Positions 1 to 64,000 of a DNA stretch of 64,000 bases are shown one piece after another (positions within the stretch are counted from its first letter, which is position 1; the number at the start of each line of letters is the position of its first letter). The stretch is from positions 183,286 to 247,285 of the forward strand of contig DAIQOR010000001.1 in NCBI GenBank assembly GCA_036787775.1. Reading direction: 5' to 3'. The translations under genes were made by a program, and so were the position numbers. The notes below the pieces were generated by a model, which worked only from the letters and a program-made list of their open reading frames with translations, made no database searches and had not been told where the DNA came from. This stretch comes from a bacterium. Lineage in GTDB: Archaea > Nanobdellota > Nanobdellia > Pacearchaeales > GW2011-AR1.

Positions 1-284
1 CTAAAATTTTAATCGTTTGCTTCGGTGCAGTTTCGAAACCAATTTATGAATTAAAAGGGAATTATTCAATTTTCAGACCAATTAGAATGTTCCCAGTTTT
101 AGAAAAACAATTCAAAGAAGTCGCAGACAAGCACGATAAAATAATTGTTGTTGAAATGAACGATGGACAATACGCTTCTGAATTAAAGAAAATTATCGGA
201 CCCGAAAAAATTCACAGCATTCCAGTTTTGGGCGGACAAATAAGTTTGGAAGAAATAAAAAAGGAAATTGAAAAATTAAAATGA
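1..284 (+). CDS. 2-oxoacid:ferredoxin oxidoreductase alpha subunit, C-terminal fragment (gene runs off the window start)
   Basis: The frame is open from the window edge. The C-terminal IVVEMNDGQ...IHSIPVLGGQ segment resembles the KorA/PorA C-terminus. Beta and gamma subunits follow downstream. Confidence 0.5.
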   Translation, partial: KILIVCFGAVSKPIYELKGNYSIFRPIRMFPVLEKQFKEVADKHDKIIVVEMNDGQYASELKKIIGPEKIHSIPVLGGQISLEEIKKEIEKLK

Positions 285-742
285 ATTTGAGAAGATTCAG
301 AAAAGAGGATGCGAAGAGCGTAGCAGATTTAATTAGAAGGAATGATATCGAGGTGACTTCAAAATATTATCCGAAAGAACTGATTGAAGTTTGGGGAAAG
401 GGGTTATCCCCAGAATATATAATAAATCTGTCTAAAGGAAAAATCTGTTATGTTGCAGAAGAAAAGAAAAAGATAATTGGATATATCTGTTTAGAAGGAA
501 ATTCAATAAACAAATTATTTGTTCTTCCCCAAGAACACAAAAAAAGTATAGGAAGTTTATTATTATCCAAAATAGAGGGCATTTGTAATAAAAAGGGTTT
601 CAAAAAGATAGTTTTAGACAGCAACATCTCTTCTGAAGGATTTTATTTAAAGAAAGGTTTCAAAAAAATAAAAACTATCTTCAGAAATAAAAAGGGAATA
701 AAATTTAAAGTAATACAAATGGAGAAAATTCTAAAATGTTAA
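281..742 (+). CDS. GNAT family N-acetyltransferase
   Basis: 153 aa. It carries acetyl-CoA motif A (LFVLPQEHKKSIGSLLL) and a GNAT-like fold signature. It overlaps both neighbours (ATGA overlap at 281-284, 7-nt overlap at 736-742). Confidence 0.6.
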   Translation: MNLRRFRKEDAKSVADLIRRNDIEVTSKYYPKELIEVWGKGLSPEYIINLSKGKICYVAEEKKKIIGYICLEGNSINKLFVLPQEHKKSIGSLLLSKIEGICNKKGFKKIVLDSNISSEGFYLKKGFKKIKTIFRNKKGIKFKVIQMEKILKC

Positions 743-1440
743 GAAAAGAAAATCCAATAATTTGGTGTAAGGGTTGCGGGATGTATTCAGCTTTAGCAAA
801 GACTTCAGAAATTTTAAAAAAGTTAAACCTAAAAAATCCAGTGGTGGTTTCAGGAATCGGATGTGCTGGAAGAGCCTCAGGTTATTTCAATTTAGATTCT
901 GTAAATACATTACACGGAAGAGCGGTTCCCCTCGCTGAAGGAATAAAAAGAGCAAATCCCAAAGCGAATGTTTTCATTTTTTCTGGAGATGGAGATTTAT
1001 TAGGAATTGGCTTAAATCATTTAATTCATTGTGCACGAAGAAACACAAACCTAACAATTCTATGTTTGAATAATAATATTTACGGGATGACCGGCGGGCA
1101 AGCTTCACCCACAACACCAAAAGGGCAAGTAACAAAAACTTCTCCTCGAGGTTTAGAATTCGAACCAATAAATATTCAGAAAATTTTGATGTCCAACAAA
1201 AAATATTTTTACGCGAGAACGAATGCCTATAACTTGAATCATTTGTCCGAGTGCATCGAGAAAGCTTTCAAACACGAAGGATTTTCTTTTGTGGACATTT
1301 ACATGGCCTGCACAACAAACTTAAAACGAACTCTCAAAAAAACAATTCCCGAAATCATAAAACCCTACAAAGAAGATTACACGATTGTTAAAGAAAACCG
1401 AGAATTAAAAGATAAAGAATACGGAGTGAATTTTAAATGA
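736..1440 (+). CDS. 2-oxoacid:ferredoxin oxidoreductase beta subunit (TPP-binding)
   Basis: It has a CxGCG N-terminal motif and GIGCAGR. The TPP-binding GDG-X-N region (FSGDGDLLGIGLNHLIHCARRNTNLTILCLNNNIYGMTGGQ) is typical of KorB/PorB. Confidence 0.8.
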   Translation: MLRKENPIIWCKGCGMYSALAKTSEILKKLNLKNPVVVSGIGCAGRASGYFNLDSVNTLHGRAVPLAEGIKRANPKANVFIFSGDGDLLGIGLNHLIHCARRNTNLTILCLNNNIYGMTGGQASPTTPKGQVTKTSPRGLEFEPINIQKILMSNKKYFYARTNAYNLNHLSECIEKAFKHEGFSFVDIYMACTTNLKRTLKKTIPEIIKPYKEDYTIVKENRELKDKEYGVNFK

Positions 1441-1772
1441 AATTAATTATCACAGGTTCTGGAGGAGAAGGAATAAAATTTTTAGCAAAAAAACTTTCGG
1501 ATTTGTTGTTAGAAAAAAATTATGAAGTCTCTTTAATGATTTCTTATGATGCTGCAATGGAAGGCGGAGAGATTTACGCGACATTAGTTTATTCCAAAGA
1601 AAAAATAGAGAACCCTCTTGTGGAAAAAGCAGATTTGCTGGTGGAACTTTCTAAAGTAAAACAAGAATTTGAAGCCGAAGAAAAAATAACTTTGGACCAA
1701 ATACCTCAAGATTCTTTTAAAAGATTAAACGAAAATGTTTTGGATTTTCTCATTGGGAAACTGAACCTATAA
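1437..1772 (+). CDS. 2-oxoacid:ferredoxin oxidoreductase gamma subunit (short)
   Basis: The LIITGSGGEGI N-terminus is typical of Por/Kor gamma. It overlaps the beta stop (ATGA). Confidence 0.55.
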   Translation: MKLIITGSGGEGIKFLAKKLSDLLLEKNYEVSLMISYDAAMEGGEIYATLVYSKEKIENPLVEKADLLVELSKVKQEFEAEEKITLDQIPQDSFKRLNENVLDFLIGKLNL

Positions 1773-1816
1773 TTTACTACAATTATATTTAAATAACAAC
1801 CCCGTTTTTTCTTTAC

Positions 1817-2977
1817 ATGGTGAAATTTGCCCACATTTCTGACGTGCATTTAGGAGGCTGGAAACAAGAGCCCATGACTAAATTGAATTCCGATTCCTTC
1901 AAAAAAACAATCGACACCTGTCTACAAGAAAAAGTGGATTTCGTTTTAGTTGTCGGAGACCTTTTCGACTCGGCCTACCCTCCAATTGAAATCCTAAAAG
2001 AAACCTTCGCCCAATTCAAAAGATTAAAAGAAGCAAACATGCCATGTTTCATCATCGCCGGCTCACACGATTATTCCGTTTCAGGAAAAACATTTTTGGA
2101 CGTTTTAGAAAAAGCAGGATTCTGCAAAAATGTTTACGACGCCGAAGAAATGGGCGACAAAATAATACTCAACCCAATAATTCACAACAACGTCGCACTC
2201 TACGGATACCCTGGAAAAAAATCAGGAATGGAAATCCCAGAACTACGAAGAATAAAATTAAACGACGCCCCTGGGATGTTCAAAATTTTCCTACTCCACA
2301 CCTCAATAGACAAAGCAATCGGCACGCTACCAATAGATTCAATCGAAATAGAACTTTTACCCAAAGCGGATTATTACGCCCTCGGGCACCTACACATTGA
2401 TTTCCGACATGAAAACTTCGTCTACCCCGGCCCGATTTTCCCAAACAATTTCCAAGAACTCGAAGACCTAAAATACGGAAGCTTTTACATTGTCGACACA
2501 GAGTCAATAAACCCTTTAAAAAAAATAGAACTAAAAATAAAAGAAGTCGAATCTGTAAAAATAGAAGTAAAAAACGCACCAACAGCGACGAGCGAAATTC
2601 TTGCCGAACTTGAAAAAAGAAATTTAGAAAATAAAATTGTTTTGCTCAGAGTTAGAGGTGAATTAGAAAACGGAAAACAATCCGACGTTAAATTTCAACA
2701 AATAGAAGAATTTGTCAAACAAAAAGGGGCATATTTTCTTTTGAAAAACACGCACAATTTGAAAACAAAACAAATAGATTTGGGCATGAAGATAAAAGAC
2801 GACGAGAACGTCGAAGAGGAAACAATAAAAGTTTATTCTAAACAAAATCCCTCTAATTTTAATCATTTAATTCCTCAACTAATGGATTCACTTTCAATTG
2901 AAAAACAAGAAGATGAAAAAACAGAAGTCTTCACGAACAGGATTATCGACGAGGCAAGGAGGATTTTGAAATTCTAA
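1817..2977 (+). CDS. mre11: Mre11 DNA double-strand break repair nuclease
   Basis: It carries the calcineurin-like phosphoesterase motifs DVHLG, GDLFD, GSHD and GHLH. It is directly upstream of, and overlapping, rad50. Confidence 0.85.
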   Translation: MVKFAHISDVHLGGWKQEPMTKLNSDSFKKTIDTCLQEKVDFVLVVGDLFDSAYPPIEILKETFAQFKRLKEANMPCFIIAGSHDYSVSGKTFLDVLEKAGFCKNVYDAEEMGDKIILNPIIHNNVALYGYPGKKSGMEIPELRRIKLNDAPGMFKIFLLHTSIDKAIGTLPIDSIEIELLPKADYYALGHLHIDFRHENFVYPGPIFPNNFQELEDLKYGSFYIVDTESINPLKKIELKIKEVESVKIEVKNAPTATSEILAELEKRNLENKIVLLRVRGELENGKQSDVKFQQIEEFVKQKGAYFLLKNTHNLKTKQIDLGMKIKDDENVEEETIKVYSKQNPSNFNHLIPQLMDSLSIEKQEDEKTEVFTNRIIDEARRILKF

Positions 2978-5022
2978 TGTTACTTAAAAAAATAACTCTA
3001 AACAACATACGAAGCTACGAAAATCAAGAAGTAGAATTTTCCGAAGGTTCAACTTTACTGTCTGGAGACATAGGTTCAGGAAAAACTTCAATTCTTTTAG
3101 GAATAGAATTTGGATTATTCGGATTACAACCAGGACAAAGAGGCTCGGCACTTCTTCGAAACGGAAAAGACAGCGGAGGTGTGAATTTAGAATTTGAAGT
3201 CGAAGGAAAAAAGGTTTTAGTAGAAAGAACTTTGAAAAGAGGGAAAACAATTTCACAAGATTTCTGTGCGATAACCATTGATGGAGAAAAAAAAGAATTG
3301 GCAGTAACTGAATTAAAAAATAAAGTTTTAGGATTATTAAATTATCCAATTGAATTTTCAAAAAAACAAAATATCCTTTACAAATTCACCGTTTACACGC
3401 CTCAAGAAGAAATGAAACAAATAATTTTACAAGATTCAGCGACGAGAACAAACACTTTAAGACACGTTTTTGGAATTGACAAATATAAAAAAGTTTTAGA
3501 AAATTCGGCCGTAGTAATACTAAAATTAAGAGAAGAAAAAAGAATAAAGGACGCCCTAACTTCAACTTTGGACCAAGATAAATCGGAAATTATTTCTAAG
3601 GAAGACGACTTACAAATAAAGAAATATGATTCAATTTTATTAGAAGAAGATGTTTCAATAAAAAAGAAAATCCGAGAAAAAATTCAGCAGGATATGCCAG
3701 AAGTCACAAAAAAGATTGATGAAAAAAGAAATTTAGAACAAGAAGTTGCAAAAACAAAAATAATGATTTCTAATAAACAAGAGGCAATATTAAATAATCA
3801 AAATTTATCCCAGCAAATAAAAAATCAAATTCAAGAATTATCTCAAATTGTTTTCGACGAATCAAAAATTTCCCAATTTGAAATAGAAGTTCAAGCATTA
3901 AAAAAAGAGAAAGATAAATTCAGCGAGAAAAACATCCTTCTCAACGCACAAATAACTTCTTCAAAAATCAAAATAGAAGATGCAAAAAAATTAGAACAAA
4001 AGATTTCAAGCTTAGAAATTTGTCCAACTTGCCTTCAAGATGTCGACGCTATTTATCGAGCGAATGTTCTAAACAAGACACACAATGAAATTTCTCAAAA
4101 TAAAAATTTGGTTCAAGAATTAGAAATAGAAAAGAAAGTTTTGATGGAAAAATTAATTTCACTTGACTTAAAAATCTCTCAAAAACATAAAGAAATAACT
4201 GAATTACAAATGCTCAAAATTAAATATGAAGGCATGCGAGAAAAGAGAAACAGAATAATCGAAATAGAAAATTCAAATTTGTACTTTGAAAAAGATTTGT
4301 TAATTTTGAAACAACAAATTGAATCTCTGAGAAGCTCGGTTTTTAATTATTCAAAATACGACGCAATCTTTGAACAAAAACAAAAAGAGTTGGAAGAAGC
4401 CAGAAGGCAAGAGAAAATGTCTGAGATTCGAGTCGCCGAGTTGAGAAGAGAAATTGAAGTTTTCTCAAGACAAATCGACGAAATGAAAGCCCGCGTAAAC
4501 AAAACCGAAGAACTAAGATTACAACTTAATCACATTTCGGCGTTGGAAGATTGGTTGTCGAAAAAATTCATTTCAATTATTTCAACCATCGAAAGAAATA
4601 TTATGGTAAAATTAAAAGCAGAATTCTCGACGCTGTTCAACGAATGGTTTTGCATGCTCGTGTCAGACAATTTCAATGTTCGGTTAGACGAAGAATTCAC
4701 TCCAATAATTGAACAACAAGATTACGAAATCGACTACGCCTACCTTTCCGGCGGTGAACGAACAGCAATCGCCCTCGCCTACAGACTTTCCTTAAATCAA
4801 GTTATCAATTCTTTACTTAGCAAAATCAAGACAAAAGATGTTGTAATTCTGGACGAGCCGACCGACGGATTCAGCGAGCAACAACTTGACAAAATGCGAG
4901 AAGTTCTGGAACAATTGAATGTTAAGCAATTAATCATAGTGAGCCACGAGCAAAAGATTGAAGGTTTCGTTGAAAATGTAATAAGGTTCAAGAAGGAAAA
5001 CGGGATTAGCGTCAAAACGTAA
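2977..5022 (+). CDS. rad50: Rad50 ATPase
   Basis: It has Walker A (GDIGSGKTS), a long coiled coil with a central CPTC zinc hook (4021-4032), the signature LSGGERTAIALAYRL and a Rad50-type Walker B/D-loop (ILDEPTDGF). Confidence 0.85.
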   Translation: MLLKKITLNNIRSYENQEVEFSEGSTLLSGDIGSGKTSILLGIEFGLFGLQPGQRGSALLRNGKDSGGVNLEFEVEGKKVLVERTLKRGKTISQDFCAITIDGEKKELAVTELKNKVLGLLNYPIEFSKKQNILYKFTVYTPQEEMKQIILQDSATRTNTLRHVFGIDKYKKVLENSAVVILKLREEKRIKDALTSTLDQDKSEIISKEDDLQIKKYDSILLEEDVSIKKKIREKIQQDMPEVTKKIDEKRNLEQEVAKTKIMISNKQEAILNNQNLSQQIKNQIQELSQIVFDESKISQFEIEVQALKKEKDKFSEKNILLNAQITSSKIKIEDAKKLEQKISSLEICPTCLQDVDAIYRANVLNKTHNEISQNKNLVQELEIEKKVLMEKLISLDLKISQKHKEITELQMLKIKYEGMREKRNRIIEIENSNLYFEKDLLILKQQIESLRSSVFNYSKYDAIFEQKQKELEEARRQEKMSEIRVAELRREIEVFSRQIDEMKARVNKTEELRLQLNHISALEDWLSKKFISIISTIERNIMVKLKAEFSTLFNEWFCMLVSDNFNVRLDEEFTPIIEQQDYEIDYAYLSGGERTAIALAYRLSLNQVINSLLSKIKTKDVVILDEPTDGFSEQQLDKMREVLEQLNVKQLIIVSHEQKIEGFVENVIRFKKENGISVKT

Positions 5023-5061
5023 ATTTTATAAACATTACAATTCATTATATTTAATAATAAA

Positions 5062-5301
5062 ATGGTTCAAAGTGTAATAGATATAAGTTCAAATTTGGAT
5101 AGAGTGCTGAATATAGTCAAAGCTCAACACGGATTCAAAAATAAAAGCCAAGCTCTTGAGTTAATTTTAAATGTTTATTCAGAAAGTTTTCTTGAACCAG
5201 AATTGAGACCTGAATTTATAGCAAGATTAGAAAAAATTAAAAAAGAAAAAGGAATTCCTTTCAAAGATGTAAACGAGTTGCGAAAAATCATCGAGGAATA
5301 A
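5062..5301 (+). CDS. putative antitoxin (partner of the RelE-like toxin), family unclear
   Basis: It is a 79-aa ORF ending 1 nt before the RelE-like gene. No clear RHH or Phd motif was recognised. Confidence 0.35.
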   Translation: MVQSVIDISSNLDRVLNIVKAQHGFKNKSQALELILNVYSESFLEPELRPEFIARLEKIKKEKGIPFKDVNELRKIIEE

Positions 5302-5302
5302 A

Positions 5303-5572
5303 ATGTATTCCTACGAAATAAAACCTTCATTACAAAAAATTCTGAAAAAATTGTCGAAGAAGAATAATCAATTATATGAACAGGTTTTAAAAAAGATTCA
5401 AGAGATATTAACTTGCGAAAATGTTGAACATTATAAAAATCTAAGGCATGATATGAAAGATTCCAAAAGAGTTCATGTGGGGCATTTCGTTTTGATTTTC
5501 AATTATGAAAAAAATAGTGGGTTAATCTCATTTGAAGATTTAGGTCATCACGATGACATCTACAAAAGATGA
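5303..5572 (+). CDS. relE: RelE/ParE-family type II toxin
   Basis: 89 aa. The N-terminal YEIKPSLQKILKKLSKK and C-terminal RVHVGHFVLIFNYEKNSGLISFEDLGHHDDIY follow the RelE/YoeB pattern (RVG.YRIIY...I.HR.DIY). Confidence 0.55.
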   Translation: MYSYEIKPSLQKILKKLSKKNNQLYEQVLKKIQEILTCENVEHYKNLRHDMKDSKRVHVGHFVLIFNYEKNSGLISFEDLGHHDDIYKR

Positions 5573-5646
5573 GACCCGAAAATTTTATAAACCCTCATTC
5601 TGTAAAAATAATATATATTTTCTAATGTAAATTAGATTATTCTAAA

Positions 5647-6273
5647 ATGGATCAAGAATTAAAAGACTCAATTTTGAAAACCGGAACTACAATCTTAGGT
5701 ATTGTTTGCAAAGACGGAGTTGTAATGGCTGCCGACAGAAGATCAAATGTCGGGCACATGATTTATTCAAAAAGTAGCGAGAAAGTTAAAGCGTTAAATG
5801 ATTATCTTGTGTTTGCAGGATGCGGTTCAGCAACGGAAGTTCAGAAAGTCGCACAATTATTAAAGGCCGAGTTAAAATTAAAAGAATTAAAATCCAAAAT
5901 TCAACCAACAGTCAGGCAATCCGCCTCATTATTATCAAATATCCAAGTAGAGGCAAGTGCATTTATTCTTGCAGGTTTAGATAAGGACGGAAAATGTTCC
6001 CTTTATGATATTCTTGGGGGACATCTCAGCGAAATCGAAGACTATACCGCAAGTGTCGGTTCAGGAATGCCGTACGTTTTAGGACTTTTAGAAAGACAAT
6101 ACAAAAAAAATTTATCTCTTCATGAGGGAGTAGAATTAGCAAAAGAAGCTTTGAAGTCTTCAACTCAAAGAGATAGTGCATCAGGCAACGGAATCGACAT
6201 ACTCACAATTTCCAAAGATGGAATAAAAAAAGTGGTGGAGCAAACAATTGAGCCTAATTACAAGGACGATTAA
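5647..6273 (+). CDS. psmB: proteasome beta subunit
   Basis: A propeptide is followed by the TTILGIVCKDGVVMAADRR catalytic Thr region. The length is typical. Confidence 0.85.
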   Translation: MDQELKDSILKTGTTILGIVCKDGVVMAADRRSNVGHMIYSKSSEKVKALNDYLVFAGCGSATEVQKVAQLLKAELKLKELKSKIQPTVRQSASLLSNIQVEASAFILAGLDKDGKCSLYDILGGHLSEIEDYTASVGSGMPYVLGLLERQYKKNLSLHEGVELAKEALKSSTQRDSASGNGIDILTISKDGIKKVVEQTIEPNYKDD

Positions 6274-6283
6274 AAAATAGACA

Positions 6284-8167
6284 ATGGATATTCTAAAGAA
6301 CATAATTGAAAGACTGAAAAGTAAAATTACTGAAGCGAGCTTCGAAGGCGCGAACATAGTTATTTACACAGACAACGAACGATTTTTCAAAGACGGCGAG
6401 TCACAAATAAAAGAAATAGTTAATGACATAAAAAAAAGAATCGAACTCCGAGCCGACCAAAAAATTTTACACAAACAAGAAGAAGTTGAAAAAGAAATAA
6501 AAAAAATAATCCCTGAAGAAGCCGAAGTCACAAACATAATTTTTGATTTACATCGTAGCATCGTTATCATCGAAGCAAAAAAACCAGGAATGGTTATCGG
6601 AAAGCAAGGTTCAATTTTAGACGAAATCCGGAGAAGCACAATGTGGACGCCCCAAGTTCAAAGAAGTGCCGCAATAAAAAGTCAAATCACCGACAGCATT
6701 CGAGAAGTTCTTTACGCAAATAATAATTACCGAAGAAAATTCTTAAACGAAGTCGGAACTAAAATTTACAAAGAATGGTCGCCAGACAAAGTCGAAGATT
6801 GGGTGCGATTAACAGTTTTAGGCGGAGGAAGACAAGTAGGACGAAGCTGTTTCCTTTTACAAACTCCAAATTCAAAAATACTTTTAGATTGCGGAATCGA
6901 CGTGGCTTCCCAAGGAAAAGACAAATTCCCTTACCTCGACGTCCCAGAATTCGACATCGCACAATTGGACGCGGTAATAATTTCACATGCACATTTAGAC
7001 CACATCGGGCTACTTCCTTACTTATTCAAAATGGGTTACAAAGGACCAGTTTACATGACGCCACCGACGAGAGATATCGCCGCACTTTTAGCGTTGGACT
7101 TTATCGGAGTTGCATATAAGCAAGCGTCCGCACCGTTGTTCGGTTCCAAGGACATAAAAGAAATGGTAAAACATTCAATCTGTTTAAATTATAATGAAGT
7201 CACCGACGTAATGCCGGATGTTCGATTAACTTTTTACAACGCAGGACACTGCTTAGGCTCGGCGATGGTGCACCTAAATATCGGAAACGGATTTCATAAT
7301 TTTCTTTACACCGGAGATTACAAATACGGAAAGTCAAGATTATTAGACCCAGCAGTTTCAGTTTTCCCGAGAGTGGAATCAATCATGACTGAATCAACTT
7401 ATGGTTCGAAGCAAGACATTTTACCGCCAAGACAAAAATCCGAGGAGGAACTTTTGGAAGCAGTAAACAGAACAATAAACCGAGGCGGAAAAGTTTTAAT
7501 CCCAGAATTAGGTTTGGGAAGAGCGCAAGAAACAATGTTAATTTTAGAAGACGCAATGAGTTCAGGCAAATTAAAAAAAGTCCCCGTTTACATCGACGGA
7601 ATGATTTGGGATATTAACGCAATTCACACAGCATACCCAGATTTTTTAAGCGGACGAGTGCGAACGCAAGTTTTCCAAGACCAAAATCCATTCACCTCCG
7701 ACGTATTCTCCAGAGTTGGTTCATTCCAAGAAAGAAGAGCAGTTATTGAGGGCGGACCATGCATAGTTTTAGCGACATCAGGAATGCTTGTCGGCGGAGC
7801 GTCCGTAGAATATTTCAAAGAGTTCGCGTCAAACAAAGACAACGCAATAGTTTTCGTGTGTTATCAAGGAGTGGGCTCTTTAGGACGACAAGTTCAAGAA
7901 GGAATTAAAGAAACAAGAATGAATGTCGACGGAAAAGAAGAAAAAGTCGAAATAAATTTAGAAGTAAATACAATCGCGGGACTAACCGCACACGCAGGAC
8001 GAAACGAAATAATGTCTTTCTTCAACAACATGCGACCAAAACCAAAACGAGTAATGATAAACCACGGAGAAGTTTCAAAATCTTTAGATTTAGCGTCGGC
8101 AATTTACAAACTTCACCGAGTCGAAACAAACGTCCCAAGAATTCTAGAAACTTTAAGATTGAGATAA
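6284..8167 (+). CDS. aCPSF1 / FttA beta-CASP ribonuclease (KH + metallo-beta-lactamase + beta-CASP)
   Basis: It has N-terminal KH-like domains, the HAHLDHIG motif, and the length and architecture of archaeal CPSF73 homologues. Confidence 0.8.
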   Translation: MDILKNIIERLKSKITEASFEGANIVIYTDNERFFKDGESQIKEIVNDIKKRIELRADQKILHKQEEVEKEIKKIIPEEAEVTNIIFDLHRSIVIIEAKKPGMVIGKQGSILDEIRRSTMWTPQVQRSAAIKSQITDSIREVLYANNNYRRKFLNEVGTKIYKEWSPDKVEDWVRLTVLGGGRQVGRSCFLLQTPNSKILLDCGIDVASQGKDKFPYLDVPEFDIAQLDAVIISHAHLDHIGLLPYLFKMGYKGPVYMTPPTRDIAALLALDFIGVAYKQASAPLFGSKDIKEMVKHSICLNYNEVTDVMPDVRLTFYNAGHCLGSAMVHLNIGNGFHNFLYTGDYKYGKSRLLDPAVSVFPRVESIMTESTYGSKQDILPPRQKSEEELLEAVNRTINRGGKVLIPELGLGRAQETMLILEDAMSSGKLKKVPVYIDGMIWDINAIHTAYPDFLSGRVRTQVFQDQNPFTSDVFSRVGSFQERRAVIEGGPCIVLATSGMLVGGASVEYFKEFASNKDNAIVFVCYQGVGSLGRQVQEGIKETRMNVDGKEEKVEINLEVNTIAGLTAHAGRNEIMSFFNNMRPKPKRVMINHGEVSKSLDLASAIYKLHRVETNVPRILETLRLR

Positions 8168-8168
8168 G

Positions 8169-8579
8169 TTAAGAAATTAATTTAGAAATTATTTCAATAA
8201 ATTCATTCACATCTTTTTGTAATTCTTTGGTTATTGAATCAAATACTACTTCGTCGTCTATATTTCCGTATTGATGAGAAAGAATGTTTCGCATTCCTTT
8301 CGCTTTTTTAAATCTCTCAGCCAAATCCCTTGAAATAATATTATTGTTCATCAAAATTTCAAAAACATTTTCTTCTTCTTCGGGTTGTTTTAATTTTTTC
8401 TCTTTAATTATTAAAAAAGACAAGTCAGACATAGCTTCTACAATTTTTTCAAAATACCTTTCGCCAATTGCTCTGAGTTTAAAGTCATTTTTGTAATCTT
8501 CCAGACTTTTTGGAATGGAGACCTCTAATTCCTTGAGAAATTTTTCTATTTCAATGATTTTATCCCTTATTCTATTCAT
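8169..8579 (-). CDS. hepT: HepT-like HEPN ribonuclease toxin (DUF86)
   Basis: The Rx4HxY motif (RNILSHQY) is near the C-terminus. It has a 4-nt overlap with the upstream MNT gene. Confidence 0.7.
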   Translation of the reverse strand: MNRIRDKIIEIEKFLKELEVSIPKSLEDYKNDFKLRAIGERYFEKIVEAMSDLSFLIIKEKKLKQPEEEENVFEILMNNNIISRDLAERFKKAKGMRNILSHQYGNIDDEVVFDSITKELQKDVNEFIEIISKLIS

Positions 8580-9076
8580 TTAATATACAATATTCTATGT
8601 TTTTTATTTATTTCTTTAGTTATTTTTTTTGGAAGATAATTATAAACCTGAATATCAATTTTGTCTGGAAGATTTCCTAAAGTTCTTATCCTAAATTTAG
8701 TGGCGTCTTTCAAACTTATTTTATCGAACTCGACAGCAATGTCAATATCCGATTTCACACCAATTTCATTTTTTACAACAGAACCAAATAGCAAAATCCT
8801 TTTTATTTTATTTTTTAAAATGTCGTGTAAGATTTCTTCTTTTGCTTGTTCAATTTTTTCTTTAACATGTTTTGATTTTTTTAAATCAAATTCTTCTTCA
8901 AATTTTGAAACTTCCCGAATGAATCTAAACTTCTCCCGTATATCTCGAGACAACCGATTCTTCTCTGATTGAGTCAAATTAATCCCATTTAATTGTTTTT
9001 CAATTATTTTTAGCTCTCGCTCTCCAAATATTTTTCTCGAATTTTTGTTTGTTTTAAGTAATTGCATCAAATTCAT
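8576..9076 (-). CDS. mntA: MntA-like minimal nucleotidyltransferase antitoxin with N-terminal extension
   Basis: It has the GSx9-13SDxD motif (LFGSVVKNEIGVKSDIDIAVEF). It forms a canonical HEPN/MNT pair. Confidence 0.7.
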   Translation of the reverse strand: MNLMQLLKTNKNSRKIFGERELKIIEKQLNGINLTQSEKNRLSRDIREKFRFIREVSKFEEEFDLKKSKHVKEKIEQAKEEILHDILKNKIKRILLFGSVVKNEIGVKSDIDIAVEFDKISLKDATKFRIRTLGNLPDKIDIQVYNYLPKKITKEINKKHRILYIK

Positions 9077-9297
9077 TTTATAACCCTAATGATAGTTATA
9101 ATAACCTAAATAATGGTTATTTATAAACTTTTCTTAAAGTTTAATGAAGCAATCTAATCAAATCCCCTTCAACAAGAATTTTATTTTTTCTTACCCGCAA
9201 AGATAAAGGAACATCTGGCATTTTTATATTTTTTATTGACTTAGAACAGAGCCAAGAATTGAGATAAATTTATAAATAAGAATTTACTTAATTGAAT

Positions 9298-9456
9298 ATG
9301 AAAAATAAAAAGGGGGCAATTAATTTAATTGATATAATTGTTGGTTTAATTATTATTGCCGGCGGTTCTTTGTATATTTTAGGTCAAGCTTCAATAGGTG
9401 CCATAATCACCACAATCGGACTTTTAATAGAATTAATTGTGAGGTTTGTAAAATGA
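9298..9456 (+). CDS. small hydrophobic membrane protein (52 aa)
   Basis: The ORF is below the 60-aa cutoff. It has two predicted TM segments and an ATGA overlap with the next small ORF. Confidence 0.3.
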   Translation: MKNKKGAINLIDIIVGLIIIAGGSLYILGQASIGAIITTIGLLIELIVRFVK

Positions 9457-9600
9457 TAGAAAATTTAATTATGGAAAATGTAATCATTGGAACAACCGTA
9501 ATAGTTATAAATTTAATCCCGTTGATAACTAAAAAATATAACTATCTTCTACTAACCGCCGCCATTTCGGTTTTGTTGATGATGGTTTCAATTGCAATTT
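9453..9600 (+). CDS. small hydrophobic membrane protein (49 aa)
   Basis: This is a tandem partner of the previous small ORF. It is hydrophobic throughout. Confidence 0.3.
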
Positions 9601-9603
9601 AAA

Positions 9604-10308
9604 ATGAAAAAAATACAAATTAATTTATCGAATAAAGTTTTCTACACTTTGGTAAGTATTGCTTTCGTGATTGTTTTAGGCGTCGGGGTTAGTGCCGTTT
9701 GGGCAAATCCAACTACAGGAGTGGGGCATAGTTTGGATGAATTGGCTCCTTGTGGAGCAGGACAATTTTTGAATTATGATGGTACAAAATGGGCTTGTGC
9801 AAGTGGGAATCTACTTTCCCAATCTTGTTCGGAAGGGCAAGTAATGGTTCGAGGAACAGGATATCCTTATGGAAATTGGAAGTGTGCAGATTATGATGGA
9901 AGTCAGTGGATTGTAGTGGGAGATAATATTCATAGAACGGTCGGATATGTTAATATTAAAAAATTAGGTATTGGAGGAAATCCTTCATATCCCTTGCATG
10001 TGCGAGGGAAAGCAGTATTTGAAGATGAGGTTATAATAAAGAAAATTGATAGTGATTTGAGGGTAGAAGGTTCTTTTGGGGTTTACGGGAATGTGATAAA
10101 ATTACCAAAACATGATCATGAACCATATTTCTGTGCCGAATCTCATGCAGGAGAAATGTATTTTGATAGTGCAAATCTTTACAACCATCAATCTTTATGT
10201 ACTTGTTCATACACAAGTACCTATTTTGATTCAAATATGGGTTGGAAATGGGTAACTTTTTTTAGGTATGGTGGTGACAAAAGTGCAATTGTTGTTGAAT
10301 GTGATTAA
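9604..10308 (+). CDS. membrane-anchored/secreted Cys-rich protein, unknown function
   Basis: The probable ATG is at 9604 (the listed ORF starts with TTG at 9592). It has an N-terminal TM and about 12 Cys in the extracellular part. Confidence 0.5.
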   Translation: MKKIQINLSNKVFYTLVSIAFVIVLGVGVSAVWANPTTGVGHSLDELAPCGAGQFLNYDGTKWACASGNLLSQSCSEGQVMVRGTGYPYGNWKCADYDGSQWIVVGDNIHRTVGYVNIKKLGIGGNPSYPLHVRGKAVFEDEVIIKKIDSDLRVEGSFGVYGNVIKLPKHDHEPYFCAESHAGEMYFDSANLYNHQSLCTCSYTSTYFDSNMGWKWVTFFRYGGDKSAIVVECD

Positions 10309-10385
10309 TATAAAAATTAACTTCCTTCTTTCCTCATAATTCTTCTTACCCTCTACAACCAATTTTTTAAAAATAAAGGGTAAAT

Positions 10386-10700
10386 TTATTTTTTAATTGG
10401 TCTAAGAACATCAACTTCCAGTTTGATATAATCTTTAAATTTGGAAAGAGATATTGGAACAATCCAACAATCTTTATATTTTGTATTTAACTTTTCTTTC
10501 TTAACCGCTTCCCAAATTAAATCCGCATAAATCTTAAATGCAATCTTATCTCGATTCAAGTTTAAAATTTCTTTATGCTTATTTTCATCAACATCTAATC
10601 TTAAATTATATGTTCCAATTATTTCAAATTTTTGACCTTTATGAAGAAGTGGAAAATAAAAATTAGGAGTTTTCAGAATTTCAAATTTTTCGTCTTTCAT
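10386..10700 (-). CDS. hypothetical protein
   Basis: It is a 104-aa ORF with coding-like composition and no recognisable motif. Confidence 0.4.
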   Translation of the reverse strand: MKDEKFEILKTPNFYFPLLHKGQKFEIIGTYNLRLDVDENKHKEILNLNRDKIAFKIYADLIWEAVKKEKLNTKYKDCWIVPISLSKFKDYIKLEVDVLRPIKK

Positions 10701-10806
10701 ACTTTTCCAAAAATCTATCTCTATAAATAATTCTCTGTAAACTTAGAAATAACAACAAACCCTCTTAAAAATTTATAAACTCTTTTTTCTTCTTAATTAA
10801 AAGAGA

Positions 10807-11763
10807 ATGAAACACAATCTAAAAATTACATTCATACTTCTTGCAATGTTTTTAGTAACGCAGTTCATAGGTTTAGCCGTTCTAAAGGCAGACATTTTTC
10901 ATCTTGAAATGCAAAACCCCGACGGCACAACCGAGTCCGTTCCAAATCCTTACCTCTCTTGGATTCAACCTCCCGAGATAGAAAATCAAACACAATCGGC
11001 AAGCATGTTCGGTCAAATAATTCTCGCATTCATGATGGCAATTTTCCTAATGTTCTTACTAAGTAAATTCAAAGTAGAATTCTTCCTCAAACTCTGGTTC
11101 TTCGTCGTCGTAATCGTCGCACTTTTCCTTTGCTTCTACGCTTTCGAAAAACTCGTCCCATTCATGATTCCATTAAAATATTCTTTAGTAATTCCTCTAA
11201 TCATCGCAATCCCTCTCGCCTTCGTGAAAATCTACCGAAAACAATTCCTCGTCCACAATTTAACAGAACTCTTAGTTTACCCCGGAATCTCGGTAGTTTT
11301 CATCCCCCTACTAAATATTTACACAATGATAATTTTACTAATCTTAATTTCAATCTACGACGCATGGGCAGTGTGGCACTCGGGCTTCATGCAAAAAATG
11401 GCAAAATACCAAATTGAAAAATTACAAATCTTCTCCGGCTTCTTCGTGCCCTACGCTTCAAAGAAAACAAAAGACAAAATACAAAAATGGAAAGAAACAC
11501 TTCCAAAATCAGAATTAATAAAAAAGAAAATAAAAGTAAACATGGCAATCCTCGGCGGGGGCGATGTAATTTTTCCAATAATAACGGCAGGAGTTTTCTA
11601 CAACGCCTACGGATTAGCACACGCACTCTCAGTCACAGCCGGAGCAACACTCGGATTAACTTATTTATTCTTCTTCGCAGAAAAAAAGAAATTCTACCCC
11701 GCAATGCCTTTCATCACCGCAGGAATGTTTTTAGGAATAGCGTTAGCATTCCTTATATTTTAA
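10807..11763 (+). CDS. presenilin / signal-peptide-peptidase-like GxGD intramembrane aspartyl protease (A22 family)
   Basis: It is a multi-TM protein with YD (SIYDAWAVW), GxGD (LGGGDVIFP) and a PAL-like PAMP motif in the expected order. Confidence 0.6.
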   Translation: MKHNLKITFILLAMFLVTQFIGLAVLKADIFHLEMQNPDGTTESVPNPYLSWIQPPEIENQTQSASMFGQIILAFMMAIFLMFLLSKFKVEFFLKLWFFVVVIVALFLCFYAFEKLVPFMIPLKYSLVIPLIIAIPLAFVKIYRKQFLVHNLTELLVYPGISVVFIPLLNIYTMIILLILISIYDAWAVWHSGFMQKMAKYQIEKLQIFSGFFVPYASKKTKDKIQKWKETLPKSELIKKKIKVNMAILGGGDVIFPIITAGVFYNAYGLAHALSVTAGATLGLTYLFFFAEKKKFYPAMPFITAGMFLGIALAFLIF

Positions 11764-12179
11764 CTAAATTTAAGAATTTCCGGCAATCCGGCATTTTTTC
11801 TTAGACTCATTCGTTCCAAATATCTTTTATAATTCATTTCATCACAAATACTTTTTAACCAACCCTCTTCAATTATTTCAATTTCTGAATACTGTTTCAA
11901 GCTAACCAAAAACTCTTCATGTTTGATTCCCATAATTGTTCGGTTGTTTACTGCAATCAGGCCAACGTGCGGATTAAAAATTCCATCAAAACCGGCAATT
12001 TCAATTAATTTTCCTGCATGACGATTATTTTTTTCATCACATAAAATAATATATTTTCCTAAATATCTATTAATATTTTTAATAGGATTGTTCACATATT
12101 CATCTAAAGGATTTTTTCTACCTGTAAAACCAAATGGGTTGTGTACTATTATTTTATCATCAGGTTTTTCATCATCCAT
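11760..12179 (-). CDS. hypothetical protein
   Basis: 139-aa ORF with no motif recognised. Confidence 0.4.
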   Translation of the reverse strand: MDDEKPDDKIIVHNPFGFTGRKNPLDEYVNNPIKNINRYLGKYIILCDEKNNRHAGKLIEIAGFDGIFNPHVGLIAVNNRTIMGIKHEEFLVSLKQYSEIEIIEEGWLKSICDEMNYKRYLERMSLRKNAGLPEILKFS

Positions 12180-12299
12180 TATTTCCCTAAATTTTTCTCA
12201 CTTATAAACATTTCTATCCTGTTCTTACTCTGAAAAAGTAACAATATAGAAACATTTATAAACCTGGATTTTCAAGTACAAAAAGGAAGTAGTAACAAA

Positions 12300-13085
12300 A
12301 TGTTAATAAAACAAGATTTAATAAACAAAATCAAAGACTATTTTGATTTGAATATTTACGAGACAAAGGTCTGGTTAGCTTTGCTTGGAAAAGGAATAGC
12401 GTCGGCAGGAGAGATAGCAGAAATCTCAGGCGTCCCAAGATCAAGAACATATGATGTTTTAGAATCATTAGACAAGAGAGGATTTGCAATCGTTAAATTA
12501 GGAAAGCCAGTAAAATACATCGGAGTAAAACCCAAAGTAATTCTAGAAAAATTAAAAAACAACGTCAAAGACGAAGCAAAAGAAAAAATAATCGAATTAT
12601 CAAGAGTAAAAGACACCGAAGAATACACAAAATTAGAAGAACTTTACACCGGCGGAATCGACCCCGTAAGAAGAGAAGACATCTCAGCATCGCTAAAAGG
12701 AAAGTCAAACATCTCAAACTACTTAAGAGAAATAATCGCCGAAGCAAAAAAAGAAGTAATAATCTGTGCGAACGTAGAAGAATTACTTTCTAAAGCAAAA
12801 ATCTTCCAGCAAACATTTAGCGAGTTAAAAAAATCAAACATAACTTTGAAAATAGCTTTATCTGGAGAAGACGCATTAATAAAAGAAGCAACACAAAAAT
12901 TCGAAATGAAATTCAAAAAAATAAACATCGACGCAAAATTCTTCATAATTGACAGAAAAGAAATTTTATTCTACTTATCAAAAGACAAGAACAACGAGGA
13001 AATTGCAGTCTGGTTAAATTCGGAATTCTTCGCAGAAGCTTTCGCTTCACTTTTCGACAACGCGATGAAACAAGGAGGTCTTTAA
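12300..13085 (+). CDS. trmB: TrmB-family transcriptional regulator
   Basis: The N-terminal wHTH (YETKVWLALLGKGIASAGEIAEISGVPRSRTYDVLESLDKRGF) is typical of TrmB. Confidence 0.75.
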   Translation: MLIKQDLINKIKDYFDLNIYETKVWLALLGKGIASAGEIAEISGVPRSRTYDVLESLDKRGFAIVKLGKPVKYIGVKPKVILEKLKNNVKDEAKEKIIELSRVKDTEEYTKLEELYTGGIDPVRREDISASLKGKSNISNYLREIIAEAKKEVIICANVEELLSKAKIFQQTFSELKKSNITLKIALSGEDALIKEATQKFEMKFKKINIDAKFFIIDRKEILFYLSKDKNNEEIAVWLNSEFFAEAFASLFDNAMKQGGL

Positions 13086-13418
13086 ATGGATCCCAAAAAT
13101 ATTCCAAAAGTTCTTCCAAGAGATATGCTCAGGGTAGATACTTACATTAACATGGAGGGTGAAAGACCAACAATTTTTTTCCCCGATGCGGGAGTTTTAT
13201 ATGGAAGATTAGGAGAGACGGAATCAATAGAATTGATTCAAGTGGGAGTTGGAGAGGAACAACATCTTAGAAATTTAGTTAATCGAGGCATTAGAAAAGC
13301 AGAACTAAACCTCTTTCCTGAAACACTTATACGAAAAGAAATAACTCCCGACCAAGATAGAATATACCCTCAATTAAGATTTTCTTTAGTTAATCACAAA
13401 TCTTGGTATCCTAAATAA
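13086..13418 (+). CDS. hypothetical protein
   Basis: It is a 110-aa ORF directly following trmB, and its 3' end overlaps the 3' end of cca by 8 nt. Confidence 0.4.
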   Translation: MDPKNIPKVLPRDMLRVDTYINMEGERPTIFFPDAGVLYGRLGETESIELIQVGVGEEQHLRNLVNRGIRKAELNLFPETLIRKEITPDQDRIYPQLRFSLVNHKSWYPK

Positions 13419-14685
13419 AAATAATCTCCAAACTCTCAATATACATCTCATTCATTCTTTTCCCGTTCTTCCTTTTCCAACTTTTAATAAAATCTTCTAA
13501 ACCAAAATCAATTTTTTCCTTCGCGTAAAGTTTCCCTTTCTTCTCAAAAGTTTTCTTATGCTCCTTCTTAAATTTCTGAACATTTTTCTTATCTTTCAAA
13601 AAAGGACCATTAAACAAAATCTCCTTTTTCGCCTTCCCGACAAATCCAAACTCCGCACTTTGCTCGTGTTCATAAACAAATTCCGCTTTCTTCAAATCAA
13701 AAAATTTCTCAATCTCCTTCTGCAAATGTTTGTAAAATTTCAATAACTTCGTGCCAGCGACGTCACCTTCTTGTTTATTCGTGCTAACTTTCAACAAAAC
13801 AAAATCACTCTTCGCAGTTTTCCTCATTTTTTCAAAATCAATTTTCTCAAGTTCAAAATTCTTCAAAGAAGGATTCTTCAAAAACTCTACGCAATCTTTC
13901 TTAAACTTTTCAAAAGTCTCGTCGGACAAAGCCGCCAGAACATTTCTCTGCTTATGCGTCGGGTCAATCAAAATAATCGGAGAAAGCAATTTAGAACCAT
14001 TCAAATCCAAAAGAATTTCCTTTTTATTTTTGAAATCCTTCTCGAGGTCTATAACTATTTTATCCTTTTTATGTTTAGCAACTTCCTTAACAAATTTCAA
14101 AAAACTCCCGTAATGATAAATTAATAATTCCAAACCATAACCCGAAAAACCATTTATGTAAGACTCCGCCCCGTAACATTTATTCGCATGACAAAACGCC
14201 TTCGCAACCTTTATATCGTCGAGAATCTTACCTTTAACCTTGCTATTCACATATTTTACATGGCTATAAGATAAATCAGTTATATTGTCCGCTTCCTTAG
14301 GATTTTTAATTTTTTTAACAGGAATAATTTCTATAGAAAACGAAGGTGCCACGCTAATCCGAAAATAATCCCGAGAACCATGAACTTTTGAAACGTGCTC
14401 AAAATTTTTCAACAACTTTTCCAACAATTCTTCTTTAGTTTTATCGTCGTATTTTGCGTCAAATCTCACAAAAACATCAACATCGTAAACCCCTTTTTTT
14501 ATCATAGTTTTTTTAGCAACACTTCCTCCAACAAAAATTTCCGCATCAACTTTTCCTTTCTGCAATTCTTTTCCAAACTTCTCCAAAAAATCTTTAACAG
14601 AATCATCAATTAATTTCAAATCTTCATGAGGAGGATTAACTTTTTCTAAAACTTGTTTTAATATTAAATCAATTTTATTCACCAT
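13411..14685 (-). CDS. cca: CCA-adding enzyme (archaeal class I tRNA nucleotidyltransferase)
   Basis: It has the GGSVAKKT...DVDVFV nucleotidyltransferase motif. Length and architecture match archaeal CCA enzymes. Confidence 0.8.
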   Translation of the reverse strand: MVNKIDLILKQVLEKVNPPHEDLKLIDDSVKDFLEKFGKELQKGKVDAEIFVGGSVAKKTMIKKGVYDVDVFVRFDAKYDDKTKEELLEKLLKNFEHVSKVHGSRDYFRISVAPSFSIEIIPVKKIKNPKEADNITDLSYSHVKYVNSKVKGKILDDIKVAKAFCHANKCYGAESYINGFSGYGLELLIYHYGSFLKFVKEVAKHKKDKIVIDLEKDFKNKKEILLDLNGSKLLSPIILIDPTHKQRNVLAALSDETFEKFKKDCVEFLKNPSLKNFELEKIDFEKMRKTAKSDFVLLKVSTNKQEGDVAGTKLLKFYKHLQKEIEKFFDLKKAEFVYEHEQSAEFGFVGKAKKEILFNGPFLKDKKNVQKFKKEHKKTFEKKGKLYAKEKIDFGLEDFIKSWKRKNGKRMNEMYIESLEIIFI

Positions 14686-14717
14686 TAAAAAAAGAACATT
14701 TCAATCTATAAAAAGCT

Positions 14718-15125
14718 TCACTTATCAGGATCTCTAATCTGTTTCAAATCCCGCGCGTCGCCCTTAAACGAAGTAGACAAATCAATAATATATTTTCCCT
14801 CTTCTAATTTGTAAACTAATGGCCTATCTTTCTTAAATAAATTAACAAGGTCAATCTCGAATTTCCCTGAACCAACAGCCCGCACAGATTCAAAATCCAA
14901 AATAACCGGAGCATCAGCGTCGACAATTCCGGCCATTTCTCGAATATCTTTTTCAATTGTAACTTTATCTTCTTCAAGAATTTCTATAGGTTTTTCTTTT
15001 ATCCTTTCAAGCTGGTCATCCCGAATATAGAAAAAAAACTTCCCACCACAATTCCCACACCCTTCTATTAATTCCTTATTTGCGGATGGAAGAATTCTCG
15101 AACATTTTACACATTGGTGAGGCAT
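14718..15125 (-). CDS. Zn-ribbon protein (DUF2072-like)
   Basis: It has CxxC...CGNCGG. It is the first member of a conserved archaeal triad with the two downstream genes. Confidence 0.5.
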   Translation of the reverse strand: MPHQCVKCSRILPSANKELIEGCGNCGGKFFFYIRDDQLERIKEKPIEILEEDKVTIEKDIREMAGIVDADAPVILDFESVRAVGSGKFEIDLVNLFKKDRPLVYKLEEGKYIIDLSTSFKGDARDLKQIRDPDK

Positions 15126-15168
15126 AAATAACCAAAGAACTTTATCTTAATAAATTTATCTATAAATT

Positions 15169-15582
15169 TCACCCATTAAGCAACAACTCAATCTTCTTAG
15201 GGTTTCTTTTTATCTCTTTAACTATCGAAGCAGGACCAATAATTGTTATAGCACTCATATCTCCTCCAGAAAGCGCGTTAGCCAAACCTTTTTTCATTTT
15301 GAAAAAAACACTCTCTTCGCCGTTTCCACCAATAACCGCCAATTCAATTCCCTTAAAATTTTTAACATGATCAATCATTGCCATAGTGTCTCCAATTAAT
15401 CTCGTCTCTTCTTCCGCCTTCAATTTTCCCTGCAAAATCAAAATATTATTTCCAAGAACAATATTCAAAATTTTTCTAATTCTCTCGTCGCTACTAAGAG
15501 TTCGAATCTCGGAATAGGGTAAAAACTGAATAGAAAAACCTTTTATCTTTCCCAAATCATTTCCCCCCTTTTTATTTCCCAT
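15169..15582 (-). CDS. conserved archaeal protein (DUF2073-like)
   Basis: It lies between the Zn-ribbon and GTPase genes. No catalytic motif was found. Confidence 0.4.
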   Translation of the reverse strand: MGNKKGGNDLGKIKGFSIQFLPYSEIRTLSSDERIRKILNIVLGNNILILQGKLKAEEETRLIGDTMAMIDHVKNFKGIELAVIGGNGEESVFFKMKKGLANALSGGDMSAITIIGPASIVKEIKRNPKKIELLLNG

Positions 15583-15612
15583 TTTATAAATAAGCTTTTT
15601 CGCTTTTTAACT

Positions 15613-16257
15613 TTACCTCTTTTTAACTAATCTAAAAACTGCTTCGTAAAAATCTTCAAGATTTTTACCTGTTCTTGCACTGATTCCAACAGTTTCATAT
15701 TCTGGAAAAGCCGATTCAATTTTTTTCAAATCTGCCTTTTTTAAATCAATTTTATTTGCGACAATCAAAACAGGAATATCCCGCGCAGCCAAATTCCCGA
15801 TAATAGTAATATTAACTTGATTATAAGGATTTTCCGATGAATCCAAAACAACAACTACCACATCCATATCATCCAACCATTTTATACTTTCAATAATTCC
15901 CTGAGTCGCTTCCTTCGCCCTTTTTTTCGCGTCATTTTTATTAACTTTATATTTCAAAAAATCTTCGTAATCAATCTTAGTCGCAATTCCGGGCGTATCA
16001 ATCATTTTAAACATCATAGACTTCCCTTTATATTTTATTTCAACCTGTTCTTTAAACTGAACATTTCGAGTTTCGTGCGGAATTTTACTCACTGTTCCAA
16101 TTTCTTCCCCTGTAAAATCCTTACAAATTCTATTAGCCAAACTCGTCTTTCCCGCATTCGGAGGACCATAAAAACCCATTTTTATTTCCTTATTTCCCTC
16201 CTTAAACAAACTCGAGAACATCCTACTAAAGAAATTCTTTAATATTTTTACCACCAT
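15613..16257 (-). CDS. small GTP-binding protein
   Basis: It has G1 GPPNAGKTS, G3 DTPG and G4 NKID. Confidence 0.7.
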   Translation of the reverse strand: MVVKILKNFFSRMFSSLFKEGNKEIKMGFYGPPNAGKTSLANRICKDFTGEEIGTVSKIPHETRNVQFKEQVEIKYKGKSMMFKMIDTPGIATKIDYEDFLKYKVNKNDAKKRAKEATQGIIESIKWLDDMDVVVVVLDSSENPYNQVNITIIGNLAARDIPVLIVANKIDLKKADLKKIESAFPEYETVGISARTGKNLEDFYEAVFRLVKKR

Positions 16258-16311
16258 ATTATAAATTTGTCATTTAGCTTTATTAAGTTTTGTATAATTT
16301 TTCTTATATTT

Positions 16312-17640
16312 CTAAATCGGCATACCAGTTTTCTTCCCCGCGTACTTCTTCATAACATAACTAATTTTCTCAGAACTCCAGCCCGCCTTTTTCAAATTCT
16401 TTTCAATATCCGAATTATTCATTTTCTTTTGCTTTGAACTATGTACATAAGAAACCATATTATACAAATCATTCTTATTCGGAAACAAATGTGCCTCGTA
16501 TTTTTTATCATACCAAATTTTCAAAAAGACATAAACTCCAACGCCAATTCCCAATAAAAGAATTAAAATTAAAGTAAACCAAACCCATTTAGAAATTCCT
16601 TCAACAATCTCTCCGCCACTACCACTCGAAACCGATAAATCTTCTAAAGCAGGAGAAATAAAAACCGGCAAATTTTCAAAACCAATATCCTGAGTTGTAG
16701 AAAAAATTATTTTCTTAACCGAATCCTTAATTTCAATTCCAACCGAACCAGATTTTTTCTTTTCCCCGTAACTTTTATCAAATTTCAAATTCTCCAAATC
16801 ATCAACAATCAAATACGGAACCAAACCGCCCTTATTATTAAAACCCATTTCAAAAACATTTAACACATTAACTTTCTCGCCATCAATGTAAGCCGAATAT
16901 TTCTTGTAACTAAAAGTAGATTCAAAATCATTATTATACCAGTAATAAATCGCGTCGACATATTGTTCGTTCGTCCCTTCTTTAGTTCCCGAACCAAGTT
17001 CTTCCAAAGCACTCAAATCAATTTTTGACTCCTCAAAATAAAACGGCGAATTCGCAAGACTCTCGCTAACATAAATTGATTGCGGAATATTAATATCTAA
17101 AAGCAAAGACAAAAGCTCCTCATAATTCGCATCACTGCTCGCCGAAGCGTTCTTTTTCTGAACATTCGCAATCGCAAGTTCAATATCACCCAAGCCCAAA
17201 GCACTCTTCAAAGAATCGCCATAAAAAACATTCTGAGCAGAAATAAAAGCAGAAACATTTTTCAATTGAGTTAATTTCTCAGTCATCAAAGATTGGGCCT
17301 TCGCCTTAGCCGGAAGCACCTCAACATCAAAAGTCCCAGTATAAGTCACATTCTTAGAATCCGTAAAATTAATTTTCAAATCGTAATCACCAGTTTCATT
17401 ATATGTGTAAATTATATTCCCCACAGAAGTAGTTTTTTTATCGCCGTTTCCAAAATCCCAATTAAAGATTTTTATTGTTGTTTCATTCGTTTCTATACTA
17501 TTTAAAACTCGGAATGGTTGAGAAAATCCCACATAAGTTACCGAGGGGTACACAAGAATTTCTGCTTCCGCACTAACACTCCCAATCGTAAAAACCAAAA
17601 CCATCAAAACAAAAACAAATCCCGCAATTCTTTTTAACAT
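16312..17640 (-). CDS. cell-surface protein with PKD-like domain and C-terminal TM anchor
   Basis: It has an N-terminal signal, a PKD-like WDFGNGD...GDY segment and a C-terminal TM helix plus basic tail. Confidence 0.55.
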   Translation of the reverse strand: MLKRIAGFVFVLMVLVFTIGSVSAEAEILVYPSVTYVGFSQPFRVLNSIETNETTIKIFNWDFGNGDKKTTSVGNIIYTYNETGDYDLKINFTDSKNVTYTGTFDVEVLPAKAKAQSLMTEKLTQLKNVSAFISAQNVFYGDSLKSALGLGDIELAIANVQKKNASASSDANYEELLSLLLDINIPQSIYVSESLANSPFYFEESKIDLSALEELGSGTKEGTNEQYVDAIYYWYNNDFESTFSYKKYSAYIDGEKVNVLNVFEMGFNNKGGLVPYLIVDDLENLKFDKSYGEKKKSGSVGIEIKDSVKKIIFSTTQDIGFENLPVFISPALEDLSVSSGSGGEIVEGISKWVWFTLILILLLGIGVGVYVFLKIWYDKKYEAHLFPNKNDLYNMVSYVHSSKQKKMNNSDIEKNLKKAGWSSEKISYVMKKYAGKKTGMPI

Positions 17641-17641
17641 T

Positions 17642-19129
17642 TTATTTTCTCCTTCTCCAAATAAAATAAACTAAAAACACACAAACAAAACTTATTATGA
17701 AATTATAAAATCCAAAGAAAGGAACCAACGCTCCCTGAGCACCGCACGGCACAAGTTTATTCAAAATTCCTCCACAAGTTCCATCATCAGGATTAGGTGT
17801 AGAAACAACCTTAATACTATCTCCCTGCTTAACGCAAGTTCCTATTTTTTGCTGACTCCAAGAGCAATCATCAAAAAGGGGAAGGCAATCTCCATCCAAA
17901 CAATCGTCACAATTTGAATTTGCCGTAGGGCTCGCTTCAGTAATTGTTTGGTTACATTCGTTATTTTCCCAAACACATCCAAAAGTTCTGTCCATTGAAC
18001 AAAGATCATCATACTTGTAAACATCTTCATCGAATCCAACATATGATTCATCCTCAACACAAGCATCTGCAGAAGTGTAATCAGAGCACATAAAAATTTC
18101 TCTTCCCATGCCACTAAAATCGAAATAAACAACCTGACTTTGATAATATACTATATTATTATCATTTTTATCTACAACTTTAAAATAAATTTCCACTTTT
18201 CCATCTTCTCCAGCAGACTCAATCGCATTTACTATTTCCGGAGTTAATTCCATCTCCTCACTAATTGTCCCCTCTCCTAAAACAAAATGCCCAAGACCGA
18301 CCGGAGCATCACCAATTTTTACAACATTATCTTCGAATGGATCTTCTTCCCACAAATCAAAATAAACTTGTTTATTATAATAATCTATTTCAGGATTTTC
18401 CAAAACAAATTTCATTTTATAACCTGCATCCAAACTAATTCTTGCAGTCTTTGTACTAGATAAAAAAGCTCCATTAGGATCAGCGATATAAACATTTAGA
18501 GCTCCAGAAGAAGGAACACAAGTTCTATCCGCACAAGTTTCTGTAGGAGCACATGCAGGATCACAATCATCATCTGAATCTTCACAACCACCTGTTGAAG
18601 GATTACAAGTTTCTCCAACCTCACAATTAACATTTGCACAAAGATCATCAACTACAACATCAACATCACACCAGATCTTCACAGGATAATTAGCATCATT
18701 TTCATAAGAAATATGTGCATTGGTTTCATCGGACAGACTTAACAAAATATTTTTCCCTGTAATTGGAATAGATGTTCCAACTTCACAATTCATCTGAGAA
18801 AAATCCAATTTATTATTAATATAATGTTCAAAATCTGAAGTAAAAGCATGAGCATTGTCCTGACTACTGAGATAAACTAAAACGTTATCGTAAGCTCCAA
18901 TATGAACCTCATCACAAACAACAGCCCAATCATAAATATTTAATGATATATCTCCTCCAGTTCCAACACCAATCTCTCCATGAGCATTTGTCGGCGAAGA
19001 TAACCTAACAATAGTCTTTTCTGGATTTGAAGCTCCATATGGATCATTAGTCAAACGACAATCAGAACTAACAAACCCAATTAAAAATAATCCCAACACC
19101 AAAACTAAAAAACCTCTTTTCAAATCCAT
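17642..19129 (-). CDS. Cys-rich secreted surface protein with C-terminal TM anchor
   Basis: It has an N-terminal signal, many Cys/Asp clusters and a C-terminal hydrophobic anchor followed by RRRK. Confidence 0.55.
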   Translation of the reverse strand: MDLKRGFLVLVLGLFLIGFVSSDCRLTNDPYGASNPEKTIVRLSSPTNAHGEIGVGTGGDISLNIYDWAVVCDEVHIGAYDNVLVYLSSQDNAHAFTSDFEHYINNKLDFSQMNCEVGTSIPITGKNILLSLSDETNAHISYENDANYPVKIWCDVDVVVDDLCANVNCEVGETCNPSTGGCEDSDDDCDPACAPTETCADRTCVPSSGALNVYIADPNGAFLSSTKTARISLDAGYKMKFVLENPEIDYYNKQVYFDLWEEDPFEDNVVKIGDAPVGLGHFVLGEGTISEEMELTPEIVNAIESAGEDGKVEIYFKVVDKNDNNIVYYQSQVVYFDFSGMGREIFMCSDYTSADACVEDESYVGFDEDVYKYDDLCSMDRTFGCVWENNECNQTITEASPTANSNCDDCLDGDCLPLFDDCSWSQQKIGTCVKQGDSIKVVSTPNPDDGTCGGILNKLVPCGAQGALVPFFGFYNFIISFVCVFLVYFIWRRRK

Positions 19130-19163
19130 AACAATTAATAGTATTCTTTGTTTAAAAATATTC

Positions 19164-20591
19164 TTATCCCTTCACAACAAGCAAAGGTTTCAATCTAACA
19201 ACCAATTTTCCAATTCCAACCTCGTGCGAAACCCGAACAACCTCGTCAACATCTTTGTAAACTTCCGGAGCTTCCTGCGACAAACCTTTCAAACTTCCAG
19301 CCTCGACCAAAATTCCTTTCGATTTTAATTTCTTTTTAACATCTTCTGCATTAATATTTTTCGAAGCAAACGCTCGGCTCGAAATTCTTCCTGCTCCGTG
19401 TGCCGTCGAACCAAAAGAAATTTCCTCCGCTTTTTTCGTCCCAACCAAAACATAAGATGAAGTTCCCATCGAACCAGGAATTAAAACTGGCTGACCAACT
19501 TTTCTATAATCCGACGGAATTTCTTTTCTCCCAGGACCAAAACTCCGAGTCGCACCTTTCCTCATAACCAAAATTTCTTTTTCCTTTCCCTCAATTTTAT
19601 GTTTTTCAAACTTCGCAATATTGTGACACACATCATAAACAACGTCCATTTTTATTTTAGGAAAATAATGTTTCAAATTCTCCCGCACCCAATGTGTAAT
19701 TAATTGTTTATTTGCAAAACCAAAATTAGCCGCACACGCCATCGCCGACAAATATTTTTTTCCCAACTCAGATTTAATCGGCGCGTTAACAAGTTCCCTA
19801 TCAAATTTCGGATAACCATATTTAATTTCCATTTCTTTAATATAATCCGACGCAACCTGATGACCCAAACCACGCGAACCGCAATGAATCATAATCGTAA
19901 TCATTCCTTTTTCCAAACCAAAAACTTTCGCAACCTTTTCATCAAAAACCTCGTCGACGATTCCAATTTCTAAAAAATGATTTCCCGCACCCAAACTTCC
20001 CAACTGCCCCATACCTCTTCCTCGTGCTCTTTGCGAAACATCTTTCGGATTCGCGTTCGGCAATTTCCCGTTATCCTCGGTATGCTCATAATCTTCCTTA
20101 AATCCATAACCTTTTTTCACAGCCCACTGCGCACCTTCTCTCAAAACTTCATCCAATTCATCTTTACTCAATTTCAATTTTCCACCTTGACCAACACCTG
20201 ACGGCACAGCCCTAAAAACCGAATGCAAAATTTCATCTTTATTTTTCAAATCCTTTTCTTTCAAATTTGTTTTTAACAATCGCACGGAACAATTAATATC
20301 ATAACCAACTCCTCCAGGAGAAATAACACCTTTGTCAACATCAAAACCTGCGACTCCTCCAATCGGAAAACCATAACCTTGATGAGCATCCGGCATCGCC
20401 AACGACGCCTTCAAAATCCCCGGCAACATCGCAACATTTTTTATTTGTTGAAGAGTTTTATCGTCCTCAATATTTTTCATAAGCTTCTCGCTAGCAAAAA
20501 TCCGAGCCGGAACATTCATCCCATTTTCCATAGGAATTTCATAAACATTCTCAGATATTTTTTTCATAAATTCTTCAAGAAATACAATCAT
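19164..20591 (-). CDS. rtcB: RtcB RNA ligase (tRNA splicing ligase)
   Basis: It has PDAHQGYG and HGAGR motifs and is 475 aa. Confidence 0.9.
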   Translation of the reverse strand: MIVFLEEFMKKISENVYEIPMENGMNVPARIFASEKLMKNIEDDKTLQQIKNVAMLPGILKASLAMPDAHQGYGFPIGGVAGFDVDKGVISPGGVGYDINCSVRLLKTNLKEKDLKNKDEILHSVFRAVPSGVGQGGKLKLSKDELDEVLREGAQWAVKKGYGFKEDYEHTEDNGKLPNANPKDVSQRARGRGMGQLGSLGAGNHFLEIGIVDEVFDEKVAKVFGLEKGMITIMIHCGSRGLGHQVASDYIKEMEIKYGYPKFDRELVNAPIKSELGKKYLSAMACAANFGFANKQLITHWVRENLKHYFPKIKMDVVYDVCHNIAKFEKHKIEGKEKEILVMRKGATRSFGPGRKEIPSDYRKVGQPVLIPGSMGTSSYVLVGTKKAEEISFGSTAHGAGRISSRAFASKNINAEDVKKKLKSKGILVEAGSLKGLSQEAPEVYKDVDEVVRVSHEVGIGKLVVRLKPLLVVKG

Positions 20592-20601
20592 TTAAATCTT
20601 A

Positions 20602-21024
20602 CTAAACATCCAAAACAACCTGCGCAACCCATTTTTCATTCTCTTCCCGAACAAACATTTCATTATATGTAATCGCTTTAACATCATTACTAAATTTATA
20701 TTTCGACGCCGTATCTCCCAAAACCATCGCACTCAAAGTCCCATCTTTTATTTCAAGACTTTCAATTTTCCCCACAACAAAATCCTCAGCATCGAGCAAA
20801 TACAAAAATTCCTCTAAAAAAGCATAAAGCAAACTCACATCGTCCTCGCCACCAACACGGATTTTCCTTTTGGAAATATCTTGAATTTTAACTTTTTCTG
20901 TAACAACTTCCATCAAAGCCAAAGCCGAATTCAAAAACGCCTCTTCCTTATTTTTTCCAAACGCCTGAAATTTAACATCTGCCATATGCTCCAGAAATTT
21001 ATATTTAATTTTAAGTTTATTCAT
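20602..21024 (-). CDS. archease (RtcB activator)
   Basis: It has the N-terminal FLEHMADVKF archease motif and is adjacent to rtcB. Confidence 0.8.
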   Translation of the reverse strand: MNKLKIKYKFLEHMADVKFQAFGKNKEEAFLNSALALMEVVTEKVKIQDISKRKIRVGGEDDVSLLYAFLEEFLYLLDAEDFVVGKIESLEIKDGTLSAMVLGDTASKYKFSNDVKAITYNEMFVREENEKWVAQVVLDV

Positions 21025-21462
21025 CTAAATAACCCAACAAAATAATTTTAATTGTTTCGGATTAAATGTGGTTTCATCGACAGCAATAGCAACCGCATGA
21101 GCATAAATATTTTTATCTGTTGGAACATCTTCGCTGTCCTCGCTTTTTAATTCACAAATAGCATCCAACGCACAAACTTTTGCAACACACTTCAAATAAT
21201 CCGGAAGTCTTTCATCTATTTTTATTACCGTTTTATTAGTATCTGTAAGCACGTCCCCATCAGTTATTCCCAAAATCTCCGTCCTTAAATCTTCATTCAA
21301 TTCAATCTCTCTCAAAATAGAATTCTGCACTTCGTAAATTTTCTCCGAATTACTGCTCTTCCCGATGTAACCCTGATTTATCACAATCAACAACGCACCT
21401 GCAACTAACAAAACTGAAATGAACGCCTCCACAATTTTCACCCATCCTCGTTTATTTTTCAT
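21025..21462 (-). CDS. pilin-like protein with class III signal peptide
   Basis: The N-terminus MKNKRGWVKIVEAFISVLLVAGALLIV has a K/R-G plus hydrophobic helix. Confidence 0.45.
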   Translation of the reverse strand: MKNKRGWVKIVEAFISVLLVAGALLIVINQGYIGKSSNSEKIYEVQNSILREIELNEDLRTEILGITDGDVLTDTNKTVIKIDERLPDYLKCVAKVCALDAICELKSEDSEDVPTDKNIYAHAVAIAVDETTFNPKQLKLFCWVI

Positions 21463-22170
21463 TTACCACACTCTTATGAACAAAACGCCATACTTTATAT
21501 TTGCTTTGTCATCAATATAACTTAATAAAATTTCATCAGTATAAATATTTACACTTTCCGGAGGCTTCTGCTCATACCTAATAACCTCGCCATCATCCGG
21601 CGTAAAAACAAAATCAAAATCCCCCTCAATAATTTTCAAAGTGTCTTTCTTCAGAGTTTCATAATAACCATCAGTTCCCAACGAACTATTTGTTTCATTA
21701 ATCAAACTATAAAAAACATATTCCTTCGTGCTAACGGAACCAATTGCTGTATTCGTTAAGCCCTCTTCGCAATTCACAGAAGTTTGAAGTGTTTCAAGAG
21801 CAGTAGAATAATACAATTCTTTCACACCAATCATAGTAATATCTTCATTAACACTAATTCCCACCAAATTATCTCCTGCTTTTGCAACATACCCATAATC
21901 TTCACTACCAATATCCAAATCAGTTTTCGCCAAAGTTATACAGTTTCCATCCTCATTCTTAAAAATAACCTTAGTCAACTCCGTCGAAAAATTCTGAACC
22001 AAACTAACTTTCAAATTTTCCAACAAAACTTTTTTACTTTCATCAACTTTCAAAACAGGTTGCAAAGTCGAATACAAAAAAACCAAGAACGTAACAAAAA
22101 CCACGAACGACAAAACAATTCCAACATGTGAACCTTTTTTTCTCATCATTTTAAATGAACAACCTCGCAC
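21463..22170 (-). CDS. pilin-like / pilus assembly accessory protein
   Basis: It has a basic N-terminus followed by a hydrophobic helix. It overlaps the upstream platform gene. Confidence 0.4.
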   Translation of the reverse strand: MRGCSFKMMRKKGSHVGIVLSFVVFVTFLVFLYSTLQPVLKVDESKKVLLENLKVSLVQNFSTELTKVIFKNEDGNCITLAKTDLDIGSEDYGYVAKAGDNLVGISVNEDITMIGVKELYYSTALETLQTSVNCEEGLTNTAIGSVSTKEYVFYSLINETNSSLGTDGYYETLKKDTLKIIEGDFDFVFTPDDGEVIRYEQKPPESVNIYTDEILLSYIDDKANIKYGVLFIRVW

Positions 22171-22996
22171 CTGCAGACACGATGAAAGCCATAATCACCA
22201 ACGCGAAAGAATGTTTAACACCTGCCTTCACACTTCCCTCGGACAATTTACCAATTGCCAGCCCACTAAAAAATCCCTGAGCCAAAAGCAAATATAAAAA
22301 CGAACTCGAAATTTCCGCCTGACTTATTCCCCCGCCTCCAGCAGTAACTCCCGTAACGCCAAGCCCACCGCTCCCAGTATTCAAATCCGCAATTCCCGAA
22401 ACCATCGGCAAAATTTTAAATTGCATAACTAAAATAATAACAATAAAAATAAAAAAGATAATATAACCTTGAACAACTAAAGTCGAAATCACAGCTTTCC
22501 TCTCCTTTTTTAATTTATCCGACAAACTAACAGCCTCGGCAACCGACTCCAAAATCTCCCCAATATCTCCGCCCGCTCTCTCTGCCTGACCAATTAAAGT
22601 CAACGCCCGCGAAATAGTTTTATTTTTTACATCTTTAGAAAAAGTCTCCAACGCAACATTCAACGGAATTCCCATACTAATCTGATTCGCAAGTTTGTTA
22701 ATATTCTCGCTCAAAACCCCATAAGGTTTATTTTTAACATTAAGAATACTTTTACTTATCGGCGTCCCGGCTTTAACACTCTCAACCAAATTCCGCGCGA
22801 ACTCCAAAAACATTTCTTCCTTCTCGCCCGCAACACGATTTTCATTTATTAAAGTAATCACAAAAGGCAAAGCCCCGACCAAAATCCCCACGCCAATTAT
22901 CAAAAAGAAAGCATTCGAGCTCATAAATAAAAGTGAAATAAGCAAGATAAAAACACCTGCTCCAATTCCTGAATAATGTAATTTATTTAATTCCAT
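22151..22996 (-). CDS. type IV pilus platform protein (T2SSF domain, TadB/FlaJ-like half)
   Basis: It has multiple TM segments and a cytoplasmic T2SSF-like domain. Confidence 0.6.
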   Translation of the reverse strand: MELNKLHYSGIGAGVFILLISLLFMSSNAFFLIIGVGILVGALPFVITLINENRVAGEKEEMFLEFARNLVESVKAGTPISKSILNVKNKPYGVLSENINKLANQISMGIPLNVALETFSKDVKNKTISRALTLIGQAERAGGDIGEILESVAEAVSLSDKLKKERKAVISTLVVQGYIIFFIFIVIILVMQFKILPMVSGIADLNTGSGGLGVTGVTAGGGGISQAEISSSFLYLLLAQGFFSGLAIGKLSEGSVKAGVKHSFALVIMAFIVSAGARLFI

Positions 22997-24082
22997 CTAA
23001 CCCGCCCCCTCCGGCTGTTTCAAATGCAAAAACATTATAAAAACAAAATTTATCAACGAAACTCCCGCAACCATAATTAAACTAATCATCCCAGTACTTA
23101 AAGAAATTCCAAGCCCACTAATTTTCATCATCATCAGCAACAACATTAAAATCATCGGCGCGGCAATCACAACACTGATATAAATATCCATAAAAGTCTC
23201 CGACGCCCGAGTCTGTTTTTCTCTGTCAAGTTTATACTCAAACATAAGCGTCTCCGCCCGTTTATTAAAAAACTCCGTAAGATTTCCACCCGAATTTATC
23301 GAAGTCGCAAGCCCGTTAAAAATCTCCGCAAGTTTCCGACTTGAACAATTAAACGCCCGATTCCTCAACGCTGTAACCAAATCATAACCCAAAACATTTG
23401 TCTCATTAAGTAATTTAATCAATTCCTTCTCGGTATAAGGATATTCGTGCGTCGAAACAACAATACTAAAAATTTTACTCGGTTCAATCATCGAACCCGA
23501 AATTGAAGCCATGTGAATCGTCGCGAAAGGAAGTTCTCGGTCAATCCGTGCTTCAATAGATTTTTTCTCCAAAGAAGGATAAACAAACATCGAAATAAAA
23601 GTCACCGCAGGAATTAAAACAATAATCCAAACAAACATAACCATCCGACTCAAAAATCCTTCTCCCGCAAAAACAATCATTGGAAACGGATCAAAACTAA
23701 AAAACAAAAAGAAAATAAAAAAAAGAAACCCAACTCCAGCAGAAATCAAAGTCGTCAACAAAATCAAAGAAATATAATTCACCGGAAGAAATTGCAGATT
23801 AGATTTAATTAAATCTCTTTTCATAGAATCAAAAGCTTTATTGTCCACAAGCACCGAAGATTTTTTGTAAAACATTTTACTCGCCAACTGAACATAATTA
23901 TTTGGCTTTGCCTCAACATCTTTTTCCTCTTTCTCTTTTTTCTCCTGTAATCTTTTCAAAGTTTCCTTTTCAAAATCCGTAAGCCGATATTTCTCGTCCA
24001 TCTTCCTCGCCAACAATTTTTTTTCTCGAACTTCTACCTTTGAAAGCTTTCGCACCCCTTTAACCATAAAAAATAGAAACAA
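22997..24082 (-). CDS. type IV pilus platform protein (T2SSF domain, TadC/FlaJ-like half)
   Basis: It is a polytopic membrane protein adjacent to the secretion ATPase. Two T2SSF genes indicate a split FlaJ. Confidence 0.6.
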   Translation of the reverse strand: MFLFFMVKGVRKLSKVEVREKKLLARKMDEKYRLTDFEKETLKRLQEKKEKEEKDVEAKPNNYVQLASKMFYKKSSVLVDNKAFDSMKRDLIKSNLQFLPVNYISLILLTTLISAGVGFLFFIFFLFFSFDPFPMIVFAGEGFLSRMVMFVWIIVLIPAVTFISMFVYPSLEKKSIEARIDRELPFATIHMASISGSMIEPSKIFSIVVSTHEYPYTEKELIKLLNETNVLGYDLVTALRNRAFNCSSRKLAEIFNGLATSINSGGNLTEFFNKRAETLMFEYKLDREKQTRASETFMDIYISVVIAAPMILMLLLMMMKISGLGISLSTGMISLIMVAGVSLINFVFIMFLHLKQPEGAG

Positions 24083-24101
24083 ATTAGATTATTAAATATT
24101 C

Positions 24102-25661
24102 CTATTGAATCCCGTATTCTTTCAAAACTTCCAAAGGTTTTTTATAATAATTATTTATGATTTCCTGAACTTTTTCAAATCCAAAAACTCCCTGAACTTG
24201 CATCTTATGCAAAAGTTGAACTCTTCTGGCAAATTCCCTTTCCAATTCTTCTCTTTTAATTCCATACCGTTTCATAATTTTTTTAAAAATATGACTATTA
24301 CTTTTAAAATAAAATTGGTCTTCCCCAGGACTCCAAACAAAAGGCGTGTTCGTAATTGCAACCCCTTTTTCACTAACATTAATTATCTCAACAATTTCTT
24401 TCAACTTTCTCGTGTCTTGTTTTTTAACAATCGCGTGAGTCATAATACAAACACAATCCAAAACATTCAACAGCGTCGGTGAAAGTTCAATCGGCGGAGT
24501 TTCCAATCTTTGAATAACAGTCTCAACCGAGTCCGCGTGAATAGTTCCAATCGACGAGTGTCCTGACGCCATACCCTGAAAAAGAACATTCGCTTCCTTT
24601 CCCCTAACCTCACCAACAATTACATAATCAGGAATCTGTCTAAAAGAACTTTTCAACAAATCAAACAAAGTAACTTCTCCAGCTGTCCCGCCTCCAGTCG
24701 CACCACGCACAACACTCGGCAACCAATTCTCCCTCGGCAAATTCAACTCACGAGTGTCCTCAATTGAAACAACTCTATCTTCCGGCGGGATAAAAAACGC
24801 AAACGCATTCAACAAAGTCGTCTTACCCGAACCCGTTCCACCAGCGATAAGCACGTTCATTTTATATTGTACAAGCATCCAAAGATACGCCAACATTTCA
24901 GGACTCAAAGTTCCAAACTCAATCAGCTGAGGCGGAGTCCACGGCGTTTTAGTAAATTTACGAATTGTAAAAGTCGGACCTCTACTCGTAATATCTTTCG
25001 TATAAGTCGCATTAACCCTCGAACCATCCGGCAAACTCGCATCAAGAATCGGATTCGCGTAAGAAATATATCTTCCACTTCTCTGCGCCAACTTTTCAAC
25101 AAAACTTTCAAGAACCGTAATATCATTAAAAATCAAATTCGTTTTAACATTTCTATAAACACGATGAATCATATAAAGCGGAGTATCGACGCCGTTACAC
25201 TCAATATCCTCGACGAAATAATCTCTCAGCAACGGGTCAAGTTCATTAAACCCGATAAAATCCCGACAAAGATAATAAAAAATCTTCCGATAACTTTCAT
25301 AAGGAATATTCATCCCTAACTCCACCGCCAAAATTTTAAACATTCTATCAATATAATCCATCAACTCCGAAATATCTTTCTGAATAACTTTATCAAAATT
25401 AATCATATTCTTAATCGCAATAATTAATTCGTCTTTCTGCTTTTTCTCAACATCTGTCAAAGCTGGTTCCTCGACATCATAAATAACTTCAGAAGTTTTT
25501 GCATTCCAATAAACGTGTGCAAACGCAAACGGCGACACCAACGCGTACCGAACATTAATCCGCGACTTGTCCAATTGTTTCTTCATCGTCGGAATCTGCG
25601 GATTATAATTTATCTCGACCTTCGGGTAATTTCTAATATCGTTTTGAACTTTCGTCACCAT
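24102..25661 (-). CDS. FlaI/PilB-family secretion ATPase (type IV pilus / archaellum assembly)
   Basis: It has Walker A (LIAGGTGSGKTT), Asp box, Walker B and His box and is 519 aa. Confidence 0.8.
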   Translation of the reverse strand: MVTKVQNDIRNYPKVEINYNPQIPTMKKQLDKSRINVRYALVSPFAFAHVYWNAKTSEVIYDVEEPALTDVEKKQKDELIIAIKNMINFDKVIQKDISELMDYIDRMFKILAVELGMNIPYESYRKIFYYLCRDFIGFNELDPLLRDYFVEDIECNGVDTPLYMIHRVYRNVKTNLIFNDITVLESFVEKLAQRSGRYISYANPILDASLPDGSRVNATYTKDITSRGPTFTIRKFTKTPWTPPQLIEFGTLSPEMLAYLWMLVQYKMNVLIAGGTGSGKTTLLNAFAFFIPPEDRVVSIEDTRELNLPRENWLPSVVRGATGGGTAGEVTLFDLLKSSFRQIPDYVIVGEVRGKEANVLFQGMASGHSSIGTIHADSVETVIQRLETPPIELSPTLLNVLDCVCIMTHAIVKKQDTRKLKEIVEIINVSEKGVAITNTPFVWSPGEDQFYFKSNSHIFKKIMKRYGIKREELEREFARRVQLLHKMQVQGVFGFEKVQEIINNYYKKPLEVLKEYGIQ

Positions 25662-25707
25662 CTTCTTTAAAGTATAAGATAAAAATAGTTTATTAATTTA
25701 ATGCTTG

Positions 25708-28700
25708 TTATCTTTTACAGCACCAGTCGGGAGAATCATCACTTGTATTATGATAAGTTAAATTAGTTTCAACACCCGAAGAGTCTCTGGTAAATATATC
25801 TGCAAGTGGCCTTACTCCTGGCTCGCTAACGCCACCTTTTTCATAAACAATCTGAGTTCCATCTGGAGACCAAGAGGCTTCATATCCATAGGGCAAGGGT
25901 GTAGTTTCGCCATTGCTGAGATCCATAATATCCAACCCCTCAAGAATAAGTTTACGACCATCTGGAGAAATAATATTATTAATTTTTCCAGCAAATTCCA
26001 CCGGCTCAAGACTTATTTTTGTAAGTCCTGTTCCATCAGTATTTATCGAATAAATGTGTTCATCATATTCTTGGCTATGCACAAGATAGATTGTCTTTTC
26101 ATCATTTGACCAACCGAATGAAATATAAGGTTCATTATCTCCAAGAATACCTCCCATTACTTTTGTTTCTTCTCCACCATTAACCGAAGAGAAATAAACC
26201 CCGTCATAAGTTTCCGAGTCAGAATTAACTCGTGTAAACACAACTTTGTCTCCTTTTGGAGAGATGATTGGAAAGAGATCACACATAGCATTTTCCGAAG
26301 TATTTTCCGTAATATTAAATCTTTCAGTTCCATCGGCATTTATCTTAACAACGTTACAAAAAAGATCCTTATCATCACTATAAACAAGAATATTATCAAC
26401 AGGGGATAAAGAAAACAGAGGATCATTATCATCTCCCTCATACCCGCTCGAAATTTTTACAATATCGCCCCCGTTGGAATTCATTGTATAAAGTTCTCTC
26501 CGCCCACTTCTATTAGATACAAAAGCAAGCCCGCTACCGTCGGAAAACCACAAAGGAAAAACATCCTCCGAAGAATTATTTGTAATTCTCATTAAATTTC
26601 CTCCGCTCGGAGACATAGTATAAATTTCAGAGTTCCCGTCTCTAAAAGAAACAAAAGCAATTTTTCCATTATATCCTGTGATACACCCAAAATGAATCTC
26701 CTCATCCCCGTCGTCACAATCTGTATTATTTGTAGAATATCCCGACGGCAAATTTTCCCCAGAACATATTTGTTCCAACGGAGAAAAGTTATCTCCATAT
26801 CCATCTCCATCAAAATCTATATACCCTTCTAAAAATTGATAAACAGAATCATCCGAATCATTACAATCAGTCCCTAAACATTCTGAACCCTCGCCGTAAC
26901 CATCCAAATCTGCATCCACGCAATCTAAACAATTATCATAAACACTTCCATCAGAATCATCACAATCTAAATTATTTCCCGAATATCCCGACGGCAAAGT
27001 CGCACCAGAACAAATTTGTTCAAGCACTGAAGAATTATCTCCGTAGCCATCCCTATCAAAATCTAAAAATCCTCCTAAAATTTGATAAGCCGAAACATCA
27101 AAATCATCACAATCGCTTCCCAAACAATCAATACCTTCACCATAATTATCTAAATCATTATCGACGCAGTTTGGACCTGAAGAATTATTCGAAACACCCC
27201 AAGAAGGATTAAAATCCCCGTTCGGGTTATCTGTCAATTTAAATAAATGATTTCCATCTGAGTCAATCATATATAACTGGTGTGGTTCTCCGCTTGCACC
27301 CTCGTCAAAAACTATCGAGTGCCCACTTGGGGACCAAGAAGGGTTTCCACTTATTTCATTACTACTTGTCAATCGAGCTGGATTACTTCCATCAGAATTC
27401 ATTTTCCAAATATTCATTCTACTATCCATGCTCTGTGAAAATGCTATCTGAGTTCCATCTTTCGAAAATTCAGGGGTATCCCCTCGAGCAGTGTAAGTTG
27501 TTAACTGAGTAATATTAGAACCATCAGAATTCATTTTCCAAATTTTTCCAAGACCAATTCTTTGAGAACAAAAAGCAATCTCGCCCAAAGAAGACCAAGA
27601 AGGATCGACGTCTTCCGATTCAAAAGTTAATTGTGTCAACCCAGTTCCATTGTCATTTATCACATAAAGGTTTCCTCTTTTTTCATAAACAATCTTATTA
27701 TCCTGAGACCAAGACGGATTTTGTTCAGAATCATTCAAGGTAGAAGTTAATCTTACCAAATTAGAACCATGAACATCCATAATATAAATATCGCCTTCTC
27801 TCGAGAACGCAATCCTCTCGCCATCCGGAGAAATAGAAGGATCTATCTCTGTCAAAGAATTATTTGTTAATTGAACTATGTTAGAATTATCCCCCTCCAT
27901 AATTTTGATTTCCAAATCATTTCCATCATATGAAGAATAAACTATTTTCCCATCAAAAGTAATCATCTCTGGATTAGATTCAACCTCACAATTCCCCGTC
28001 CCAACATTACATTCATAACCTGAAACGCAACCAGTATCGACGCAAGTTTCAACAACTTCTTCAGAGCTCGCAATAATCTCTTCAAAGTCAATTGGCGTAG
28101 CTTCATAATCCACAAGAGTCTTACCAAGAATTTCTACTTTCATTCCAACTCTCGCTTCAGCCCCAAGATACAAATCCCAGTTCGGGATATCCGCATCAAA
28201 TCTAAAGGATTGAAACACGCTCGCGTTCGGACCAACAACGCCATAAAGTAAAAAATCCGCCCAAAGTCCCAAATAAGTTTCCACATCAACATTTGCATTC
28301 ATAATTGGTGCATTAAAATCATAATTATAATCATAGTCTTTTAAAATTTTCCAACCATTATCATATTCGATTCCTGCAGTAAACTCAGCAAATTGCGAAA
28401 CGCCAACTTTCAACTCTTTTCCTTCCCCATCAGCACCAACTCGCAATTCAATATGGGGAGTAAAATAAATTGGAAAACAAACAGTCCAAGGATTAGGAAC
28501 GCAAGTAGCAAGAGTTGGCAAATCATACTCTACCAAAGTAACTCCATCACTCATTCTAAATCTTTCAGCCGTCGATTCAATACTTAATGCCGAGTCCTCA
28601 CTTCCAGTCAAACCAATCAAGGCATAATTTAATTTCCCCCATTCAATGTCCGCCTCAAATAATAATTCAGAATCAAATTTTATGTGGCCATTCGCAAAAA

Positions 28701-29238
28701 CTTGATCATCAATCGTTCTTTTATTTCCATCATAATCAAAAAGCACGACGTCAACTAAATCAAAACTAAAAAGTTCTGCTTGCGGAGTAAAAGTCACGCC
28801 CTTTCTCAACTTTTGCATTGAAGCACCCTCGGGGGACAATTTCATTTTAATTCTAATTTCTGCATTTTCAAAAGCATCTTCCAAAGTCGCCTGTGACGTT
28901 TCAAGAATCTTCCCTTCATCTTTGACGCTTTCAACTTTTCTCAAAACACCTCTCGGCACAGTATCGTTAAGCCCACTAATCACATCCCCCACATGATAAT
29001 TTGTAGAACTATCAAACGTGAAAACACCATCGCTGTATGACCATTCCCCTTTAGAAAAATTATCCTCCAAATTATAAGCCCCATTCTCCCCCGAAGGATT
29101 ATTAATCGTAATTGGATTTATTTCCTTTCCAGTTTTTTCATCCCCCGAACCAGAACCACAATATGAACTCATCGCAATAGCACCAGCCAATAAAATATTT
29201 TTTCCCTTACGCAAAATTCTCTCGAGACTCATAAGCAA
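25708..29238 (-). CDS. giant (1176 aa) surface protein with TolB-like beta-propeller repeats and Cys/Asp-rich DLDGYGEG repeats
   Basis: It has an N-terminal signal with a Cys at residue 27 (SSYCGSGSG), repeated DG(S/T)N..LT blades, and four C..D.DLDGYGEG...C.D.D modules. Confidence 0.6.
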   Translation of the reverse strand: MLMSLERILRKGKNILLAGAIAMSSYCGSGSGDEKTGKEINPITINNPSGENGAYNLEDNFSKGEWSYSDGVFTFDSSTNYHVGDVISGLNDTVPRGVLRKVESVKDEGKILETSQATLEDAFENAEIRIKMKLSPEGASMQKLRKGVTFTPQAELFSFDLVDVVLFDYDGNKRTIDDQVFANGHIKFDSELLFEADIEWGKLNYALIGLTGSEDSALSIESTAERFRMSDGVTLVEYDLPTLATCVPNPWTVCFPIYFTPHIELRVGADGEGKELKVGVSQFAEFTAGIEYDNGWKILKDYDYNYDFNAPIMNANVDVETYLGLWADFLLYGVVGPNASVFQSFRFDADIPNWDLYLGAEARVGMKVEILGKTLVDYEATPIDFEEIIASSEEVVETCVDTGCVSGYECNVGTGNCEVESNPEMITFDGKIVYSSYDGNDLEIKIMEGDNSNIVQLTNNSLTEIDPSISPDGERIAFSREGDIYIMDVHGSNLVRLTSTLNDSEQNPSWSQDNKIVYEKRGNLYVINDNGTGLTQLTFESEDVDPSWSSLGEIAFCSQRIGLGKIWKMNSDGSNITQLTTYTARGDTPEFSKDGTQIAFSQSMDSRMNIWKMNSDGSNPARLTSSNEISGNPSWSPSGHSIVFDEGASGEPHQLYMIDSDGNHLFKLTDNPNGDFNPSWGVSNNSSGPNCVDNDLDNYGEGIDCLGSDCDDFDVSAYQILGGFLDFDRDGYGDNSSVLEQICSGATLPSGYSGNNLDCDDSDGSVYDNCLDCVDADLDGYGEGSECLGTDCNDSDDSVYQFLEGYIDFDGDGYGDNFSPLEQICSGENLPSGYSTNNTDCDDGDEEIHFGCITGYNGKIAFVSFRDGNSEIYTMSPSGGNLMRITNNSSEDVFPLWFSDGSGLAFVSNRSGRRELYTMNSNGGDIVKISSGYEGDDNDPLFSLSPVDNILVYSDDKDLFCNVVKINADGTERFNITENTSENAMCDLFPIISPKGDKVVFTRVNSDSETYDGVYFSSVNGGEETKVMGGILGDNEPYISFGWSNDEKTIYLVHSQEYDEHIYSINTDGTGLTKISLEPVEFAGKINNIISPDGRKLILEGLDIMDLSNGETTPLPYGYEASWSPDGTQIVYEKGGVSEPGVRPLADIFTRDSSGVETNLTYHNTSDDSPDWCCKR

Positions 29239-29309
29239 TTCAACAAAAACCCTTATTTAAACATTATCATAAAAGAAATATTAATAAACCATTTTCTCTT
29301 TAAGACTTA

Positions 29310-29846
29310 ATGCAAAAGAGGGGGCAATTTTATTTGTTAGCAGCGATAGTAATAATCGCGGTCATCGTAGGGTTCGCAGGAGTATCAAACTACACCCAAG
29401 TCCGGTCGCACGAAACAGTTTACAACGTCGGCGAAGAACTCGGAATCGAAGGCGGAAATGTTGTAGAATATGGAGTTAGTGAAGGTGACATTCAAACTAC
29501 AAAATTTATAGATGATTATTCTCAATATGCTGATGACCCAAATCGAGATATAATTTTTATTTTTGGAACTAAAGATACTCTTGTCGGATATACTTATGAA
29601 CAACTTGTAACCGGGGGAATTTTTTTTGCGGGGAGTACGGGAATTACGGGAACAGAAATAACTACTGGAGAAAAAGTACCAATAAATAGTGAAGTAGATA
29701 TGCAAGGAAATAAAATAACAATTTATTATAAAGACGAAACAGAAACAGAAATCCCCTATGAATTTAAAATTAAACCAGGAGAAAACTTTTACTTCGTCGT
29801 TATCCAAGACATCGGCGACGAGAGAATAATTATTAAAAGCAAATGA
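29310..29846 (+). CDS. archaeal type IV pilin-like protein (class III signal peptide)
   Basis: The N-terminus is MQKRGQFYLLAAIVIIAVIVGFAG. Confidence 0.55.
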   Translation: MQKRGQFYLLAAIVIIAVIVGFAGVSNYTQVRSHETVYNVGEELGIEGGNVVEYGVSEGDIQTTKFIDDYSQYADDPNRDIIFIFGTKDTLVGYTYEQLVTGGIFFAGSTGITGTEITTGEKVPINSEVDMQGNKITIYYKDETETEIPYEFKIKPGENFYFVVIQDIGDERIIIKSK

Positions 29847-30448
29847 AATTAAAAAAAATAAAAAAACAAAATAAAAAAGCAGTCAGCCCGATGATAGCAT
29901 ACATACTCCTCGTCGTCGGAGCAATCGCAATGGGCGGACTCGTTTATCAATGGATGAAATCATATGTCCCAGCCGACGAAGTAAAATGCGACGACGGAGT
30001 CTCAGTCTTAATTGAAAGTGCAAATTGCGTGGGAAGCCTCCAAGCAGGATATAGTTTAGAATTAGAAATAAAAAACAACGGAAGATTCAGCATTGCAGGA
30101 GTTTATGTCAAAGCAACGAAAGATACGGAAGCAAAAATAGCTACAGTGGATTTGACAGACAATGAAAATGGAATTTATTTTTATGGAACATCAGGGGGAG
30201 TTCCACCAGCAACTAAAACAAATTCTTTTCCAACCACTGATTTGGAGAATATTTTAAGTATTAATTTCCCTCCATTAATGATTCCCACAGATGAGAAGAA
30301 AGGAATTCCAAATCCAACAGATGGTTTCTATGTGGAAGTCACACCAATGCAATATAAAGTGGTAAATAACAAAAACACCGAGGCATTTTGCGGAAGTGCA
30401 CAAGTTCGAAGTTTGGTTGTGTGTGAAGATTCTTCTACAGCTTCTTAA
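29843..30448 (+). CDS. archaeal type IV pilin (DUF361-type class III signal peptide)
   Basis: It has KKAVSPMIAYILLVVGAIAMGGLVYQW, the classic archaeal pilin N-terminus. Confidence 0.7.
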   Translation: MKLKKIKKQNKKAVSPMIAYILLVVGAIAMGGLVYQWMKSYVPADEVKCDDGVSVLIESANCVGSLQAGYSLELEIKNNGRFSIAGVYVKATKDTEAKIATVDLTDNENGIYFYGTSGGVPPATKTNSFPTTDLENILSINFPPLMIPTDEKKGIPNPTDGFYVEVTPMQYKVVNNKNTEAFCGSAQVRSLVVCEDSSTAS

Positions 30449-30500
30449 GAAAAAAATAGAGTATAGAAATCTTTAAATAATCCCTTTTGTTAAGAAAAAC

Positions 30501-30716
30501 ATGAGAAGTTACAGTACAAAAACAACTACATATGAAGTTTTCAATGCAAAAATGACTATAGATACATCTGCAGATTTATCTCTTTCTGGAAGCAATAATA
30601 TGTGTAAGCCATGCCAATGTAATTGTAGGACTTGTATTGGGGGAAGAGCGCCAGCAGATGAAACTTTTAATGAGGCTGAAATTGAAAATGCATTGGAACA
30701 ACTTTTAGCTGCGTAA
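30501..30716 (+). CDS. Cys-rich small peptide (candidate RiPP precursor or small metal-binding protein)
   Basis: It is a 71-aa ORF with the cluster MCKPCQCNCRTC (30600-30635) followed by an acidic helical tail. It lies immediately upstream of the HExxH and rSAM-SPASM genes. Confidence 0.35.
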   Translation: MRSYSTKTTTYEVFNAKMTIDTSADLSLSGSNNMCKPCQCNCRTCIGGRAPADETFNEAEIENALEQLLAA

Positions 30717-30752
30717 AATTGATGTTTTTCTCTGAAACATTTAATAAAAATT

Positions 30753-31424
30753 ATGGAAAAGAAATTAAATCTAAACTTTTGTAATTTGATATATTCTTCA
30801 GAGGATGTTGAAATTGAAGATGAAAAAAATATTCTAATTAAAGCATATGAAATAAACAAAACATTTGCAAAAATAGAAATTCCAAAATTTGATGTTAGAC
30901 TTATTTATTCAAGAAAAGAATTTAACAAAATTTGGGGGATGGAAACTAAAGATTATATTTCTGCATTTACTAAAGATGATAATATTGGGATTTTTGCCCG
31001 AGGAGTTTTTGAGAAAGAAACTAGATGGGAAAAAGAAGAATTTGAAATAGCATTAATTCATGAAATAAATCATCTTTTTTATCAAGAATTAAGGGATGAT
31101 GAATATGATCCATTATGGTTATCTGAAGGTTTAGCAACATTTATGCAACATGGAAAGAAAAAATTTAATTATAAAGATAAATTAGAAATAAAAAAAGAAA
31201 TTTTAAATCAATCTTTCGAGGAAATGACTTTTGAAAGTTACCAAGTATTTACCTTATTTGTTGAATATTTAATTTTGGAGTTTGGAGAAGATAAAATTTT
31301 AAAATTAATTGAAGGATTAAGTAATGGAGAGGTATTAAATAATCTTTTTCAGGAGTTTTATAAAAAATCTTTTGAAGAATTAATTGAAGATGGAAACAAA
31401 TACCACGAAATTACTCGAAGTTGA
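30753..31424 (+). CDS. HExxH zinc-metallopeptidase-like protein (peptidase MA-like)
   Basis: It has HEINH followed by a downstream SEGLA glutamate motif and no signal peptide. Confidence 0.45.
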   Translation: MEKKLNLNFCNLIYSSEDVEIEDEKNILIKAYEINKTFAKIEIPKFDVRLIYSRKEFNKIWGMETKDYISAFTKDDNIGIFARGVFEKETRWEKEEFEIALIHEINHLFYQELRDDEYDPLWLSEGLATFMQHGKKKFNYKDKLEIKKEILNQSFEEMTFESYQVFTLFVEYLILEFGEDKILKLIEGLSNGEVLNNLFQEFYKKSFEELIEDGNKYHEITRS

Positions 31425-32496
31425 AGATTTTAAGAATGCTTACCAAGAAACAGAGATTCCCCATTGCAAGTATCTAAAAATAAAATCTCCTCTTGCAACG
31501 CAGTTTGAATTAACTTCGGGGTGCAATCAAAAGTGTATTTTTTGTTATAATGTCTGGAAAGGGATTTGTTCAAAACAAGATTCAATTATATTATCCAAAG
31601 AAGAACAATTAGAAGTTATCGATAAACTTATCGAAAATGAAATCTTTGATATTATCTTTTCTGGAGGGGAACCACTTTTAGTAGGCTGGTTAGAAGAGTT
31701 AATTGAAAAATGTTCAAAAGCAAAAATGTACACAACAATAATCACCAATGCTGTTTTAATGGATAAAGAACGGGCAAAAAGTCTCAAGGAAGCCGGGCTA
31801 AATGATTTGCAAATTTCAATCCATCACTATAAAGCTAAAATAAATGATAAATTAACCAATCTTCCCGGGTCTTTTGATGAAACAATTAAAGGAATAAAAA
31901 ATTCTTTGGAAATATTTGGAGTTGAAAATATAAATATTAATATGGTTGCCTTGCCTGAGACATATAAGGACGTTTACAAAATGGCTAAATTTTTGCATTC
32001 AATCGGAATTAGTTCATTTAGTGTTGGCACCCCTTCTGCAACGGGGGAAATGAAAAAGAATAAAAATTTAGTTATAAATAAAAAAATGTTTTTAGAAATT
32101 TATAGTCAATTAAGGAGGACAAAAAAAGATTTTAATATGCATGTTGGTTTTTCTGGAGGATTTCCCCTTTGTATACTTCCTGAGATTAATGAAGATGTTT
32201 TATTGATGGTTGGAAATTATTGTGATGCAGGTTTAAATCAAATCATTATTGGTCCAAGTGGCGAGTTAAGACCTTGTGTTTGTCTTGGAGAAAATTTAGG
32301 AAATATATTAAAAGATGATCTAAAAGAAATCTGGAGTAAAAATAATTTTTTGTTAAATATTCGAGAAATGAAATTTGTTCCCAAGGAATGTAGAGGATGT
32401 CAATATATTTCAATTTGTAGAGGGGGATGTCGTGCATCTGCCCAAGGATATTTCGGAAAATTAAATGCAATCGATCCCTTAATGGAAAATGAATAA
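31384..32496 (+). CDS. radical SAM enzyme with C-terminal SPASM domain
   Basis: CX3CX2C (CNQKCIFC) is at 31522-31545. It has a GGEPLL SAM motif and a C-terminal Cys-rich SPASM pattern (C..C....ECRGCQYISICRGGC). Confidence 0.8.
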   Translation: MKMETNTTKLLEVEDFKNAYQETEIPHCKYLKIKSPLATQFELTSGCNQKCIFCYNVWKGICSKQDSIILSKEEQLEVIDKLIENEIFDIIFSGGEPLLVGWLEELIEKCSKAKMYTTIITNAVLMDKERAKSLKEAGLNDLQISIHHYKAKINDKLTNLPGSFDETIKGIKNSLEIFGVENININMVALPETYKDVYKMAKFLHSIGISSFSVGTPSATGEMKKNKNLVINKKMFLEIYSQLRRTKKDFNMHVGFSGGFPLCILPEINEDVLLMVGNYCDAGLNQIIIGPSGELRPCVCLGENLGNILKDDLKEIWSKNNFLLNIREMKFVPKECRGCQYISICRGGCRASAQGYFGKLNAIDPLMENE

Positions 32497-32746
32497 AGAC
32501 TTTATAATATTTAAAAATCCTAATTTAAGATTTAGGCAAGAGGATTTTGGAGGGGTTGCAAAACTTAAATTAAAAACTTTAATTCTCAATAGACAGCAAT
32601 ATAAATTAATTACTGGGATAAAAAAATTTTTAGTTTACAATAAATTAGGAGATTCAGAAAGAAAAATTGCAGATAAGCTAATTGAGAGGGATATTTTTCT
32701 AAAAATTGATTTAACTCGGGCAAGAGAATTAGGATTTAAGGATTAG
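32489..32746 (+). CDS. PqqD-like small protein (possible RiPP recognition element)
   Basis: It is 85 aa. The PNLRFRQEDFGG..L..LILN...Y.LI pattern resembles PqqD/RRE. It overlaps the rSAM stop. Confidence 0.35.
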   Translation: MNKDFIIFKNPNLRFRQEDFGGVAKLKLKTLILNRQQYKLITGIKKFLVYNKLGDSERKIADKLIERDIFLKIDLTRARELGFKD

Positions 32747-32824
32747 GAATAACGATTTTTCAAGAGAGAAATTACCTCCTTATTAATCCAAAGAATTTAA
32801 AAATAACAAACTCATCATTATAAC

Positions 32825-33271
32825 ATGAAAAAGAAAAGAGGTTTATCTCCGGTCATCGCAACAGTTCTATTAATCGCCATGGTCGTCGTCATAGGAATGA
32901 TAGTTTTTTTATGGTTCCGAGGAATGAGCCCAGAAGCAATAATGAAATTCGGAGAAAACATCGAACTCGCTTGCAACAAAATAAATCTCGAAGCAAGTTT
33001 CTCTGGCAACAATTTAGTAATCTCGAATTTAGGAAACATCCCAATCTCTGGAATGAAAGTTAAAATTTATGACAGCGAGGGAAATTACGAAAGCAAAGTT
33101 CTTTCAGGATTTAAGCAATTAGATAAAGGTGGAGTTTCAGAATCAGAATTATCTGTGGATGGTGGCACAAAATTGTTCTTAACTCCAGTCCTAACTGGTG
33201 AAACAAAATCCGGAACAAAAGAATACACTTGTAAAAATATTGAATATGAAGTTTTAATAGAAAATGAATAA
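32825..33271 (+). CDS. archaeal type IV pilin (class III signal peptide)
   Basis: It has the textbook N-terminus MKKKRGLSPVIATVLLIAMVVVIGMIVFLW. Confidence 0.8.
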   Translation: MKKKRGLSPVIATVLLIAMVVVIGMIVFLWFRGMSPEAIMKFGENIELACNKINLEASFSGNNLVISNLGNIPISGMKVKIYDSEGNYESKVLSGFKQLDKGGVSESELSVDGGTKLFLTPVLTGETKSGTKEYTCKNIEYEVLIENE

Positions 33272-33815
33272 TAAAGCACTTTCTGGAGTTGTAACAACAG
33301 TAATTATGATTGGCCTCGTCGTCGCGGCAATTTCAATCGTGTGGGTTTTTGTAAATAATTTAGTAACCGATGAAATTGCTGGAGCCGAATCTTGCTTCGA
33401 AGTTTTTGACCAAATAAAAATAGGGGAATATACTTGTATGAAAAAAGGAATTATTCCAGATACTGTTCCTCCAGAATACAAAAATCTTTATTTAAGACTT
33501 TCAATCAAAGTTGGAACTACTGATTTAGAAGAACTTTTAGTTTCTATTGGAGGAACTGAAGAAACAAAAAGTTTTAGATTAACAAAGGAAGGCACAAGTG
33601 AATCTTTTTTAAGTTCAAAAGAAAATGGAGAATATGGAGACAAAGTTTATCTTCCAGAAAAAGAATCGGGTAAAACATATTTTATTGATATGGATACTTT
33701 TTATATTCACAATCCTTACAAAATAGAAATAACCCCCATAGTTGAAGGAGAATCTTGTGATATTGCGGATGTATATTTAGAAATTCCTGAGTGTGATGAT
33801 CTGTATTTCAGTTAA
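33264..33815 (+). CDS. archaeal type IV pilin-like protein
   Basis: Its N-terminus KALSGVVTTVIMIGLVVAAISIVWVF overlaps the previous pilin gene. Confidence 0.6.
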   Translation: MNNKALSGVVTTVIMIGLVVAAISIVWVFVNNLVTDEIAGAESCFEVFDQIKIGEYTCMKKGIIPDTVPPEYKNLYLRLSIKVGTTDLEELLVSIGGTEETKSFRLTKEGTSESFLSSKENGEYGDKVYLPEKESGKTYFIDMDTFYIHNPYKIEITPIVEGESCDIADVYLEIPECDDLYFS

Positions 33816-33821
33816 AAAAAT

Positions 33822-36329
33822 TTATTCAACATATCTAATTATTGTTCCATCTTTTCCAACAGCAATTTCTCCCTCGACACTATACAAAGCATTTCCGGAA
33901 GGGTTTGATATTTCCTCAAAATTATCTCCATGAAGATATAAAATTGTTCCATCAGTTTCATCCTGTTTTCCTCCAACTGCCCAAATTCTTCCTTGTGAAT
34001 CTTCAGAAATTCCATGAACCCAGTAACTTGTAGGAATTGTCTTTTTATTCCAATTATTCCCATCATATTCAAAAATAGCACCATTTCCAGGGTATCCATT
34101 AATTCTTCCTGTTGCAAAACTACCTTCCAAGTCTTCTAACTCTGAACTAACATAACTCTCATCCCAATCTTCTCCTCCATTTTGAGAATTATACAAATAA
34201 GTACTCTTTCCAAACACCCAAACATCATTCGCAGAATTGACTTCAACTTTTCTGTAACTTATATCTGTGAAAATGGAGTAAGTATTCATTTCTTCCATAG
34301 CATTCGGATTAGAAGAAGTAACCCTCGCAATTAAATCATCTGTAGCACCAAACCAAATACCTGTTTCAGCATTTCCATCACAACTCAACCATTGCTCGTT
34401 TCTAACCGTGAGATTTACAAAATTCTCTAGAGTGGTACCATTTGAAGTGTACATTGTATCAAAAACATTAGGAATAATAAACAACCTATTCTCATCTCCA
34501 CAAACATCATTTATATTCGCTGTTGTTGTCAAATAAGTTTCCTTGTGCCAATAATTTCCATTCAAACTATGAATCAAAGTTCCATTTTCTCCCCAAGCAA
34601 AATATGAATTTCCAATTTTTTTAATTCCTGTAAGATTTTCTGTCGTCGGAGAAACCAAGTTCATCCAAGAGCCAGTCAAATAAAAAGGGTCTACATCGCA
34701 ATCATTAGTCACATCATTACAAATATATCCGTCGTCACACCCTGTCACATCACAACCAGAAACAGTATCATCGTCGTCATCTCCAGTAGGATTTATTTCA
34801 CAAACATAATCCACATTACAAAAATAACCCTCTCCACAATCAGGTTCACAAGTTTCAACAACATTTGCATCGCAAAGCAAAGTTTCCAAATTACAAGTAT
34901 AACCTGAATCACATCCAGTCACATCACAACCAACAACAACATTCTCCAAGCAAACTAAACTTTCCAAATCACAACTATAACCTTCTTCACAAGCAGGCTC
35001 GCAAGTCTCAACAACCTCACAAACATTTGTTCCAAGAGTATAAAACCCTTTCTTAGCTAAAGAAGCAAATTCCCATTTCCCCCCGTCGCTGTCATCACAA
35101 TCACCCCCCAAATCACAAGACTCCCCGTAACCATCTAAATCCCCATCAACACAAGAATCACACCCAGTTTCAGTGTAATTATTCAAATCATTGTCACAAG
35201 AATCATCTGATTGAACACACTCTCCGCTTGCATCATAAGCATGCCCGTCGTTATCATCATCCATACACCCCCGAGGTGTCAAAGCATAAAATCCCCGACA
35301 ATCATTATTCGCAATAAAATCAAAACTAAAACTTCCCGCTCCTTTCTTTCCCCAAAACTTACCCCAAGAATTTCTAAATGTAAATCTTTGCAAGTCATCG
35401 TCGTAACCAGTAACCAAAACAGAATGGAAACCAATAATTTCCCCATCAACATTTTCAATAACTCCAACATCGTTTCCATTGTTAGCATTCCATTTAGCAT
35501 TTTTGTAAACAGGCACAGTTAAAACCACATTCGCATCATCAGAAAGTGCCGATTTCAAAGCATCAACATTATAACCCGGAACGTAAAAAAAATCCATCGT
35601 TCCCCATTTCGCCTCGTAAACAAGTTCCTCGTCAGAAGGTTGCGAATCAATCACATTTTTAACATTCTTAGAATATTCCCAAACAGAAAAAGGCACAATC
35701 AATTGATTCATTAAACTATTAAACGCCGCCGAAACATACCACCCCCCTGACAAAGCCTGTTCCAAAGTTTTGTTCCCTTTCCCATTAAATAAAAGATGTG
35801 GCTCACTAAGTCTCTTAATAGAATTAAAATCCCCTAACTCTTCACACAACATCGCCTCTAAAGCAAGAGTTGTCGACTCAGAAACGCAAGTCGGCAAAAT
35901 CCCCTGGTCATGAACTTCCAAACATTCATTAGCAAAATATTCCTCTGCATTCTCTGCACTCTTAGGCAACATCGGAGCCGAATAAACTTTCTGAACTTTA
36001 AAATTTCCAGTTTCAAATTCTGCAGGTGCTTGAGGAGCATCCATAAGACACACAACATTCCCCTCACCAGCATCAAACTCAACACATTTACCGACGCTAC
36101 CAGCTTCAACAGTCAAAGCATCAAATTGAGTATAATCAGAAATATTTGGAGACAATCCTTCAACAACAGGAGTTGGTTCACTCACAGGTTTGTTCTCCGA
36201 ATCAGAATTACCGCAAGAAATCATCGACGCTGCCAAAATAGGAGTCAAAGCAGTCGCTAAAACTTTCCTTCCAGTCTTCTTACCAAACTTCAAAAGCCCA
36301 TCTAAATTCATCACTTTAGAATGAATCAA
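33822..36329 (-). CDS. secreted papain-like (C1 family) cysteine peptidase with Cys-rich repeats and C-terminal propeller-like region
   Basis: It has an N-terminal signal with a Cys at residue 39 (MISCGNS). A QG...C...S Cys region, the His region HSVLVTGYDDD and NSWGKFWGKKG match the papain catalytic triad context. It carries ETCEP.C.EGY.C repeats and DLDGYGE. Confidence 0.6.
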   Translation of the reverse strand: MIHSKVMNLDGLLKFGKKTGRKVLATALTPILAASMISCGNSDSENKPVSEPTPVVEGLSPNISDYTQFDALTVEAGSVGKCVEFDAGEGNVVCLMDAPQAPAEFETGNFKVQKVYSAPMLPKSAENAEEYFANECLEVHDQGILPTCVSESTTLALEAMLCEELGDFNSIKRLSEPHLLFNGKGNKTLEQALSGGWYVSAAFNSLMNQLIVPFSVWEYSKNVKNVIDSQPSDEELVYEAKWGTMDFFYVPGYNVDALKSALSDDANVVLTVPVYKNAKWNANNGNDVGVIENVDGEIIGFHSVLVTGYDDDLQRFTFRNSWGKFWGKKGAGSFSFDFIANNDCRGFYALTPRGCMDDDNDGHAYDASGECVQSDDSCDNDLNNYTETGCDSCVDGDLDGYGESCDLGGDCDDSDGGKWEFASLAKKGFYTLGTNVCEVVETCEPACEEGYSCDLESLVCLENVVVGCDVTGCDSGYTCNLETLLCDANVVETCEPDCGEGYFCNVDYVCEINPTGDDDDDTVSGCDVTGCDDGYICNDVTNDCDVDPFYLTGSWMNLVSPTTENLTGIKKIGNSYFAWGENGTLIHSLNGNYWHKETYLTTTANINDVCGDENRLFIIPNVFDTMYTSNGTTLENFVNLTVRNEQWLSCDGNAETGIWFGATDDLIARVTSSNPNAMEEMNTYSIFTDISYRKVEVNSANDVWVFGKSTYLYNSQNGGEDWDESYVSSELEDLEGSFATGRINGYPGNGAIFEYDGNNWNKKTIPTSYWVHGISEDSQGRIWAVGGKQDETDGTILYLHGDNFEEISNPSGNALYSVEGEIAVGKDGTIIRYVE

Positions 36330-36347
36330 AAGTATTTAAATTTATCG

Positions 36348-37013
36348 TTAGGCGAAACCAACATCAATAGAAATCTTATTACTCAAATAGACACAAGAAC
36401 TATCTACACATTTAGCTTTAGCAGTAGTTGAATCATATCCCTCTGGATAACTCGTACAAGTAGAAGAATCAGAACAAGAAACTCCTGTTCCTACCTCAAC
36501 ATTTCCTTTATTCAAAAAACTTATTTTATGAATTGTCGTCGTCGTCCCAATTTCTTTTTCAGCAGCTTCACTATCCCCTCCAAATTGAAGATCATAATTA
36601 TCATAATCTTTCGTAAAAATAACTCTGTAAGTTTTCCCTGTAAACGCTTCAGTTCTATATTTTATTCCAGCCCCAATATCATTCTCCGCTTGTGGTTCAT
36701 CAGAAACCAACTCACTATATTTATACCTGCTCTCCATTTCAAATCTCAATTCATCCCCCAAAGAATTAACAATCAAACTTCCTTTCTTTATTCCTATTTC
36801 AATAATCTGTTTATTTCCAGGACCGCCCTGAACAACATTAGAAATAATCCCGTCAATCTCTTTTATCATTTCAATCGACTGCGTAATCGTCGCCTTATCT
36901 TGCATTTCCTCAATCCTCGGCTTCGCAACCGCCAACACCGCCGCAATCATCACGAACGCAATCAGCGTATAAACCACAGTCTCAATCCAAACTTGCCCCC
37001 TTTTTTTATTCAT
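36348..37013 (-). CDS. pilin-like protein with class III signal peptide
   Basis: The N-terminus is MNKKRGQVWIETVVYTLIAFVMIAAVLAV. Confidence 0.5.
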   Translation of the reverse strand: MNKKRGQVWIETVVYTLIAFVMIAAVLAVAKPRIEEMQDKATITQSIEMIKEIDGIISNVVQGGPGNKQIIEIGIKKGSLIVNSLGDELRFEMESRYKYSELVSDEPQAENDIGAGIKYRTEAFTGKTYRVIFTKDYDNYDLQFGGDSEAAEKEIGTTTTIHKISFLNKGNVEVGTGVSCSDSSTCTSYPEGYDSTTAKAKCVDSSCVYLSNKISIDVGFA

Positions 37014-37043
37014 ATAAATTATAGAGAAAATTAGTTTATTAAA

Positions 37044-37550
37044 TTATCTCTCGAACCAAGAATATTCTCTAAAAGATTTTTTCAAAGCGCCCTTCTTTTT
37101 ATACCACTCAAAAGATTCTTTAGTCTCCGTGCACAACGAAGCATCTGCAATCAAATCTTCCGCAGTCAAAATTCCAAATCCTTTTTTTCGCCCACCTTTC
37201 GCAGTTTCCAAAACGCACTGACTCGCATTAATTCCCATAAACAAAATATAATCCAAACCCCACTTTTTCAAAATCCCTTCAAGTTTAGTATCTTCAAACC
37301 CGTCCTGCCAAGGTTTAATAACAATTTCCTTTCTTTTCAAATCCGAAAAATATCTTTCCAATTGAGGAATAGTTCGACCTTCCAGAACCATTTCCAAAAC
37401 AGCGACGGGATAATCATTTTTCACACAAGTCTCCAAAACTTCTTCCTGACTTTGAGTTATTAAATTCATTCGAGATTTATCAAGTCCATTACAAAAATAT
37501 TTTTGCATATCTATCAAAACAACTCCAAAATTATCTCGTTTCATGCCCAA
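37044..37550 (-). CDS. isochorismatase-family cysteine hydrolase
   Basis: It has an N-terminal VVLIDMQ and the catalytic Cys in GINASQCV. Confidence 0.7.
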   Translation of the reverse strand: MGMKRDNFGVVLIDMQKYFCNGLDKSRMNLITQSQEEVLETCVKNDYPVAVLEMVLEGRTIPQLERYFSDLKRKEIVIKPWQDGFEDTKLEGILKKWGLDYILFMGINASQCVLETAKGGRKKGFGILTAEDLIADASLCTETKESFEWYKKKGALKKSFREYSWFER

Positions 37551-37639
37551 GTCTCAAAAAGAACACTTATAAATTTTTCTAAAATCAATTTTTTCAAACA
37601 AATACAAAAACTTATAAAATAAAGACAATTCAATAATTC

Positions 37640-37894
37640 ATGGAAGAAGAACAGAAAATTACAATATTAATTGAGCAGGATGAAGATGGACTTTATGTAG
37701 CAACCGTGCCAGATATTCAAGGGTGCCACACTCAGGGAAAATCAGTTTCTGAAGTTCTGGAAAGAATCAAAGAAGCGATTGAAGTTTGCATCGAAGGAGA
37801 TAACGAAGAAGTAAAACCTCTCAAATTTGTGGGCGTTCAACAAATTCCATTTATGCCTTTTAAGACATTAAAGACAAAAGTTATTTCTAATTAA
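37640..37894 (+). CDS. hicB: HicB-family antitoxin
   Basis: YVATVPDIQGCHTQGKSVSEVLERIKEAIEVCIE is typical of UPF0150/HicB. Confidence 0.7.
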   Translation: MEEEQKITILIEQDEDGLYVATVPDIQGCHTQGKSVSEVLERIKEAIEVCIEGDNEEVKPLKFVGVQQIPFMPFKTLKTKVISN

Positions 37895-37895
37895 A

Positions 37896-38120
37896 ATGTC
37901 CAAACTCGCACGAATATCAGGAAAAGATATGTGCAAAATTCTTGAGAAATTGGGTTTTGAAAAAGTTTACGGAAAAGGAAGTCATGTCCGATTTAAACAT
38001 CCCGACGGGAGAAGAACAGTTGTTCCAATTCACGCAAACGAAAAACTTGGAATAGGTTTGATTGGAGAAATATTAAACCAAATAAAAATAACGCGAGAAG
38101 AATACGAAAAATTAATTTGA
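37896..38120 (+). CDS. hicA: HicA-family toxin
   Basis: KGSHVRFKHPDGRRTVVPIH...LGIGLIGEILNQ is typical of YcfA/HicA. Confidence 0.75.
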   Translation: MSKLARISGKDMCKILEKLGFEKVYGKGSHVRFKHPDGRRTVVPIHANEKLGIGLIGEILNQIKITREEYEKLI

Positions 38121-38133
38121 ATGTTTTCTAAAT

Positions 38134-38390
38134 GTAGACCGAGTAGTTAGCTCAAAGAAACCCAACAAGCAACCCTTAATCTTTCTCGGTTCTGCGACCC
38201 GCTAAGCATTTCAATAGCTGTTTAGGGCTGCTCCGATCAAGGCCTGACCCAATTCGCAATTACGAAATCAAAACGGACAAAACGTCAACGTCCGAAAAAG
38301 GACTCACTGGACATCTCATCACGCCCTACTCGTAGTCTGCCTAAAGTCCACTTGCAAACAGCGGAGGACTAACCCGCCAACCTAGTCTAC
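38134..38390 (-). ncRNA. signal recognition particle RNA (7S/SRP RNA) candidate
   Basis: It is a roughly 260-nt ORF-free island with GC about 50% against about 30% background. On the minus strand it reads GGGUCAGGCCUUGAUCGGAGCAGCCC (38224-38250), matching the helix-8 GUCAGG...AGCAGCC core of SRP RNA. The terminal GUAGAC/GUCUAC segments (38385-38390 and 38134-38139) can pair as a closing helix. Confidence 0.5.
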
Positions 38391-38424
38391 AAAATAACAC
38401 AGAATCAAGAGTTTTTAAAATCTT

Positions 38425-38709
38425 CTAATAATCAATCCAAGGATAAAAAGGATTATACCATTTATGAGAATGATAAAGTTGGTCTTGAGAAAATTTCTCC
38501 ATCCGAGTTTCATAATACGTACAATCGCCTTCGTCCAAGGGTTTTTCACTTTCCCGGTCTTCACATCGAGGATATTCTTTTTTCAACGCCCCAATTTTAT
38601 AAGCATCTCTTTTTTCCAAAGAATCGTAATACTTAATATTCCACCCATAAAGCGAAAGAAGAACTATTGGAATCAAACTCCACTTTTTTATTTTACCTTT
38701 ATATCCCAT
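38425..38709 (-). CDS. small secreted hypothetical protein
   Basis: It is 94 aa with an N-terminal hydrophobic signal-like segment. Confidence 0.4.
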   Translation of the reverse strand: MGYKGKIKKWSLIPIVLLSLYGWNIKYYDSLEKRDAYKIGALKKEYPRCEDRESEKPLDEGDCTYYETRMEKFSQDQLYHSHKWYNPFYPWIDY

Positions 38710-38753
38710 CGCAAATATTATTTTCTCCTATTTTTAAACATTATTATACAGAA

Positions 38754-39593
38754 CTATTCAGATTTAACTACAGCTTTTTTCTTCTTCAAAATCAAAACCA
38801 ATCCAAGACCCAAGACCAAAAGTGTGAAAGAAATTCCCAAACCAACTTTAACCGCTTTATTATCTCCCACAACGTTTCCTGTAATTAGACTCGGTTTTTC
38901 ATTATTTTTTATAACAGCTTCTTCCTCGTTATTTGGAAGCACGACAATTACTTCGTCATCATTATTACTGCTTGAGATAGATTTCTTGTCAGAAGTTTTA
39001 CATTCGCCCACATCCAAAGCACAATTCGAACAGGTTTCCCCTGGATCTATTTTTCCATTTCCACAAAGTAAATAGCATTTTTCAAAAGGACTAATACCGC
39101 ATGAATTACAAGTTAAATTTCCAAAATCATATCCAAATGTAGAGCAACTTACTCCAGAAGAAAACAAATTTCCATCGCATTGTTCTCCCGCATCCAAAAC
39201 GCCATTCCCACAAACTGAAACTCGCGGAACAATCCCATCAAATGTCAAATCTAATTTAATATCATCCCCCCAACTATCTCTTCCAGCATAAAATCCCTCC
39301 TCATTCGCCATCATACCATTGAGATAAAAAACTATTTCGCCAGGACTTGAAGTCAAACACGGAAAAACATCAATTGAATAGGTCCCGTCAGAGTTCAAGG
39401 GCCCAGAACTTTTGATAATTCCAATATTAGTTGTAATTTCTAAATCAATAGTATTCTTAACAAGCCCGTTGCTGTCGCTAACTTTCCCAGAGTAAGTCGC
39501 AGGAATTCCAGTTAAACACACGGCAGAATTAATTGAACCTAAAACTCCCACTAAGAAAATAAAAGCAATTATTGAAATTAATTTTTGTTTCAT
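38754..39593 (-). CDS. surface protein with Cys-rich CGNG..GEQCD repeats and C-terminal TM anchor
   Basis: It has an N-terminal signal and two CGNG(V/K)(L/I)D.GE.C repeats resembling Myxococcus cysteine-rich repeats. The C-terminus has a TM segment and KKKK tail. Confidence 0.55.
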   Translation of the reverse strand: MKQKLISIIAFIFLVGVLGSINSAVCLTGIPATYSGKVSDSNGLVKNTIDLEITTNIGIIKSSGPLNSDGTYSIDVFPCLTSSPGEIVFYLNGMMANEEGFYAGRDSWGDDIKLDLTFDGIVPRVSVCGNGVLDAGEQCDGNLFSSGVSCSTFGYDFGNLTCNSCGISPFEKCYLLCGNGKIDPGETCSNCALDVGECKTSDKKSISSSNNDDEVIVVLPNNEEEAVIKNNEKPSLITGNVVGDNKAVKVGLGISFTLLVLGLGLVLILKKKKAVVKSE

Positions 39594-39690
39594 GTTTTTT
39601 CATCGAATTTTCATTTATAAATTTTATGCAAAACCTCTTTCTCCTTTTGGGCGATTAAATAAAAATAAAAAATAAAAAATAAAAACAATT

Positions 39691-41169
39691 TTATGCAAAG
39701 TTATAATCTGTAACCGATTTGGTATATAAGATTGATTCTCCAGCATTTCCTCCAAGGAATACTTGGTAACCTTTACCAGATTTCAATGTTGTCACATCAT
39801 TCCCATTCTCGTCGTCAACTTGATAATCTTTAAGATTCTTCAATCCTGGAGCACTACTAAACATTAAATTTTTGATTTCTTTAGGAAGCCAGGTATTCTT
39901 CAAACCGAATTTACCAATCCAATTATATCCACTTTCAAGTTCAACAGTAGGAGAGCTTCCAAAAGGAGCAGGTCCAACTTTGTCCCCAAAACCATATAAT
40001 GAATCAGCAACATCCATGTTAACCCAATAAGCATATCCAGGAACTATGTTATCAAGAGTGCTATCATAGTAACCAGTTCTTGCAGACAAAGGTCTCGTGT
40101 GAGAAGATGTTCCAGCTTGGTAAATACTCCATTCACTTGAGCTGTATGAAACACTATCAACAATGCTTCCAAAAACATTATCCACAGCAGTGTCAACTTC
40201 TCCGGTATTCGGATCAGTCGGTATTAAAGGAATAGAAATTAAATTCCATCCTTCAACCAAGTCAATTTTCCAACTATAAACAATTGTATTGAAATAGTAA
40301 TATTCAACATTAGTTCCAGCAATAACCCTAACAAACATTGGATTGTTGTTTCCTTGATCAGCATTTACAACATTGTCCCAAGTAACTTCACAATCGTTAC
40401 CATTTGCAACAATTGTCATATCTGATGCAAGCATTTCTGTACAAATAGGAGCAATAAAGCTAGTAGTAAATGTATTCACGTTCGCACCATTATACGACTC
40501 AGTTTCATTATCGAAATCAGTAGTCAAATTGCTCAAAGCAACAACTTCTTGATCCGGGATAATTATTGCATCTTTAACTTCCAAAATTATAGAATCTGTG
40601 CAAGTACCTTGATTACCATCTTCAACAATAACCTCGATAGTGAAATCATCACTTTCGTCAAATGTATGTGTAACACCATTGCCATCTGCTTCTTCTCCAT
40701 CTCCAAAATCCCAATGATATATCAAAGTTTCACTCCCAACAATTGTTGCGTTATAATTGAAAAGAACTTCCAATCCAACAGCTGAATCATTTATTGTAGG
40801 GGAGATAAAACCATTACAAGAAGGATTTGAATTATTAACATAAAATATTCCAGATTCAATAAGCAAAGTTCCTTTTTCTAACTTTAAACAAAATTCTCCA
40901 TCACTTACAGAAGAAGAATTCCAATTTTTAAAAAGAGTTCCAGCAGGAATACTCGCACTCAAAGAATTGCACCCAGTTTCACAATCAGCTTCACAAAGAG
41001 TAAGAAAATCAATTCCAACTCCTTCATCAGTCCAAACAATATCCAATGTTCCTGAAACCACTTCTCCACTTAAAGGCGTGGTAAATTCAACATCTTCAAA
41101 TCCGGCACTCGCCAAACCACTCACTAATAATATCCCCAATAAAAATATAGGTAATATAAATTTTTTCAT
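39691..41169 (-). CDS. secreted protein with PKD domain
   Basis: It has an N-terminal signal and a PKD-like segment YHWDFGDGEEADGNGVTHTF. Confidence 0.55.
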   Translation of the reverse strand: MKKFILPIFLLGILLVSGLASAGFEDVEFTTPLSGEVVSGTLDIVWTDEGVGIDFLTLCEADCETGCNSLSASIPAGTLFKNWNSSSVSDGEFCLKLEKGTLLIESGIFYVNNSNPSCNGFISPTINDSAVGLEVLFNYNATIVGSETLIYHWDFGDGEEADGNGVTHTFDESDDFTIEVIVEDGNQGTCTDSIILEVKDAIIIPDQEVVALSNLTTDFDNETESYNGANVNTFTTSFIAPICTEMLASDMTIVANGNDCEVTWDNVVNADQGNNNPMFVRVIAGTNVEYYYFNTIVYSWKIDLVEGWNLISIPLIPTDPNTGEVDTAVDNVFGSIVDSVSYSSSEWSIYQAGTSSHTRPLSARTGYYDSTLDNIVPGYAYWVNMDVADSLYGFGDKVGPAPFGSSPTVELESGYNWIGKFGLKNTWLPKEIKNLMFSSAPGLKNLKDYQVDDENGNDVTTLKSGKGYQVFLGGNAGESILYTKSVTDYNFA

Positions 41170-41317
41170 ATTTTAAACCTCCTTTCAGCTCTATAATTGT
41201 CATTATTGACTATGAAGTTCTCTTTTTTTCTTTTCATTACTAAAATTAACAACAATTTCTTTAAAAGCATTGTTGTCGTCGAGAAAATGCTTTTTGTCGT
41301 CACTTTTTATCAATGAA

Positions 41318-42091
41318 TCAATAACTCTTCCACAAAACCAACTTCCCAAAATCATCTCTCAAAAACAAAGTGTCCCCGCCATCAGTCCAAACATAATCTT
41401 TTCTATCCCAATAAATTTCATTTTCTGTATTAGTTTTATTCCCAACAATCAAACTAACTTCTCCTTTCCCATCCAAAATAAAATTTGGAAAAATAAATTT
41501 TTTCCGACCCTCGTCCTTAACTTCCCAGTTCTCTAAATCGCAATCAATCCCACAAATATTTTCAAAAACAACAATTTCATTTTCGTAATCCAACTTTTTC
41601 AAATTAACACAACTCGCACAAGCGTCCAAAGATTTCACACAAAGATTTTTTCCACAATTTTTCCACGCCTCCAAAAATTCAAAATAATATTGATCTCTTC
41701 CCAAAAAATAAATATTCGCATAACCTTCCTCAACCAATTTTTTATTCACATTCTCATTATTATAAAAAACATAAGCAAGCTTTCGACCATACAGGTCTTT
41801 TTTATCGACGCCAAACTTCAAAACAACTTTCTTTCCCAAAATTAAATTATCCAAAAAATCCTTCGCCTCAGAATAATAAATTTCTCCTCTCTCTGGACAA
41901 TTAATTCCCAACAGCCGAACCGATTCATTGTTCGCAACAAAAGTGTCCCCATCAATAACCCTCTCGACAACCACAACTTCTTTTTCTTCAAAAAAATTCA
42001 CGACGGCAGAATCCAATTTTCCATAATTAATTCCAACCAAAATAACAACTGCAAAAACCAAAATTAAAATATCTAATTTTTTATTAACCAT
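41318..42091 (-). CDS. membrane-anchored staphylococcal-nuclease (SNase/thermonuclease)-like nuclease
   Basis: VIDGDTFV...VRLLGINCPE matches the SNase catalytic region. It has an N-terminal TM. The probable start is the MVNKK at 42091 (the ORF is open to 42124). Confidence 0.6.
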   Translation of the reverse strand: MVNKKLDILILVFAVVILVGINYGKLDSAVVNFFEEKEVVVVERVIDGDTFVANNESVRLLGINCPERGEIYYSEAKDFLDNLILGKKVVLKFGVDKKDLYGRKLAYVFYNNENVNKKLVEEGYANIYFLGRDQYYFEFLEAWKNCGKNLCVKSLDACASCVNLKKLDYENEIVVFENICGIDCDLENWEVKDEGRKKFIFPNFILDGKGEVSLIVGNKTNTENEIYWDRKDYVWTDGGDTLFLRDDFGKLVLWKSY

Positions 42092-42348
42092 AAAAAGTGT
42101 AGGAAAGGGTCTCGAAAGACCCAAACATTAACCAAAGTTAACGCTTCCTACAAAAAGTTATTAGCTTTTATCCTTTTTAATTTTTTCCGAGTATTTCAAA
42201 GTAAATACAAGATCGTCGAGAAACAATGAAAATTTCAATTATTTATTAGTAGATTGTGTTTATAAATTTTTTGTAAAAAATCTAAAATTATTTTCTTTAA
42301 ATCGTCTTTAGAAAAGTTTTATAAGTTGATTATATTTATGAACTTCAT

Positions 42349-42433
42349 GCGGGGGTGCCGGAGTTGGTCAAACGGGCTGGACTTAAGATCCAGTAGCTTA
42401 GTGCTTGCGCAGGTTCGAGTCCTGTCCCTCGCA
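42349..42433 (+). tRNA. tRNA-Leu (UAA)
   Basis: Manual fold: 7-bp acceptor GCGGGGG/CCCTCGC, anticodon loop CTTAAGA, long variable arm, and T-arm GGTTCGAGTCC. No encoded CCA. Confidence 0.8.
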
Positions 42434-42494
42434 TAAAATAAAGATTAATTTTAATTCTAAACATTTTTATATGGATAATTTCTAACTATTTAAT

Positions 42495-42578
42495 GCGGGG
42501 GTGCCGGAGTGGTCAAACGGGACAGACTCAAGATCTGTTAGCTTAGTGCTTACGCAGGTTCGAATCCTGTCCCTCGCA
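42495..42578 (+). tRNA. tRNA-Leu (CAA)
   Basis: It is a paralogue of the preceding tRNA with anticodon loop CTCAAGA. Confidence 0.8.
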
Positions 42579-42935
42579 TTTAAGAGAAAAAACTAGATAA
42601 AATTCATCAAAGAATAAAATAATATATTTCCCTTTTTTATTCAGAAAAGAATTTTTCGTAATAACGCTTTTAGAATTAATATGATATGTTAAAGGTCTCG
42701 GTTTGTCCTTGATTAAAATTCCTTTCTTTTCTAATTTTTTAACAGTTTCTCTTAAAGAAGTATATTTACTTGTAAGATAATTTTTCTTTTCACATTTTTT
42801 TATTTTTTTAATCTCAAAGAAGTATTTTTCCTTAACATATTCCCAAATATCTATACTTGGTTTGTCAATTACATCTTTAATAAAAGATATATCTGTCTCA
42901 TTTATTCTAATTCCTTTATCATATTTTCTAACCAT
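42543..42935 (-). CDS. hypothetical wHTH-like protein (3' end overlaps tRNA-Leu)
   Basis: It is a 130-aa ORF whose last 36 nt are antisense to the tRNA-Leu(CAA) 3' end. The real C-terminus is uncertain. Confidence 0.3.
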   Translation of the reverse strand: MVRKYDKGIRINETDISFIKDVIDKPSIDIWEYVKEKYFFEIKKIKKCEKKNYLTSKYTSLRETVKKLEKKGILIKDKPRPLTYHINSKSVITKNSFLNKKGKYIILFFDEFYLVFSLKCEGQDSNLRKH

Positions 42936-43135
42936 TTTCTAAAAAAGATTATAGCCTTTATAAACTTTTCTCTGCTAACAACCCTTTCTCAAAATTTTTC
43001 TTTCACTTTGCTTAAAGAAAAATTCAAATCAATCTTTTCGGCGAAGCCAGTTTATTATTAATTCAAAATCCATCTTCGCGAAGCGAACAATTTTCTAACC
43101 AACAGATTTTTAAACCAAATTTAATATTCCTAATC

Positions 43136-45301
43136 ATGGCAGAAGATATGACAAAAAGAATCGCTAAGCTGATGCATAGTCAAGAAAAAATTAGAAATAT
43201 TGCAATTGCAGCTCACATAGATCATGGTAAAACAACTTTTTCCGACAATCTTTTAGCAGGTGCAGGAATGCTTTCCGAAGAGACCGCAGGAAAACAAAGA
43301 TTCATGGATTTCCACGAGGACGAAGCAGCAAGAGGAATCACAATAGATGCAGCGTCGGTATCAATGGTGCACAAAGTAGGTGGAGAAGATTATTTAGTTA
43401 ATTTAATTGACACACCAGGACACGTTGATTTCGGTGGAGACGTTACTCGTGCAATGCGAGCCGTCGACGGATGTGTTATTTTATCCTGCGCCGTCGAAGG
43501 TGTAATGCCCCAAACAGAAACAGTTGTCCGACAAGCACTAAAAGAATTGGTAAAACCAGTTTTATTCATAAATAAAGTTGACCGATTAATCAAAGAAGTA
43601 AAATTAACACCAGAAGCAATGCAAGCAAAATTCATTTCTATAATCGACCACGTTAATCAATTGATTGAAAATATCGCACCAGAAGGTTACAAAGAAAAAT
43701 GGAAAGTTGGCGTCGGTGAAGGAACAGTCGCGTTCGGTTCAGCATTTCATAATTGGGCGTTAAGCGTGCCGTACATGAAAGAAAAAGGAATTACTTTCAA
43801 AGATATTATCGACGCATATGAACATGATACTTACAAAGAACTTGCAAAAAAAGCACCGTTACACGAAGTTGTTTTAGCAATGTCTGTTAAACATCACCCA
43901 AATCCTGTAGATGCTCAAAAATATAGAATCCCAAAAATCTGGCACGGAGATATTGATTCACAATTAGGAAAGGATTTACTCAATTGTAATCCTAAAGGAG
44001 AACCAACTTTCGTTCCAATTAAAATCGTCGTCGATAAACACGCGGGGGAAGTAGCCTGCGGAAGATTATTCTCTGGAACAATAAAACAAGGAGATGACGT
44101 TTACATGAATTTAGCAAAAAGAAAAACAAGAGTTCAACAAGTTTCAGTTTACAAAGGTTCTCAAAGATTTATCGTCGACGAAGTTTCAGCCGGAAATATT
44201 GTTGGAGTTGTAGGACTAAAAGATGTATTCTCTGGAGAAACAGTTTCAAGAAATCCAATTGAACCATTCGAAGCAATCAAACATTTATTTGACCCCGTTG
44301 TTACAAAATCAATTGAAGCAACAAAAGCTGCGGATTTACCGAAGCTGGTTGAAATTTTAAAACAGATAGCAAAGGAAGATCCGTCGATAAAAATTTCAAT
44401 TAATGACCAAACAGGTGAATCTTTAATGTCAGGAATGGGAGAGCTTCATTTGGAAATTATTGAAAACAGAATCAAAACAGAAAAAGGGTTAGCAGTAAGA
44501 ACATCGGCACCAATTATTGTTTATCGAGAAACCGTCGGAAAAGAATCAACAGCTCATGAAGGACGTTCACCAAACAAGCACAACGGTTTCTTCATCAAAG
44601 TCGCACCTTTAGAAGATGAAATTTATAACGCTGTTCAATCGGGAGATATTCCTGAAGGCCGTATAAAAAAGAAAGGTAAAGAAATGGATGAAAAATTAAG
44701 AGTTTTAGGATGGGACAGCGAGGACATTCGAAACTTAAGAGATGTTTACAAAGGAAGTGTTTTCTTCGACGAGACTCGAGGAGAAGTCCACATCGGTGAA
44801 GTAATTGAAATGGTTTTGGACGCTTTCGAAATGATTATGGACGCAGGACCTTTAGCAAGAGAGCCGTGCATGAAAATGAAAGTTTCTTTAGTTGATATTA
44901 AGCTTCACGAAGATGCAATTCACAGAGGTCCAGCACAAGTTTACCCAGCAGTGAGAGAAGGTGTAACAAATGCAATGAAAAACGCAAACCCTGCTTTATT
45001 AGAACCTTTACAAATTCATTTAATTGAAATGCCAGACCATTTTATGGGCGCCGTTACAAAACTTGTCGGCGGTAAGAGAGGACAAATGTTGAACATGGGA
45101 CAAGAAGGTACAAACGCAGAATTAGAAGCAAAGATTCCAGTTGCAGAAATGATTGGATGGTCTTCAGATTTACGTTCAGCGACGGAAGGACGGGGAACTT
45201 CATCAATAAAAGATCAGTTATTCGAAAAAGTTCCTGCCGGATTACAAGGCGAGATTATTAGAAAAATAAGAGATAGAAAAGGTTTAGCAGAGAACCAATA
45301 G
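43136..45301 (+). CDS. fusA: translation elongation factor 2 (aEF-2)
   Basis: It has AHIDHGKTT, DTPGHVDF and the diphthamide-region His, and is 721 aa. Confidence 0.9.
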   Translation: MAEDMTKRIAKLMHSQEKIRNIAIAAHIDHGKTTFSDNLLAGAGMLSEETAGKQRFMDFHEDEAARGITIDAASVSMVHKVGGEDYLVNLIDTPGHVDFGGDVTRAMRAVDGCVILSCAVEGVMPQTETVVRQALKELVKPVLFINKVDRLIKEVKLTPEAMQAKFISIIDHVNQLIENIAPEGYKEKWKVGVGEGTVAFGSAFHNWALSVPYMKEKGITFKDIIDAYEHDTYKELAKKAPLHEVVLAMSVKHHPNPVDAQKYRIPKIWHGDIDSQLGKDLLNCNPKGEPTFVPIKIVVDKHAGEVACGRLFSGTIKQGDDVYMNLAKRKTRVQQVSVYKGSQRFIVDEVSAGNIVGVVGLKDVFSGETVSRNPIEPFEAIKHLFDPVVTKSIEATKAADLPKLVEILKQIAKEDPSIKISINDQTGESLMSGMGELHLEIIENRIKTEKGLAVRTSAPIIVYRETVGKESTAHEGRSPNKHNGFFIKVAPLEDEIYNAVQSGDIPEGRIKKKGKEMDEKLRVLGWDSEDIRNLRDVYKGSVFFDETRGEVHIGEVIEMVLDAFEMIMDAGPLAREPCMKMKVSLVDIKLHEDAIHRGPAQVYPAVREGVTNAMKNANPALLEPLQIHLIEMPDHFMGAVTKLVGGKRGQMLNMGQEGTNAELEAKIPVAEMIGWSSDLRSATEGRGTSSIKDQLFEKVPAGLQGEIIRKIRDRKGLAENQ

Positions 45302-45331
45302 TTTTTTAAATATATTTCTTGAATAATTTTT

Positions 45332-45619
45332 ATGAAGAGATCTAAAACAGAATATTATCTTCGGGAAATAGGATTTATCCTTAAGGAAACTGAAGGTGAA
45401 GAATTAAATAGAATTGAGAAAATATTCCGAAAAGAGCATAGTCCTCTCATGGCAGATTATGTTCATGAAATTAATTCTGGTTTAGAAATTGAAGAAGTAG
45501 TTAATAGATTTTTTTTAAGAAGTGAAGGAAAAGAAATCCCCCTTTATCACGGAGAAGATTCAAGTTGGCTTCAAAGATTTTTCCAAGATTTAGAAAAACT
45601 TGGGGACAATAATTCTTAA
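45332..45619 (+). CDS. hypothetical protein
   Basis: It is a 95-aa ORF between fusA and tuf. Confidence 0.35.
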   Translation: MKRSKTEYYLREIGFILKETEGEELNRIEKIFRKEHSPLMADYVHEINSGLEIEEVVNRFFLRSEGKEIPLYHGEDSSWLQRFFQDLEKLGDNNS

Positions 45620-45985
45620 ATAGATTAATTCCCAAATCAATTTATGGATAATCAAAAAAGAAATTGGACTTTTGCAAAAATTTATTTTATTCTACAATTT
45701 TTGGAGGTTATTCTACATTGACAATCGTGGCGTTTTGTATGACTGGTTCAAATATAGGAAAAAATACACGCCATCTGAAATAGAAGAAAGGCTTATTTCT
45801 GAATGTTCAGAAAAAAAAGGACTAAGTAATTTCGTGTGCAAGGCAGAGCACACTTTAGAATTTCCCGGGAGAAAACTTGCCTATTTTTTATATGGTGCAC
45901 AATAATCTTAATTTTTTCCGTCGATAAAATAATTCATAATTTTCAATAGCGAAAAATTTATAAACTGATTTTTTTATTACTACAC

Positions 45986-47269
45986 ATGGCAAAAGAAAAA
46001 CCAAACATGAATGTTGTTTTCGTTGGGCACGTAGATGCAGGAAAATCAACAACAGTTGGGCAATTAATGTTCCAATCAGGCGCGGTTCCAGAAAATGAAA
46101 TGAAAAAACTTCGAGAAGAAGCTATAAAAAACGGTAAAGCTGGTTTCGAGTTCGCTTATGTTATGGACAAAATCAAAGAAGAAAGAGAAAGAGGAGTTAC
46201 AATTGACTTAGCTTATAAGAAAATTATGACTCAAAAATTCCAAATCACGATCATCGACGCACCAGGTCACAGAGACTTCGTAAAGAACATGATTACAGGT
46301 GCTTCACAAGCAGATTCTGCATTCTTAGTTATCGCAGCTCAAAGTGGAGTTCAACCACAAACAACAGAGCATTTATGGTTATTGAGAACAATGGGTGTAA
46401 AAAACATCGCAGTTGCAATTAACAAAATGGATGAAGTAGATTATTCAGAAGAAAAATATAAAAAAGTTAAAGAGGATGTTAGTGTATTATTAAAAGGTGT
46501 TGGAATAAACCCAGAAACAACTGCTTTTGTTGCTTGCTCAGGTTTGAAAGGTGAAAATATTGCAAAGAAATCTGATAAGATGCCTTGGTATAAAGGACCA
46601 ACAATATTAGAACAATTTGATTTATTCCCTGCTCCCGTACCACCAACTAATCTTCCAATGAGAATGCCTGTTCAAGACGTTTATGAAATTACAGGTATTG
46701 GAACTGTTCCAGTTGGAAAAGTAGAAACAGGAATTATGAAACAAGGAATGAAAGTTATAGTGCTTCCAGGTAGAACTGGGGATGGTGTTGCTGGAGAAGT
46801 AAAAACAATAGAAGCTCATCACGAAATTTTGCCTCAAGCAGATGCTGGAGACAACGTTGGAGTAAACATTAGAGGAGTAGGTAAGAAAGATATCGCAAGA
46901 GGAGATGTAATTTGCGACGCATCTAAACCAATCCCTGTTGTAAAAGAATTCATCGCTACAATCACCGTAATTAATCACCCAACTGTGTTAGCTAAAGGAT
47001 ACACTCCAGTATTCCATATACACACAGCTCAAGTTCCTTGCCAATTTGTAGAATTAATTGCTCAAATTGATCCAAGATCTGGGCAAGTAATAAAGGAAAA
47101 TCCTGACTTCTTGAAGAATGGAGATACTGCAAAAGTTAGAATCAAACCTCAAGGAAATTTATGTTTAGAAACTCAAGTGGAAAACCCTTTCATGAGTAGA
47201 TTTGCTGTAAGAGATGCTGGAGCAACAGTTGCTGCAGGAATGTGCACAGAAATTACAGAAAGAAAGTAA
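45986..47269 (+). CDS. tuf: translation elongation factor 1-alpha (aEF-1alpha)
   Basis: It has [17 protein letters not shown] and NKMD and is 427 aa. An oligo-T run follows the stop. Confidence 0.9.
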
Positions 47270-47457
47270 TTTTTTTTTGATTCTTTTATTTTTCCCAAAA
47301 ATTTAAATACTCTTTTTTTCTAAATATCTTATTAGAAATTATCATTGATGATTATTAATCACATTCACATCAAAATCATATTAGCTTTAAGCTGGAATGA
47401 GTGGCTCTTAATTGAGAGTAGGTATATTTCTAATTAATTAAATATGGAAAACAAAAA

Positions 47458-48600
47458 ATGGCAAAAGTAAGTCCGGTATCAATAAAATACATGATACATG
47501 CGAATTTTGTAGCTGAAGGCGCTTTAGAAAAACCCGACGTAATCGGGGCTGTTTTCGGACAGACTGAAGGATTATTAGGGGCAGACCTAGAGATGCGAGA
47601 ACTACAAAAAGAAGGAAAAATTGGAAGAATTGAAGTTGAATTAGAAAGAAAAGATAAGAGAACAGTTGGAAACATAAAAATTCCAACCGCTTTAGATCAA
47701 TCTGAAACAACTTTAATCGCTGCTGCTATGGAAACTATCGAAAGAATTGGTCCCTGCGACGCGAGCATTGAAGTAGTAAGAATTGAAGATGTTCGAGGAA
47801 GCAAAAGAGATTATATCATCGAAAGAGCAAAGAAACTTATGGGTCAAATCCAAGGTTCATCTGACTCAAGAGAAATCTCAAACGAGATCAAGGATTCAAA
47901 AAGAACAGCCGATGTTCAAGAGTACGGCGACGAAAAACTTCCCTGCGGAGATTTATCTGGCAATGAAGTAATCGTTGTTGAAGGAAGAGCAGACGTTCTT
48001 AATTTGTTAAGAAGCGGAGTAAAAAACGCGATTGCTATGAACGGAACAAAACTCCCGGATGCAATAAAAGAACTTGGCAAAACTAAAGAATTAACTCTAT
48101 TTGTCGACGGAGACAGAGGAGGAGATTTAATTGCTCGGAACGTTATGGACAACGCAAGAGTGAAATACATTGTAATGGCTCCCGACGGAAAAGAAGTCGA
48201 GGAATTAACAGGGAAAGAAGTTTTGATGATTCTACGAAAGAGAGTTCCAGCAGAAGAATTTTTTAGAAGATCAGGAAGAAGCACGCCAGAAACTCCAGAA
48301 GTGAAACCAACTTTTGAGTTAACTGACGAAGATAAAGAAAAGCTTAAGGAAATTTCTAAAGAAAACAAAGGTTCAGGAAAAGCAATTTTCTTGGATGAAA
48401 ACTTAGCTGAAATGAAAAACGTTTCAACAAAAGGAATCAGCAGCGCTTTGAAAAAAACTGACAAAACACCTTCAGTAGTCGTGATTGATGGCATCGCAAC
48501 AAGTGCAATCATGAGAGCTATAGAAGAAGCAGGTATCGCTGTAATGGTTGCGTCAAATTTCGCAAACACTGACACAAATTTGAAATTATTAAGTTTCTAA
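47458..48600 (+). CDS. dnaG: archaeal DnaG-type primase (Toprim; exosome-associated)
   Basis: It has the conserved archaeal DnaG N-terminus (VSIKYMIHANFVAEG...) and a Toprim segment VIVVEGRADVLNLL. Confidence 0.8.
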   Translation: MAKVSPVSIKYMIHANFVAEGALEKPDVIGAVFGQTEGLLGADLEMRELQKEGKIGRIEVELERKDKRTVGNIKIPTALDQSETTLIAAAMETIERIGPCDASIEVVRIEDVRGSKRDYIIERAKKLMGQIQGSSDSREISNEIKDSKRTADVQEYGDEKLPCGDLSGNEVIVVEGRADVLNLLRSGVKNAIAMNGTKLPDAIKELGKTKELTLFVDGDRGGDLIARNVMDNARVKYIVMAPDGKEVEELTGKEVLMILRKRVPAEEFFRRSGRSTPETPEVKPTFELTDEDKEKLKEISKENKGSGKAIFLDENLAEMKNVSTKGISSALKKTDKTPSVVVIDGIATSAIMRAIEEAGIAVMVASNFANTDTNLKLLSF

Positions 48601-48649
48601 TTTGACAAATTTTTATTTTTATTTTTACTGGAATCCTTCGGGGTTCCTT

Positions 48650-48907
48650 TTATTTTTCTGATGGACAATAAGTTTTCCAGATTAAGTCGGGAAGAATGCC
48701 CTTATCTCTTGAATAATAACCTGCAGAATTAACATATATCTTTCCTTCAAGGTCAAGTTCACTCATTGTTTCGCAAGATGCATAAAGATTCTCACCACAT
48801 CTAATCCATAATTTTATTTTCTTATTTTTCTTCTTATCAATCTCAAAAGCAATTAAATCTCCTTCTTCCAATCTTATGGGGGTGTTATATAAACTTCCGA
48901 TTATCAT
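48650..48907 (-). CDS. hypothetical protein
   Basis: 85-aa ORF. Confidence 0.35.
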   Translation of the reverse strand: MIIGSLYNTPIRLEEGDLIAFEIDKKKNKKIKLWIRCGENLYASCETMSELDLEGKIYVNSAGYYSRDKGILPDLIWKTYCPSEK

Positions 48908-48983
48908 AAAAATAAATTATACGTTTTCTTTAATAAATATTTATATCCAAAAACATTTAAATATACTTTTACTATCCTTTATT

Positions 48984-49796
48984 ATGGAAAAGGGGGATAA
49001 AAGTATTTCTAAAAGAGATGTAATCAAAAAAGAAAAAAAGATAGATAGAAAAATTAGTAAAGAATTCAATAAAAATTTTAAGAAAAATTTAGAAAAAGAA
49101 AAAGGATTATCAAGGAGATTTGCAGACTCGTTCGCCTCGATGTTTAAAAGAAATTTGAATAAAGAAAAATCAATTGATTTAGAAATTTCAAAAGAGCAAG
49201 ACAGAAAGTTCAAAAATAATTTAGGAAGAGAAATAAATATCGATAAAAAAATTTCTATAGAATATGACAAAAAGCTACAAGAAGAAATAAAAAGAAAAGA
49301 AATGAATCTAAATAAAAAATTGAGCATCCGACCACCAAGAAACTTTTCTCACAGAAAAAGAAACACATTTTTAATAATCTCAATTATGATCATCCTAAGC
49401 TTGGCACTTTATTTCACATTCTTTTTTTTCTACACGCCAGATGACATAAGCACATTCAAAGCTTATCAAGAAAAATGTTCAAGGGCAGTTTTTGTAAATC
49501 AAGCCGAGGATGTCGATTGGAGATATAGAATATTAGGAAGAGAAGACGGCAAGTGCGAGATTGAAGTCACCGCAATAAAAGTAAGAGAGGGAACTTTAGA
49601 CAAAAAATCCTTGGAAGGAAAATCAATGATCTGTGAATTAAATTACAAAAGCACAAAATACCCAGAATCAGATATCTCAATGTGCCACGGACTTTTAAAA
49701 GAAGAAATGCAAAAGCTCATAATTGACAATCTTCACAAATACATAGTTAGCAACTTAGGTCAAATATCTGAGGCTTTGAACAAGACTTCTATTTAA
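48984..49796 (+). CDS. Lys-rich repetitive membrane protein
   Basis: The probable ATG is at 48984. It has internal K-rich repeats followed by one TM and a Cys-containing C-terminal domain. Confidence 0.4.
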   Translation: MEKGDKSISKRDVIKKEKKIDRKISKEFNKNFKKNLEKEKGLSRRFADSFASMFKRNLNKEKSIDLEISKEQDRKFKNNLGREINIDKKISIEYDKKLQEEIKRKEMNLNKKLSIRPPRNFSHRKRNTFLIISIMIILSLALYFTFFFFYTPDDISTFKAYQEKCSRAVFVNQAEDVDWRYRILGREDGKCEIEVTAIKVREGTLDKKSLEGKSMICELNYKSTKYPESDISMCHGLLKEEMQKLIIDNLHKYIVSNLGQISEALNKTSI

Positions 49797-49841
49797 AATC
49801 AAAACCAAAAATATTAAATACATCTGAATTCTCTACAAATT

Positions 49842-50072
49842 ATGGAAGAAAAATTATCCTGTAATATTTCTATGCATGAAGAAGAAATGGATGGAAAGAA
49901 AGTTTTTGTGGTAGATTGTGCTGAATTAGGAGTCAGCGATTTTGGAGACACAATAGAAGAAGCATTAGATAATTTGAAAAAAGGAATTAATCTTTTATTA
50001 GAAGTTTCACCAGAGAAAAAAGAAATTCTTCTAAAACCAGAACCTCTAATGGTAAGTAGATTATTTCTATAA
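49842..50072 (+). CDS. hicB: HicB-like antitoxin
   Basis: The VFVVDCAELGVSDFGDTIEEALDNLKKGI pattern is HicB-like. It lies 1 nt upstream of hicA. Confidence 0.55.
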   Translation: MEEKLSCNISMHEEEMDGKKVFVVDCAELGVSDFGDTIEEALDNLKKGINLLLEVSPEKKEILLKPEPLMVSRLFL

Positions 50073-50073
50073 A

Positions 50074-50277
50074 ATGAAACTTCAAAATGTAAAATCAAAG
50101 GAGGTCGTTAAAATTCTTCAAAGAGAAGGTTTCAGCGTCGAAAGACAAAGTGGAACCCATGTAATTTTAAAAAAAGAAAATAAAACAGTTGTTGTACCAG
50201 TTCATAAAGAAAATATGCCTATTGGAACTTTGAAAAGTATTGAAAAGCAGGCAGGATTGAAGTTTAGAGATTTTTGA
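50074..50277 (+). CDS. hicA: HicA-family toxin
   Basis: It has VVKILQREGF...SGTHVILKK...VVVPVH...IGTLKSIEKQAG. Confidence 0.7.
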   Translation: MKLQNVKSKEVVKILQREGFSVERQSGTHVILKKENKTVVVPVHKENMPIGTLKSIEKQAGLKFRDF

Positions 50278-50349
50278 ACAAGAATCCTATTTAATCGAGT
50301 AATTCCCAATCGTCATAAAGTTTAAAAACTCCTTATTTCTCACAAAATT

Positions 50350-50991
50350 ATGAAAGCAAAATCAAAAGTGATTTACACTGCGCCAAGCGAAGGATTTTGG
50401 GATATTCCTAATGTGAATTATCGAGGGGAAATCGGAACTTATAGATTATTTGAAAAAATGACTAATCCAATGACTCAAGATAAACTTGCAGAACTTTATG
50501 AACGTGAAAAATCCAATGAAAGACCTCACCCGATTGATTCTATTTTGCAGTTTGCAATTATGGAACAAGTAGCAAATTCAGGAGAAAAAGATTTAGTTTC
50601 TCTTGTCAGGAATGGTTTAGGAAGAGATCCAAGCAATTTATCACGAGTGATTTACAATCCAACACAACTTGATGAAGCAGTTCATAATTATCAAACCTCC
50701 GATGAATACACTCTAAGCGGAAATTTAGTCGGAGAAGATGGTTGGATAAAAGATTTAAAAAATAAAACACCTCTTAGATTATTTTTAGGGACACAGGGAA
50801 TTAAAAGGATAAATAAAACCTTTGAAGTAATGACTCAAAAACTTATGTATTTGTGGAGATTCGATTTAAAACCTTCTGAAAAAATTGAAAGAGTCGTCAG
50901 GTTAGGCACCGTTGATGATAGGTTTTACCTCTGCGTGGGCTGGGATCTGTCTTACAAAGGTCCGGCCTTCCGGGTATTGCGGGTTGATTAA
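50350..50991 (+). CDS. hypothetical protein
   Basis: It is a 213-aa ORF. Its 3' end is duplicated downstream at 51274-51362. Confidence 0.45.
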   Translation: MKAKSKVIYTAPSEGFWDIPNVNYRGEIGTYRLFEKMTNPMTQDKLAELYEREKSNERPHPIDSILQFAIMEQVANSGEKDLVSLVRNGLGRDPSNLSRVIYNPTQLDEAVHNYQTSDEYTLSGNLVGEDGWIKDLKNKTPLRLFLGTQGIKRINKTFEVMTQKLMYLWRFDLKPSEKIERVVRLGTVDDRFYLCVGWDLSYKGPAFRVLRVD

Positions 50992-51273
50992 GATTTGCTA
51001 TTTTGCTCGCGAAGTCAAGTTGAGCAATATGAAAAAAAATTTAAACCCTTTTTTATTTTAATTCTTGCCCATGAGATTTTCCCCTGAGCAAGGAGAGTCA
51101 GATGGACTACACGTCAATTAACTAGCGCGTCATTAAGGTTTATTTTAAGCCATAAAATTCAACAACGACAATTAGTAGCAGTTTGGAGTGAAAATATGAA
51201 GTTGTGGTGCTTCCTTTGAATTGTAGAGATTCATTGACTTGGAGATTCCTTTTAGGAAAGGTTAGTTGGCTAA

Positions 51274-51630
51274 AGAGTCGTCAGGTTAGACGCCGATGAT
51301 GATGGGCTTAACCTCGACGTGGGCAGAAATCTGTCTTACGAGAATCCAGCCTTCCGAATAGTTTATCTGGGCTTGCTCATTTTACTTAATTACTGCTCCA
51401 GAAAACAATCTAAGAAAAGCGGATTGTTTATTAGACTCAAATATTATGAACCTCTTTCCCATTTCCTTCCCATGCCAATAAAATTCGGTCCAGCTTCTTT
51501 AGGTGGAGTAAAAGAAGCAGAGAAAAGTTTTAGAAATTTAAGGATTTGTACACAAATATTTTTAAACAATGCTTTTGAAGTTTTGTTAAGCCAAGAAACT
51601 TATACAGATATAAGGAAGTTACGCTTATAG
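51274..51630 (+). pseudogene. chimeric fragment: decayed copy of the 3' end of the 50350-50991 gene fused to a copy of the 5' end of the 51980-52762 gene
   Basis: About 75% nucleotide identity over about 90 nt with 50890-50982. A second segment at 51475-51527 is near-identical to 51983-52035 (IKFGPASLGGVKEAEK). Confidence 0.45.
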
Positions 51631-51653
51631 CAGAGCTAACCCATGGAAATTAT

Positions 51654-51908
51654 ATGGGGATAATATATTTTGCAGATAGACCCTTTAGTGTTGAATTTCC
51701 AGGGGTCGTGATAAATGAAATTGGATTAAATTTAGGCGATAAATTTTGTTGGTATCCCCAAAAAGAAGATTGGATAGAACCAGAAGATTGTCACAAAGAA
51801 CCAATAAAATATGAGCCTTTAGATTGGGGGTCCATGGTTGCTCCAAAACTTAAAGAGGCTATTCAACATTTGGAGGCTCTCCAAAATAAAAGCAAATCAA
51901 AGGAATAA
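51654..51908 (+). CDS. hypothetical protein
   Basis: It is an 84-aa ORF within the duplicated region. Confidence 0.3.
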   Translation: MGIIYFADRPFSVEFPGVVINEIGLNLGDKFCWYPQKEDWIEPEDCHKEPIKYEPLDWGSMVAPKLKEAIQHLEALQNKSKSKE

Positions 51909-51979
51909 ATATTTTTCATTTAATTTCATCTCCATTCGCGAAGCGAAGTAATTTTAAACCCTCACACCTTTTTCTCAAC

Positions 51980-52762
51980 ATGATTAAATTCGGACCAGCA
52001 TCTCTCGGTGGAGTTAAAGAAGCAGAGAAAAATCTTGAAGAATTCCACAAATTAGGACTTCGAGCCTGCGAAGTTTCCTTCACCAGAGGAATATATATCA
52101 AGAAAGAAGAGGACGCAAAACGAATAGGAAAAAAAGCAAAAGAGTTAGGAATACAGCTCAGCATTCACGCGCCTTATTACATTAATCTAAATTCAACAGA
52201 TAAGGAAGTCATTAAAAAAAGCAAACAAAGAATTCTAAAATGTTGCGAAATCGGAACTCATCTTGGAGCTTACAGAGTAGTTTTCCACGCAGGATTTTAC
52301 GGAAAAATTGACCGAAAAGAATCTTATGAAAACATCAAAAATCAAATTTTAGATTTACAAAAATCAATAAAAGAAAAAGGTTACACACCGAAACTCGCAC
52401 CAGAAATAATGGGAAAAATAAATGTGTTCGGAAGCATCGAAGAAATCAAAAAATTGACTCAAGAAACCGGCTGTCAATTCTGCATAGATTTCGCACATAT
52501 TCTCGCAAGATACAAAAATTACAATTTCAAAGAGGTCTCAGAAGAATTTTCCAAATTTGATGAATGGCACGTTCATTTTTCCGGAATTGAATATGGTGAC
52601 AAAGGTGAAAAGCACCACAAAAAAACCGAGGAATCAGAGTTCAAACGCCTTTTCGAGAATTTACCGTCGAGAAAATCAATAGTTATAATAAATGAAAGCC
52701 CAGACACTTTAGAAGATTCTGTGATTGGAATGAACTTATATAAGCATAAATTTTCTAAATAG
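51980..52762 (+). CDS. xylose-isomerase-like TIM-barrel protein (endonuclease IV-like AP endonuclease family 2)
   Basis: It has an N-terminal GPASLGG and HAPYYINL, and later HAGFY...DFAH metal-ligand-like motifs typical of Nfo/TIM-barrel isomerases. Confidence 0.45.
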   Translation: MIKFGPASLGGVKEAEKNLEEFHKLGLRACEVSFTRGIYIKKEEDAKRIGKKAKELGIQLSIHAPYYINLNSTDKEVIKKSKQRILKCCEIGTHLGAYRVVFHAGFYGKIDRKESYENIKNQILDLQKSIKEKGYTPKLAPEIMGKINVFGSIEEIKKLTQETGCQFCIDFAHILARYKNYNFKEVSEEFSKFDEWHVHFSGIEYGDKGEKHHKKTEESEFKRLFENLPSRKSIVIINESPDTLEDSVIGMNLYKHKFSK

Positions 52763-52918
52763 TGAATCTTAAAAAATCCTTCACCAATTGTAACTAACAC
52801 TCAGTGCCTTGAAAATTACTACAATATGTTGTCACCGTAAAGTTTATAAGTGAACATTCATCTTAAGAATCACTGAAAACAAACGTTTCCAGGCAATTAA
52901 ACAAATAAAAAACAAAAA

Positions 52919-54130
52919 ATGAACACAAAAAACTTTATGGTTTTTATTCTTTCAGCAGTATTCGTTTTGTCTTTAGTAGCTACTGTATGTGCTTCTGAAG
53001 AACTTACATCTGATTTAAGAGTGACTGTTGACGGTTTCAATGTTGCTTCAAACACACCTGCAGTAATTGCTGGCGAAATAACAAGAATAACTGTTAGATT
53101 CACTTCAGATGTTAACGCTTCTGATGTTAGATTTAAAGCAGAAATTGAAGGTAACAAAGTTGACGTTATTGAAAGAACTGATTCTTTCGATGTGGAAGCT
53201 GGTTACACTTATTCTAAGACATTAGTTCTTGACGTACCTTTTGAATTAAAGGACGATCATTCTGATGACTTGTCATTGAACGTTAAAGTTTCAAGCGGAA
53301 ACGATTTCGAAACTGAAGTTCAAGATATTGAATTAAGAGTACAAAGACCTTCATACAACGCTGACATAAAATCAATAAGTACTAGCCAAACTGTGGAAGC
53401 TGGATCAAACATGCCAATAGACATAGTTTTGAAAAACATGGGATACAATGAATTAGAAGATTTGTATGTTACTGTTCAAGTTGCTGAATTAGGTTTGACA
53501 AAAACTGCTTACTTCGGTGACTTAGCTTTCATAGAAAGTTGTGAAGATGACTGTGACAAAGAAGACACAGTTAGCGGAAGACTTTACTTGAGCGTGCCTT
53601 ACAGCGCAGACGCTGGATTGTACGATCTTGAAGTAAAAGTAACAAACGATGACACAAGTTCTACAATGACTAAGCAATTCAATATTGCAAATGACTTTGC
53701 AGAAAACACTGTTGTACCATCTAATTCAAAGACTTTCTCTGTTGGTGAAACTGCTAGCTACGACTTGATTATTGTGAATCCCACAAATGCTTTGAAAGCT
53801 TATACAATCGTTTCAGATTCAAATAAGTATATTTCAACAAGCGTGAGTGACTCAGTATTCGTTGTACCTGCTGGTTCAAGTAAAACAGTTACTATAACTG
53901 CAAACGCTGTAGAAGAAGGCGACTACTCTTTTGATGTAAGTGTATTATCAGGAAACACTCTTGAAGATACAATTACATTCAATGCAGAAGTAGAAGGCCA
54001 AGCTGGATCTAGTCCAATCGTCGTATTGACAATTGTATTAGCAGTAATCTTCTTAGTATTGCTTGTAGTATTAATCGTATTACTTGGTAGAAAACCTCAA
54101 ACAGAAGACTTCGGCGAAAGTTATTATTAA
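52919..54130 (+). CDS. putative S-layer / major cell-surface protein with C-terminal TM anchor
   Basis: It has a signal peptide and Thr/Ser/Val/Asp-rich beta-rich composition. The C-terminus has a TM helix plus short tail and is followed by a strong oligo-T terminator. Confidence 0.55.
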   Translation: MNTKNFMVFILSAVFVLSLVATVCASEELTSDLRVTVDGFNVASNTPAVIAGEITRITVRFTSDVNASDVRFKAEIEGNKVDVIERTDSFDVEAGYTYSKTLVLDVPFELKDDHSDDLSLNVKVSSGNDFETEVQDIELRVQRPSYNADIKSISTSQTVEAGSNMPIDIVLKNMGYNELEDLYVTVQVAELGLTKTAYFGDLAFIESCEDDCDKEDTVSGRLYLSVPYSADAGLYDLEVKVTNDDTSSTMTKQFNIANDFAENTVVPSNSKTFSVGETASYDLIIVNPTNALKAYTIVSDSNKYISTSVSDSVFVVPAGSSKTVTITANAVEEGDYSFDVSVLSGNTLEDTITFNAEVEGQAGSSPIVVLTIVLAVIFLVLLVVLIVLLGRKPQTEDFGESYY

Positions 54131-54178
54131 CTTTCCATTTCTTTTTTATTTTTATTATTTTTAACTTTTATTTTTTTA
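54131..54178 (+). terminator. oligo-T transcription terminator
   Basis: Multiple T5-T7 runs lie immediately after the stop of the surface-protein gene. Confidence 0.4.
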
Positions 54179-54210
54179 AGACCTGGCCGACGGCCTAGGC
54201 AAGATAGAAA

Positions 54211-54672
54211 ATGTTAAACATAGATTCAAAAATATTTTATGAAATATTGGATGAAGAGTTTAGAAAAGCATCTTTTGAATTGGGATTAGAATTCAAAGAT
54301 TTAGATGAAGCCTGGTTCAAGATGACAAGATATGAAGAAACTCAAGAGGCGATAAAAATCACTGAAAGCTATTTGGGTATTTCACTTTCAACTTTGGAAA
54401 AAGTCGAATTAAGAAGAAATGTAGAAATTACAATGGCCTATAAAGGGGGAGAATTCACCCTAGGAGCACAGCCATCAAACGAGGCTTCTTTAAATTTTAG
54501 GCTAGATAATTATGGAGCAGACTTAAGAAATTTTGCACAAAGAAAATGGCTCGAAAAAATAAACAGAGACATAATAAAACAAAGAGGATATAATCCACTT
54601 AAAGCACATTTTGAGATGGTTAGTCAAAAAATTCACACGCCAGGATTAAAAAGTTTCAATAAGGAAAAATAG
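54211..54672 (+). CDS. hypothetical protein
   Basis: 153-aa ORF. Confidence 0.4.
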   Translation: MLNIDSKIFYEILDEEFRKASFELGLEFKDLDEAWFKMTRYEETQEAIKITESYLGISLSTLEKVELRRNVEITMAYKGGEFTLGAQPSNEASLNFRLDNYGADLRNFAQRKWLEKINRDIIKQRGYNPLKAHFEMVSQKIHTPGLKSFNKEK

Positions 54673-54674
54673 TT

Positions 54675-57536
54675 CTACAATTTCAAACTAATAACTTTAC
54701 TAATGCCCTCAAACATGCTAACCCCATAAAGATTCGTCGCGTTTGAAATAACTTCGTCGTTGTGCGTAATCACTAAATATTGTCCTTTCTGCATATATTT
54801 TTTCAATAATCCTGCAAGTCTCTCGGAATTTCTTTTATCCAAAGCAGCGTCGATTTCGTCAAGAATATAAAAATAATACGGTTTCAATTCTTGAATTCCA
54901 AAAATCAAAGACAACGCAACCAGCGTCTGCTCCCCTCCGCTCAAAGAAGTCACATCAAAATATTTTCCGTGCCCCATCTTAACAATTATATTAACTCCTC
55001 CTTCAAAAGGATCTTTTTTATTTTCCAATTCCAAAGTCACCTCGCCCTTCAAACTCAACTGCGAAAAGTTACGCGAAAAAATCTCGTTCAACTCGCTCAG
55101 CGTCTTCAAAAATGTCTTCTTTTTCTTAATATCAATCTCATGAATAATTCTCATCACACTTTCTTTCTCACTCGTTATCATATCAACCTTCCCCTTAACC
55201 AACTCATACTCTGCCTTAATCTCATCATAAACTTCCAACGACCGCAAATTAACATTCCCTCGAATACGCGAAAGAATCTCACTCGAATTCGCCAATCTCT
55301 CCGCAAGCGTCTGCCGGTTCCCATTAATTATTTCAACATTATCAAAATCCAACATTTCAATTTCTAAATTCTGAATCTCCGCCCCGACCCTCGCCAAATC
55401 AATCTTAAAATTATTTACATCGCCCTCAACTTTATGCACGTCGTTCTGTTTCGAAAAAAGCACCAAATCCAATTCCTTTATTTTCCGTCCATATCCGTCC
55501 CGCTCGCCAATCAACTTATTAAATTTCTTACTCAATTCCTCATCCTGCTTTTTCTTATTCTCCAAAACACTTTCTTTCTCTCCAATTATTTTTTGCAAAG
55601 ACATTATCTCCTGATCCAAATCGTCCTCGTTCCTTTCCAACTGCTTCAAAGAAATCTTCGCCCGCTCAAGTTCCTTCATCTTAAAAGAAATCTCCGAACT
55701 CACATTTTCCTTCGTCCTCAAAGAAATTTCCTGAATCTCCACCGACGCTGTTGCATACCTTTGTTCAATTCCAGAATTCTCATCAAAATTCTCCTCAAGA
55801 TTTTTCTTCCTCTTTGCAAGTCCTTCAAGCTCTCCAGTCAAATCAAAAATCTTCTCCCTCAAATTTTTCACCTGTTCTCGCTTTGTATTAATATTATTAA
55901 TTTTAACCAAATCATTTTCCCGATTAGAAATCTCTTCCCTTATCTGCGAAATCTCAATTCCCAAAACTTTTCTCTGCTCGTAAATTTTACTCAACTCCTT
56001 ATCCGACTTATCCATCTCACTTTTCAAAAGATTAATTTTCGGCGAAGCCTCTCGCTTAATTTCGTGAATGTGCTCCTTCGTTATTTTACTTTTACAAAGC
56101 GGACAAATATCAATCTTCGCGATATTCTCAATCAATTTTCCCTGCTTATCAATTTCATATTCATTCGTGTGCGCAATCTTTTCCAAATCAATTTCCCGTC
56201 GACCAAGATTCTCAATCAACTCTTCCTTCTCTTTCAAAATAAATTTCAACTTCTCCAACTTCTCTCGGTCACTTCGTTTATCAAACAACTCCAAAGACAA
56301 AGACTCAATCTGCTTCATAAAAAAATCCGACTCGTTCGTATAATTCTGAAGAAGATATTTTTTATCTTGAATTCTCTCGCCAATCGCTTTCAAATCCGAC
56401 TTAACCATATAAAATTTCTTTCGCTGTTCTTCAAGTCTTTCCAACTCCCGTTTCTTCCTCTCAATTTCTTTTCTATTCCCATCCATCGTCGGTGATTCCT
56501 TCCGCAAATCCTTCAACGAAACGTCCGACTCACGAATCATATTTTCAAGTTCTTCTTTATGCCCAGAAATCTCCGAAACTTTTCTCTCGCTATTTTCCAA
56601 CTTAACTCTTAACCCTTCCAACTCCGCCCGCAAATCCGCAATCTCTCGATTCAATTTTTCCTGCTCAAAACCCGCCGACTTCTGCATCGTCTCATTAATT
56701 GAACTAACTTTCGACTCATTATCATTTATCGAACTTTTAATTTCCATAATTTCTTTTTTCCCTTTTTCTATTTCTTTATTTTTCTTTCCAATTTCCTCGT
56801 CAACTCTTTCTTTATCTTTCCTCTTCAAATTCAAATCGTGAAAAATAATACTCGCCTTGAAAGTCCTAACATCTTTTTCCAATTTTTTAAATTTCAACGC
56901 CTGCTGTCTTTCCTTTTCAAGATTATTCAAATAAGATGTCCTCTCTCTCAGCGTCGCCATAACTTCACTCAATCGACTTTCAGTCCTCTCCAATTCCTTC
57001 AAAGATTTTTCCTTTCGCGATTCGTAAATAGAAATTCCCGCAACCTCCTCAATAACTTTTCTTCTTTCCTCCGTGTGCATTTTAACAAAATTCTGAATCT
57101 CTCCCTGAAGAATAATATTAAATCCGTTCGGGTCAATCCCTCCCTGCGCCAACAAACCCAAAACTTCCTGACGCGTTTTCGTCTCCCCGTTAATTTTGTA
57201 AATACTCTGCCCGTTCCTTCGAACAATTCTCTTAATAGAAATTTCCGAAGCATCTAATGTAAAAGTTTTCTCAGAATTATCAAAAACAATTTCAACAATT
57301 GCTTCCTTCGCCGGTGACGCCGCCTTCGAACCAAGAAAAATTAAATTCTTCGCCTTCGCTGCCCGCATAGATTTAATACTCAAACGCCCAAGCACAAAAC
57401 ACAACGCATCCGTAACATTACTTTTTCCAGAACCATTCGGCCCAAGAATAACATTAATCCCCGGCGTAAACGGCAACTCTGTTTTCCGAACAAAACTCTT
57501 AAATCCTTGCATCACCAATCTTTTAACATAAGTCAT
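54675..57536 (-). CDS. smc: SMC-family ATPase with central CxxC zinc-hook in place of a hinge
   Basis: It has SMC-type heads: N-terminal GFKSF...ILGPNGSGKSNVTDALCFVLG and C-terminal LSGGEQTLVALSLIFGIQ...YILDEIDAALD. About 400 aa of coiled coil lies on each side of DICPLCK at residues 476-482 of 953 (56091-56111). Confidence 0.75.
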   Translation of the reverse strand: MTYVKRLVMQGFKSFVRKTELPFTPGINVILGPNGSGKSNVTDALCFVLGRLSIKSMRAAKAKNLIFLGSKAASPAKEAIVEIVFDNSEKTFTLDASEISIKRIVRRNGQSIYKINGETKTRQEVLGLLAQGGIDPNGFNIILQGEIQNFVKMHTEERRKVIEEVAGISIYESRKEKSLKELERTESRLSEVMATLRERTSYLNNLEKERQQALKFKKLEKDVRTFKASIIFHDLNLKRKDKERVDEEIGKKNKEIEKGKKEIMEIKSSINDNESKVSSINETMQKSAGFEQEKLNREIADLRAELEGLRVKLENSERKVSEISGHKEELENMIRESDVSLKDLRKESPTMDGNRKEIERKKRELERLEEQRKKFYMVKSDLKAIGERIQDKKYLLQNYTNESDFFMKQIESLSLELFDKRSDREKLEKLKFILKEKEELIENLGRREIDLEKIAHTNEYEIDKQGKLIENIAKIDICPLCKSKITKEHIHEIKREASPKINLLKSEMDKSDKELSKIYEQRKVLGIEISQIREEISNRENDLVKINNINTKREQVKNLREKIFDLTGELEGLAKRKKNLEENFDENSGIEQRYATASVEIQEISLRTKENVSSEISFKMKELERAKISLKQLERNEDDLDQEIMSLQKIIGEKESVLENKKKQDEELSKKFNKLIGERDGYGRKIKELDLVLFSKQNDVHKVEGDVNNFKIDLARVGAEIQNLEIEMLDFDNVEIINGNRQTLAERLANSSEILSRIRGNVNLRSLEVYDEIKAEYELVKGKVDMITSEKESVMRIIHEIDIKKKKTFLKTLSELNEIFSRNFSQLSLKGEVTLELENKKDPFEGGVNIIVKMGHGKYFDVTSLSGGEQTLVALSLIFGIQELKPYYFYILDEIDAALDKRNSERLAGLLKKYMQKGQYLVITHNDEVISNATNLYGVSMFEGISKVISLKL

Positions 57537-57575
57537 AGATAGAAGAACAAATGGGGATTTTTAAAGATTAAGATA

Positions 57576-58247
57576 TCAAAACCCCAACTTCCTCTGCCCA
57601 CCACTTTCAAAAGCTTTCTTCCAAGTTATCCAAGTCTTCCGAAAAATTCCGTCGTCCTGAAATTTCCGAGCATTCTTCAAAACAAACTTCTGCGTATTCG
57701 GATCCGAAGTATAACCCGAACCAATCTCATCACCATATTTTTTCTTGAGTTTATCCATCTGTCTTTCTCTTTCACTCTTCGCAAGAATCGACGCTGCCGA
57801 AACCGAAATATGATTTTGATCTGCCTTATGCTCACAACTAATTTCAAGATTAGAAAGATTCTTCACTTTAGTTTTCAAATAATCAGTCCATTTTGCAATG
57901 CTCGTCGACGGACAATCCACAATAACCCGAATTTTATCCGAACCCTTATTTAATTTATCAATTATTTTCGCACACGCAATCGCCTCTACTTCATTCAACT
58001 TTATTCTCTCGCCCCCGTCGCCGTCAATCTCTTTCGGAAAAATAACAACAACCTCGAACGCCTCAACCTTCTCCCGTATCAACTCCGCCAAATGCTCCCT
58101 TCTCTTCGCCGTCAACTGCTTCGAATCCTTCACACCCAAAATCTCCAACTCTCTCTCAAGTTTTTTATCCAGAAGGCAACCCGCAAGAATCATCGGTCCT
58201 ATAACTGGCCCCCGTCCCGCATCGTCAATTCCAAGAATTAATTCCAT
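57576..58247 (-). CDS. rnhB: ribonuclease HII
   Basis: The N-terminal ILGIDDAGRGPVIGPMILAG is the RNase HII signature. Confidence 0.85.
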   Translation of the reverse strand: MELILGIDDAGRGPVIGPMILAGCLLDKKLERELEILGVKDSKQLTAKRREHLAELIREKVEAFEVVVIFPKEIDGDGGERIKLNEVEAIACAKIIDKLNKGSDKIRVIVDCPSTSIAKWTDYLKTKVKNLSNLEISCEHKADQNHISVSAASILAKSERERQMDKLKKKYGDEIGSGYTSDPNTQKFVLKNARKFQDDGIFRKTWITWKKAFESGGQRKLGF

Positions 58248-58281
58248 CTAATAAAAAATCAGTCCTCTCTTTTAAAATTAT

Positions 58282-58683
58282 CTATGGCCAAACATATCCC
58301 AAATCAGCACTAACATTTTCACTAAATTCAAAATAAAAATCTCCGTCCTTCCTCAACAAATTACTCTTATGCGAATCGTGAAAATTTTTATCTCCAAACC
58401 ACTTCGGCAAAATTATCTTTCCCTCAATCTTTTCAAGTTTCATAGTATTCTTATAACCTCTCGCAATCCAAAGTTTAACCGACTTATTAAAATACAATTT
58501 CAAAGCATTCTCGTAACCTCGCCACATCTTAACCGCCGGATGATTTTGCCAACCTTTCTTATCCGTCCGCTCCAAAAGAATATTCAAAATCTGAAACGCC
58601 TCGACCCTCTGCTTCCCAAGTCTCCGACTATCCAAAGCCTTTAATGACTTCTTCAAATTCGGATACGGCAAAAAAGTTTGCAT
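58282..58683 (-). CDS. possible pyrimidine-dimer DNA glycosylase (Pyr_excise family)-like protein
   Basis: The LD.RRLGKQRVEA.QIL ... GW.NHP ... W pattern resembles the Pyr_excise family. The similarity is weak. Confidence 0.35.
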   Translation of the reverse strand: MQTFLPYPNLKKSLKALDSRRLGKQRVEAFQILNILLERTDKKGWQNHPAVKMWRGYENALKLYFNKSVKLWIARGYKNTMKLEKIEGKIILPKWFGDKNFHDSHKSNLLRKDGDFYFEFSENVSADLGYVWP

Positions 58684-58698
58684 TTTATTTTTTTAGAA

Positions 58699-58774
58699 TA
58701 GCAGGGGTGGGATTTGAACCACACGACCTCCGGGTTATGGGCCCGACGAGCACTCCAGGCTGCTCTACCCTGCT
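58699..58774 (-). tRNA. initiator tRNA-Met (CAU)
   Basis: Manual fold on the minus strand: A1:U72 pair, three G:C pairs closing the anticodon stem, loop CCCAUAA (C33), and T-arm GGUUCAAAUCC. Confidence 0.75.
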
Positions 58775-58830
58775 ATAGTATTTGAGAGTTTGAATTACTT
58801 TTAAATTTAACTGAAATAGAATAAGCTCGC

Positions 58831-59343
58831 TCAACCAATATTAATCTGAACTTTTTTAGAAATATCAAAACCTGTAATATCCAAATTCGCTTTAACATAC
58901 CATTTAACATTTCTCATATTTCCCGTCAATAACTGCGCGGACTTCACAAGATTTCCAATCATTCCCTCATGATTCGTGTTAACATTTTGCGGAACTTTCA
59001 TTTTAAAATCATAAACTTTCTCCCCAATTTGATATTCTTTCTTTCCATCCAGAGGTTGAGAAAATTCAAAAACTTTTTGAGTTCTCGAAGACGAATGCCC
59101 AGAACCATAACTCGTACTCTTCATTTCTCCCACAAGCCCAACATTCAACGTCTTCGCATTAACTGGCTTTTTCAAATTAAGAATAACTTTCCCCTCAATG
59201 GTGTCGCCCGCAGAAAAATTAAAATTCGTCAACTCAATTTTTATTCCACCTTTCATTTTTGAAATAATAAACATAATCAAACCGAGCAACAAAATCGCCC
59301 CAGCAACAATAAGAACAATGTACATCATCTCCATAGAAAACAT
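58831..59343 (-). CDS. membrane-anchored hypothetical protein
   Basis: The ORF is open to 59427 but would overlap tRNA-Ser. The internal Met at 59343 precedes the TM helix. Confidence 0.4.
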   Translation of the reverse strand: MFSMEMMYIVLIVAGAILLLGLIMFIISKMKGGIKIELTNFNFSAGDTIEGKVILNLKKPVNAKTLNVGLVGEMKSTSYGSGHSSSRTQKVFEFSQPLDGKKEYQIGEKVYDFKMKVPQNVNTNHEGMIGNLVKSAQLLTGNMRNVKWYVKANLDITGFDISKKVQINIG

Positions 59344-59414
59344 AACAAATAACCTTTTATAAAATTTTAGGAAGACAAACACTTTTAAATTGTGAAATAT
59401 CTTATTCTTTGTAC

Positions 59415-59495
59415 GCCCCGATCGCATAGTGGTTATTGCGCCGGTTTGCTAAACCGGGCCCTTTGGGCTCGCAGGTTCAATTCCTGCTCGGGGCG
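59415..59495 (+). tRNA. tRNA-Ser (GCU)
   Basis: It has acceptor GCCCCGA/UCGGGGC, anticodon loop UUGCUAA, a 13-nt variable arm hairpin and T-arm GGUUCAAUUCC. Confidence 0.8.
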
Positions 59496-59717
59496 TTTAG
59501 TTATCGAGTTTACGAAATAACTCTCCGAAGGATATCGGACTAAATTAAAACATATTTCTGGTCTCAATTCCCGAGCATCTTTTGAAATTTTGAATAAATG
59601 AGCAAAACGAATTTAAAGAACATTTCACAGAGTGCGAGTTGCCTCGGGGCGTCCCAAAACTCTTATAAACTTCTTCTTCATTTACAAATTATATTTCATA
59701 ATGAAAGGAGGTGTGAC

Positions 59718-60164
59718 ATGATATTAGAAACATTAGGTTTAGGAAGTGAATTTGCTGGAACAGAAGCTTTAGCAGGAACTGCAGCATTAGGAGGAATAAT
59801 GGCGATAATCGCAGGATTCTTCTTAATAGCTTTAATAATTGGTTTAGCAATCTACATTTACGCTGCTGTTGCTTTAATGGCAATTGCAAAGAAAACAAAA
59901 ACTCCAAACGGATGGCTCGCTTTCATCCCAATCGCGAACATTTATTTGTTAACTCAAATGGCTGGCGTGAACGGACTTTGGACTTTGATAGTTCTTGCCC
60001 CAATAATTCCTTTCATAGGAGCTTTAGCGATGGGCGCTGTTGTGATCTGGATGTTTTGGTTAATCGTAGAGAAAATCAAATACCCTGGATGGACAAGTCT
60101 ATTAATGATAATTCCAATCGTTAATTTAGTAATGCTCGGAGTTTGGGCTTGGGCTAAGAAATAA
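59718..60164 (+). CDS. small polytopic membrane protein (paralogue of 60682-61179)
   Basis: The SD-like AGGAGGTG lies 5 nt upstream of the ATG at 59718. It shares the motif IAKK.K....WLA.IP.A with the downstream paralogue. Confidence 0.5.
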   Translation: MILETLGLGSEFAGTEALAGTAALGGIMAIIAGFFLIALIIGLAIYIYAAVALMAIAKKTKTPNGWLAFIPIANIYLLTQMAGVNGLWTLIVLAPIIPFIGALAMGAVVIWMFWLIVEKIKYPGWTSLLMIIPIVNLVMLGVWAWAKK

Positions 60165-60191
60165 GCCAACTTTTATTTTTTATTTTTTATT

Positions 60192-60620
60192 TTACTTTTC
60201 TTTAGAAAGTGGAGTATCTCCCACGGGAGTCAATTCTTTTTCCAAGGCATAAATAAATTTTTTGATTTCAGTTATCTCCGCCCCTTCAATTTCAGTATCA
60301 CTCGAGGGATTAGTCAATAAACTATAAATTCTTTCAGAATATTCTTTATCCTTAAAAAGTCTAGGACACAAATTAATAAAATAATGTCTTATTTCTTGTG
60401 TCAATCCTGCAGAATCGTCATATTCTCTTCGAGGATATTTTGAATTCCAATCAACACTCCCCCATAAATCTCCGAACCAGCCCAACATCTTTTTATCTTC
60501 TTCATTCAAATCTTCTTTCCCGATAATTTTTTCAAGCCCGTATCCTGCCAAAGTCAAACGCGTTCTTAAACCATAATTTTTCACATCTTCGCCGAAATCC
60601 ATAAACAAATTAGTTATCAA
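60192..60620 (-). CDS. hypothetical protein
   Basis: It is a 142-aa ORF between the two membrane-protein paralogues. Confidence 0.4.
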   Translation of the reverse strand: MITNLFMDFGEDVKNYGLRTRLTLAGYGLEKIIGKEDLNEEDKKMLGWFGDLWGSVDWNSKYPRREYDDSAGLTQEIRHYFINLCPRLFKDKEYSERIYSLLTNPSSDTEIEGAEITEIKKFIYALEKELTPVGDTPLSKEK

Positions 60621-60681
60621 GACTATATAAAAATTATCGTGATTTACTTAATTTTATAAACTTCTCTTTCTTAATTTAATT

Positions 60682-61179
60682 ATGATTAACGAAACAATCG
60701 AAAACGCTTTGACCGAAGGAGTTATCGCAGGTTTGACAACCGGTTTAATTTTAGCGATGGTAGGTTTAATTTTAATTCTCCTAATAGCATTTTATGTTTA
60801 CCACGCTTTGGCTTGGAGCACAATTGCAAAAAAGAAAAAATATTCGCGACCTTGGTTAGCTTGGATACCTTTTGCAAGTTCAGCGATGAGACTTCAACTC
60901 GGCGGTTTCAACTGGGCATGGGTTTTCTTATACTTAATTCCAATTCTCGGATGGATTACAATTTTCGTTCTCTTAATAATTTCACACTGGAGAATTTTTG
61001 AATCTCTAAATTATCCTGGATGGTTAGCACTTCTTCAACTTGCAGACATCGCAGGAAGCGGAATCGGAAGCATAGCTTATTTAGTAGTCATTGGAATTGT
61101 TGCATGGAAAGAACCAGAATCAAAAATAACTCAAAGAAAAGATCTTCCTAAAAAGAAAAAATTTGTTAAAAGAAAATAA
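60682..61179 (+). CDS. small polytopic membrane protein (paralogue of 59718-60164)
   Basis: It shares TM topology and the conserved AKKKK...WLAWIPFA motif with the upstream paralogue. Confidence 0.5.
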   Translation: MINETIENALTEGVIAGLTTGLILAMVGLILILLIAFYVYHALAWSTIAKKKKYSRPWLAWIPFASSAMRLQLGGFNWAWVFLYLIPILGWITIFVLLIISHWRIFESLNYPGWLALLQLADIAGSGIGSIAYLVVIGIVAWKEPESKITQRKDLPKKKKFVKRK

Positions 61180-62028
61180 TTACTTTCCAACTTCCCCCGT
61201 TTTCTTCCAACGAATATAATTTTTCTCAAGAATTTCAACAATCCTCTGTCTCTCTTCTGCATTCCCAATTCCTTTCCAATCCAAAACAACAAACTCAACA
61301 TCCTCCTCAGTTTTTTCCATCGCTTCTTTAATCATATCTTCCGTCAAAGGTAAAACATAACTCGGAATAACATGCGAAAATGCCACGTTAGAATTCAATT
61401 GTAATTTATTAAAATTCGGACAATAATGCGGACCACCGATACCAATCGCGACTTCTCTATAAGGATTTTCTTCAAAATCATCAATCATTTTAGAAATAGT
61501 TTTCGCAATCACAAAACACGCACGCCTATCATTCCATTCTTCCTCGGTCGAACCCACCTCAATAAAAACACACGGCTTATTTATCAACGGCCCATGATGC
61601 GTGCACTCCATCGTAACGCTATATTTCTCATTCAATTTATGTTCTTTCGCGAACTTGTTCAAAACATCAAACATTTGTTTCTGAAAAAGCCCCGAACTCC
61701 GACAAACTTTGCCTCGTTCTCCACCAAAACTATTCTCACTCCAATTTCCAGGAGCATGAATCGACAAACTTTTTTCTTTTTTCTCTGACTGATGCTTCGA
61801 CGCAAAAATCACAAAATCATATTTATTAATTCTATTCAAGTCCAAATTTTCAGTTCTAATAATTTCCTCGTCACAAAGATAAAAATCAAAACCAGACTTA
61901 TCCGGTTGCATTCCTAAAAAAACCGGATTCCGTTTATACTGCGAAAGGGCAGTCGTAATATTAATTCCCGCCCGGTCTTTCTTACTCGCAACAACCAAAT
62001 ATTTTTTGTACATCTTTATTAAAAACAA
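61180..62028 (-). CDS. possible archaeal D-aminoacyl-tRNA deacylase (DtdA-like)
   Basis: The N-terminal YLVVASKKDRAGINI resembles the DtdA family. The assignment is tentative. Confidence 0.4.
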   Translation of the reverse strand: MFLIKMYKKYLVVASKKDRAGINITTALSQYKRNPVFLGMQPDKSGFDFYLCDEEIIRTENLDLNRINKYDFVIFASKHQSEKKEKSLSIHAPGNWSENSFGGERGKVCRSSGLFQKQMFDVLNKFAKEHKLNEKYSVTMECTHHGPLINKPCVFIEVGSTEEEWNDRRACFVIAKTISKMIDDFEENPYREVAIGIGGPHYCPNFNKLQLNSNVAFSHVIPSYVLPLTEDMIKEAMEKTEEDVEFVVLDWKGIGNAEERQRIVEILEKNYIRWKKTGEVGK

Positions 62029-62147
62029 ACAGAGATTTTAAGTTTTTGTGTGGTTTCATATCAAGTTTATATTAGTATATCTTAACAATAATTTAAAATT
62101 AGAAAGGCGGGGCTAAGCCCCGCCGTGGTTCGTTTCTTCCTGGATTT

Positions 62148-62603
62148 TTACATTAATCCTTTTACTATTTCGCTTAACTTTCTTCTTCCACCGCATTCTG
62201 ACCAGATTATTGGTGCTCCGATTTCTTGTGCAGTTCTTTCCTTTAATCCGCTGTCACAAGAGCAAGCTACCAGTGTTAGGTTTTTCCCCGCATCCGAGTA
62301 TTTTCTTGCTGCTCTAAGTGCTCCTTCTTTTGCATAACTCCCTACATATAGGTAAACCTTTCCCACATCTTTTTCATCAGTTTTTCCGTAGATTTGATGT
62401 AGTACTTGGCCTAACTTATTTTCAGCTTCTCTACTCCATGTATATGTGTTGTCATTGCTGTAGATTATTACTGGGCCATTTTTCCCTTCATAAGTCCCAG
62501 CAGGGAAGTTCTCTACTGAGTTGTAGGTGATTACTATTGTTGCTTTTTTCGGTTGTGCTTTTGATTTCCTTACTTTTCCTGTTTTGTTTTTTGCAATTGT
62601 CAT
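62148..62603 (-). CDS. hypothetical protein in a compositionally atypical islet
   Basis: Strong SD (TAGGAGGA) lies 6 nt upstream of the ATG. It is flanked by near-identical GC hairpins. Codon usage is GC-richer than its neighbours. Confidence 0.5.
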   Translation of the reverse strand: MTIAKNKTGKVRKSKAQPKKATIVITYNSVENFPAGTYEGKNGPVIIYSNDNTYTWSREAENKLGQVLHQIYGKTDEKDVGKVYLYVGSYAKEGALRAARKYSDAGKNLTLVACSCDSGLKERTAQEIGAPIIWSECGGRRKLSEIVKGLM

Positions 62604-62850
62604 CTTTATTCCTCCTATAATTTAATTGTGAGGCGGGGCGAAGCCCCGCTTGGTGAGGTGTGATTTGTGATGTTCTGTTTTCCATTTTCTTGTTCAGTAA
62701 AGTCCCAGTACCATTCTCTTCGCGAGGCAGATGGCTTTGTCTTGAGTCCATCTTGGGTTCTTCTCAAGCAATTCCGCCTGCACCTTCCAGATTTTTTGGT
62801 TCTGTTCCTTTCTCTGTTCTGGTGTTTTGTTTTCCATTAAAAAATTCAAG

Positions 62851-62893
62851 AAATAATTCTATATAAAACTCTGTTGTAGAAATTACTACAACA
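62851..62893 (-). promoter_or_regulatory. promoter module: palindrome TGTTGTAG-N7-CTACAACA plus TATA-like TTTTATATAG (copy 1)
   Basis: It is a 43-nt near-exact repeat of 63474-63516. On the minus strand the palindrome precedes a TATA-like box about 25 nt upstream of the putative transcription start. Confidence 0.45.
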
Positions 62894-63045
62894 ATATAAG
62901 TAAGTCATTTATTCCGTCATCAACCTTCTCCTAAAATATGTTTTATATCATTTTTCTGCGTTAATAGGTATCACGCTTCTTTTTAAATTTCTTAATCTCT
63001 TAAAATAAGAAAAAGATATTCTTTTGGAGGGATTTAAGTTTAACC

Positions 63046-63417
63046 CTATTCACAATCTTTAAAGTCGCTTGGTAAAAATTCAAGTAATTTTGAGCTTCCC
63101 CTGTTACCAGCTTGAACTGATATGTGGCCAAGAGATTTTGCTTCAGTGAAGTCGTCTATACGTAGATATGTTACTGAGTCACAAGAAAAGTATTTTTCTT
63201 GATATCTATTGTCTTTGAATAAACCAATTGTAGTTAATCCTGAAGGCATTGTCAAGGTCTGAGTTTCACAATGAACTGAATAAGCTACATAACCTGATTT
63301 TTCGTCGCTCTCTATTGCAGTTAGTCTTTTTCTTGGACCAGTGCATCGCTTCAGATATTCTCCAAGACCAGGTGCGTTGTTAATTATTCCCCTTACTTCT
63401 TCTATTGTTTTTGTCAT
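63046..63417 (-). CDS. hypothetical protein
   Basis: It is a 123-aa ORF with SD AGGAGGTG upstream. It shares a promoter module with the 62148-62603 gene. Confidence 0.5.
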   Translation of the reverse strand: MTKTIEEVRGIINNAPGLGEYLKRCTGPRKRLTAIESDEKSGYVAYSVHCETQTLTMPSGLTTIGLFKDNRYQEKYFSCDSVTYLRIDDFTEAKSLGHISVQAGNRGSSKLLEFLPSDFKDCE

Positions 63418-63467
63418 CTTTGTTCACCTCCTTACATCTGTATTCTTTTGTTTCCATGATATTTTAT

Positions 63468-63525
63468 AGAAATAATTCTATATAAAACTCTGTTGTAGAA
63501 TGAACTACAACAACAAAAGACTTAA
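63468..63525 (-). promoter_or_regulatory. promoter module: palindrome plus TATA box (copy 2), shared divergent region with the TrmB-like gene
   Basis: It has the same palindrome and TTTTATATAG as copy 1. It lies between divergent genes. Confidence 0.45.
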
Positions 63526-63550
63526 ATAGGTAGGACAATTTAAAATCAAA

Positions 63551-64000
63551 TGAACCCAGAAAAAGTATTAGAAAAAATCGGCTTCAGTCCAAATGAGATA
63601 AAAACGTATTTGGTATTAAATGAAAAAGGCTCATTACCTGCAGGAAAAGTTGCAAAGCACGCAAAGATAGACCGAAGCAGTTGTTATAATTCTCTAAAAA
63701 TTCTCCAAGAAAAAGGACTCGTAAGTTACGTAATTATTTCCAACGTAAAATATTTTCAATCAACAGGTCCAAGAAAAATTCTCGATTTCATAAAGACACA
63801 AGAGCAAGATGTCAAAGAGATAATCCCCCAACTTGAAGAAAAAAGAAAAGTAAAAACTTCCGAAGGGCAAGTAAGATTATTCAAAGGGGAAAAAGGAATC
63901 CGAACTATTTTTTTAGATATGATAAGAGAAGGCAAAGATAATTTCGTTTTTGGTTCAGAAGGACAATTTTCCGAAAGAATGCCGGAGTTCGCTTTACAAT
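63551..64000 (+). CDS. TrmB-like HTH transcriptional regulator (partial, runs off window end)
   Basis: The N-terminus (EKIGFSPNEIKTYLVLNEKGSLPAGKVAKHAKIDRSSCYNSLKILQEKGLV) matches the TrmB wHTH pattern. The frame is open to the window end. Confidence 0.5.

Follow-up and report, generated by a model that had tools for sequence, protein, structure and literature searches.

A papain-family peptidase with a predicted lipoprotein signal and a strain-variable C-terminal module in a type IV filament locus of a Pacearchaeote

What use might a tiny symbiotic archaeon have for a cysteine protease whose gene lies among those of a type IV filament system? To our knowledge no Pacearchaeote is in culture, and how DPANN archaea recognise their hosts, attach to them and extract resources from them is largely unknown. 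The stretch of Pacearchaeote DNA analysed here (64 kb, hereafter the window) holds such a gene, which an earlier note had read as a secreted papain-like peptidase fused to Cys-rich repeats and a propeller. We lean, if only slightly, toward the view that it encodes an exported, probably lipid-anchored and active C1 endopeptidase that likely cuts proteins at cell contacts made by the pilus.

The open reading frame listed for the gene (33822-36329, minus strand) has 835 codons and opens with TTG at 36329. It is real: its length in a genome of 34% GC, its Pfam C1 match and the identical 829-aa protein called on 23 public contigs put it far beyond chance. Translation likely starts at the ATG at 36311, which is residue 7 of the longer frame. 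Gene callers choose this codon, the closest relative (P0016) starts with an N-terminal sequence similar to that of the protein read from it, and a TATA-like box, TTTAAATA, lies ~20 nt upstream. Residue numbers here are those of the 835-aa frame; Cys39 of the lipobox is residue 33 when counted from the ATG. The features discussed below are collected in Table 1.

Table 1. Features of the protease gene and of the surrounding filament locus, in window coordinates
Feature	Residues	Position	Strand	Basis
Whole gene, likely ATG to stop	829 aa	33822..36311	minus	gene callers use ATG 36311
Putative Sec-type signal peptide with lipobox	7-39	36213..36311	minus	PROSITE-like lipoprotein rule
Ser/Pro/Glu-rich linker behind the lipobox Cys	40-69	36123..36212	minus	sequence
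Pre-domain: beta-hairpin with Cys82 and Cys94, plus linker	70-120	35970..36122	minus	conservation, model
Papain-family (C1) catalytic domain	121-349	35283..35969	minus	PF00112, PDB alignments, conservation, AF2
Catalytic Gln codon	142	35904-35906	minus	PDB alignments, conservation
Catalytic Cys codon	148	35886-35888	minus	PDB alignments, conservation
Catalytic His codon	302	35424-35426	minus	PDB alignments, conservation
Asn codon (Trp322 also a key residue)	320	35370-35372	minus	PDB alignments, conservation
Acidic Cys/Asp-rich segment with D-x-D-x-DG-x-Y motifs, including DGDLDGYGESCDLGGDCDDSD	355-416	35082..35267	minus	sequence
Four tandem 4-Cys repeats	437-545	34695..35021	minus	regex, DNA repeats
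C-terminal domain	549-835	33825..34685	minus	sub-threshold Ycf48 matches, Asp-box-like motifs
Strain-variable cassette within the C-terminal domain		33999..34460	minus	DNA comparison with L002, L003
Archaeal type IV filament locus around the protease		21463..37013		Pfam, NCBIfam, L010 counterparts
ORF of 235 aa, function unknown		21463-22170		within locus span
Two T2SSF platform genes		22151-24082		Pfam/NCBIfam
FlaI-like ATPase		24102-25661		Pfam/NCBIfam
PD40 propeller protein of 1176 aa		25708-29238		Pfam/NCBIfam
Five pilin-like genes		29310-30448, 32825-33815, 36348-37013		pilins passing TIGR02537
Peptidase_MA_2		30753-31424		Pfam/NCBIfam
Radical SAM gene		31384-32496		inside locus span

Sequence comparison and modelling together indicate that the protein is a papain-family (C1) peptidase with the papain fold and the full Q/C/H/N/W residue set. 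The motifs singled out in the earlier note do lie in papain order, with QGILPTCVSEST from residue 142, HSVLVTGYDDD from 302 and NSWGKFWGKKG from 320. That note had tied the assignment to a Peptidase_C1 profile match and an aligned catalytic triad, and both were found: PF00112 matches residues 136-330 with 33.5 bits (gathering cutoff 20.7, E 5.9e-8), and Q142, C148, H302 and N320 align with their counterparts in PDB structures of ficin, xylellain and cathepsins. Conservation among 72 relatives is nearly complete at these positions (Q142 and N320, 72/72 each; H302, 71/72; W322, 70/72; C148, 68/72), and the GG pair at 195-196 is retained in the window protein. The structure prediction called for earlier gave a papain-like AlphaFold model of the pre-domain/C1 region (AF2, pLDDT 87.4, pTM 0.88). 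Foldseek matched this model to 290 PDB entries at E <= 1e-3; all 50 that were listed are papain-family enzymes, with xylellain (3ois, E 1.5e-15) at the top.

Xylellain, from Xylella fastidiosa, is the best match in sequence as well as in structure (phmmer E 5.6e-8 with the single sequence, E 1e-30 with the family profile; Foldseek TM ~0.7), at an identity of only ~19% in the structural alignment. Both proteins have the Q/C/H/N residues, and both carry a short N-terminal extension instead of an I29 propeptide. Xylellain is, however, a single-domain protein of 291 residues with no equivalent of the stalk and C-terminal module described below, and the profile match to it begins at position 46, past the two-Cys hairpin of the window protease. 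Papain, ficin, cathepsins L, S and K and Der p 1 resemble the window protease in fold, catalytic order, GG pair and NSWG motif. Identity to these classical C1A enzymes is 14-21%, and the window protease lacks both their I29 propeptide and the disulfide equivalent to papain C22-C63. It has Val after the nucleophile, where classical C1A enzymes have Trp, and Thr before it, where the subfamily has Trp. The enzyme class itself is ordinary; the subfamily and the context are unusual.

Ahead of the catalytic domain lies a pre-domain with the motif AGSVGxC...C.M..PQ, in which C82 and C94 are kept in 79-82% of the 72 relatives. Its strands are modelled at pLDDT 93-96 as a hairpin packed on the C1 domain. 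It occupies the place of papain-family propeptides, and PDB profile matches to mature enzymes start downstream of it, at LPxxVD. A Pfam scan of the pre-domain returned no family, and neither the whole-protein nor the N-terminal Pfam scan matched the I29 inhibitor propeptide, in whose place stands this two-Cys hairpin of ~50 aa. We infer that the pre-domain is either a pro-segment or a structural clamp. Its removal in the manner of a propeptide would leave the enzyme without its N-terminal anchor.

That anchor may be a lipid on Cys39, as had been suspected. The residue sits in MISCGNS as described, preceded by a basic n-region (KFGKKTGRK) and a hydrophobic h-region (VLATALTPILAAS), and the whole, with its lipobox M-I-S-C39 in the first ~40 residues, fits a PROSITE-like rule for prokaryotic lipoprotein signals. 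Met at position -3 is permitted by that rule and excluded by the strict [L/V/I] consensus. Most relatives carry a lipoprotein-type signal (42/72 by the strict rule). Export by Sec followed by lipidation on Cys39 would tether the protease to the outer face of the membrane. In DPANN archaea lipoproteins are predicted to be common, and AliA, part of the archaeal lipidation machinery (AliA/AliB), is present "with some gaps" (PMC12462473). In a scan of the ORFs of the window, the protease alone matched the lipobox rule, so the signal is possibly an inherited bacterial feature whose function in an archaeon is uncertain. A class III (pilin-type) signal was considered and rejected, as no [KR]-G/A cleavage motif directly precedes the hydrophobic stretch. 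The linker that follows is present in the AlphaFold model only as its C-terminal 13 residues (57-69), of which residues 57-67 have pLDDT <50.

Behind the catalytic domain, 24 Cys fall within 199 residues, a region in which a Pfam scan found no family. Where the earlier note had counted three ETCEP repeats, there are four units of the form C-x3/4-C-x2-GY-x-C-x5-7-C (regex positions 443-460, 468-486, 494-510 and 526-544) in the order ABAB; the A units have ETCEPxC (at 441 and 492) and the B units GCDVTGCD (at 467 and 525). The repetition is also visible in the DNA, as repeats D5 and D7, which are 72% identical. The DLDGYGE motifs reported alongside them reduce to one exact copy, at residue 397, the other being a degenerate DDDNDGHAYD at residue 357. 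The acidic segment that contains both is similar to an acidic Cys/Asp-rich stretch of P0016, and a similar segment is carried by the neighbouring 1176-aa gene (tblastn E 4.8e-5). To the eye, DGDLDGYGESCDLGGDCDDSD has a MopE-like look; the isolated Cys-rich region of the window protein gave no match to the MopE-type family PF11617 at E <= 10, and the relatives P0014, P0003 and P0036 do match it. The four repeats probably constitute a disulfide-rich stalk. The acidic 24-Cys region as a whole may be rigid, stabilised by disulfides or by metal.

The propeller-like C-terminus of the earlier description is weakly supported. A Ycf48/BNR signal is present and weak: the isolated domain scores 19.5 bits against PF14870 (PSII_BNR), under its cutoff of 27, and the match to the NCBIfam Ycf48 model scores 16.4, for which the cutoff is 326. 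A PDB profile match to 8am5_S (E 5.9e-5) is assembled from four weak blade matches, an Asp-box-like motif, x-[ND]-G-x-x-[WFL], recurs every ~40-45 residues, and hhalign self-comparison gives a weak repeat signal (P ~0.02-0.03). An AF2 model of the domain, built on a two-sequence alignment, reached a pLDDT of 34.9, too low to confirm the fold. The only homologues found for the domain are near-identical Pacearchaeota fragments, and a metagenome scan for relatives added just one further near-identical locus. Blades of Ycf48/HCF136, which are seven-bladed beta-propellers, align with motifs of the window protein such as NDVWVFGKSTYLYNSQNGGEDW; unlike those proteins, the window protease has no photosystem context. 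On these faint signals, the probable fold of the domain is a beta-propeller of the Ycf48/BNR type with about 7 blades.

Part of this domain varies between strains. The DNA of the cassette is mostly 50-78% identical to that of two other Pacearchaeota loci (L002 and L003), with indels and one 60-nt block at 90%, and the gene sequence on either side of it is 95-100% identical to the same loci. Variation of this kind fits a target-recognition surface.

Comparison with more distant relatives indicates that the protease belongs to a distinct, uncharacterised C1 subfamily in Myxococcales and DPANN archaea. The subfamily was revealed solely by an exhaustive HMM search, which returned 47 cluster representatives below E 1e-30, most of them matched over the pre-domain plus the C1 domain; at E < 1e-10 the subfamily has some 250 members. 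A word-indexed homology search found only the protein itself and P0002 when given the full protein, one near-identical fragment when given the C-terminal domain, and two proteins when given the family profile. Members share a layout of lipobox signal, two-Cys pre-domain, C1 domain and variable C-terminal binding module, the last being Kelch, PD40, NHL, Lcl_C, FGE-sulfatase or MopE. The taxa in which they occur include Myxococcales and Woesearchaeota. The organism that carries the window protease is a Pacearchaeote: its EF-2 and RtcB share 90%-identity clusters with proteins named Candidatus Pacearchaeota, and one homologue of the protease, P0152, also comes from a Pacearchaeote. The main evolutionary survey of C1A explicitly left prokaryotic multidomain C1A peptidases unanalysed (PMC10380794); the window protease falls in that multidomain group and would define the subfamily common to Myxococcales and DPANN.

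The lipoprotein C1 peptidases of Myxococcales, themselves uncharacterised, are exemplified by P0002, which joins a C1 domain to CEPEC repeats and an FGE-sulfatase module and is 32% identical to the window protease over 324 residues. They have in common with it the lipobox, the AGxVGxC...C.M..PQ pre-domain, the C1 domain, Cys-rich repeats and a binding module. In contrast to the window protease, they are bacterial, keep the CGWC motif and the disulfide, end in FGE-sulfatase, Kelch, PD40 or Lcl_C instead of a Ycf48-like domain, and lack type IV filament neighbours. The closest full-length relative is P0016, a DPANN-type 639-aa "C1A family cysteine protease" on JGI contig Ga0675941_002124 (39% identity over 547 residues). 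It resembles the window protease in its signal, pre-domain, C1 domain, DxDGDGYG segment and 4-Cys repeats, and its gene, too, lies in a type IV filament locus, with matching components. Where the window protease has a putative propeller, P0016 has a terminal Lcl_C domain. A neighbour-joining tree pairs these two proteins and places the Woesearchaeota member elsewhere; its resolution is too poor to give a direction of transfer. Amino-acid composition was dropped as a proxy for archaeal origin because the contig of the AT-rich-looking P0054 is bacterial and holds sigma-70 and GGDEF genes.

All components of the filament locus that were compared, the protease included, have counterparts around P0016 on a second DPANN contig (L010). 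Identity is 83% for the ATPase, 84% and 74% for the platform proteins and 45-54% for the pilin-like proteins, and 36% for the PD40 giant, 28% for Peptidase_MA_2 and 39% for the protease; the radical SAM gene has no counterpart in L010. This conserved arrangement, seen in two independent loci only, makes the protease gene an accessory part of a type IV filament locus that a second DPANN genome shares. Type IV filament genes are not adjacent to the subfamily members P0014 and P0012 on their examined contigs.

The gene belongs to a conserved type IV pilus cluster in a tiny symbiotic archaeon, which makes it somewhat more plausible that the protease acts on host surfaces, as in the host-cell effector proposed in the earlier note. 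Pacearchaeota have a minimal metabolism and appear to live attached to hosts (bioRxiv 10.1101/2020.05.14.094862). In the reading toward which we lean, the strain-variable, probably propeller-shaped C-terminal module would bind a target and present it to the protease, which would cleave surface or extracellular proteins where the pilus system makes cell-cell contact. Such cleavage could serve access, attachment or the scavenging of amino acids.

Alternatively, the protease could be a nutritional enzyme that is shed. The lipobox would then serve export only, autocatalytic loss of the pre-domain would free protease, stalk and propeller together, and proteins from the environment or from lysed cells would be digested for their amino acids, independently of the pilus. 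Minimal metabolism would suit this picture, as would a pre-domain that sits at the propeptide position, just ahead of the point where matches to mature enzymes begin, with the anchor N-terminal to it; xylellain, the closest structure, has an N-terminal pro-region over the active site. We nevertheless consider it unlikely, since the confidently modelled hairpin with two conserved Cys looks like a permanent structural element, an I29-type inhibitor domain is absent from the Pfam scans, and the conserved placement in a filament locus argues for a surface-associated role. That placement could also reflect an enzyme that serves the filament itself. Its substrates would be other products of the locus to be trimmed or matured, such as the pilin-like proteins and the PD40 protein of 1176 aa, or the cell's own S-layer, remodelled to let the filament through, and not host proteins. 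Protease, PD40 giant, Peptidase_MA_2 and pilins do occur together in both loci, and an Asp/Cys-rich motif is common to the window protease and the window PD40 protein. Class III signal peptides, however, are cut by aspartyl prepilin peptidases and not by papain-like enzymes, as a preprint on archaeal filaments also states, a strain-variable binding module would be unexpected for a fixed self substrate, and filament neighbours are absent from subfamily members outside the clade of the window protease. We find this explanation distinctly improbable.

The window protein has LPT-C before the nucleophile versus CGW-C in 75-92% of relatives, and Glu151 where 76% of relatives carry His; these departures, with the lost disulfide, mean that activity could be altered. 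Taken to its extreme, the loss of C, G and W before Cys148, of His151 and of one conserved disulfide could mark a catalytically weakened or inactive papain-fold module acting mainly as an adhesin or scaffold. We regard this as very improbable: the residues needed for catalysis (Gln, Cys, His, Asn and Trp) are all retained, as is the GG pair, and in P0016 the C and W ahead of the nucleophile are missing as well, with the catalytic set intact, a pattern that suggests a variant specific to the clade more than it does decay.

One could also envision a more elaborate version of the cell-contact reading, which is doubtful when all of its parts are taken together. The protease would be a dedicated, co-evolving accessory of DPANN type IV filaments, a lipid-anchored "cutting head" with a host-specific, swappable module of Myxococcales origin. 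The C-terminal module, a propeller in the window protein and Lcl_C in its counterpart P0016, would recognise the surface of a particular host, the pilus would attach, and the protease would breach or harvest the host envelope. Myxococcales-like bacteria are predators, and inter-domain transfer from them could have supplied the module, later repurposed for archaeal episymbiosis. The gene is a concrete, expressible candidate for DPANN-host interaction: it encodes a papain-family protease, easily assayed with E-64 and fluorogenic peptides, it is linked to the genes of a type IV filament, and the putative recognition module of its product differs between strains.

How the cassette came to vary is a separate matter. 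We rejected its reading as the target of a diversity-generating retroelement (DGR): no template repeat was found for the protease gene, the only long repeats involving 33822-36329 being its own internal Cys-repeat duplications, and the variation includes indels, drops to ~50% identity and is unlike adenine-directed mutagenesis. Elsewhere in the window, at 50.9-51.4 kb, there is an RT-16 RNA together with a repeat pair that resembles a variable region and its template.

Sequence comparison and structural modeling indicate that the protein contains a papain-fold domain with the full catalytic set. The motifs that an earlier note placed in papain order are all there (QGILPTC at residue 142, HSVLVTGYDDD at 302 and NSWGKFWG at 320; numbering follows the 835-codon ORF), and the Pfam Peptidase_C1 match over residues 136-330 (33.5 bits) clears the gathering score of 20.7. 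In phmmer searches of PDB sequences the best match is xylellain (3ois, E 5.6e-8), then ficins, cathepsin K and Der p 1, and C148, H302 and N320 coincide with the catalytic residues in these alignments. Because the C1 profile matches and the catalytic residues align, the papain-like assignment stands. A model of residues 57-365, built from a 23-sequence alignment, has a pLDDT of 87.4 and a pTM of 0.88; Foldseek returns 290 PDB matches to it at E <= 1e-3, with xylellain on top (E 1.5e-15) and papain-family enzymes making up all of the best 50 listed. This enzyme class is already well known.

The architecture of the subfamily is new. Word-indexed searches recovered only the protein itself and P0002, a Myxococcales lipoprotein C1 peptidase (32% identical). 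When a two-sequence profile was used in an exhaustive HMM search, 47 cluster representatives scored below E 1e-30 and 245 scored below 1e-10. Across an alignment of 72 members spanning the domain, Q142 and N320 are invariant, with H302 kept in 71/72, W322 in 70/72 and C148 in 68/72. Around the nucleophile, the subfamily consensus is QGxCGWCVAH versus QGILPTCVSE here: the protein lacks the Cys, Gly and Trp preceding the nucleophile and the His three residues past it. With the partner Cys also replaced (Leu193), neither half of the disulfide equivalent to papain C22-C63 remains. P0016, the closest full-length relative (DPANN-type, 639 aa), departs from the consensus partly in the same way (QGELGNCVAH). 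We read the departure as a clade-specific variant and not as decay, with a caveat on activity.

N-terminal to the catalytic domain is a subfamily-specific pre-domain with the pattern AGSVGxC(x11)C.M..PQ. Its C82 and C94 are kept in about 80% of members, it is modeled as a confident beta-hairpin (pLDDT 93-96), and Pfam scans found in it no I29 domain and no Pfam family. Since it precedes the LPxxVD motif, the point at which mature papain-family chains begin to match in profile searches, it occupies the topological position of a propeptide. Past the C1 domain the members diverge, with MopE motifs, Kelch, PD40 and NHL/SGL propellers, fn3, Lcl_C and FGE-sulfatase; in outline, an anchored C1 head is combined with an exchangeable binding module. 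Almost all members have a lipoprotein-type signal at the N-terminus (42 of 72 satisfy a strict PROSITE-like rule, and several more are one residue short). Members with a named source genome come from Myxococcales, 'Proteobacteria bacterium' and one Woesearchaeote, and one AT-rich member is located on a clearly bacterial contig. According to Kordis and Turk (PMC10380794), DPANN include C1A peptidases, these enzymes have often been transferred between bacteria and archaea, and many prokaryotic forms are multidomain, a set that their survey left unanalysed. A Woesearchaeota member (JACQSP010000077.1, 2785-11261) is a 2049-aa giant in which the C1 domain is followed by MopE motifs and then dozens of 'WxKTFGG...D.A.SIQQT.DGGYIVAG' repeats; a 761-aa paralogue upstream has the same repeats without the protease domain.

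The gene probably begins at the residue-7 ATG (coordinate 36311): the product in public gene calls is 829 aa long, 23 contigs have an identical protein called, and the N-terminal start of the closest relative resembles that of our protein (MKLTDLLRKGKR vs MNLDGLLKFGKK). A TTTAAATA box, which we infer to be an archaeal TATA box, lies ~20 nt upstream of the ATG, inside the 36-nt gap behind the preceding gene. Basic and then hydrophobic residues precede Cys39 in a lipobox-type signal, in agreement with the earlier note.

Residues 350-548 are acidic (26% Asp+Glu), nearly devoid of Lys and Arg, and hold 24 of the protein's 33 cysteines. A DxDxDGxY segment, resembling MopE motifs by eye, is followed by four repeats of the form C-x3/4-C-x2-GY-x-C-x5-7-C; a Pfam scan of the region gave no PF11617 match. 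These repeats, previously counted as three of the ETCEP type, are arranged ABAB, two ETCEP-type and two GCDVTGCD-type, and are also visible in the DNA (repeats D5 and D7, 72% identical). One of the DLDGYGE motifs described earlier is exact; the other copy is only degenerate. The region is common to P0016 (E 7e-13), and the Asp/Cys motif recurs in the neighboring PD40 protein. We infer a disulfide- or metal-stabilized stalk.

Residues 549-835 form a putative propeller. Ycf48/BNR signals are sub-threshold (Pfam 19.5 bits vs 27; NCBIfam 16.4 vs 326), and a PDB profile match to Ycf48 (8am5_S, E 5.9e-5) is the sum of four weak blade matches. An Asp-box-like motif (SLNGNYW, TSNGTTL, SQNGGEDW, EYDGNNW, LHGDNF) recurs every 40-45 residues, a spacing compatible with about 7 blades in 287 residues. 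These signals and this spacing favor the propeller-like domain first suspected, but the Pfam and NCBIfam scores lie below their cutoffs; because of these sub-threshold matches, weak self-repeat statistics and a low-confidence AlphaFold model (pLDDT 34.9), we call a propeller likely only.

Pilin-like genes lie on both sides of the protease gene. Two pass NCBIfam TIGR02537 (archaellin/type IV pilin N-terminal domain), and the rest have class III N-termini of the KRG/KKA type. The same 16-kb stretch encodes a FlaI-like ATPase, two T2SSF platform proteins, a PD40 propeller protein and a Peptidase_MA_2 protein, and the contig of P0016 has a counterpart for every one of these components (Table). The core machinery is conserved, while rapid divergence marks the exposed components, the protease among them. 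Filament neighbors are absent from the contigs examined for P0014 (Woesearchaeota), P0012 (another relative) and bacterial members; the protease-filament link is clade-specific. In DPANN, type IV filament loci have a pair of platform proteins, diverse pilins and accessory adhesins according to a recent survey of such systems across archaea, which mentions no protease (bioRxiv 10.64898/2026.04.22.720090). Also new is the conserved association with such a locus, in combination with a recognition module that varies between strains.

Features of the region and identity to counterparts on the P0016 contig
Feature	Position	Strand	Identity
Protease	33822-36329	-	39%
FlaI-like ATPase			83%
Platform proteins			84% and 74%
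Five pilin-like proteins			45-54%
Pilin-like gene convergent with protease	33264-33815	+	
235-aa ORF	21463-22170		40%
PD40/DPPIV_N-type protein, 1176 aa	25708-29238	-	36%
Possible cassette	30501-32746		
Peptidase_MA_2 (in cassette)	30753-31424		28%
Radical SAM/SPASM enzyme (in cassette)	31384-32496		
Divergent C-terminal segment	34460-33999		
HicB-like antitoxin and HicA toxin	37640-38120	+	
279-aa protein, CGNG...C repeats, C-terminal hydrophobic anchor, predicted secreted	38754-39593	-	
PKD-domain protein, predicted secreted	39691-41169	-	
Staphylococcal-nuclease + lamin-tail-domain protein, predicted secreted	41318-42124	-	
213-aa ORF	50350-50991		
85-nt repeat pair	50888-50972; 51272-51356		
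Rfam RT-16 RNA	51069-51278		
54-nt duplicate	51478-51531; 51983-52036		
AP-endonuclease-2-family gene	51980-52762		

The PD40 protein, whose gene adjoins that of the ATPase and contains a tandem duplication of 212 nt (D1), is likely a large adhesin of the filament system; its counterpart has Tricorn-like and Lcl_C domains. Within the locus, a possible inserted RiPP-like cassette also holds an 85-aa ORF and a 71-aa ORF with the Cys-rich core CKPCQCNCRTCIGG; the P0016 locus lacks a counterpart of the radical SAM gene. Just past the locus are HicB-like (84 aa) and HicA (74 aa) genes, with Pfam assignments taken from an identical contig. The whole region is rich in surface or extracellular functions.

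Among the products of the window are archaeal EF-2, EF-1alpha, FttA/aCPSF1 and RtcB and a CCA-adding enzyme of archaeal type; GC content is about 34%. At 90% identity, EF-2 and RtcB cluster with proteins named Candidatus Pacearchaeota archaeon, and the sole homologue found for the C-terminal domain is from a Pacearchaeote.

Sequence comparisons assign the protein to a modular subfamily of lipoprotein proteases and its gene to a filament locus that is conserved. We propose that it would be exported by Sec, lipidated at Cys39 and displayed on the cell surface, where the variable C-terminal module would capture a target and proteolysis would occur at the contact zone formed by the filament. In DPANN, lipoproteins are predicted to be widespread (PMC12462473). 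Host-surface or scavenging proteolysis would be sensible because Pacearchaeota appear strongly host-attached and metabolically minimal (bioRxiv 10.1101/2020.05.14.094862). The main rival is that the pre-domain, being in the propeptide position, is itself removed; as the anchor is N-terminal to it, such cleavage would shed the enzyme. The protein could also be a maturation protease acting on products of the filament locus, or a weakened enzyme serving as an adhesin.

Compared with two Pacearchaeota loci, the DNA on both sides of the central part of the C-terminal domain is 95-100% identical. Within the central segment, identity is mostly 50-78% with indels (one 60-nt block reaches 90%); the segment looks like a replaced cassette and not like the product of point mutagenesis. 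The convergent pilin-like gene likewise has 45-67% identity blocks among blocks of 92-100%, and hypervariability therefore affects several surface genes of the locus. A repeat search of the window found no template-like repeat matching the protease gene.

Elsewhere, an 85-nt repeat pair (81% identity) resembles the variable region and template of a diversity-generating retroelement (DGR). One copy is at the 3' end of a 213-aa ORF without a Pfam match, and the other abuts an RT-16 RNA (92.7 bits). The vicinity of the pair showed no reverse transcriptase ORF, and mismatches are not confined to template adenines; pair and RNA may represent a DGR that has decayed or been split. The 5' end of the AP-endonuclease-2-family gene is duplicated over 54 nt (85% identity) 0.5 kb upstream of the gene, which suggests local rearrangement beside the RT-16 RNA.

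Follow-up and report, generated by a model that had tools for sequence, protein, structure and literature searches.

What the hinge of an SMC protein does beyond dimerising is a long-standing question for condensin, cohesin and Smc-ScpAB, with DNA binding, an entry gate and a share in loop extrusion as its proposed additional roles. The archaeal locus described here raises the question of what to make of a protein that joins SMC heads to a Rad50-type zinc hook. The gene, smc, lies on the reverse strand of the window that was analysed (the whole 64-kb stretch of DNA) at 54675..57536, where an uninterrupted open reading frame encodes 953 aa followed by a stop codon; it was assigned from this reading frame and from matches to SMC_N, TIGR02168 and the SMC head structure 5xei, and the window does not contain any N. 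The first-pass annotation had described SMC heads, a central CxxC motif and no hinge in this frame, and every motif that it quoted was found where it had been placed. Our preferred reading, to which we give a probability of roughly 0.8, is that the gene encodes the orthologue of SMC, the chromosome-organising ATPase (condensin-like Smc), in a tiny, uncultured DPANN archaeon of Pacearchaeota type, and that its hinge of ~160 aa has been exchanged for a Rad50-type zinc-hook module of ~40 aa, with the loss of a few tens of arm residues. The central proposal of the annotation, an SMC chassis with a zinc hook where the hinge would be, is backed by its sequence, by profile searches, by the predicted structure and by phylogeny.

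The two halves of the ABC ATPase head lie at the ends of the protein. Within the N-terminal half (aa 1-167; 57036..57536, reverse strand), delimited from the translation and the invariant residues of an alignment, are FKSF and GPNGSGKSNVTDALCFVLG, the Walker A motif GPNGSGKS (aa 32-39, nt 57420-57443), R58 and the Q-loop residue Q144. The C-terminal half (aa 828-953; 54678..55055, reverse strand), supported by translation, alignment and the structure 3kta_B, carries the signature LSGGE (aa 865-869, nt 54930-54944), the Walker B/D-loop segment YILDEIDAALD (aa 890-900, nt 54837-54869) and the H-loop residue H925. A 44-sequence alignment shows no variation in Walker A, R58, Q144, the signature, the Walker B glutamate E894, the D-loop or H925, and the Pfam model SMC_N matches aa 3-942 with an E-value of 1.9e-54. 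Judged from their sequence, these are canonical ABC-ATPase heads of SMC type, and each catalytic motif is intact.

Relatives of the hook-bearing SMC were collected from NCBI, JGI, ENA and Logan and cover no fewer than 79 species-level genomes and over 120 protein clusters. Nearly all are ~950 aa long, with a 946-963-aa architecture on independent contigs, and the central CPxC was present in 120/120 homologue clusters among the matches listed and at each of the 79 genome loci that cover the apex. Phylogenetic analysis was performed by neighbour-joining only and on head columns alone; with the apex excluded, the hook clade was recovered in 97/100 bootstraps from the head/neck columns and was nested among hinge-bearing archaeal SMCs, while its sister link to a hinge-bearing clade from Woesearchaeota was weak (8/100). 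Those hinge-bearing near relatives that have names are Woesearchaeota plus one with a Nitrospiraceae label, and none is named Pacearchaeota, which is only indirect evidence on whether these genomes have a second SMC. Hookless short variants of SMC, such as PIU75690.1, were also seen in passing among the relatives, in Pacearchaeota. Long MAG contigs with the hook-bearing gene include CAZXHH010000001.1 (358 kb), CAWJRC010000004.1, JBAQGX010000003.1 and JAKADZ010000001.1.

The gene neighbourhood was then compared across these loci. Upstream of smc by 39 nt and on the same strand is rnhB (57576..58247), encoding RNase HII (PF01351, 2e-45), and rnhB holds this upstream position on the same strand as the hook-bearing SMC in 63 of 79 loci. 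The same rnhB-smc order occurs at the hinge-bearing SMC of Woesearchaeota and at the hookless short SMCs, such that the hinge, hook and further-reduced hookless forms all sit just downstream of rnhB. Orthology of the heads to canonical archaeal SMC, nesting within hinge-bearing SMCs and this common gene order support one of the two identities that the annotation had offered, an unusual or reduced SMC. The immediate neighbours of smc are rnhB and a surface protein, with no Mre11/SbcD pairing at the gene. Repair genes are found around smc, encoding RNase HII, a pyrimidine-dimer glycosylase and an AP endonuclease-like protein. A convergent 153-aa ORF (54211-54672) was considered as an SMC partner and rejected, having no Pfam match and being present in only 1/79 loci.

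The alternative that survives best, although we consider it unlikely, is that the gene encodes an extra SMC paralogue with a specialised role in DNA repair or defence, acting beside a canonical hinge-bearing Smc. Its setting among repair genes would suit such a role, and two types of SMC can occur together in archaea (PMC8665677). However, the hook-bearing protein occupies the same position next to rnhB as the hinge-bearing Woesearchaeota SMC, and its clade lies within the canonical archaeal SMCs and does not form a separate deep branch. The absence of a Pacearchaeota name among the hinge-bearing near relatives also speaks against a paralogue, as does the one metagenome-assembled genome (MAG) with two hook-bearing loci, where the copies are 100% identical, and no second SMC was detected among the Pfam-annotated ORFs of the 64-kb window. 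The best reading is that the hook-bearing protein is a replacement of the hinge-bearing SMC and not an additional paralogue, with the caveat that a second SMC elsewhere in the genome was not assessed.

Absence of the hinge was assessed with two kinds of model. The Pfam family SMC_hinge (PF06470) gave no match in the 953-aa protein even at E<=10, and a custom HMM, built from those hinges of the nearest relatives that Pfam had confirmed, detected 98 hinge-bearing relatives and not this protein. A hinge remnant was therefore rejected. The nearest relatives with a hinge are longer than this protein by ~190 aa.

At the centre of the protein, alignment, an apex profile, AF2 and Foldseek define a hook loop, IDICPLCKSKITKEH (aa 475-489; 56070..56114, reverse strand). 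It includes DICPLCK (aa 476-482, nt 56091-56111); within this motif, CPLC (aa 478-481, nt 56094-56105) marks the midpoint of the 953 residues. The protein has three cysteines in total (46, 478 and 481); C478, P479, C481, T486 and H489 are invariant in the 44-sequence alignment, a degree of conservation well beyond chance, and the cysteines of the hook remain invariant down to relatives of 39% identity. The Pfam model Rad50_zn_hook (PF04423) matched aa 467-505 at 21 bits, slightly under its 24.3-bit cut-off, which it passes in some homologues. Searched against the PDB, the apex profile retrieved the Rad50 hooks 1L8D (1.6e-8), 6ZFF (9.8e-8) and human 5GOX (6.8e-5) and nothing else of note, the best non-Rad50 match being at E=0.02. 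Both the sub-threshold PF04423 match and the apex-profile match to 1L8D bear out the CPxC hook region that had been proposed for the centre of the protein. Aligned to the apex profile, the P. furiosus motif CPVCGRELTDEH has the same CPxC/T/H spacing, and the loop and its flanking coils each add to the Rad50-hook profile score, the contribution of the coils being order-dependent.

Structure prediction pointed to the same fold. The AF2 apex model (pLDDT 94.4) consists of a helix, a 12-aa loop and a helix, and its top Foldseek match among 350,542 chains was 1L8D_B (TM 0.78), with an E-value of 0.027 that is not significant for so simple a fold. From alignment and model, the apex is established as a predicted helix-loop-helix whose loop has an invariant CPxCxxxxTxxH homologous to Rad50 hooks. 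Each chain offers two cysteines near the apex and no second conserved histidine, so a four-ligand zinc site needs two chains. The inference from the invariant cysteines and the homology to 1L8D, made without binding data, is that the hook would bind one Zn2+ through four cysteines from two chains and form a cysteine-dependent dimer.

It is also conceivable, but quite unlikely in our judgement, that the central CPxC has an origin separate from Rad50 or holds no zinc between chains, serving instead, for instance, as a redox or intrachain motif at a plain coiled-coil turn while the chains dimerise at some other site. The motif is short, the PF04423 score is slightly under its cut-off, the Foldseek E-value is not significant, and the existence of hookless relatives means that the cysteines are dispensable in some lineages. 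Against this, the family profile finds the P. furiosus Rad50 hook at the E-value given above with only Rad50 hooks above noise; the spacing is that of Rad50, the coils add order-dependent score and the cysteines do not vary over the range of identity sampled. An intrachain four-ligand site is impossible with two cysteines per chain and no conserved extra ligand. Which hook served as the source is a separate matter that scores could not settle: the apex profile gave 36-41 bits on the hook region of the window's own Rad50 and 37.7 bits on P. furiosus Rad50. Whether the hook derives from the organism's own Rad50, from the Rad50 of another lineage or from convergence cannot be told from these values.

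Between heads and hook run two arm strands of near-canonical length (~307 and ~340 residues, ~45-50 nm). In the full-length AF2 model the N-terminal strand (aa 168-474; 56115..57035, reverse strand) is predicted as helices 168-343, 354-415 and 424-474, and the C-terminal strand (aa 490-827; 55056..56069, reverse strand) as helices 487-586, 590-604, 612-729, 741-759 and 765-827; overall, the model shows helix over aa 168-827, with the chain turning back on itself at aa 475-486. Conservation is higher in the neck near the head (aa 168-230) than in the distal arm. This model is informative for the arms and apex, while its heads, modelled with a shallow alignment, are of low confidence; it was not used for the fold search. 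Matched arm deletions were considered in view of gaps of ~29 and ~30 aa at query positions 422 and 589 relative to the hinge clade, and were rejected since gap placement in coiled coil is unreliable. The two positions do not lie opposite one another in the hairpin, and we therefore claim no more than a shortening of the arms by a few tens of residues.

Heads, coiled coil and a CxxC apex are also the overall layout of the Rad50/SbcC and ASRP/ClsN/Sph families, and the protein has weak NCBIfam matches to their models, but membership in either is highly improbable. The SMC models TIGR02168 (E=1.4e-148) and TIGR02169 (5e-146) far exceeded the best Rad50 model (3.5e-31); in bits, SMC models reached 488-497, whereas Rad50 models reached at most 108 against cut-offs of 700-1087, the cut-off of the best one being 700. 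The protein nevertheless stays under the curated cut-offs of the NCBIfam SMC models (496.6 vs 567.35 for TIGR02168; 488 vs 729.4 for TIGR02169), a shortfall that corresponds to the absent hinge columns. Among PDB structures, SMC heads matched at 5e-101 to 1e-61, with the P. furiosus SMC head 5xei at 5e-101 and the P. furiosus C-terminal head 3kta_B at 1e-32, compared to ~1e-15 for Rad50 heads, a difference of ~85 orders of magnitude. The other identity offered by the first-pass annotation, a distinct SMC-like family such as ASRP/coalescin, was not supported: the ASRP model NF045487 scored 93.1 bits (cut-off 300) vs 497 bits for SMC_prok_B, and its matches were confined to the coiled coil and hook.

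The window furthermore encodes a separate, bona fide Rad50, which was used for comparison and represents a possible kind of donor for the hook. The rad50 gene (681 aa; 2977..5022, forward strand) follows mre11 (1817-2977) in an mre11-rad50 operon spanning 1817-5022, and its product has a CPTC hook at aa 349-352 (nt 4021-4032). As the annotation had remarked, its Walker B is of the DEPT type (LDEPT), in contrast to the SMC-type DEID in YILDEIDAALD. Rad50 or ASRP membership was rejected on the curated model and PDB head scores. An assembly or annotation artefact, in which a deletion or frameshift took out the hinge, is practically ruled out, as we found no point in its support, the frame is continuous without ambiguous bases, and length and motif are kept across all sources of relatives. 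Either a match to a hinge HMM or a frameshift or assembly gap would have refuted the original claim; both were examined and neither was found.

In the preferred reading, the hinge-to-hook swap took place once, in the ancestor of the clade, with recombination with a rad50 gene as its probable route, and some descendants later lost the distal arm and the hook as well. It is not excluded that Pacearchaeota keep a natural series at one locus, from hinge to hook to neither, which would show that SMC can function in vivo without any particular apex domain.

In the proposed mechanism, two protomers would each give two cysteines to one tetrahedral Zn2+, yielding a constitutive homodimer linked through the tips of the arms, which would do the job performed elsewhere by the hinge. 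ATP-driven engagement and disengagement of the heads, with an unidentified kleisin presumably bridging them, would then drive DNA entrapment and loop extrusion as for Smc-ScpA(B). Zinc binding, dimerisation and cellular function of the hook-bearing SMC are all inferred and none was measured. Four Pfam scans of the ~40 ORFs in the window gave no match to ScpA (PF02616) or ScpB (PF04079), and neither was found in de novo ORF clusters of 79 related loci or in the Pfam-annotated contexts of nine further loci. The search was made without an archaeal ScpA seed close enough to Pacearchaeota. Since ScpA and ScpB were not recognised near the gene, the kleisin step remains an assumption. Additionally, the homologous CPxC hooks, the similar coils and the equal profile score on the organism's own Rad50 hook make mixed zinc-hook heterodimers of SMC and Rad50 conceivable, which would physically couple a chromosome-folding motor to the Mre11-Rad50 machinery for break repair in these minimal cells; we regard this as a very unlikely speculation.

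The literature searched held no description of a zinc hook on a naturally occurring SMC, and the swap was known to us only from laboratory constructs, although the search was limited and provides only absence of evidence. The analysis indicates that evolution made the hook swap and that an entire archaeal lineage has retained it, amounting to hundreds of protein clusters, and so offers biochemistry and structural work a natural, long-tested SMC without a hinge. It also shows that surveys and curated models in which SMC is defined by the hinge overlook or under-score such proteins; examples of this blind spot are the hinge-seeded sequence sets in PMC5344682 and the TIGR02168/02169 cut-offs.

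Compared with known systems, the hook-bearing SMC has in common with the canonical Smc of Smc-ScpA(B) (P. furiosus, B. subtilis) its orthologous heads, all ATPase motifs, a long antiparallel coiled coil and a conserved neck, and differs in lacking PF06470 and having the ~40-aa CPxC module instead. With Rad50/SbcC (PF04423; 1L8D, 6ZFF, 5GOX) the relationship is reversed: the CPxCxxxxTxxH apex and its flanking coils are homologous and the predicted fold is nearest to 1L8D, whereas the heads are of SMC type and the gene is not paired with mre11, the mre11-rad50 operon lying elsewhere in the window. The ASRP proteins (ClsN/coalescin, Sph1/2; NF045487; PMC9389158) are likewise archaeal and combine SMC-like heads with an apex zinc hook, but they constitute a separate, shorter family (profile ~590 aa), while the heads described here are bona fide SMC heads.

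Two further systems concern SMCs without a hinge. The "hinge-less" SMCs of marine Actinobacteria (Sussfeld et al. 2025, PMC12153180) are natural SMC-clade proteins in which the hinge was lost; however, they are bacterial and explicitly without a CXXC hook, whereas here a hook has replaced the hinge, and the hookless short Pacearchaeota variants are their closer analogue. The engineered B. subtilis Smc(Zh) chimera (2017, PMC5344682) has the same design, SMC heads and arms with a Rad50-type hook for the hinge, and gives normal growth, indicating that the hook-for-hinge architecture is workable; the reverse swap of hinge for hook works in yeast Rad50 (PMC6969161). Unlike the chimera, the archaeal protein occurs naturally, is ancient and has become fixed throughout a lineage, and its hook has diverged and is not a recent graft. 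It is best read as the natural counterpart of Smc(Zh).

The hook SMC gene (54675-57536, minus strand) is an uninterrupted frame of 953 codons, in a window free of ambiguous bases. Neither a frameshift nor an assembly gap, which could have refuted the first-pass annotation of a Rad50-style zinc hook on an SMC chassis, was found. Translation recovered every motif quoted there at its assigned position: Walker A GPNGSGKS (aa 32-39), the signature LSGGE (aa 865-869), YILDEIDAALD (aa 890-900) and DICPLCK (aa 476-482; nt 56091-56111, minus strand), the last lying, as claimed, at the exact centre of the 953 aa protein. Only three cysteines are present (46, 478, 481). The contrast drawn between this DEID-type Walker B and the LDEPT of the Rad50 encoded in the same window (2977-5022) also held.

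The heads proved to be SMC-diagnostic, in agreement with the first reading. Pfam SMC_N gave a single match over aa 3-942 (1.9e-54), and two prokaryotic SMC equivalogs (NCBIfam) matched at 1.4e-148 and 5.4e-146, both broken into two stretches flanking the absent middle of the protein. In NCBIfam, the top Rad50 model reached 3.5e-31 (108 bits; cut-off 700) and the model for archaea-specific SMC-related proteins (ASRP) 93 bits (cut-off 300). Among solved structures the best matches were Pyrococcus and Bacillus SMC heads (5e-101 to 1e-61), followed by eukaryotic SMC1-4, with Rad50 heads only at ~1e-15. Walker A, R58, Q144, the signature motif, D893/E894, the D-loop and H925 were invariant in a 44-sequence family alignment; since all catalytic residues are retained, the sequence argues for a putatively active ATPase.

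At the apex, SMC_hinge found no match in the hook SMC even at E<=10 (Pfam), so the second result that would have refuted the proposal did not materialise. The Pfam Rad50_zn_hook profile (PF04423) did match centrally, at aa 467-505, but scored 21 bits, slightly below its 24.3-bit cut-off. An apex profile built from 24 diverse segments (query aa 433-526) and searched against all PDB sequences recovered the Rad50 hooks of P. furiosus (1L8D, E=1.6e-8; 6ZFF, 9.8e-8) and human RAD50 (5GOX, 6.8e-5; 9Q9H, 2.6e-3), after which the next match was noise (E=0.02, 18 bits). Motif spacing was the same in the apex CPlCkskiTkeH and Rad50 CPVCGRELTDEH in the profile-PDB alignment. The same profile scored the hook region of the window Rad50 at 36-41 bits, and shuffling controls showed that this score draws on the loop and, in an order-dependent way, on the coils to either side. 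C478, P479, C481, T486 and H489 were invariant across the family alignment, with variable flanking coils. AlphaFold2 modelled the apex as helix, 12-residue loop and helix (pLDDT 94.4), and Foldseek against 350,542 PDB chains returned 1L8D_B as the best match (TM 0.78/0.72); the weak E-value (0.027) is expected for a helical hairpin. The full-length model, in which the heads were poorly modelled, was helical over aa 168-827, with a turn at aa 475-486 and a paired discontinuity at 343-354 and 604-616. At its apex the protein carries a Rad50-type hook whose CPxC is homologous to that of Rad50, bearing out the proposed architecture. Because each chain carries two conserved cysteines and lacks a second conserved histidine, a four-ligand zinc site is inferred to require two chains, as in Rad50; zinc binding and dimerisation remain predictions.

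The hook SMC is a family and not an accident. A word-indexed search returned at least 120 homologue clusters at 64-80% identity, nearly all of 951-953 aa; the central CPxC occurred in 120/120 clusters listed, and precomputed domains included PF04423 in a few and a hinge in none. Named clusters were annotated "chromosome segregation SMC family protein" and came from Nanoarchaeota or uncultured archaeon MAGs. Scanning one genome per species yielded 79 loci in MAGs inconsistently labelled Pacearchaeota, Woesearchaeota or Nanoarchaeota, and all loci covering the apex encoded CPxC. One hook-SMC contig (L058, DATJPO010000036.1) lies within a 'Candidatus Omnitrophota bacterium' MAG, and a near-relative hinge SMC (P0183) is labelled 'Nitrospiraceae bacterium'; in each case an archaeal contig was probably assigned to a bacterial MAG during binning. 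Two contigs of MAG CAZOAN01 (L038 and L039) each carry one hook SMC, and their 100% identity over 954 aa led us to reject paralogy in favour of assembly or bin redundancy.

HMMER was run exhaustively against 1.84 billion cluster representatives, and sorting the matches with a purpose-built hinge HMM revealed a graded series of forms: hook-bearing proteins (946-1023 aa, identity down to 39%), a few hingeless, cysteine-free proteins (779-804 aa) and, for the remainder, hinge-bearing SMCs (799-1203 aa). In a neighbour-joining tree of 441 head and neck columns, with the apex left out, the hook proteins and four short hookless ones formed one clade (97/100 bootstraps) that fell within the hinge-bearing SMCs of archaea; support for joining it to one hinge clade in particular (17 representatives) was weak (8/100). 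Named proteins were Pacearchaeota in the former clade and Woesearchaeota in this nearest hinge clade. The hook was inherited from a single origin. Relative to the nearest hinge clade, query aa ~457-494 replace a hinge of ~160 aa (aa ~495-653 of the Woesearchaeota protein P0149), and the query is ~190 aa shorter overall, its arms being shorter by a few tens of residues. Apex-cysteine-free, hingeless short SMCs were seen in some Pacearchaeota (P0141, P0142, P0145, P0148, P0271, P0278; loci L083 6001-8415 and L086 6001-8346); these lack about query aa 350-610, the part of the arm beyond the predicted break in the coiled coil.

Two hook-bearing proteins carried an intein in the P-loop. A large insertion directly after the Walker A region was observed in P0122 (1479 aa) and P0130 (1483 aa), and likewise in hinge-type representatives of ~1660-1800 aa (e.g. 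P0158, P0167), so that the query match of such proteins starts at aa 36-38. According to Pfam, the P0122 insertion is an intein containing a LAGLIDADG homing endonuclease; for the other insertion-bearing SMCs, inteins are inferred from length only.

The co-oriented gene rnhB (RNase HII; 57576-58247, minus strand) ends 39 nt upstream of smc, an arrangement found in 63/79 loci, and a convergent surface-protein gene lies downstream in 54/79. RNase HII also precedes the hinge-bearing P0149, on the same strand, and the hookless short Pacearchaeota SMCs; two further hinge-clade loci lacked rnhB and had a CARDB-like surface protein downstream. Tree and gene order together argue that one orthologous gene has passed through the hinge, hook and hookless forms in turn, and that these are not paralogues; a second SMC, searched for in the window only, was not found there. 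DNA-repair genes flank smc, namely rnhB, an AP-endonuclease-2/UvdE-like protein (51980-52762, plus strand; nearby in 23/79 loci) and a pyrimidine-dimer DNA glycosylase (58282-58683, minus strand; 5/79); only rnhB is widely syntenic. A convergent 153-aa ORF (54211-54672, plus strand), ending 3 nt before the smc stop, matched nothing in Pfam and had a homologue in just 1/79 related loci; it could be specific to the lineage or no gene at all.

Elsewhere in the window, mre11 and rad50 form a pair (1817-5022, plus strand), the stop of the one overlapping the start of the other at 2977; at 681 aa this Rad50 is unusually small and so has short arms, and its hook CPTC lies at aa 349-352 (nt 4021-4032, plus strand). 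Adjacent, overlapping HepT-like RNase and MNT-type nucleotidyltransferase genes (8169-9076, minus strand) look like a toxin-antitoxin pair. A long run of genes on the minus strand (13411-29238), where GC skew is strongly negative, includes a T2SSF-like membrane protein (22151-22996, minus strand) and a 1176-aa PD40/beta-propeller protein (25708-29238, minus strand) and may form a cluster related to the cell surface or to pili. Two proteins have domain combinations seldom expected in an archaeon: arrestin N/C-like matches in a 198-aa protein (58831-59427, minus strand) and a 268-aa staphylococcal-nuclease and lamin-tail fusion (41318-42124, minus strand).

Mechanistically, a Zn2+-bridged constitutive homodimer at the apex would take over the dimerising role of the hinge, and ATP-driven head engagement would then act on DNA as in Smc-ScpA(B). 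This inference is plausible because the same design has been engineered experimentally, in B. subtilis Smc(Zh) (PMC5344682), and yeast Rad50 is functional with the MukB or B. subtilis SMC hinge replacing its hook (PMC6969161). The hook-SMC arms are near canonical length. Across the family, conservation is higher in the head-adjacent neck than in the distal arms, consistent with a conserved partner, for instance a kleisin; the kleisin is an assumption, and neither the window nor the surroundings of the gene in related loci yielded a ScpA or ScpB.

In the literature searched, no naturally occurring zinc-hook SMC was described, and such a protein goes unmentioned in an archaeal SMC survey (PMC8665677). 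A survey seeded on the hinge, as in the methods of PMC5344682, would by its design pass over natural hook SMCs. The hinge-less SMCs of marine Actinobacteria described in 2025 were stressed to be without CXXC (PMC12153180). With Rad50 the hook SMC has only the hook in common, and with ASRP/ClsN only the general architecture. It is prokaryotic Smc that the hook SMC works like, its function being inferred, and from which it descends, differing in that it fails the Smc hinge criterion and curated score cut-offs.

What the first reader, a model, noticed from the sequence alone, without database searches (positions are those of the whole stretch)
62100..63530. Compositionally atypical two-gene islet with duplicated palindrome-TATA promoter, strong SD sequences and flanking GC hairpins
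Genes 62148-62603 and 63046-63417 have GC-richer codon usage. Both have strong Shine-Dalgarno sites (TAGGAGGA, AGGAGGTG), which are rare elsewhere in the window. Both are preceded on the minus strand by the same roughly 43-nt module: the palindrome TTGTTGTAG-N7-CTACAACA followed by TTTTATATAG. Gene 62148-62603 is bracketed by near-identical 19-nt GC hairpins (GGCGGGGCtaagCCCCGCC at 62106-62124, GGCGGGGCgaagCCCCGC at 62631-62648). It has a roughly 235-nt purine-rich leader containing a 47-aa ORF (MENKTPEQRKEQNQKIWKVQAELLEKNPRWTQDKAICLAKRMVLGLY). A TrmB-like regulator is divergently encoded from copy 2. This suggests a co-regulated, possibly horizontally acquired module with an operator palindrome.
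Basis: seen in the sequence. Interest (0 to 1): 0.55.

Follow-up and report, generated by a model that had tools for sequence, protein, structure and literature searches.

The report
TrmB-type regulator's operator and target genes
The duplicated palindrome is most likely the DNA-binding site of the neighbouring TrmB-like regulator of this tiny symbiotic archaeon. The same site, regulator and target genes recur in dozens of related uncultured archaea, so this is a conserved, undescribed gene-control circuit and not a foreign island.

Summary
The sequence features are real. Two promoter modules share a 33-nt exact core. Each holds TGTTGTAG-N6-CTACAACA four bases from a TATA box. There are two strong Shine-Dalgarno sites, two near-identical GC hairpins, a 47-codon ORF and a divergent TrmB-like gene. 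The composition claim fails: GC3 is 0.298 and 0.228 against a window mean of 0.288 (sd 0.066).

Comparative data identify the module. The window is from a Pacearchaeota (DPANN) genome. Eighty metagenome loci fetched only for encoding an ortholog of the TrmB-like protein hold 90 copies of the palindrome (0.14 expected). In 32 of 75 loci it is centred about 51 nt before the regulator's start codon. Elsewhere it heads operons for the 151-aa protein family, for a conserved 38-58-aa protein (the "leader ORF" is a real, probably leaderless gene), and for pyrimidine and nucleotide-housekeeping enzymes.

Best reading: an autoregulated TrmB-family regulon whose operator abuts back-to-back TATA boxes. 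The 123-aa gene is a lineage-specific orphan, recruited by duplication of the promoter. The strong SD sites reflect a mostly leaderless genome. The hairpins are transcript-level elements. Whether the regulator activates or represses, its ligand, and the function of the 151-aa family remain unknown.

The parts
62106..62124 (-). 3' GC hairpin (GGCGGGGC-UUA-GCCCCGCC) followed by UUUCUAAUUUU. Probable terminator or 3'-end stabiliser of the small-ORF/151-aa operon.
   Evidence: Only two such hairpins in the window. Best terminator-like site in 44-64 kb. Folds at -18.4 kcal/mol, z -4.1. In L017 the equivalent hairpin keeps pairing through one G-C to C-G swap and two G-U pairs.
62148..62603 (-). Gene for the 151-aa protein, a member of an uncharacterised alpha/beta family with nearly invariant C114, C116 and C137.
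   Evidence: Sixteen close homologs, all from DPANN. 225 cluster representatives at E<=1e-3. No Pfam, PHROG, NCBIfam or PADLOC family. AF2 model with pLDDT 88.7. Only weak fold matches, TM 0.43-0.47.
62611..62616 (-). Shine-Dalgarno AGGAGG, 7 nt before the ATG of the 151-aa gene (an internal cistron).
62632..62650 (-). 5' (intercistronic) GC hairpin GCGGGGC-UUC-GCCCCGC, 29 nt before the 151-aa start. It lies inside a short overlapping uORF that starts at 62685.
   Evidence: The stem and flanks are conserved in L017.
62694..62837 (-). Gene for a conserved 47-aa protein (MENKTPEQ...KNPRWTQDKAICLAKRMVLGLY). It is the first cistron and probably leaderless.
   Evidence: Homologs of 38-58 aa in 13 loci, usually the first gene after the palindrome, with the ATG 35-37 nt from the palindrome end (35 nt here). 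Against L017 there are 10 synonymous and 8 non-synonymous codon changes.
62860..62868 (-). TATA box (TTTTATATA) of promoter copy 1. The TTTATATA octamer (from 62867) starts 30 nt before the ATG at 62837.
   Evidence: In the window's generic promoters the TATA octamer starts 29 nt before the ATG in 16 of 22 cases.
62872..62893 (.). Operator palindrome copy 1: TGTTGTAG-AAATTA-CTACAACA.
   Evidence: The same motif occurs in related loci.
63046..63417 (-). Gene for the 123-aa orphan protein.
   Evidence: ORF. A 9-nt SD. Only a 67-aa identical fragment was found among 5.8 billion proteins. No family hit. Absent from L017. The AF2 single-sequence model is unusable, pLDDT 36.
63424..63432 (-). Shine-Dalgarno AGGAGGUGA, a 9-nt match to the anti-SD and the strongest in the window.
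63380..63457 (-). 25-codon mini-ORF (METKEYRCKEVNKDDKNNRRSKGNN*). Its ATG occupies the position of the 47-aa ORF's ATG in promoter copy 1. It is a remnant of the duplicated 5' end and overlaps the SD and start of the 123-aa gene.
   Evidence: (repeat D1 extends to the ATGGAAA).
63479..63487 (-). TATA box of promoter copy 2, identical to copy 1.
63491..63512 (.). Operator palindrome copy 2: TGTTGTAG-AATGAA-CTACAACA. It sits between the divergent promoters of the 123-aa gene and the TrmB-like gene.
   Evidence: The distance from the palindrome end to the TrmB ATG is 38 nt, as in 32 of 75 ortholog loci (centre -43 to -60).
63522..63529 (+). TATA-like TTAAATAG of the TrmB-like gene, 28 nt before its ATG (leaderless geometry).
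   Evidence: Consensus ...AAAAGnCTTAAATAG on the TrmB side of the palindrome in orthologous loci.
63550..64000 (+). TrmB-family regulator gene. Its first 150 of 238 codons are in the window; it runs off the window end.
   Evidence: PF01978, E 8e-14. Full length in L001. Orthologs are 62-81% identical in 80 or more loci. The profile matches solved TrmB 3QPH and TrmBL2 5BOX.

Best explanation
The region is the local core of a conserved regulon of Pacearchaeota/Woesearchaeota-type DPANN archaea.

Proposed mechanism.
- A short (238-aa) TrmB-family winged-helix protein, encoded at 63550 onward, most likely binds as a dimer to the 22-bp palindrome TGTTGTAG-N6-CTACAACA.
- The palindrome lies 4 nt upstream of the TATA box of the target promoters, so its outer bases fall in the BRE position. 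On the other side it lies about 9 nt upstream of the TATA box of the regulator's own, divergent, leaderless gene.
- One bound dimer would therefore control two back-to-back core promoters, including its own (autoregulation).

The two copies in this genome.
- Copy 1 drives a bicistronic operon. The first cistron is a leaderless 47-aa conserved protein. After a 90-nt spacer with a GC hairpin comes the SD-led 151-aa Cys-triad alpha/beta protein. A second GC hairpin plus a U-tract closes the operon.
- Copy 2 is a duplicate of the copy-1 promoter and the first codons of the small gene. It now drives an orphan 123-aa gene through a 40-nt leader with a strong SD.

Why the SD sites are strong. Most genes in this genome are leaderless. 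SD sites are needed only for internal cistrons and for genes with leaders.

Shown here: the motif, its architecture, its conservation, and its co-occurrence with the regulator and the target families.

Inferred:
- that this regulator is the binder;
- the sign of regulation (I lean towards repression by BRE/TFB occlusion on the 4-nt side, about 55%, against activation by TFB/TBP recruitment, about 30%);
- a nucleotide-related effector, inferred from the regulon content in other genomes;
- the role of the hairpins in transcript termination and stabilisation.
For: 1. Specificity in the window. The palindrome occurs only twice in 64 kb, both within 700 nt of the TrmB-like start.

2. Independent comparative test. 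Eighty metagenome loci were fetched solely for encoding an ortholog of the regulator (65-81% identity).
- They contain 90 palindromes with 2 or fewer mismatches in 423 kb, against 0.14 in shuffles.
- In 32 of 75 testable loci a palindrome is centred 43-60 nt before the regulator's ATG.
- In 60 loci the regulator lies in a co-directional gene chain headed by a palindrome.

3. Loci fetched through the 151-aa protein all carry the palindrome upstream. This includes homologs only 30-33% identical: L005, L009, L011, L013, L014, L015 and L016.

4. Fixed architecture.
- Consensus: TATATAAA-nnTC-TGTTGTAGA-N4-TCTACAACA-GAnn-TTTATATA.
- The palindrome-to-TATA spacing is 4 nt in 51 of 78 cases.
- The small-ORF ATG lies 35-37 nt from the palindrome end in most of the loci, and 35 nt in the window.

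5. Leaderless genome. The TATA octamer starts exactly 29 nt before the ATG in 16 of 22 generic promoters. Only 5 of 64 genes have an SD of 6 nt or more.

6. The small ORF is coding. A 13-locus family shares the motif K[HN][PR]xW[PT]QxKAxW[IM]A, and there are synonymous changes against L017.

7. Regulon content near palindromes: Maf, dCTP deaminase, UMP-kinase-like AA_kinase, NDK, AAA_28 kinase-like, UPRTase, Ham1 and dCMP deaminase.

8. Family assignment of the regulator: PF01978 at 49.8 bits, and PDB profile hits to TrmB 3QPH and TrmBL2 5BOX.

9. Duplication. The 83-nt repeat extends past the TATA box into ATGGAAA(A)CAAAA, the start of the small ORF.

10. Precedent. TrmB and TrmBL1 bind palindromes, and their effect depends on position relative to BRE/TATA (PMC4706686). 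TFB-RF1 activates from a site just upstream of a weak BRE (PMC5937170).
Against: - No binding or expression data exist. The regulator-site assignment rests on co-localisation and could in principle belong to another factor.
- The sign of regulation is ambiguous. The site position (about -36 to -57) is that of known archaeal activators, yet it overlaps 1-3 bp of the BRE.
- In this organism the window shows only two sites and no nucleotide-metabolism target. The 'nucleotide' theme is extrapolated from other genomes.
- TSS positions are inferred from TATA geometry only.
- The 5' hairpin is conserved only in the closest relative, so its role is weakly supported.
- The 123-aa ORF has no comparative support as a gene.
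Confidence: 0.75

Rival explanations
1. Horizontally acquired, compositionally foreign two-gene islet. Both genes arrived together by lateral transfer, and the hairpins mark the cassette boundaries.
For: - The 123-aa gene is an orphan and is absent from the closest relative, L017.
- Similarity among 151-aa proteins does not follow similarity among regulators (Spearman 0.05). The window protein is 61-63% identical to those of L005, L011 and L014 but only 42-46% identical to that of L017, whose regulator is 81% identical.
- Near-identical hairpins bracket the 151-aa gene exactly.
- Synonymous-codon z scores are -1.5 and -1.2, and the 151-aa gene has the highest AT skew in the window.
Against: - GC3 is ordinary and the codon scores are not outliers.
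- The order small ORF, 151-aa gene, dtdA is syntenic with L017.
- The association of regulator, operator and 151-aa family is lineage-wide.
- No integrase or transposase gene was called nearby.
- There are no phage, plasmid or IMG/VR relatives.
- The two genes have separate promoters and different evolutionary depth, so they are not one unit.
Confidence: 0.1
2. The palindrome is not a regulator's operator. It is a generic or structural promoter element (a pair of inverted BRE-like elements for TFB) or a transcript hairpin or terminator.
For: - It abuts TATA boxes on both sides and overlaps the BRE position.
- The terminator scan lists both copies as hairpin plus T-run.
- As RNA it would fold at about -10 kcal/mol.
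Against: - None of the 22 generic TATA promoters in the window carries it; their BRE region is A-rich (A at -3 in 20 of 22).
- It tracks one regulator ortholog group, at 90 observed against 0.14 expected.
- It lies upstream of both divergent TATA boxes, so neither promoter transcribes it.
- The 'T-run' after it is the TATA box itself.
Confidence: 0.05
3. Toxin-antitoxin or defence-type module. The small protein and the 151-aa protein form a conflict system under a local wHTH repressor.
For: The layout resembles many such systems: a small gene, then a gene of about 150 aa, next to an autoregulated HTH. The 151-aa gene diverges fast between close relatives.
Against: - There are no PADLOC or PHROG hits.
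- Elsewhere the same operator controls housekeeping nucleotide enzymes.
- The small gene also precedes unrelated genes.
- The regulator and the 151-aa family are also neighbours in a Patescibacteria genome, in a cell-wall gene context.
Confidence: 0.05

Closest known systems
TrmB / TrmBL1 (Tgr) regulons of Thermococcales, with the operator TGM (TATCAC-N5-GTGATA)
   Same: - N-terminal TrmB-type winged helix (PF01978) followed by a dimerisation helix.
- A palindromic operator placed next to BRE/TATA.
- One site can act on two divergent promoters.
- The outcome depends on position relative to BRE/TATA (PMC4706686).
- Control of a metabolic regulon.
   Different: - The protein is only 238 aa. No sugar-binding C-terminal domain was detected.
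- NCBIfam TrmB, TrmBL1 and TrmBL2 equivalog scores are 15-26 bits against cut-offs of 500-650.
- The operator sequence and spacing differ (8+6+8).
- The targets are nucleotide-metabolism genes plus two uncharacterised families, not sugar transport or glycolysis.
- The host is a DPANN archaeon.
TFB-RF1 (PF1088) of Pyrococcus furiosus
   Same: - A palindromic site (TCTG-N5-CAGA) lies just upstream of BRE/TATA.
- The factor regulates its own operon (PMC5937170).
- The site has the same position class as here.
   Different: It is a different protein and motif. Its activation mechanism (TFB recruitment at a weak BRE) has been demonstrated there and is only one of two possibilities here. The BRE region here is not clearly weak.
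SurR-type single-site control of divergent archaeal promoters
   Same: One bound factor sits between two divergently transcribed units and affects both. This is cited in PMC4706686 as a comparable case.
   Different: The family (ArsR-like, redox-switched), motif and regulon all differ. The tight 4-nt symmetric TATA-operator-TATA geometry seen here is not part of that description.

Membership tests
TrmB family of archaeal transcription regulators | N-terminal TrmB-type winged helix-turn-helix (Pfam PF01978) above the gathering score | tested here: met
   51.6 bits on the 150 aa in the window and 49.8 bits on the full 238 aa, against a cut-off of 25.6.
TrmB family of archaeal transcription regulators | Sequence similarity to solved TrmB or TrmBL2 that extends beyond the HTH into the dimerisation region | tested here: met
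   The profile of 6 orthologs hits 3QPH (TrmB) residues 6-141 at E 3e-7, and 5BOX (TrmBL2) residues 13-189 at E 4e-5.
TrmB family of archaeal transcription regulators | C-terminal sugar-binding effector domain, as in TrmB and TrmBL1 | tested here: not met
   No Pfam domain besides the HTH in the full-length protein. NCBIfam TrmB, TrmBL1 and TrmBL2 equivalogs score 15-26 bits against cut-offs of 500-650. It is a family member by its HTH, but not an ortholog of any characterised subfamily.
TrmB family of archaeal transcription regulators | Sequence-specific binding of a dimer to a palindromic operator at regulated promoters | not testable with these tools
   Supported only by co-occurrence: 90 sites against 0.14 expected next to orthologs, with a fixed position at about -51. 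EMSA or footprinting is needed.
Leaderless archaeal mRNA (47-aa gene and TrmB-like gene) | Start codon at or within a few nt of the TSS, meaning a TATA box about 25-30 nt upstream of the ATG and no SD | tested here: met
   The TATA octamer starts 30 nt (47-aa gene) and 28 nt (TrmB-like gene) before the ATG. The genome-typical distance is 29 nt, in 16 of 22 promoters. There is no SD. The TSS itself has not been measured.
P-loop GTPase (FeoB G-domain-like), the best fold match of the 151-aa protein | Walker A motif GxxxxGK[ST] and a close structural superposition | tested here: not met
   There is no Walker A motif among the conserved columns; the nearly invariant residues are Y27, G36, Y86, G88, C114, C116, K121, C137 and G139. 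Foldseek gives TM 0.43-0.47 and rmsd 7-8 A only. The protein is not a member.
Hairpin-plus-U-tract transcript terminator (3' hairpin 62106-62124) | Stable GC stem directly followed by a U-rich tract downstream of a stop codon, with the structure maintained in relatives | tested here: met
   8 GC pairs, -18.4 kcal/mol, tail UUUCUAAUUUU, 23 nt after the stop codon. The L017 counterpart keeps pairing through one compensatory swap and two G-U pairs. Termination itself has not been measured.

The most novel reading that the evidence does not exclude
The module is the visible end of an undescribed control circuit for the nucleotide pool, specific to ultra-small symbionts. In this reading a short TrmB-type factor acts with an uncharacterised Cys-triad alpha/beta protein and a roughly 45-aa micro-protein. 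It senses a nucleotide-related or thiol/redox signal. From one operator wedged between back-to-back TATA boxes it switches pyrimidine-salvage and nucleotide house-cleaning genes (Maf, Ham1, dCTP/dCMP deaminases, NDK, UMP kinase, UPRTase). The regulator and the 151-aa family are neighbours even in a Patescibacteria (CPR) bacterium. That would point to a functional partnership, such as sensor plus DNA binder, shared across the two domains of reduced-genome episymbionts.
Probability: 0.3. Interest if true: 0.75.

Novelty: new member of a known kind. Interest (0 to 1): 0.58.

Why it matters
DPANN archaea are uncultured or barely cultured, and I found no paper that describes a transcription-factor regulon for them. 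Here the operator motif, the regulator, the promoter geometry and a first target list can be read directly from sequence. That makes several things testable:
- an EMSA or footprint with one small protein and a 22-bp site;
- a ligand screen guided by a nucleotide-metabolism regulon;
- two conserved protein families of unknown function (the 151-aa Cys-triad family and the 38-58-aa micro-protein) placed in a defined physiological context.

It also shows that this genome is largely leaderless, which is useful for gene calling and small-ORF annotation in these lineages.

Tried and rejected
- GC3 and codon-usage test of the 'foreign islet' idea: ordinary GC3, z scores -1.5 and -1.2. Rejected as a signal.
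- Pfam, PHROGs, NCBIfam and PADLOC on the three proteins: nothing.
- Pfam on 130 diverse members of the 151-aa family: nothing consistent; two weak receiver-domain fusions.
- PDB sequence-profile searches with A1 and A2: nothing significant.
- AF2 on the 123-aa orphan without an alignment: pLDDT 36, unusable.
- BLAST of the 123-aa protein against ORFs of related loci: no homolog.
- Rfam on 61900-63700: only sub-threshold chance hits.
- Search for looser operator copies in the window (TGTTG-N12-CAACA, 1 mismatch): only intragenic chance-like hits besides the two known copies.
- Attempt to align the 5' leader and hairpin with the conserved leader motif of L009/L011: not convincingly homologous. 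I did not build a covariance model.
- Phage, plasmid and IMG/VR searches for both proteins: no match.
- Literature searches for a DPANN TrmB regulon or for the motif: nothing relevant.
Full report
**What is in the sequence**

The window has 34.6% GC. The identical 151-aa protein is deposited as a hypothetical protein of a Candidatus Pacearchaeota archaeon, a DPANN lineage.

All elements below lie on the minus strand between 62100 and 63530. They are listed here from 63530 downward, in the direction of transcription.
- A 22-bp perfect palindrome, TGTTGTAG-N6-CTACAACA, at 63491-63512.
- Four bases later, TTTTATATA.
- A 40-nt leader with AGGAGGTGA.
- A 123-aa ORF (63417-63046).
- A T-rich spacer.
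- A second copy of the same palindrome and TATA box (62893-62860).
- A 47-codon ORF whose ATG (62837) lies 30 nt after the first base of the TATA octamer.
- A 90-nt spacer with a 7-bp GC hairpin.
- AGGAGG.
- A 151-aa ORF (62603-62148).
- 23 nt after its stop codon, an 8-bp GC hairpin followed by UUUCUAAUUUU.

On the plus strand, 38 nt beyond palindrome copy 2 and 28 nt after a TTAAATAG box, starts a gene with a TrmB-type winged helix (PF01978, E 8e-14). It runs off the window. The full protein is 238 aa in metagenome contigs that are identical to the window over the 4 kb compared.

**Check of the observation**

- The two promoter modules share 76% identity over 83 nt, with a 33-nt exact core. 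The 25-nt core and the palindrome each occur exactly twice in 64 kb, where shuffles give 0 and 0.2.
- The spacer is N6, not N7.
- The GC hairpins are the only two of their kind in the window. They fold at -18.4 and -14.7 kcal/mol.
- Strong SD sites are indeed rare. Only 5 of 64 genes have a match of 6 nt or more, and the two genes of the finding are among them.
- The composition claim fails. GC3 is 0.298 and 0.228 against a window mean of 0.288 (sd 0.066). The small GC excess sits in second codon positions (0.42 in both genes), which reflects amino-acid composition.
- A leave-one-out synonymous-codon likelihood places the two genes at z = -1.48 and -1.18 (ranks 6 and 8 of 64). That is mildly atypical and far from the extreme of -3.4 for 10807-11763.

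**Why strong SD sites are rare here**

Twenty-two genes in the window have a recognisable TATA octamer. In 16 of them it starts exactly 29 nt before the ATG, and 48 of 64 genes have no SD-like sequence at all. This is the geometry of leaderless mRNAs.

SD sites appear at internal cistrons (2977, 13086) and at genes with leaders. The 151-aa gene is a second cistron and the 123-aa gene has a 40-nt leader. Their strong SD sites are therefore expected and are not a sign of foreignness.

**The proteins**

*The 151-aa protein.*
- It has no Pfam, PHROG, NCBIfam or PADLOC family.
- It has 16 close homologs (45-68% identity), all from DPANN metagenomes.
- A profile search of 1.84 billion cluster representatives finds 225 at E<=1e-3.
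- Across 130 diverse members the nearly invariant residues are Y27, G36, Y86, G88, C114, C116, K121, C137 and G139.
- AlphaFold2 with the family alignment gives a confident alpha/beta model: pLDDT 88.7, with element order b-b-b-a-b-a-b-a-b-a.
- The three cysteines lie just after strands 5 and 6. That suggests a metal or redox site, but this is inference.
- Foldseek against PDB and BFVD returns only generic G-domain-like matches (TM 0.43-0.47, rmsd 7-8 A). The family has no Walker A motif.
- A few members are fused to, or directly follow, a receiver domain.

*The 123-aa protein.* It is an orphan. Only an identical 67-aa fragment was found. There is no family hit, no homolog in related loci, and no usable structure model.

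*The 47-aa ORF.* It is a real gene.
- Homologs of 38-58 aa occur in 13 loci and share the motif K[HN][PR]xW[PT]QxKAxW[IM]A.
- They are usually the first gene after a palindrome, with the ATG 35-37 nt from its end (35 nt in the window).
- Against the closest relative, L017, there are 10 synonymous and 8 mostly conservative non-synonymous codon changes.

**The palindrome is a conserved operator linked to the TrmB-like protein**

*Loci fetched through the 151-aa protein.* All carry the same palindrome upstream, and most have the TrmB-like gene nearby.
- L005: TGTTGTAGAATAATCTACAACA before the 151-aa homolog, and a degenerate copy before the adjacent regulator gene.
- L009 and L011: copies between divergent TATA boxes.
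- L013, L014, L015 and L016, the last two with 151-aa homologs only 30-33% identical.

*An independent test.* I fetched 80 metagenome loci solely because they encode an ortholog of the regulator (65-81% identity; 313 relatives were found in all).
- They hold 90 palindromes with 2 or fewer mismatches in 423 kb, against 0.14 in shuffles.
- In 32 of 75 testable loci one is centred 43-60 nt before the regulator's ATG.
- In 60 loci the regulator is the first to fifth gene of a co-directional chain headed by a palindrome.

*Architecture.* The consensus is TATATAAA-nnTC-TGTTGTAGA-N4-TCTACAACA-GAnn-TTTATATA. The palindrome sits between two divergent TATA boxes, and the palindrome-to-TATA spacing is 4 nt in 51 of 78 scored cases. 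On the regulator's side the spacer is longer (about 9 nt) and A-rich, like the generic BRE region of this genome.

*Regulon content.* Genes that follow palindromes in these loci include:

| Gene family | Loci |
|---|---|
| 151-aa family | 16 |
| Small protein (38-58 aa) | 13 |
| Unknown ~81-aa family | 8 |
| Maf | 7 |
| dCTP deaminase | 7 |
| UMP-kinase-like AA_kinase | 6 |
| AAA_28 kinase-like protein | 6 |
| NDK | 4 |
| Ham1 | 2 |
| dCMP deaminase | 2 |
| UPRTase | 2 |

The theme is pyrimidine salvage and nucleotide house-cleaning. I found no paper that describes this regulon or motif.

**How it most likely works**

The regulator belongs to the TrmB family by its HTH and by profile similarity to solved TrmB and TrmBL2. 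It is not an ortholog of any characterised subfamily, and it lacks a detectable sugar-binding domain.

By analogy with TrmB and TrmBL1, which bind palindromes next to BRE/TATA (PMC4706686), a dimer on the 22-bp site would occupy about -36 to -57 of the target promoters.
- On the 4-nt side the outer 1-3 bp of the site fall in the BRE. This favours repression by exclusion of TFB, as TrmB does on the TM promoter.
- The same position class is used by activators, namely TrmBL1 at upstream TGMs and TFB-RF1 (PMC4706686, PMC5937170).

I put repression at about 55%, activation at about 30%, and opposite effects on the two sides at about 15%. The regulator's own promoter carries the site, so the circuit is autoregulated. 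The effector is unknown; the regulon content suggests a nucleotide-related metabolite.

**Origin of the two copies**

In L017 the regulator is 81% identical, the small protein 83%, and DtdA 64%. The palindrome-small ORF-151-aa homolog-dtdA order is the same, but the 123-aa gene is absent and other genes lie between the operon and the regulator.

In the window the repeat extends beyond the TATA box into ATGGAAA(A)CAAAA, the first codons of the small ORF. In copy 2 this survives as a 25-codon mini-ORF that overlaps the SD and start of the 123-aa gene. So the promoter and the 5' end of the small gene were duplicated. The duplicate now drives the orphan gene and also serves as the regulator-proximal operator.

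**The hairpins**

*The 3' hairpin.* It is the best terminator-like site in 44-64 kb. Its counterpart in L017 (GCCGGGC-UUA-GUCUGGC) keeps pairing through one G-C to C-G swap and two G-U pairs. G-U pairs form only in RNA of the coding strand. This supports a transcript-level role: termination or 3' protection before dtdA.

*The 5' hairpin.* Its stem and flanks are conserved in L017, but it is absent from more distant genomes.
- It lies inside a short uORF. In L017 and L009 the uORF's stop codon overlaps the start of the main gene as ATGA.
- It lacks a U-tract.
- I read it as an intercistronic element that uncouples or stabilises the 151-aa cistron. Support for this is weak.

**Horizontal transfer**

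The module as a whole is native. GC3 is ordinary, the operon is syntenic with L017, the association is lineage-wide, no mobile-element genes were called nearby, and there are no phage, plasmid or IMG/VR relatives.

Two caveats remain.
- The 123-aa gene is lineage-specific.
- Pairwise identities of the 151-aa family do not track those of the regulator (Spearman 0.05). The window protein is closer to those of distant genomes than to that of L017. This indicates paralogy or cassette exchange.

**Verdict**

The 'foreign islet' reading is not. What is there is a new, conserved member of a known kind: an autoregulated TrmB-family regulon. It has a new operator, a compact operator-between-TATA-boxes geometry, and two uncharacterised conserved target families.

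Noticed in passing
window, whole (e.g. promoters before 11760-12179, 42543-42935, 45986-47269, 60682-61179): The genome looks largely leaderless. In 16 of 22 genes with a recognisable TATA octamer, the octamer starts exactly 29 nt before the ATG, and A is found 3 nt upstream of it in 20 of 22. In addition, 48 of 64 genes have no SD-like sequence.
   Followed up: partly
L097 2655-5516 (Patescibacteria group bacterium, GCA_964361915.1): A member of the 151-aa family (171 aa) lies 1.6 kb downstream of a TrmB-like gene (251 aa). That gene is 26% identical over its full length to the window's regulator. The context is bacterial (MreC, PBP2). The regulator and the 151-aa family are therefore neighbours in CPR bacteria as well as in DPANN archaea. 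The DPANN palindrome is not present there, but a TGTTG-N11-CAACA lies in the AT-rich intergenic region.
   Followed up: partly
L009 3937-3975; L011 1247-1285 and 3948-3985: A conserved 36-nt leader motif, AGAGCGGyrGmAGAGGCCGArAAACCACTkCAAACA, lies about 10-20 nt before the SD of the 151-aa homologs. In L011 it also precedes an unrelated 153-aa gene divergent from the regulator. The N-terminal extension of protein P0016 is a translation of the same motif. It is not found in the window.
   Followed up: partly
L015 about 7985-8005; L018, L031, L066, L082/L083, upstream of 151-aa homologs: A second recurrent upstream motif, GAGCACGACGCnATGAAGCA, lies between the palindrome promoter and the SD of several distant 151-aa homologs. 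Its nature is unknown; it could be a short uORF start or an RNA element.
   Followed up: no
Downstream of 151-aa homologs in L005, L009, L013, L014, L015, L017: A recurrent 3' motif, AAAAGAGGTGA followed by a T-rich run, lies 20-30 nt after the stop codon. It is an SD-like GAGGTGA at gene ends and may be a low-GC terminator hairpin. It is not present in the window, which has the GC hairpin instead.
   Followed up: no
window 62148-62603 compared with L017 2217-2771 and other loci: Pairwise identity among 151-aa homologs does not follow identity among the adjacent regulators (Spearman 0.05). With L017 the regulator is 81% identical but the 151-aa protein only 42-46%. With L011 the regulator is 43% identical but the 151-aa protein 61%. 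This suggests paralog replacement or exchange of the cassette that the two hairpins bracket.
   Followed up: partly
window 62488-62685 (-); L017 about 2768-2845 (-); L009 3906-4004: A short uORF starting M-E/K-N/T... encloses the 5' hairpin or leader motif just upstream of the 151-aa gene. In L017 and L009 its stop codon overlaps the main start as ATGA, a translational-coupling geometry. In the window it runs 65 codons out of frame into the 151-aa gene.
   Followed up: partly
L014 7356-7751 (and L020); proteins P0047, P0096: A CheY-like receiver-domain protein directly precedes the 151-aa homolog in place of the small ORF. In two family members a weak receiver-domain match is fused N-terminally to the 151-aa domain. 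Other members of 450-500 aa carry the domain at their N-terminus with no recognisable partner domain.
   Followed up: partly
window 59598-60164 (+) and 60682-61179 (+): Two paralogous small membrane proteins with sub-threshold DUF5684 matches flank a 142-aa gene just downstream of dtdA.
   Followed up: no
window 10807-11763 (+): This gene has the most atypical synonymous codon usage in the window (z = -3.4) and a GC3 of 0.43. On that criterion it is a better candidate for foreign origin than the two genes of the finding.
   Followed up: no
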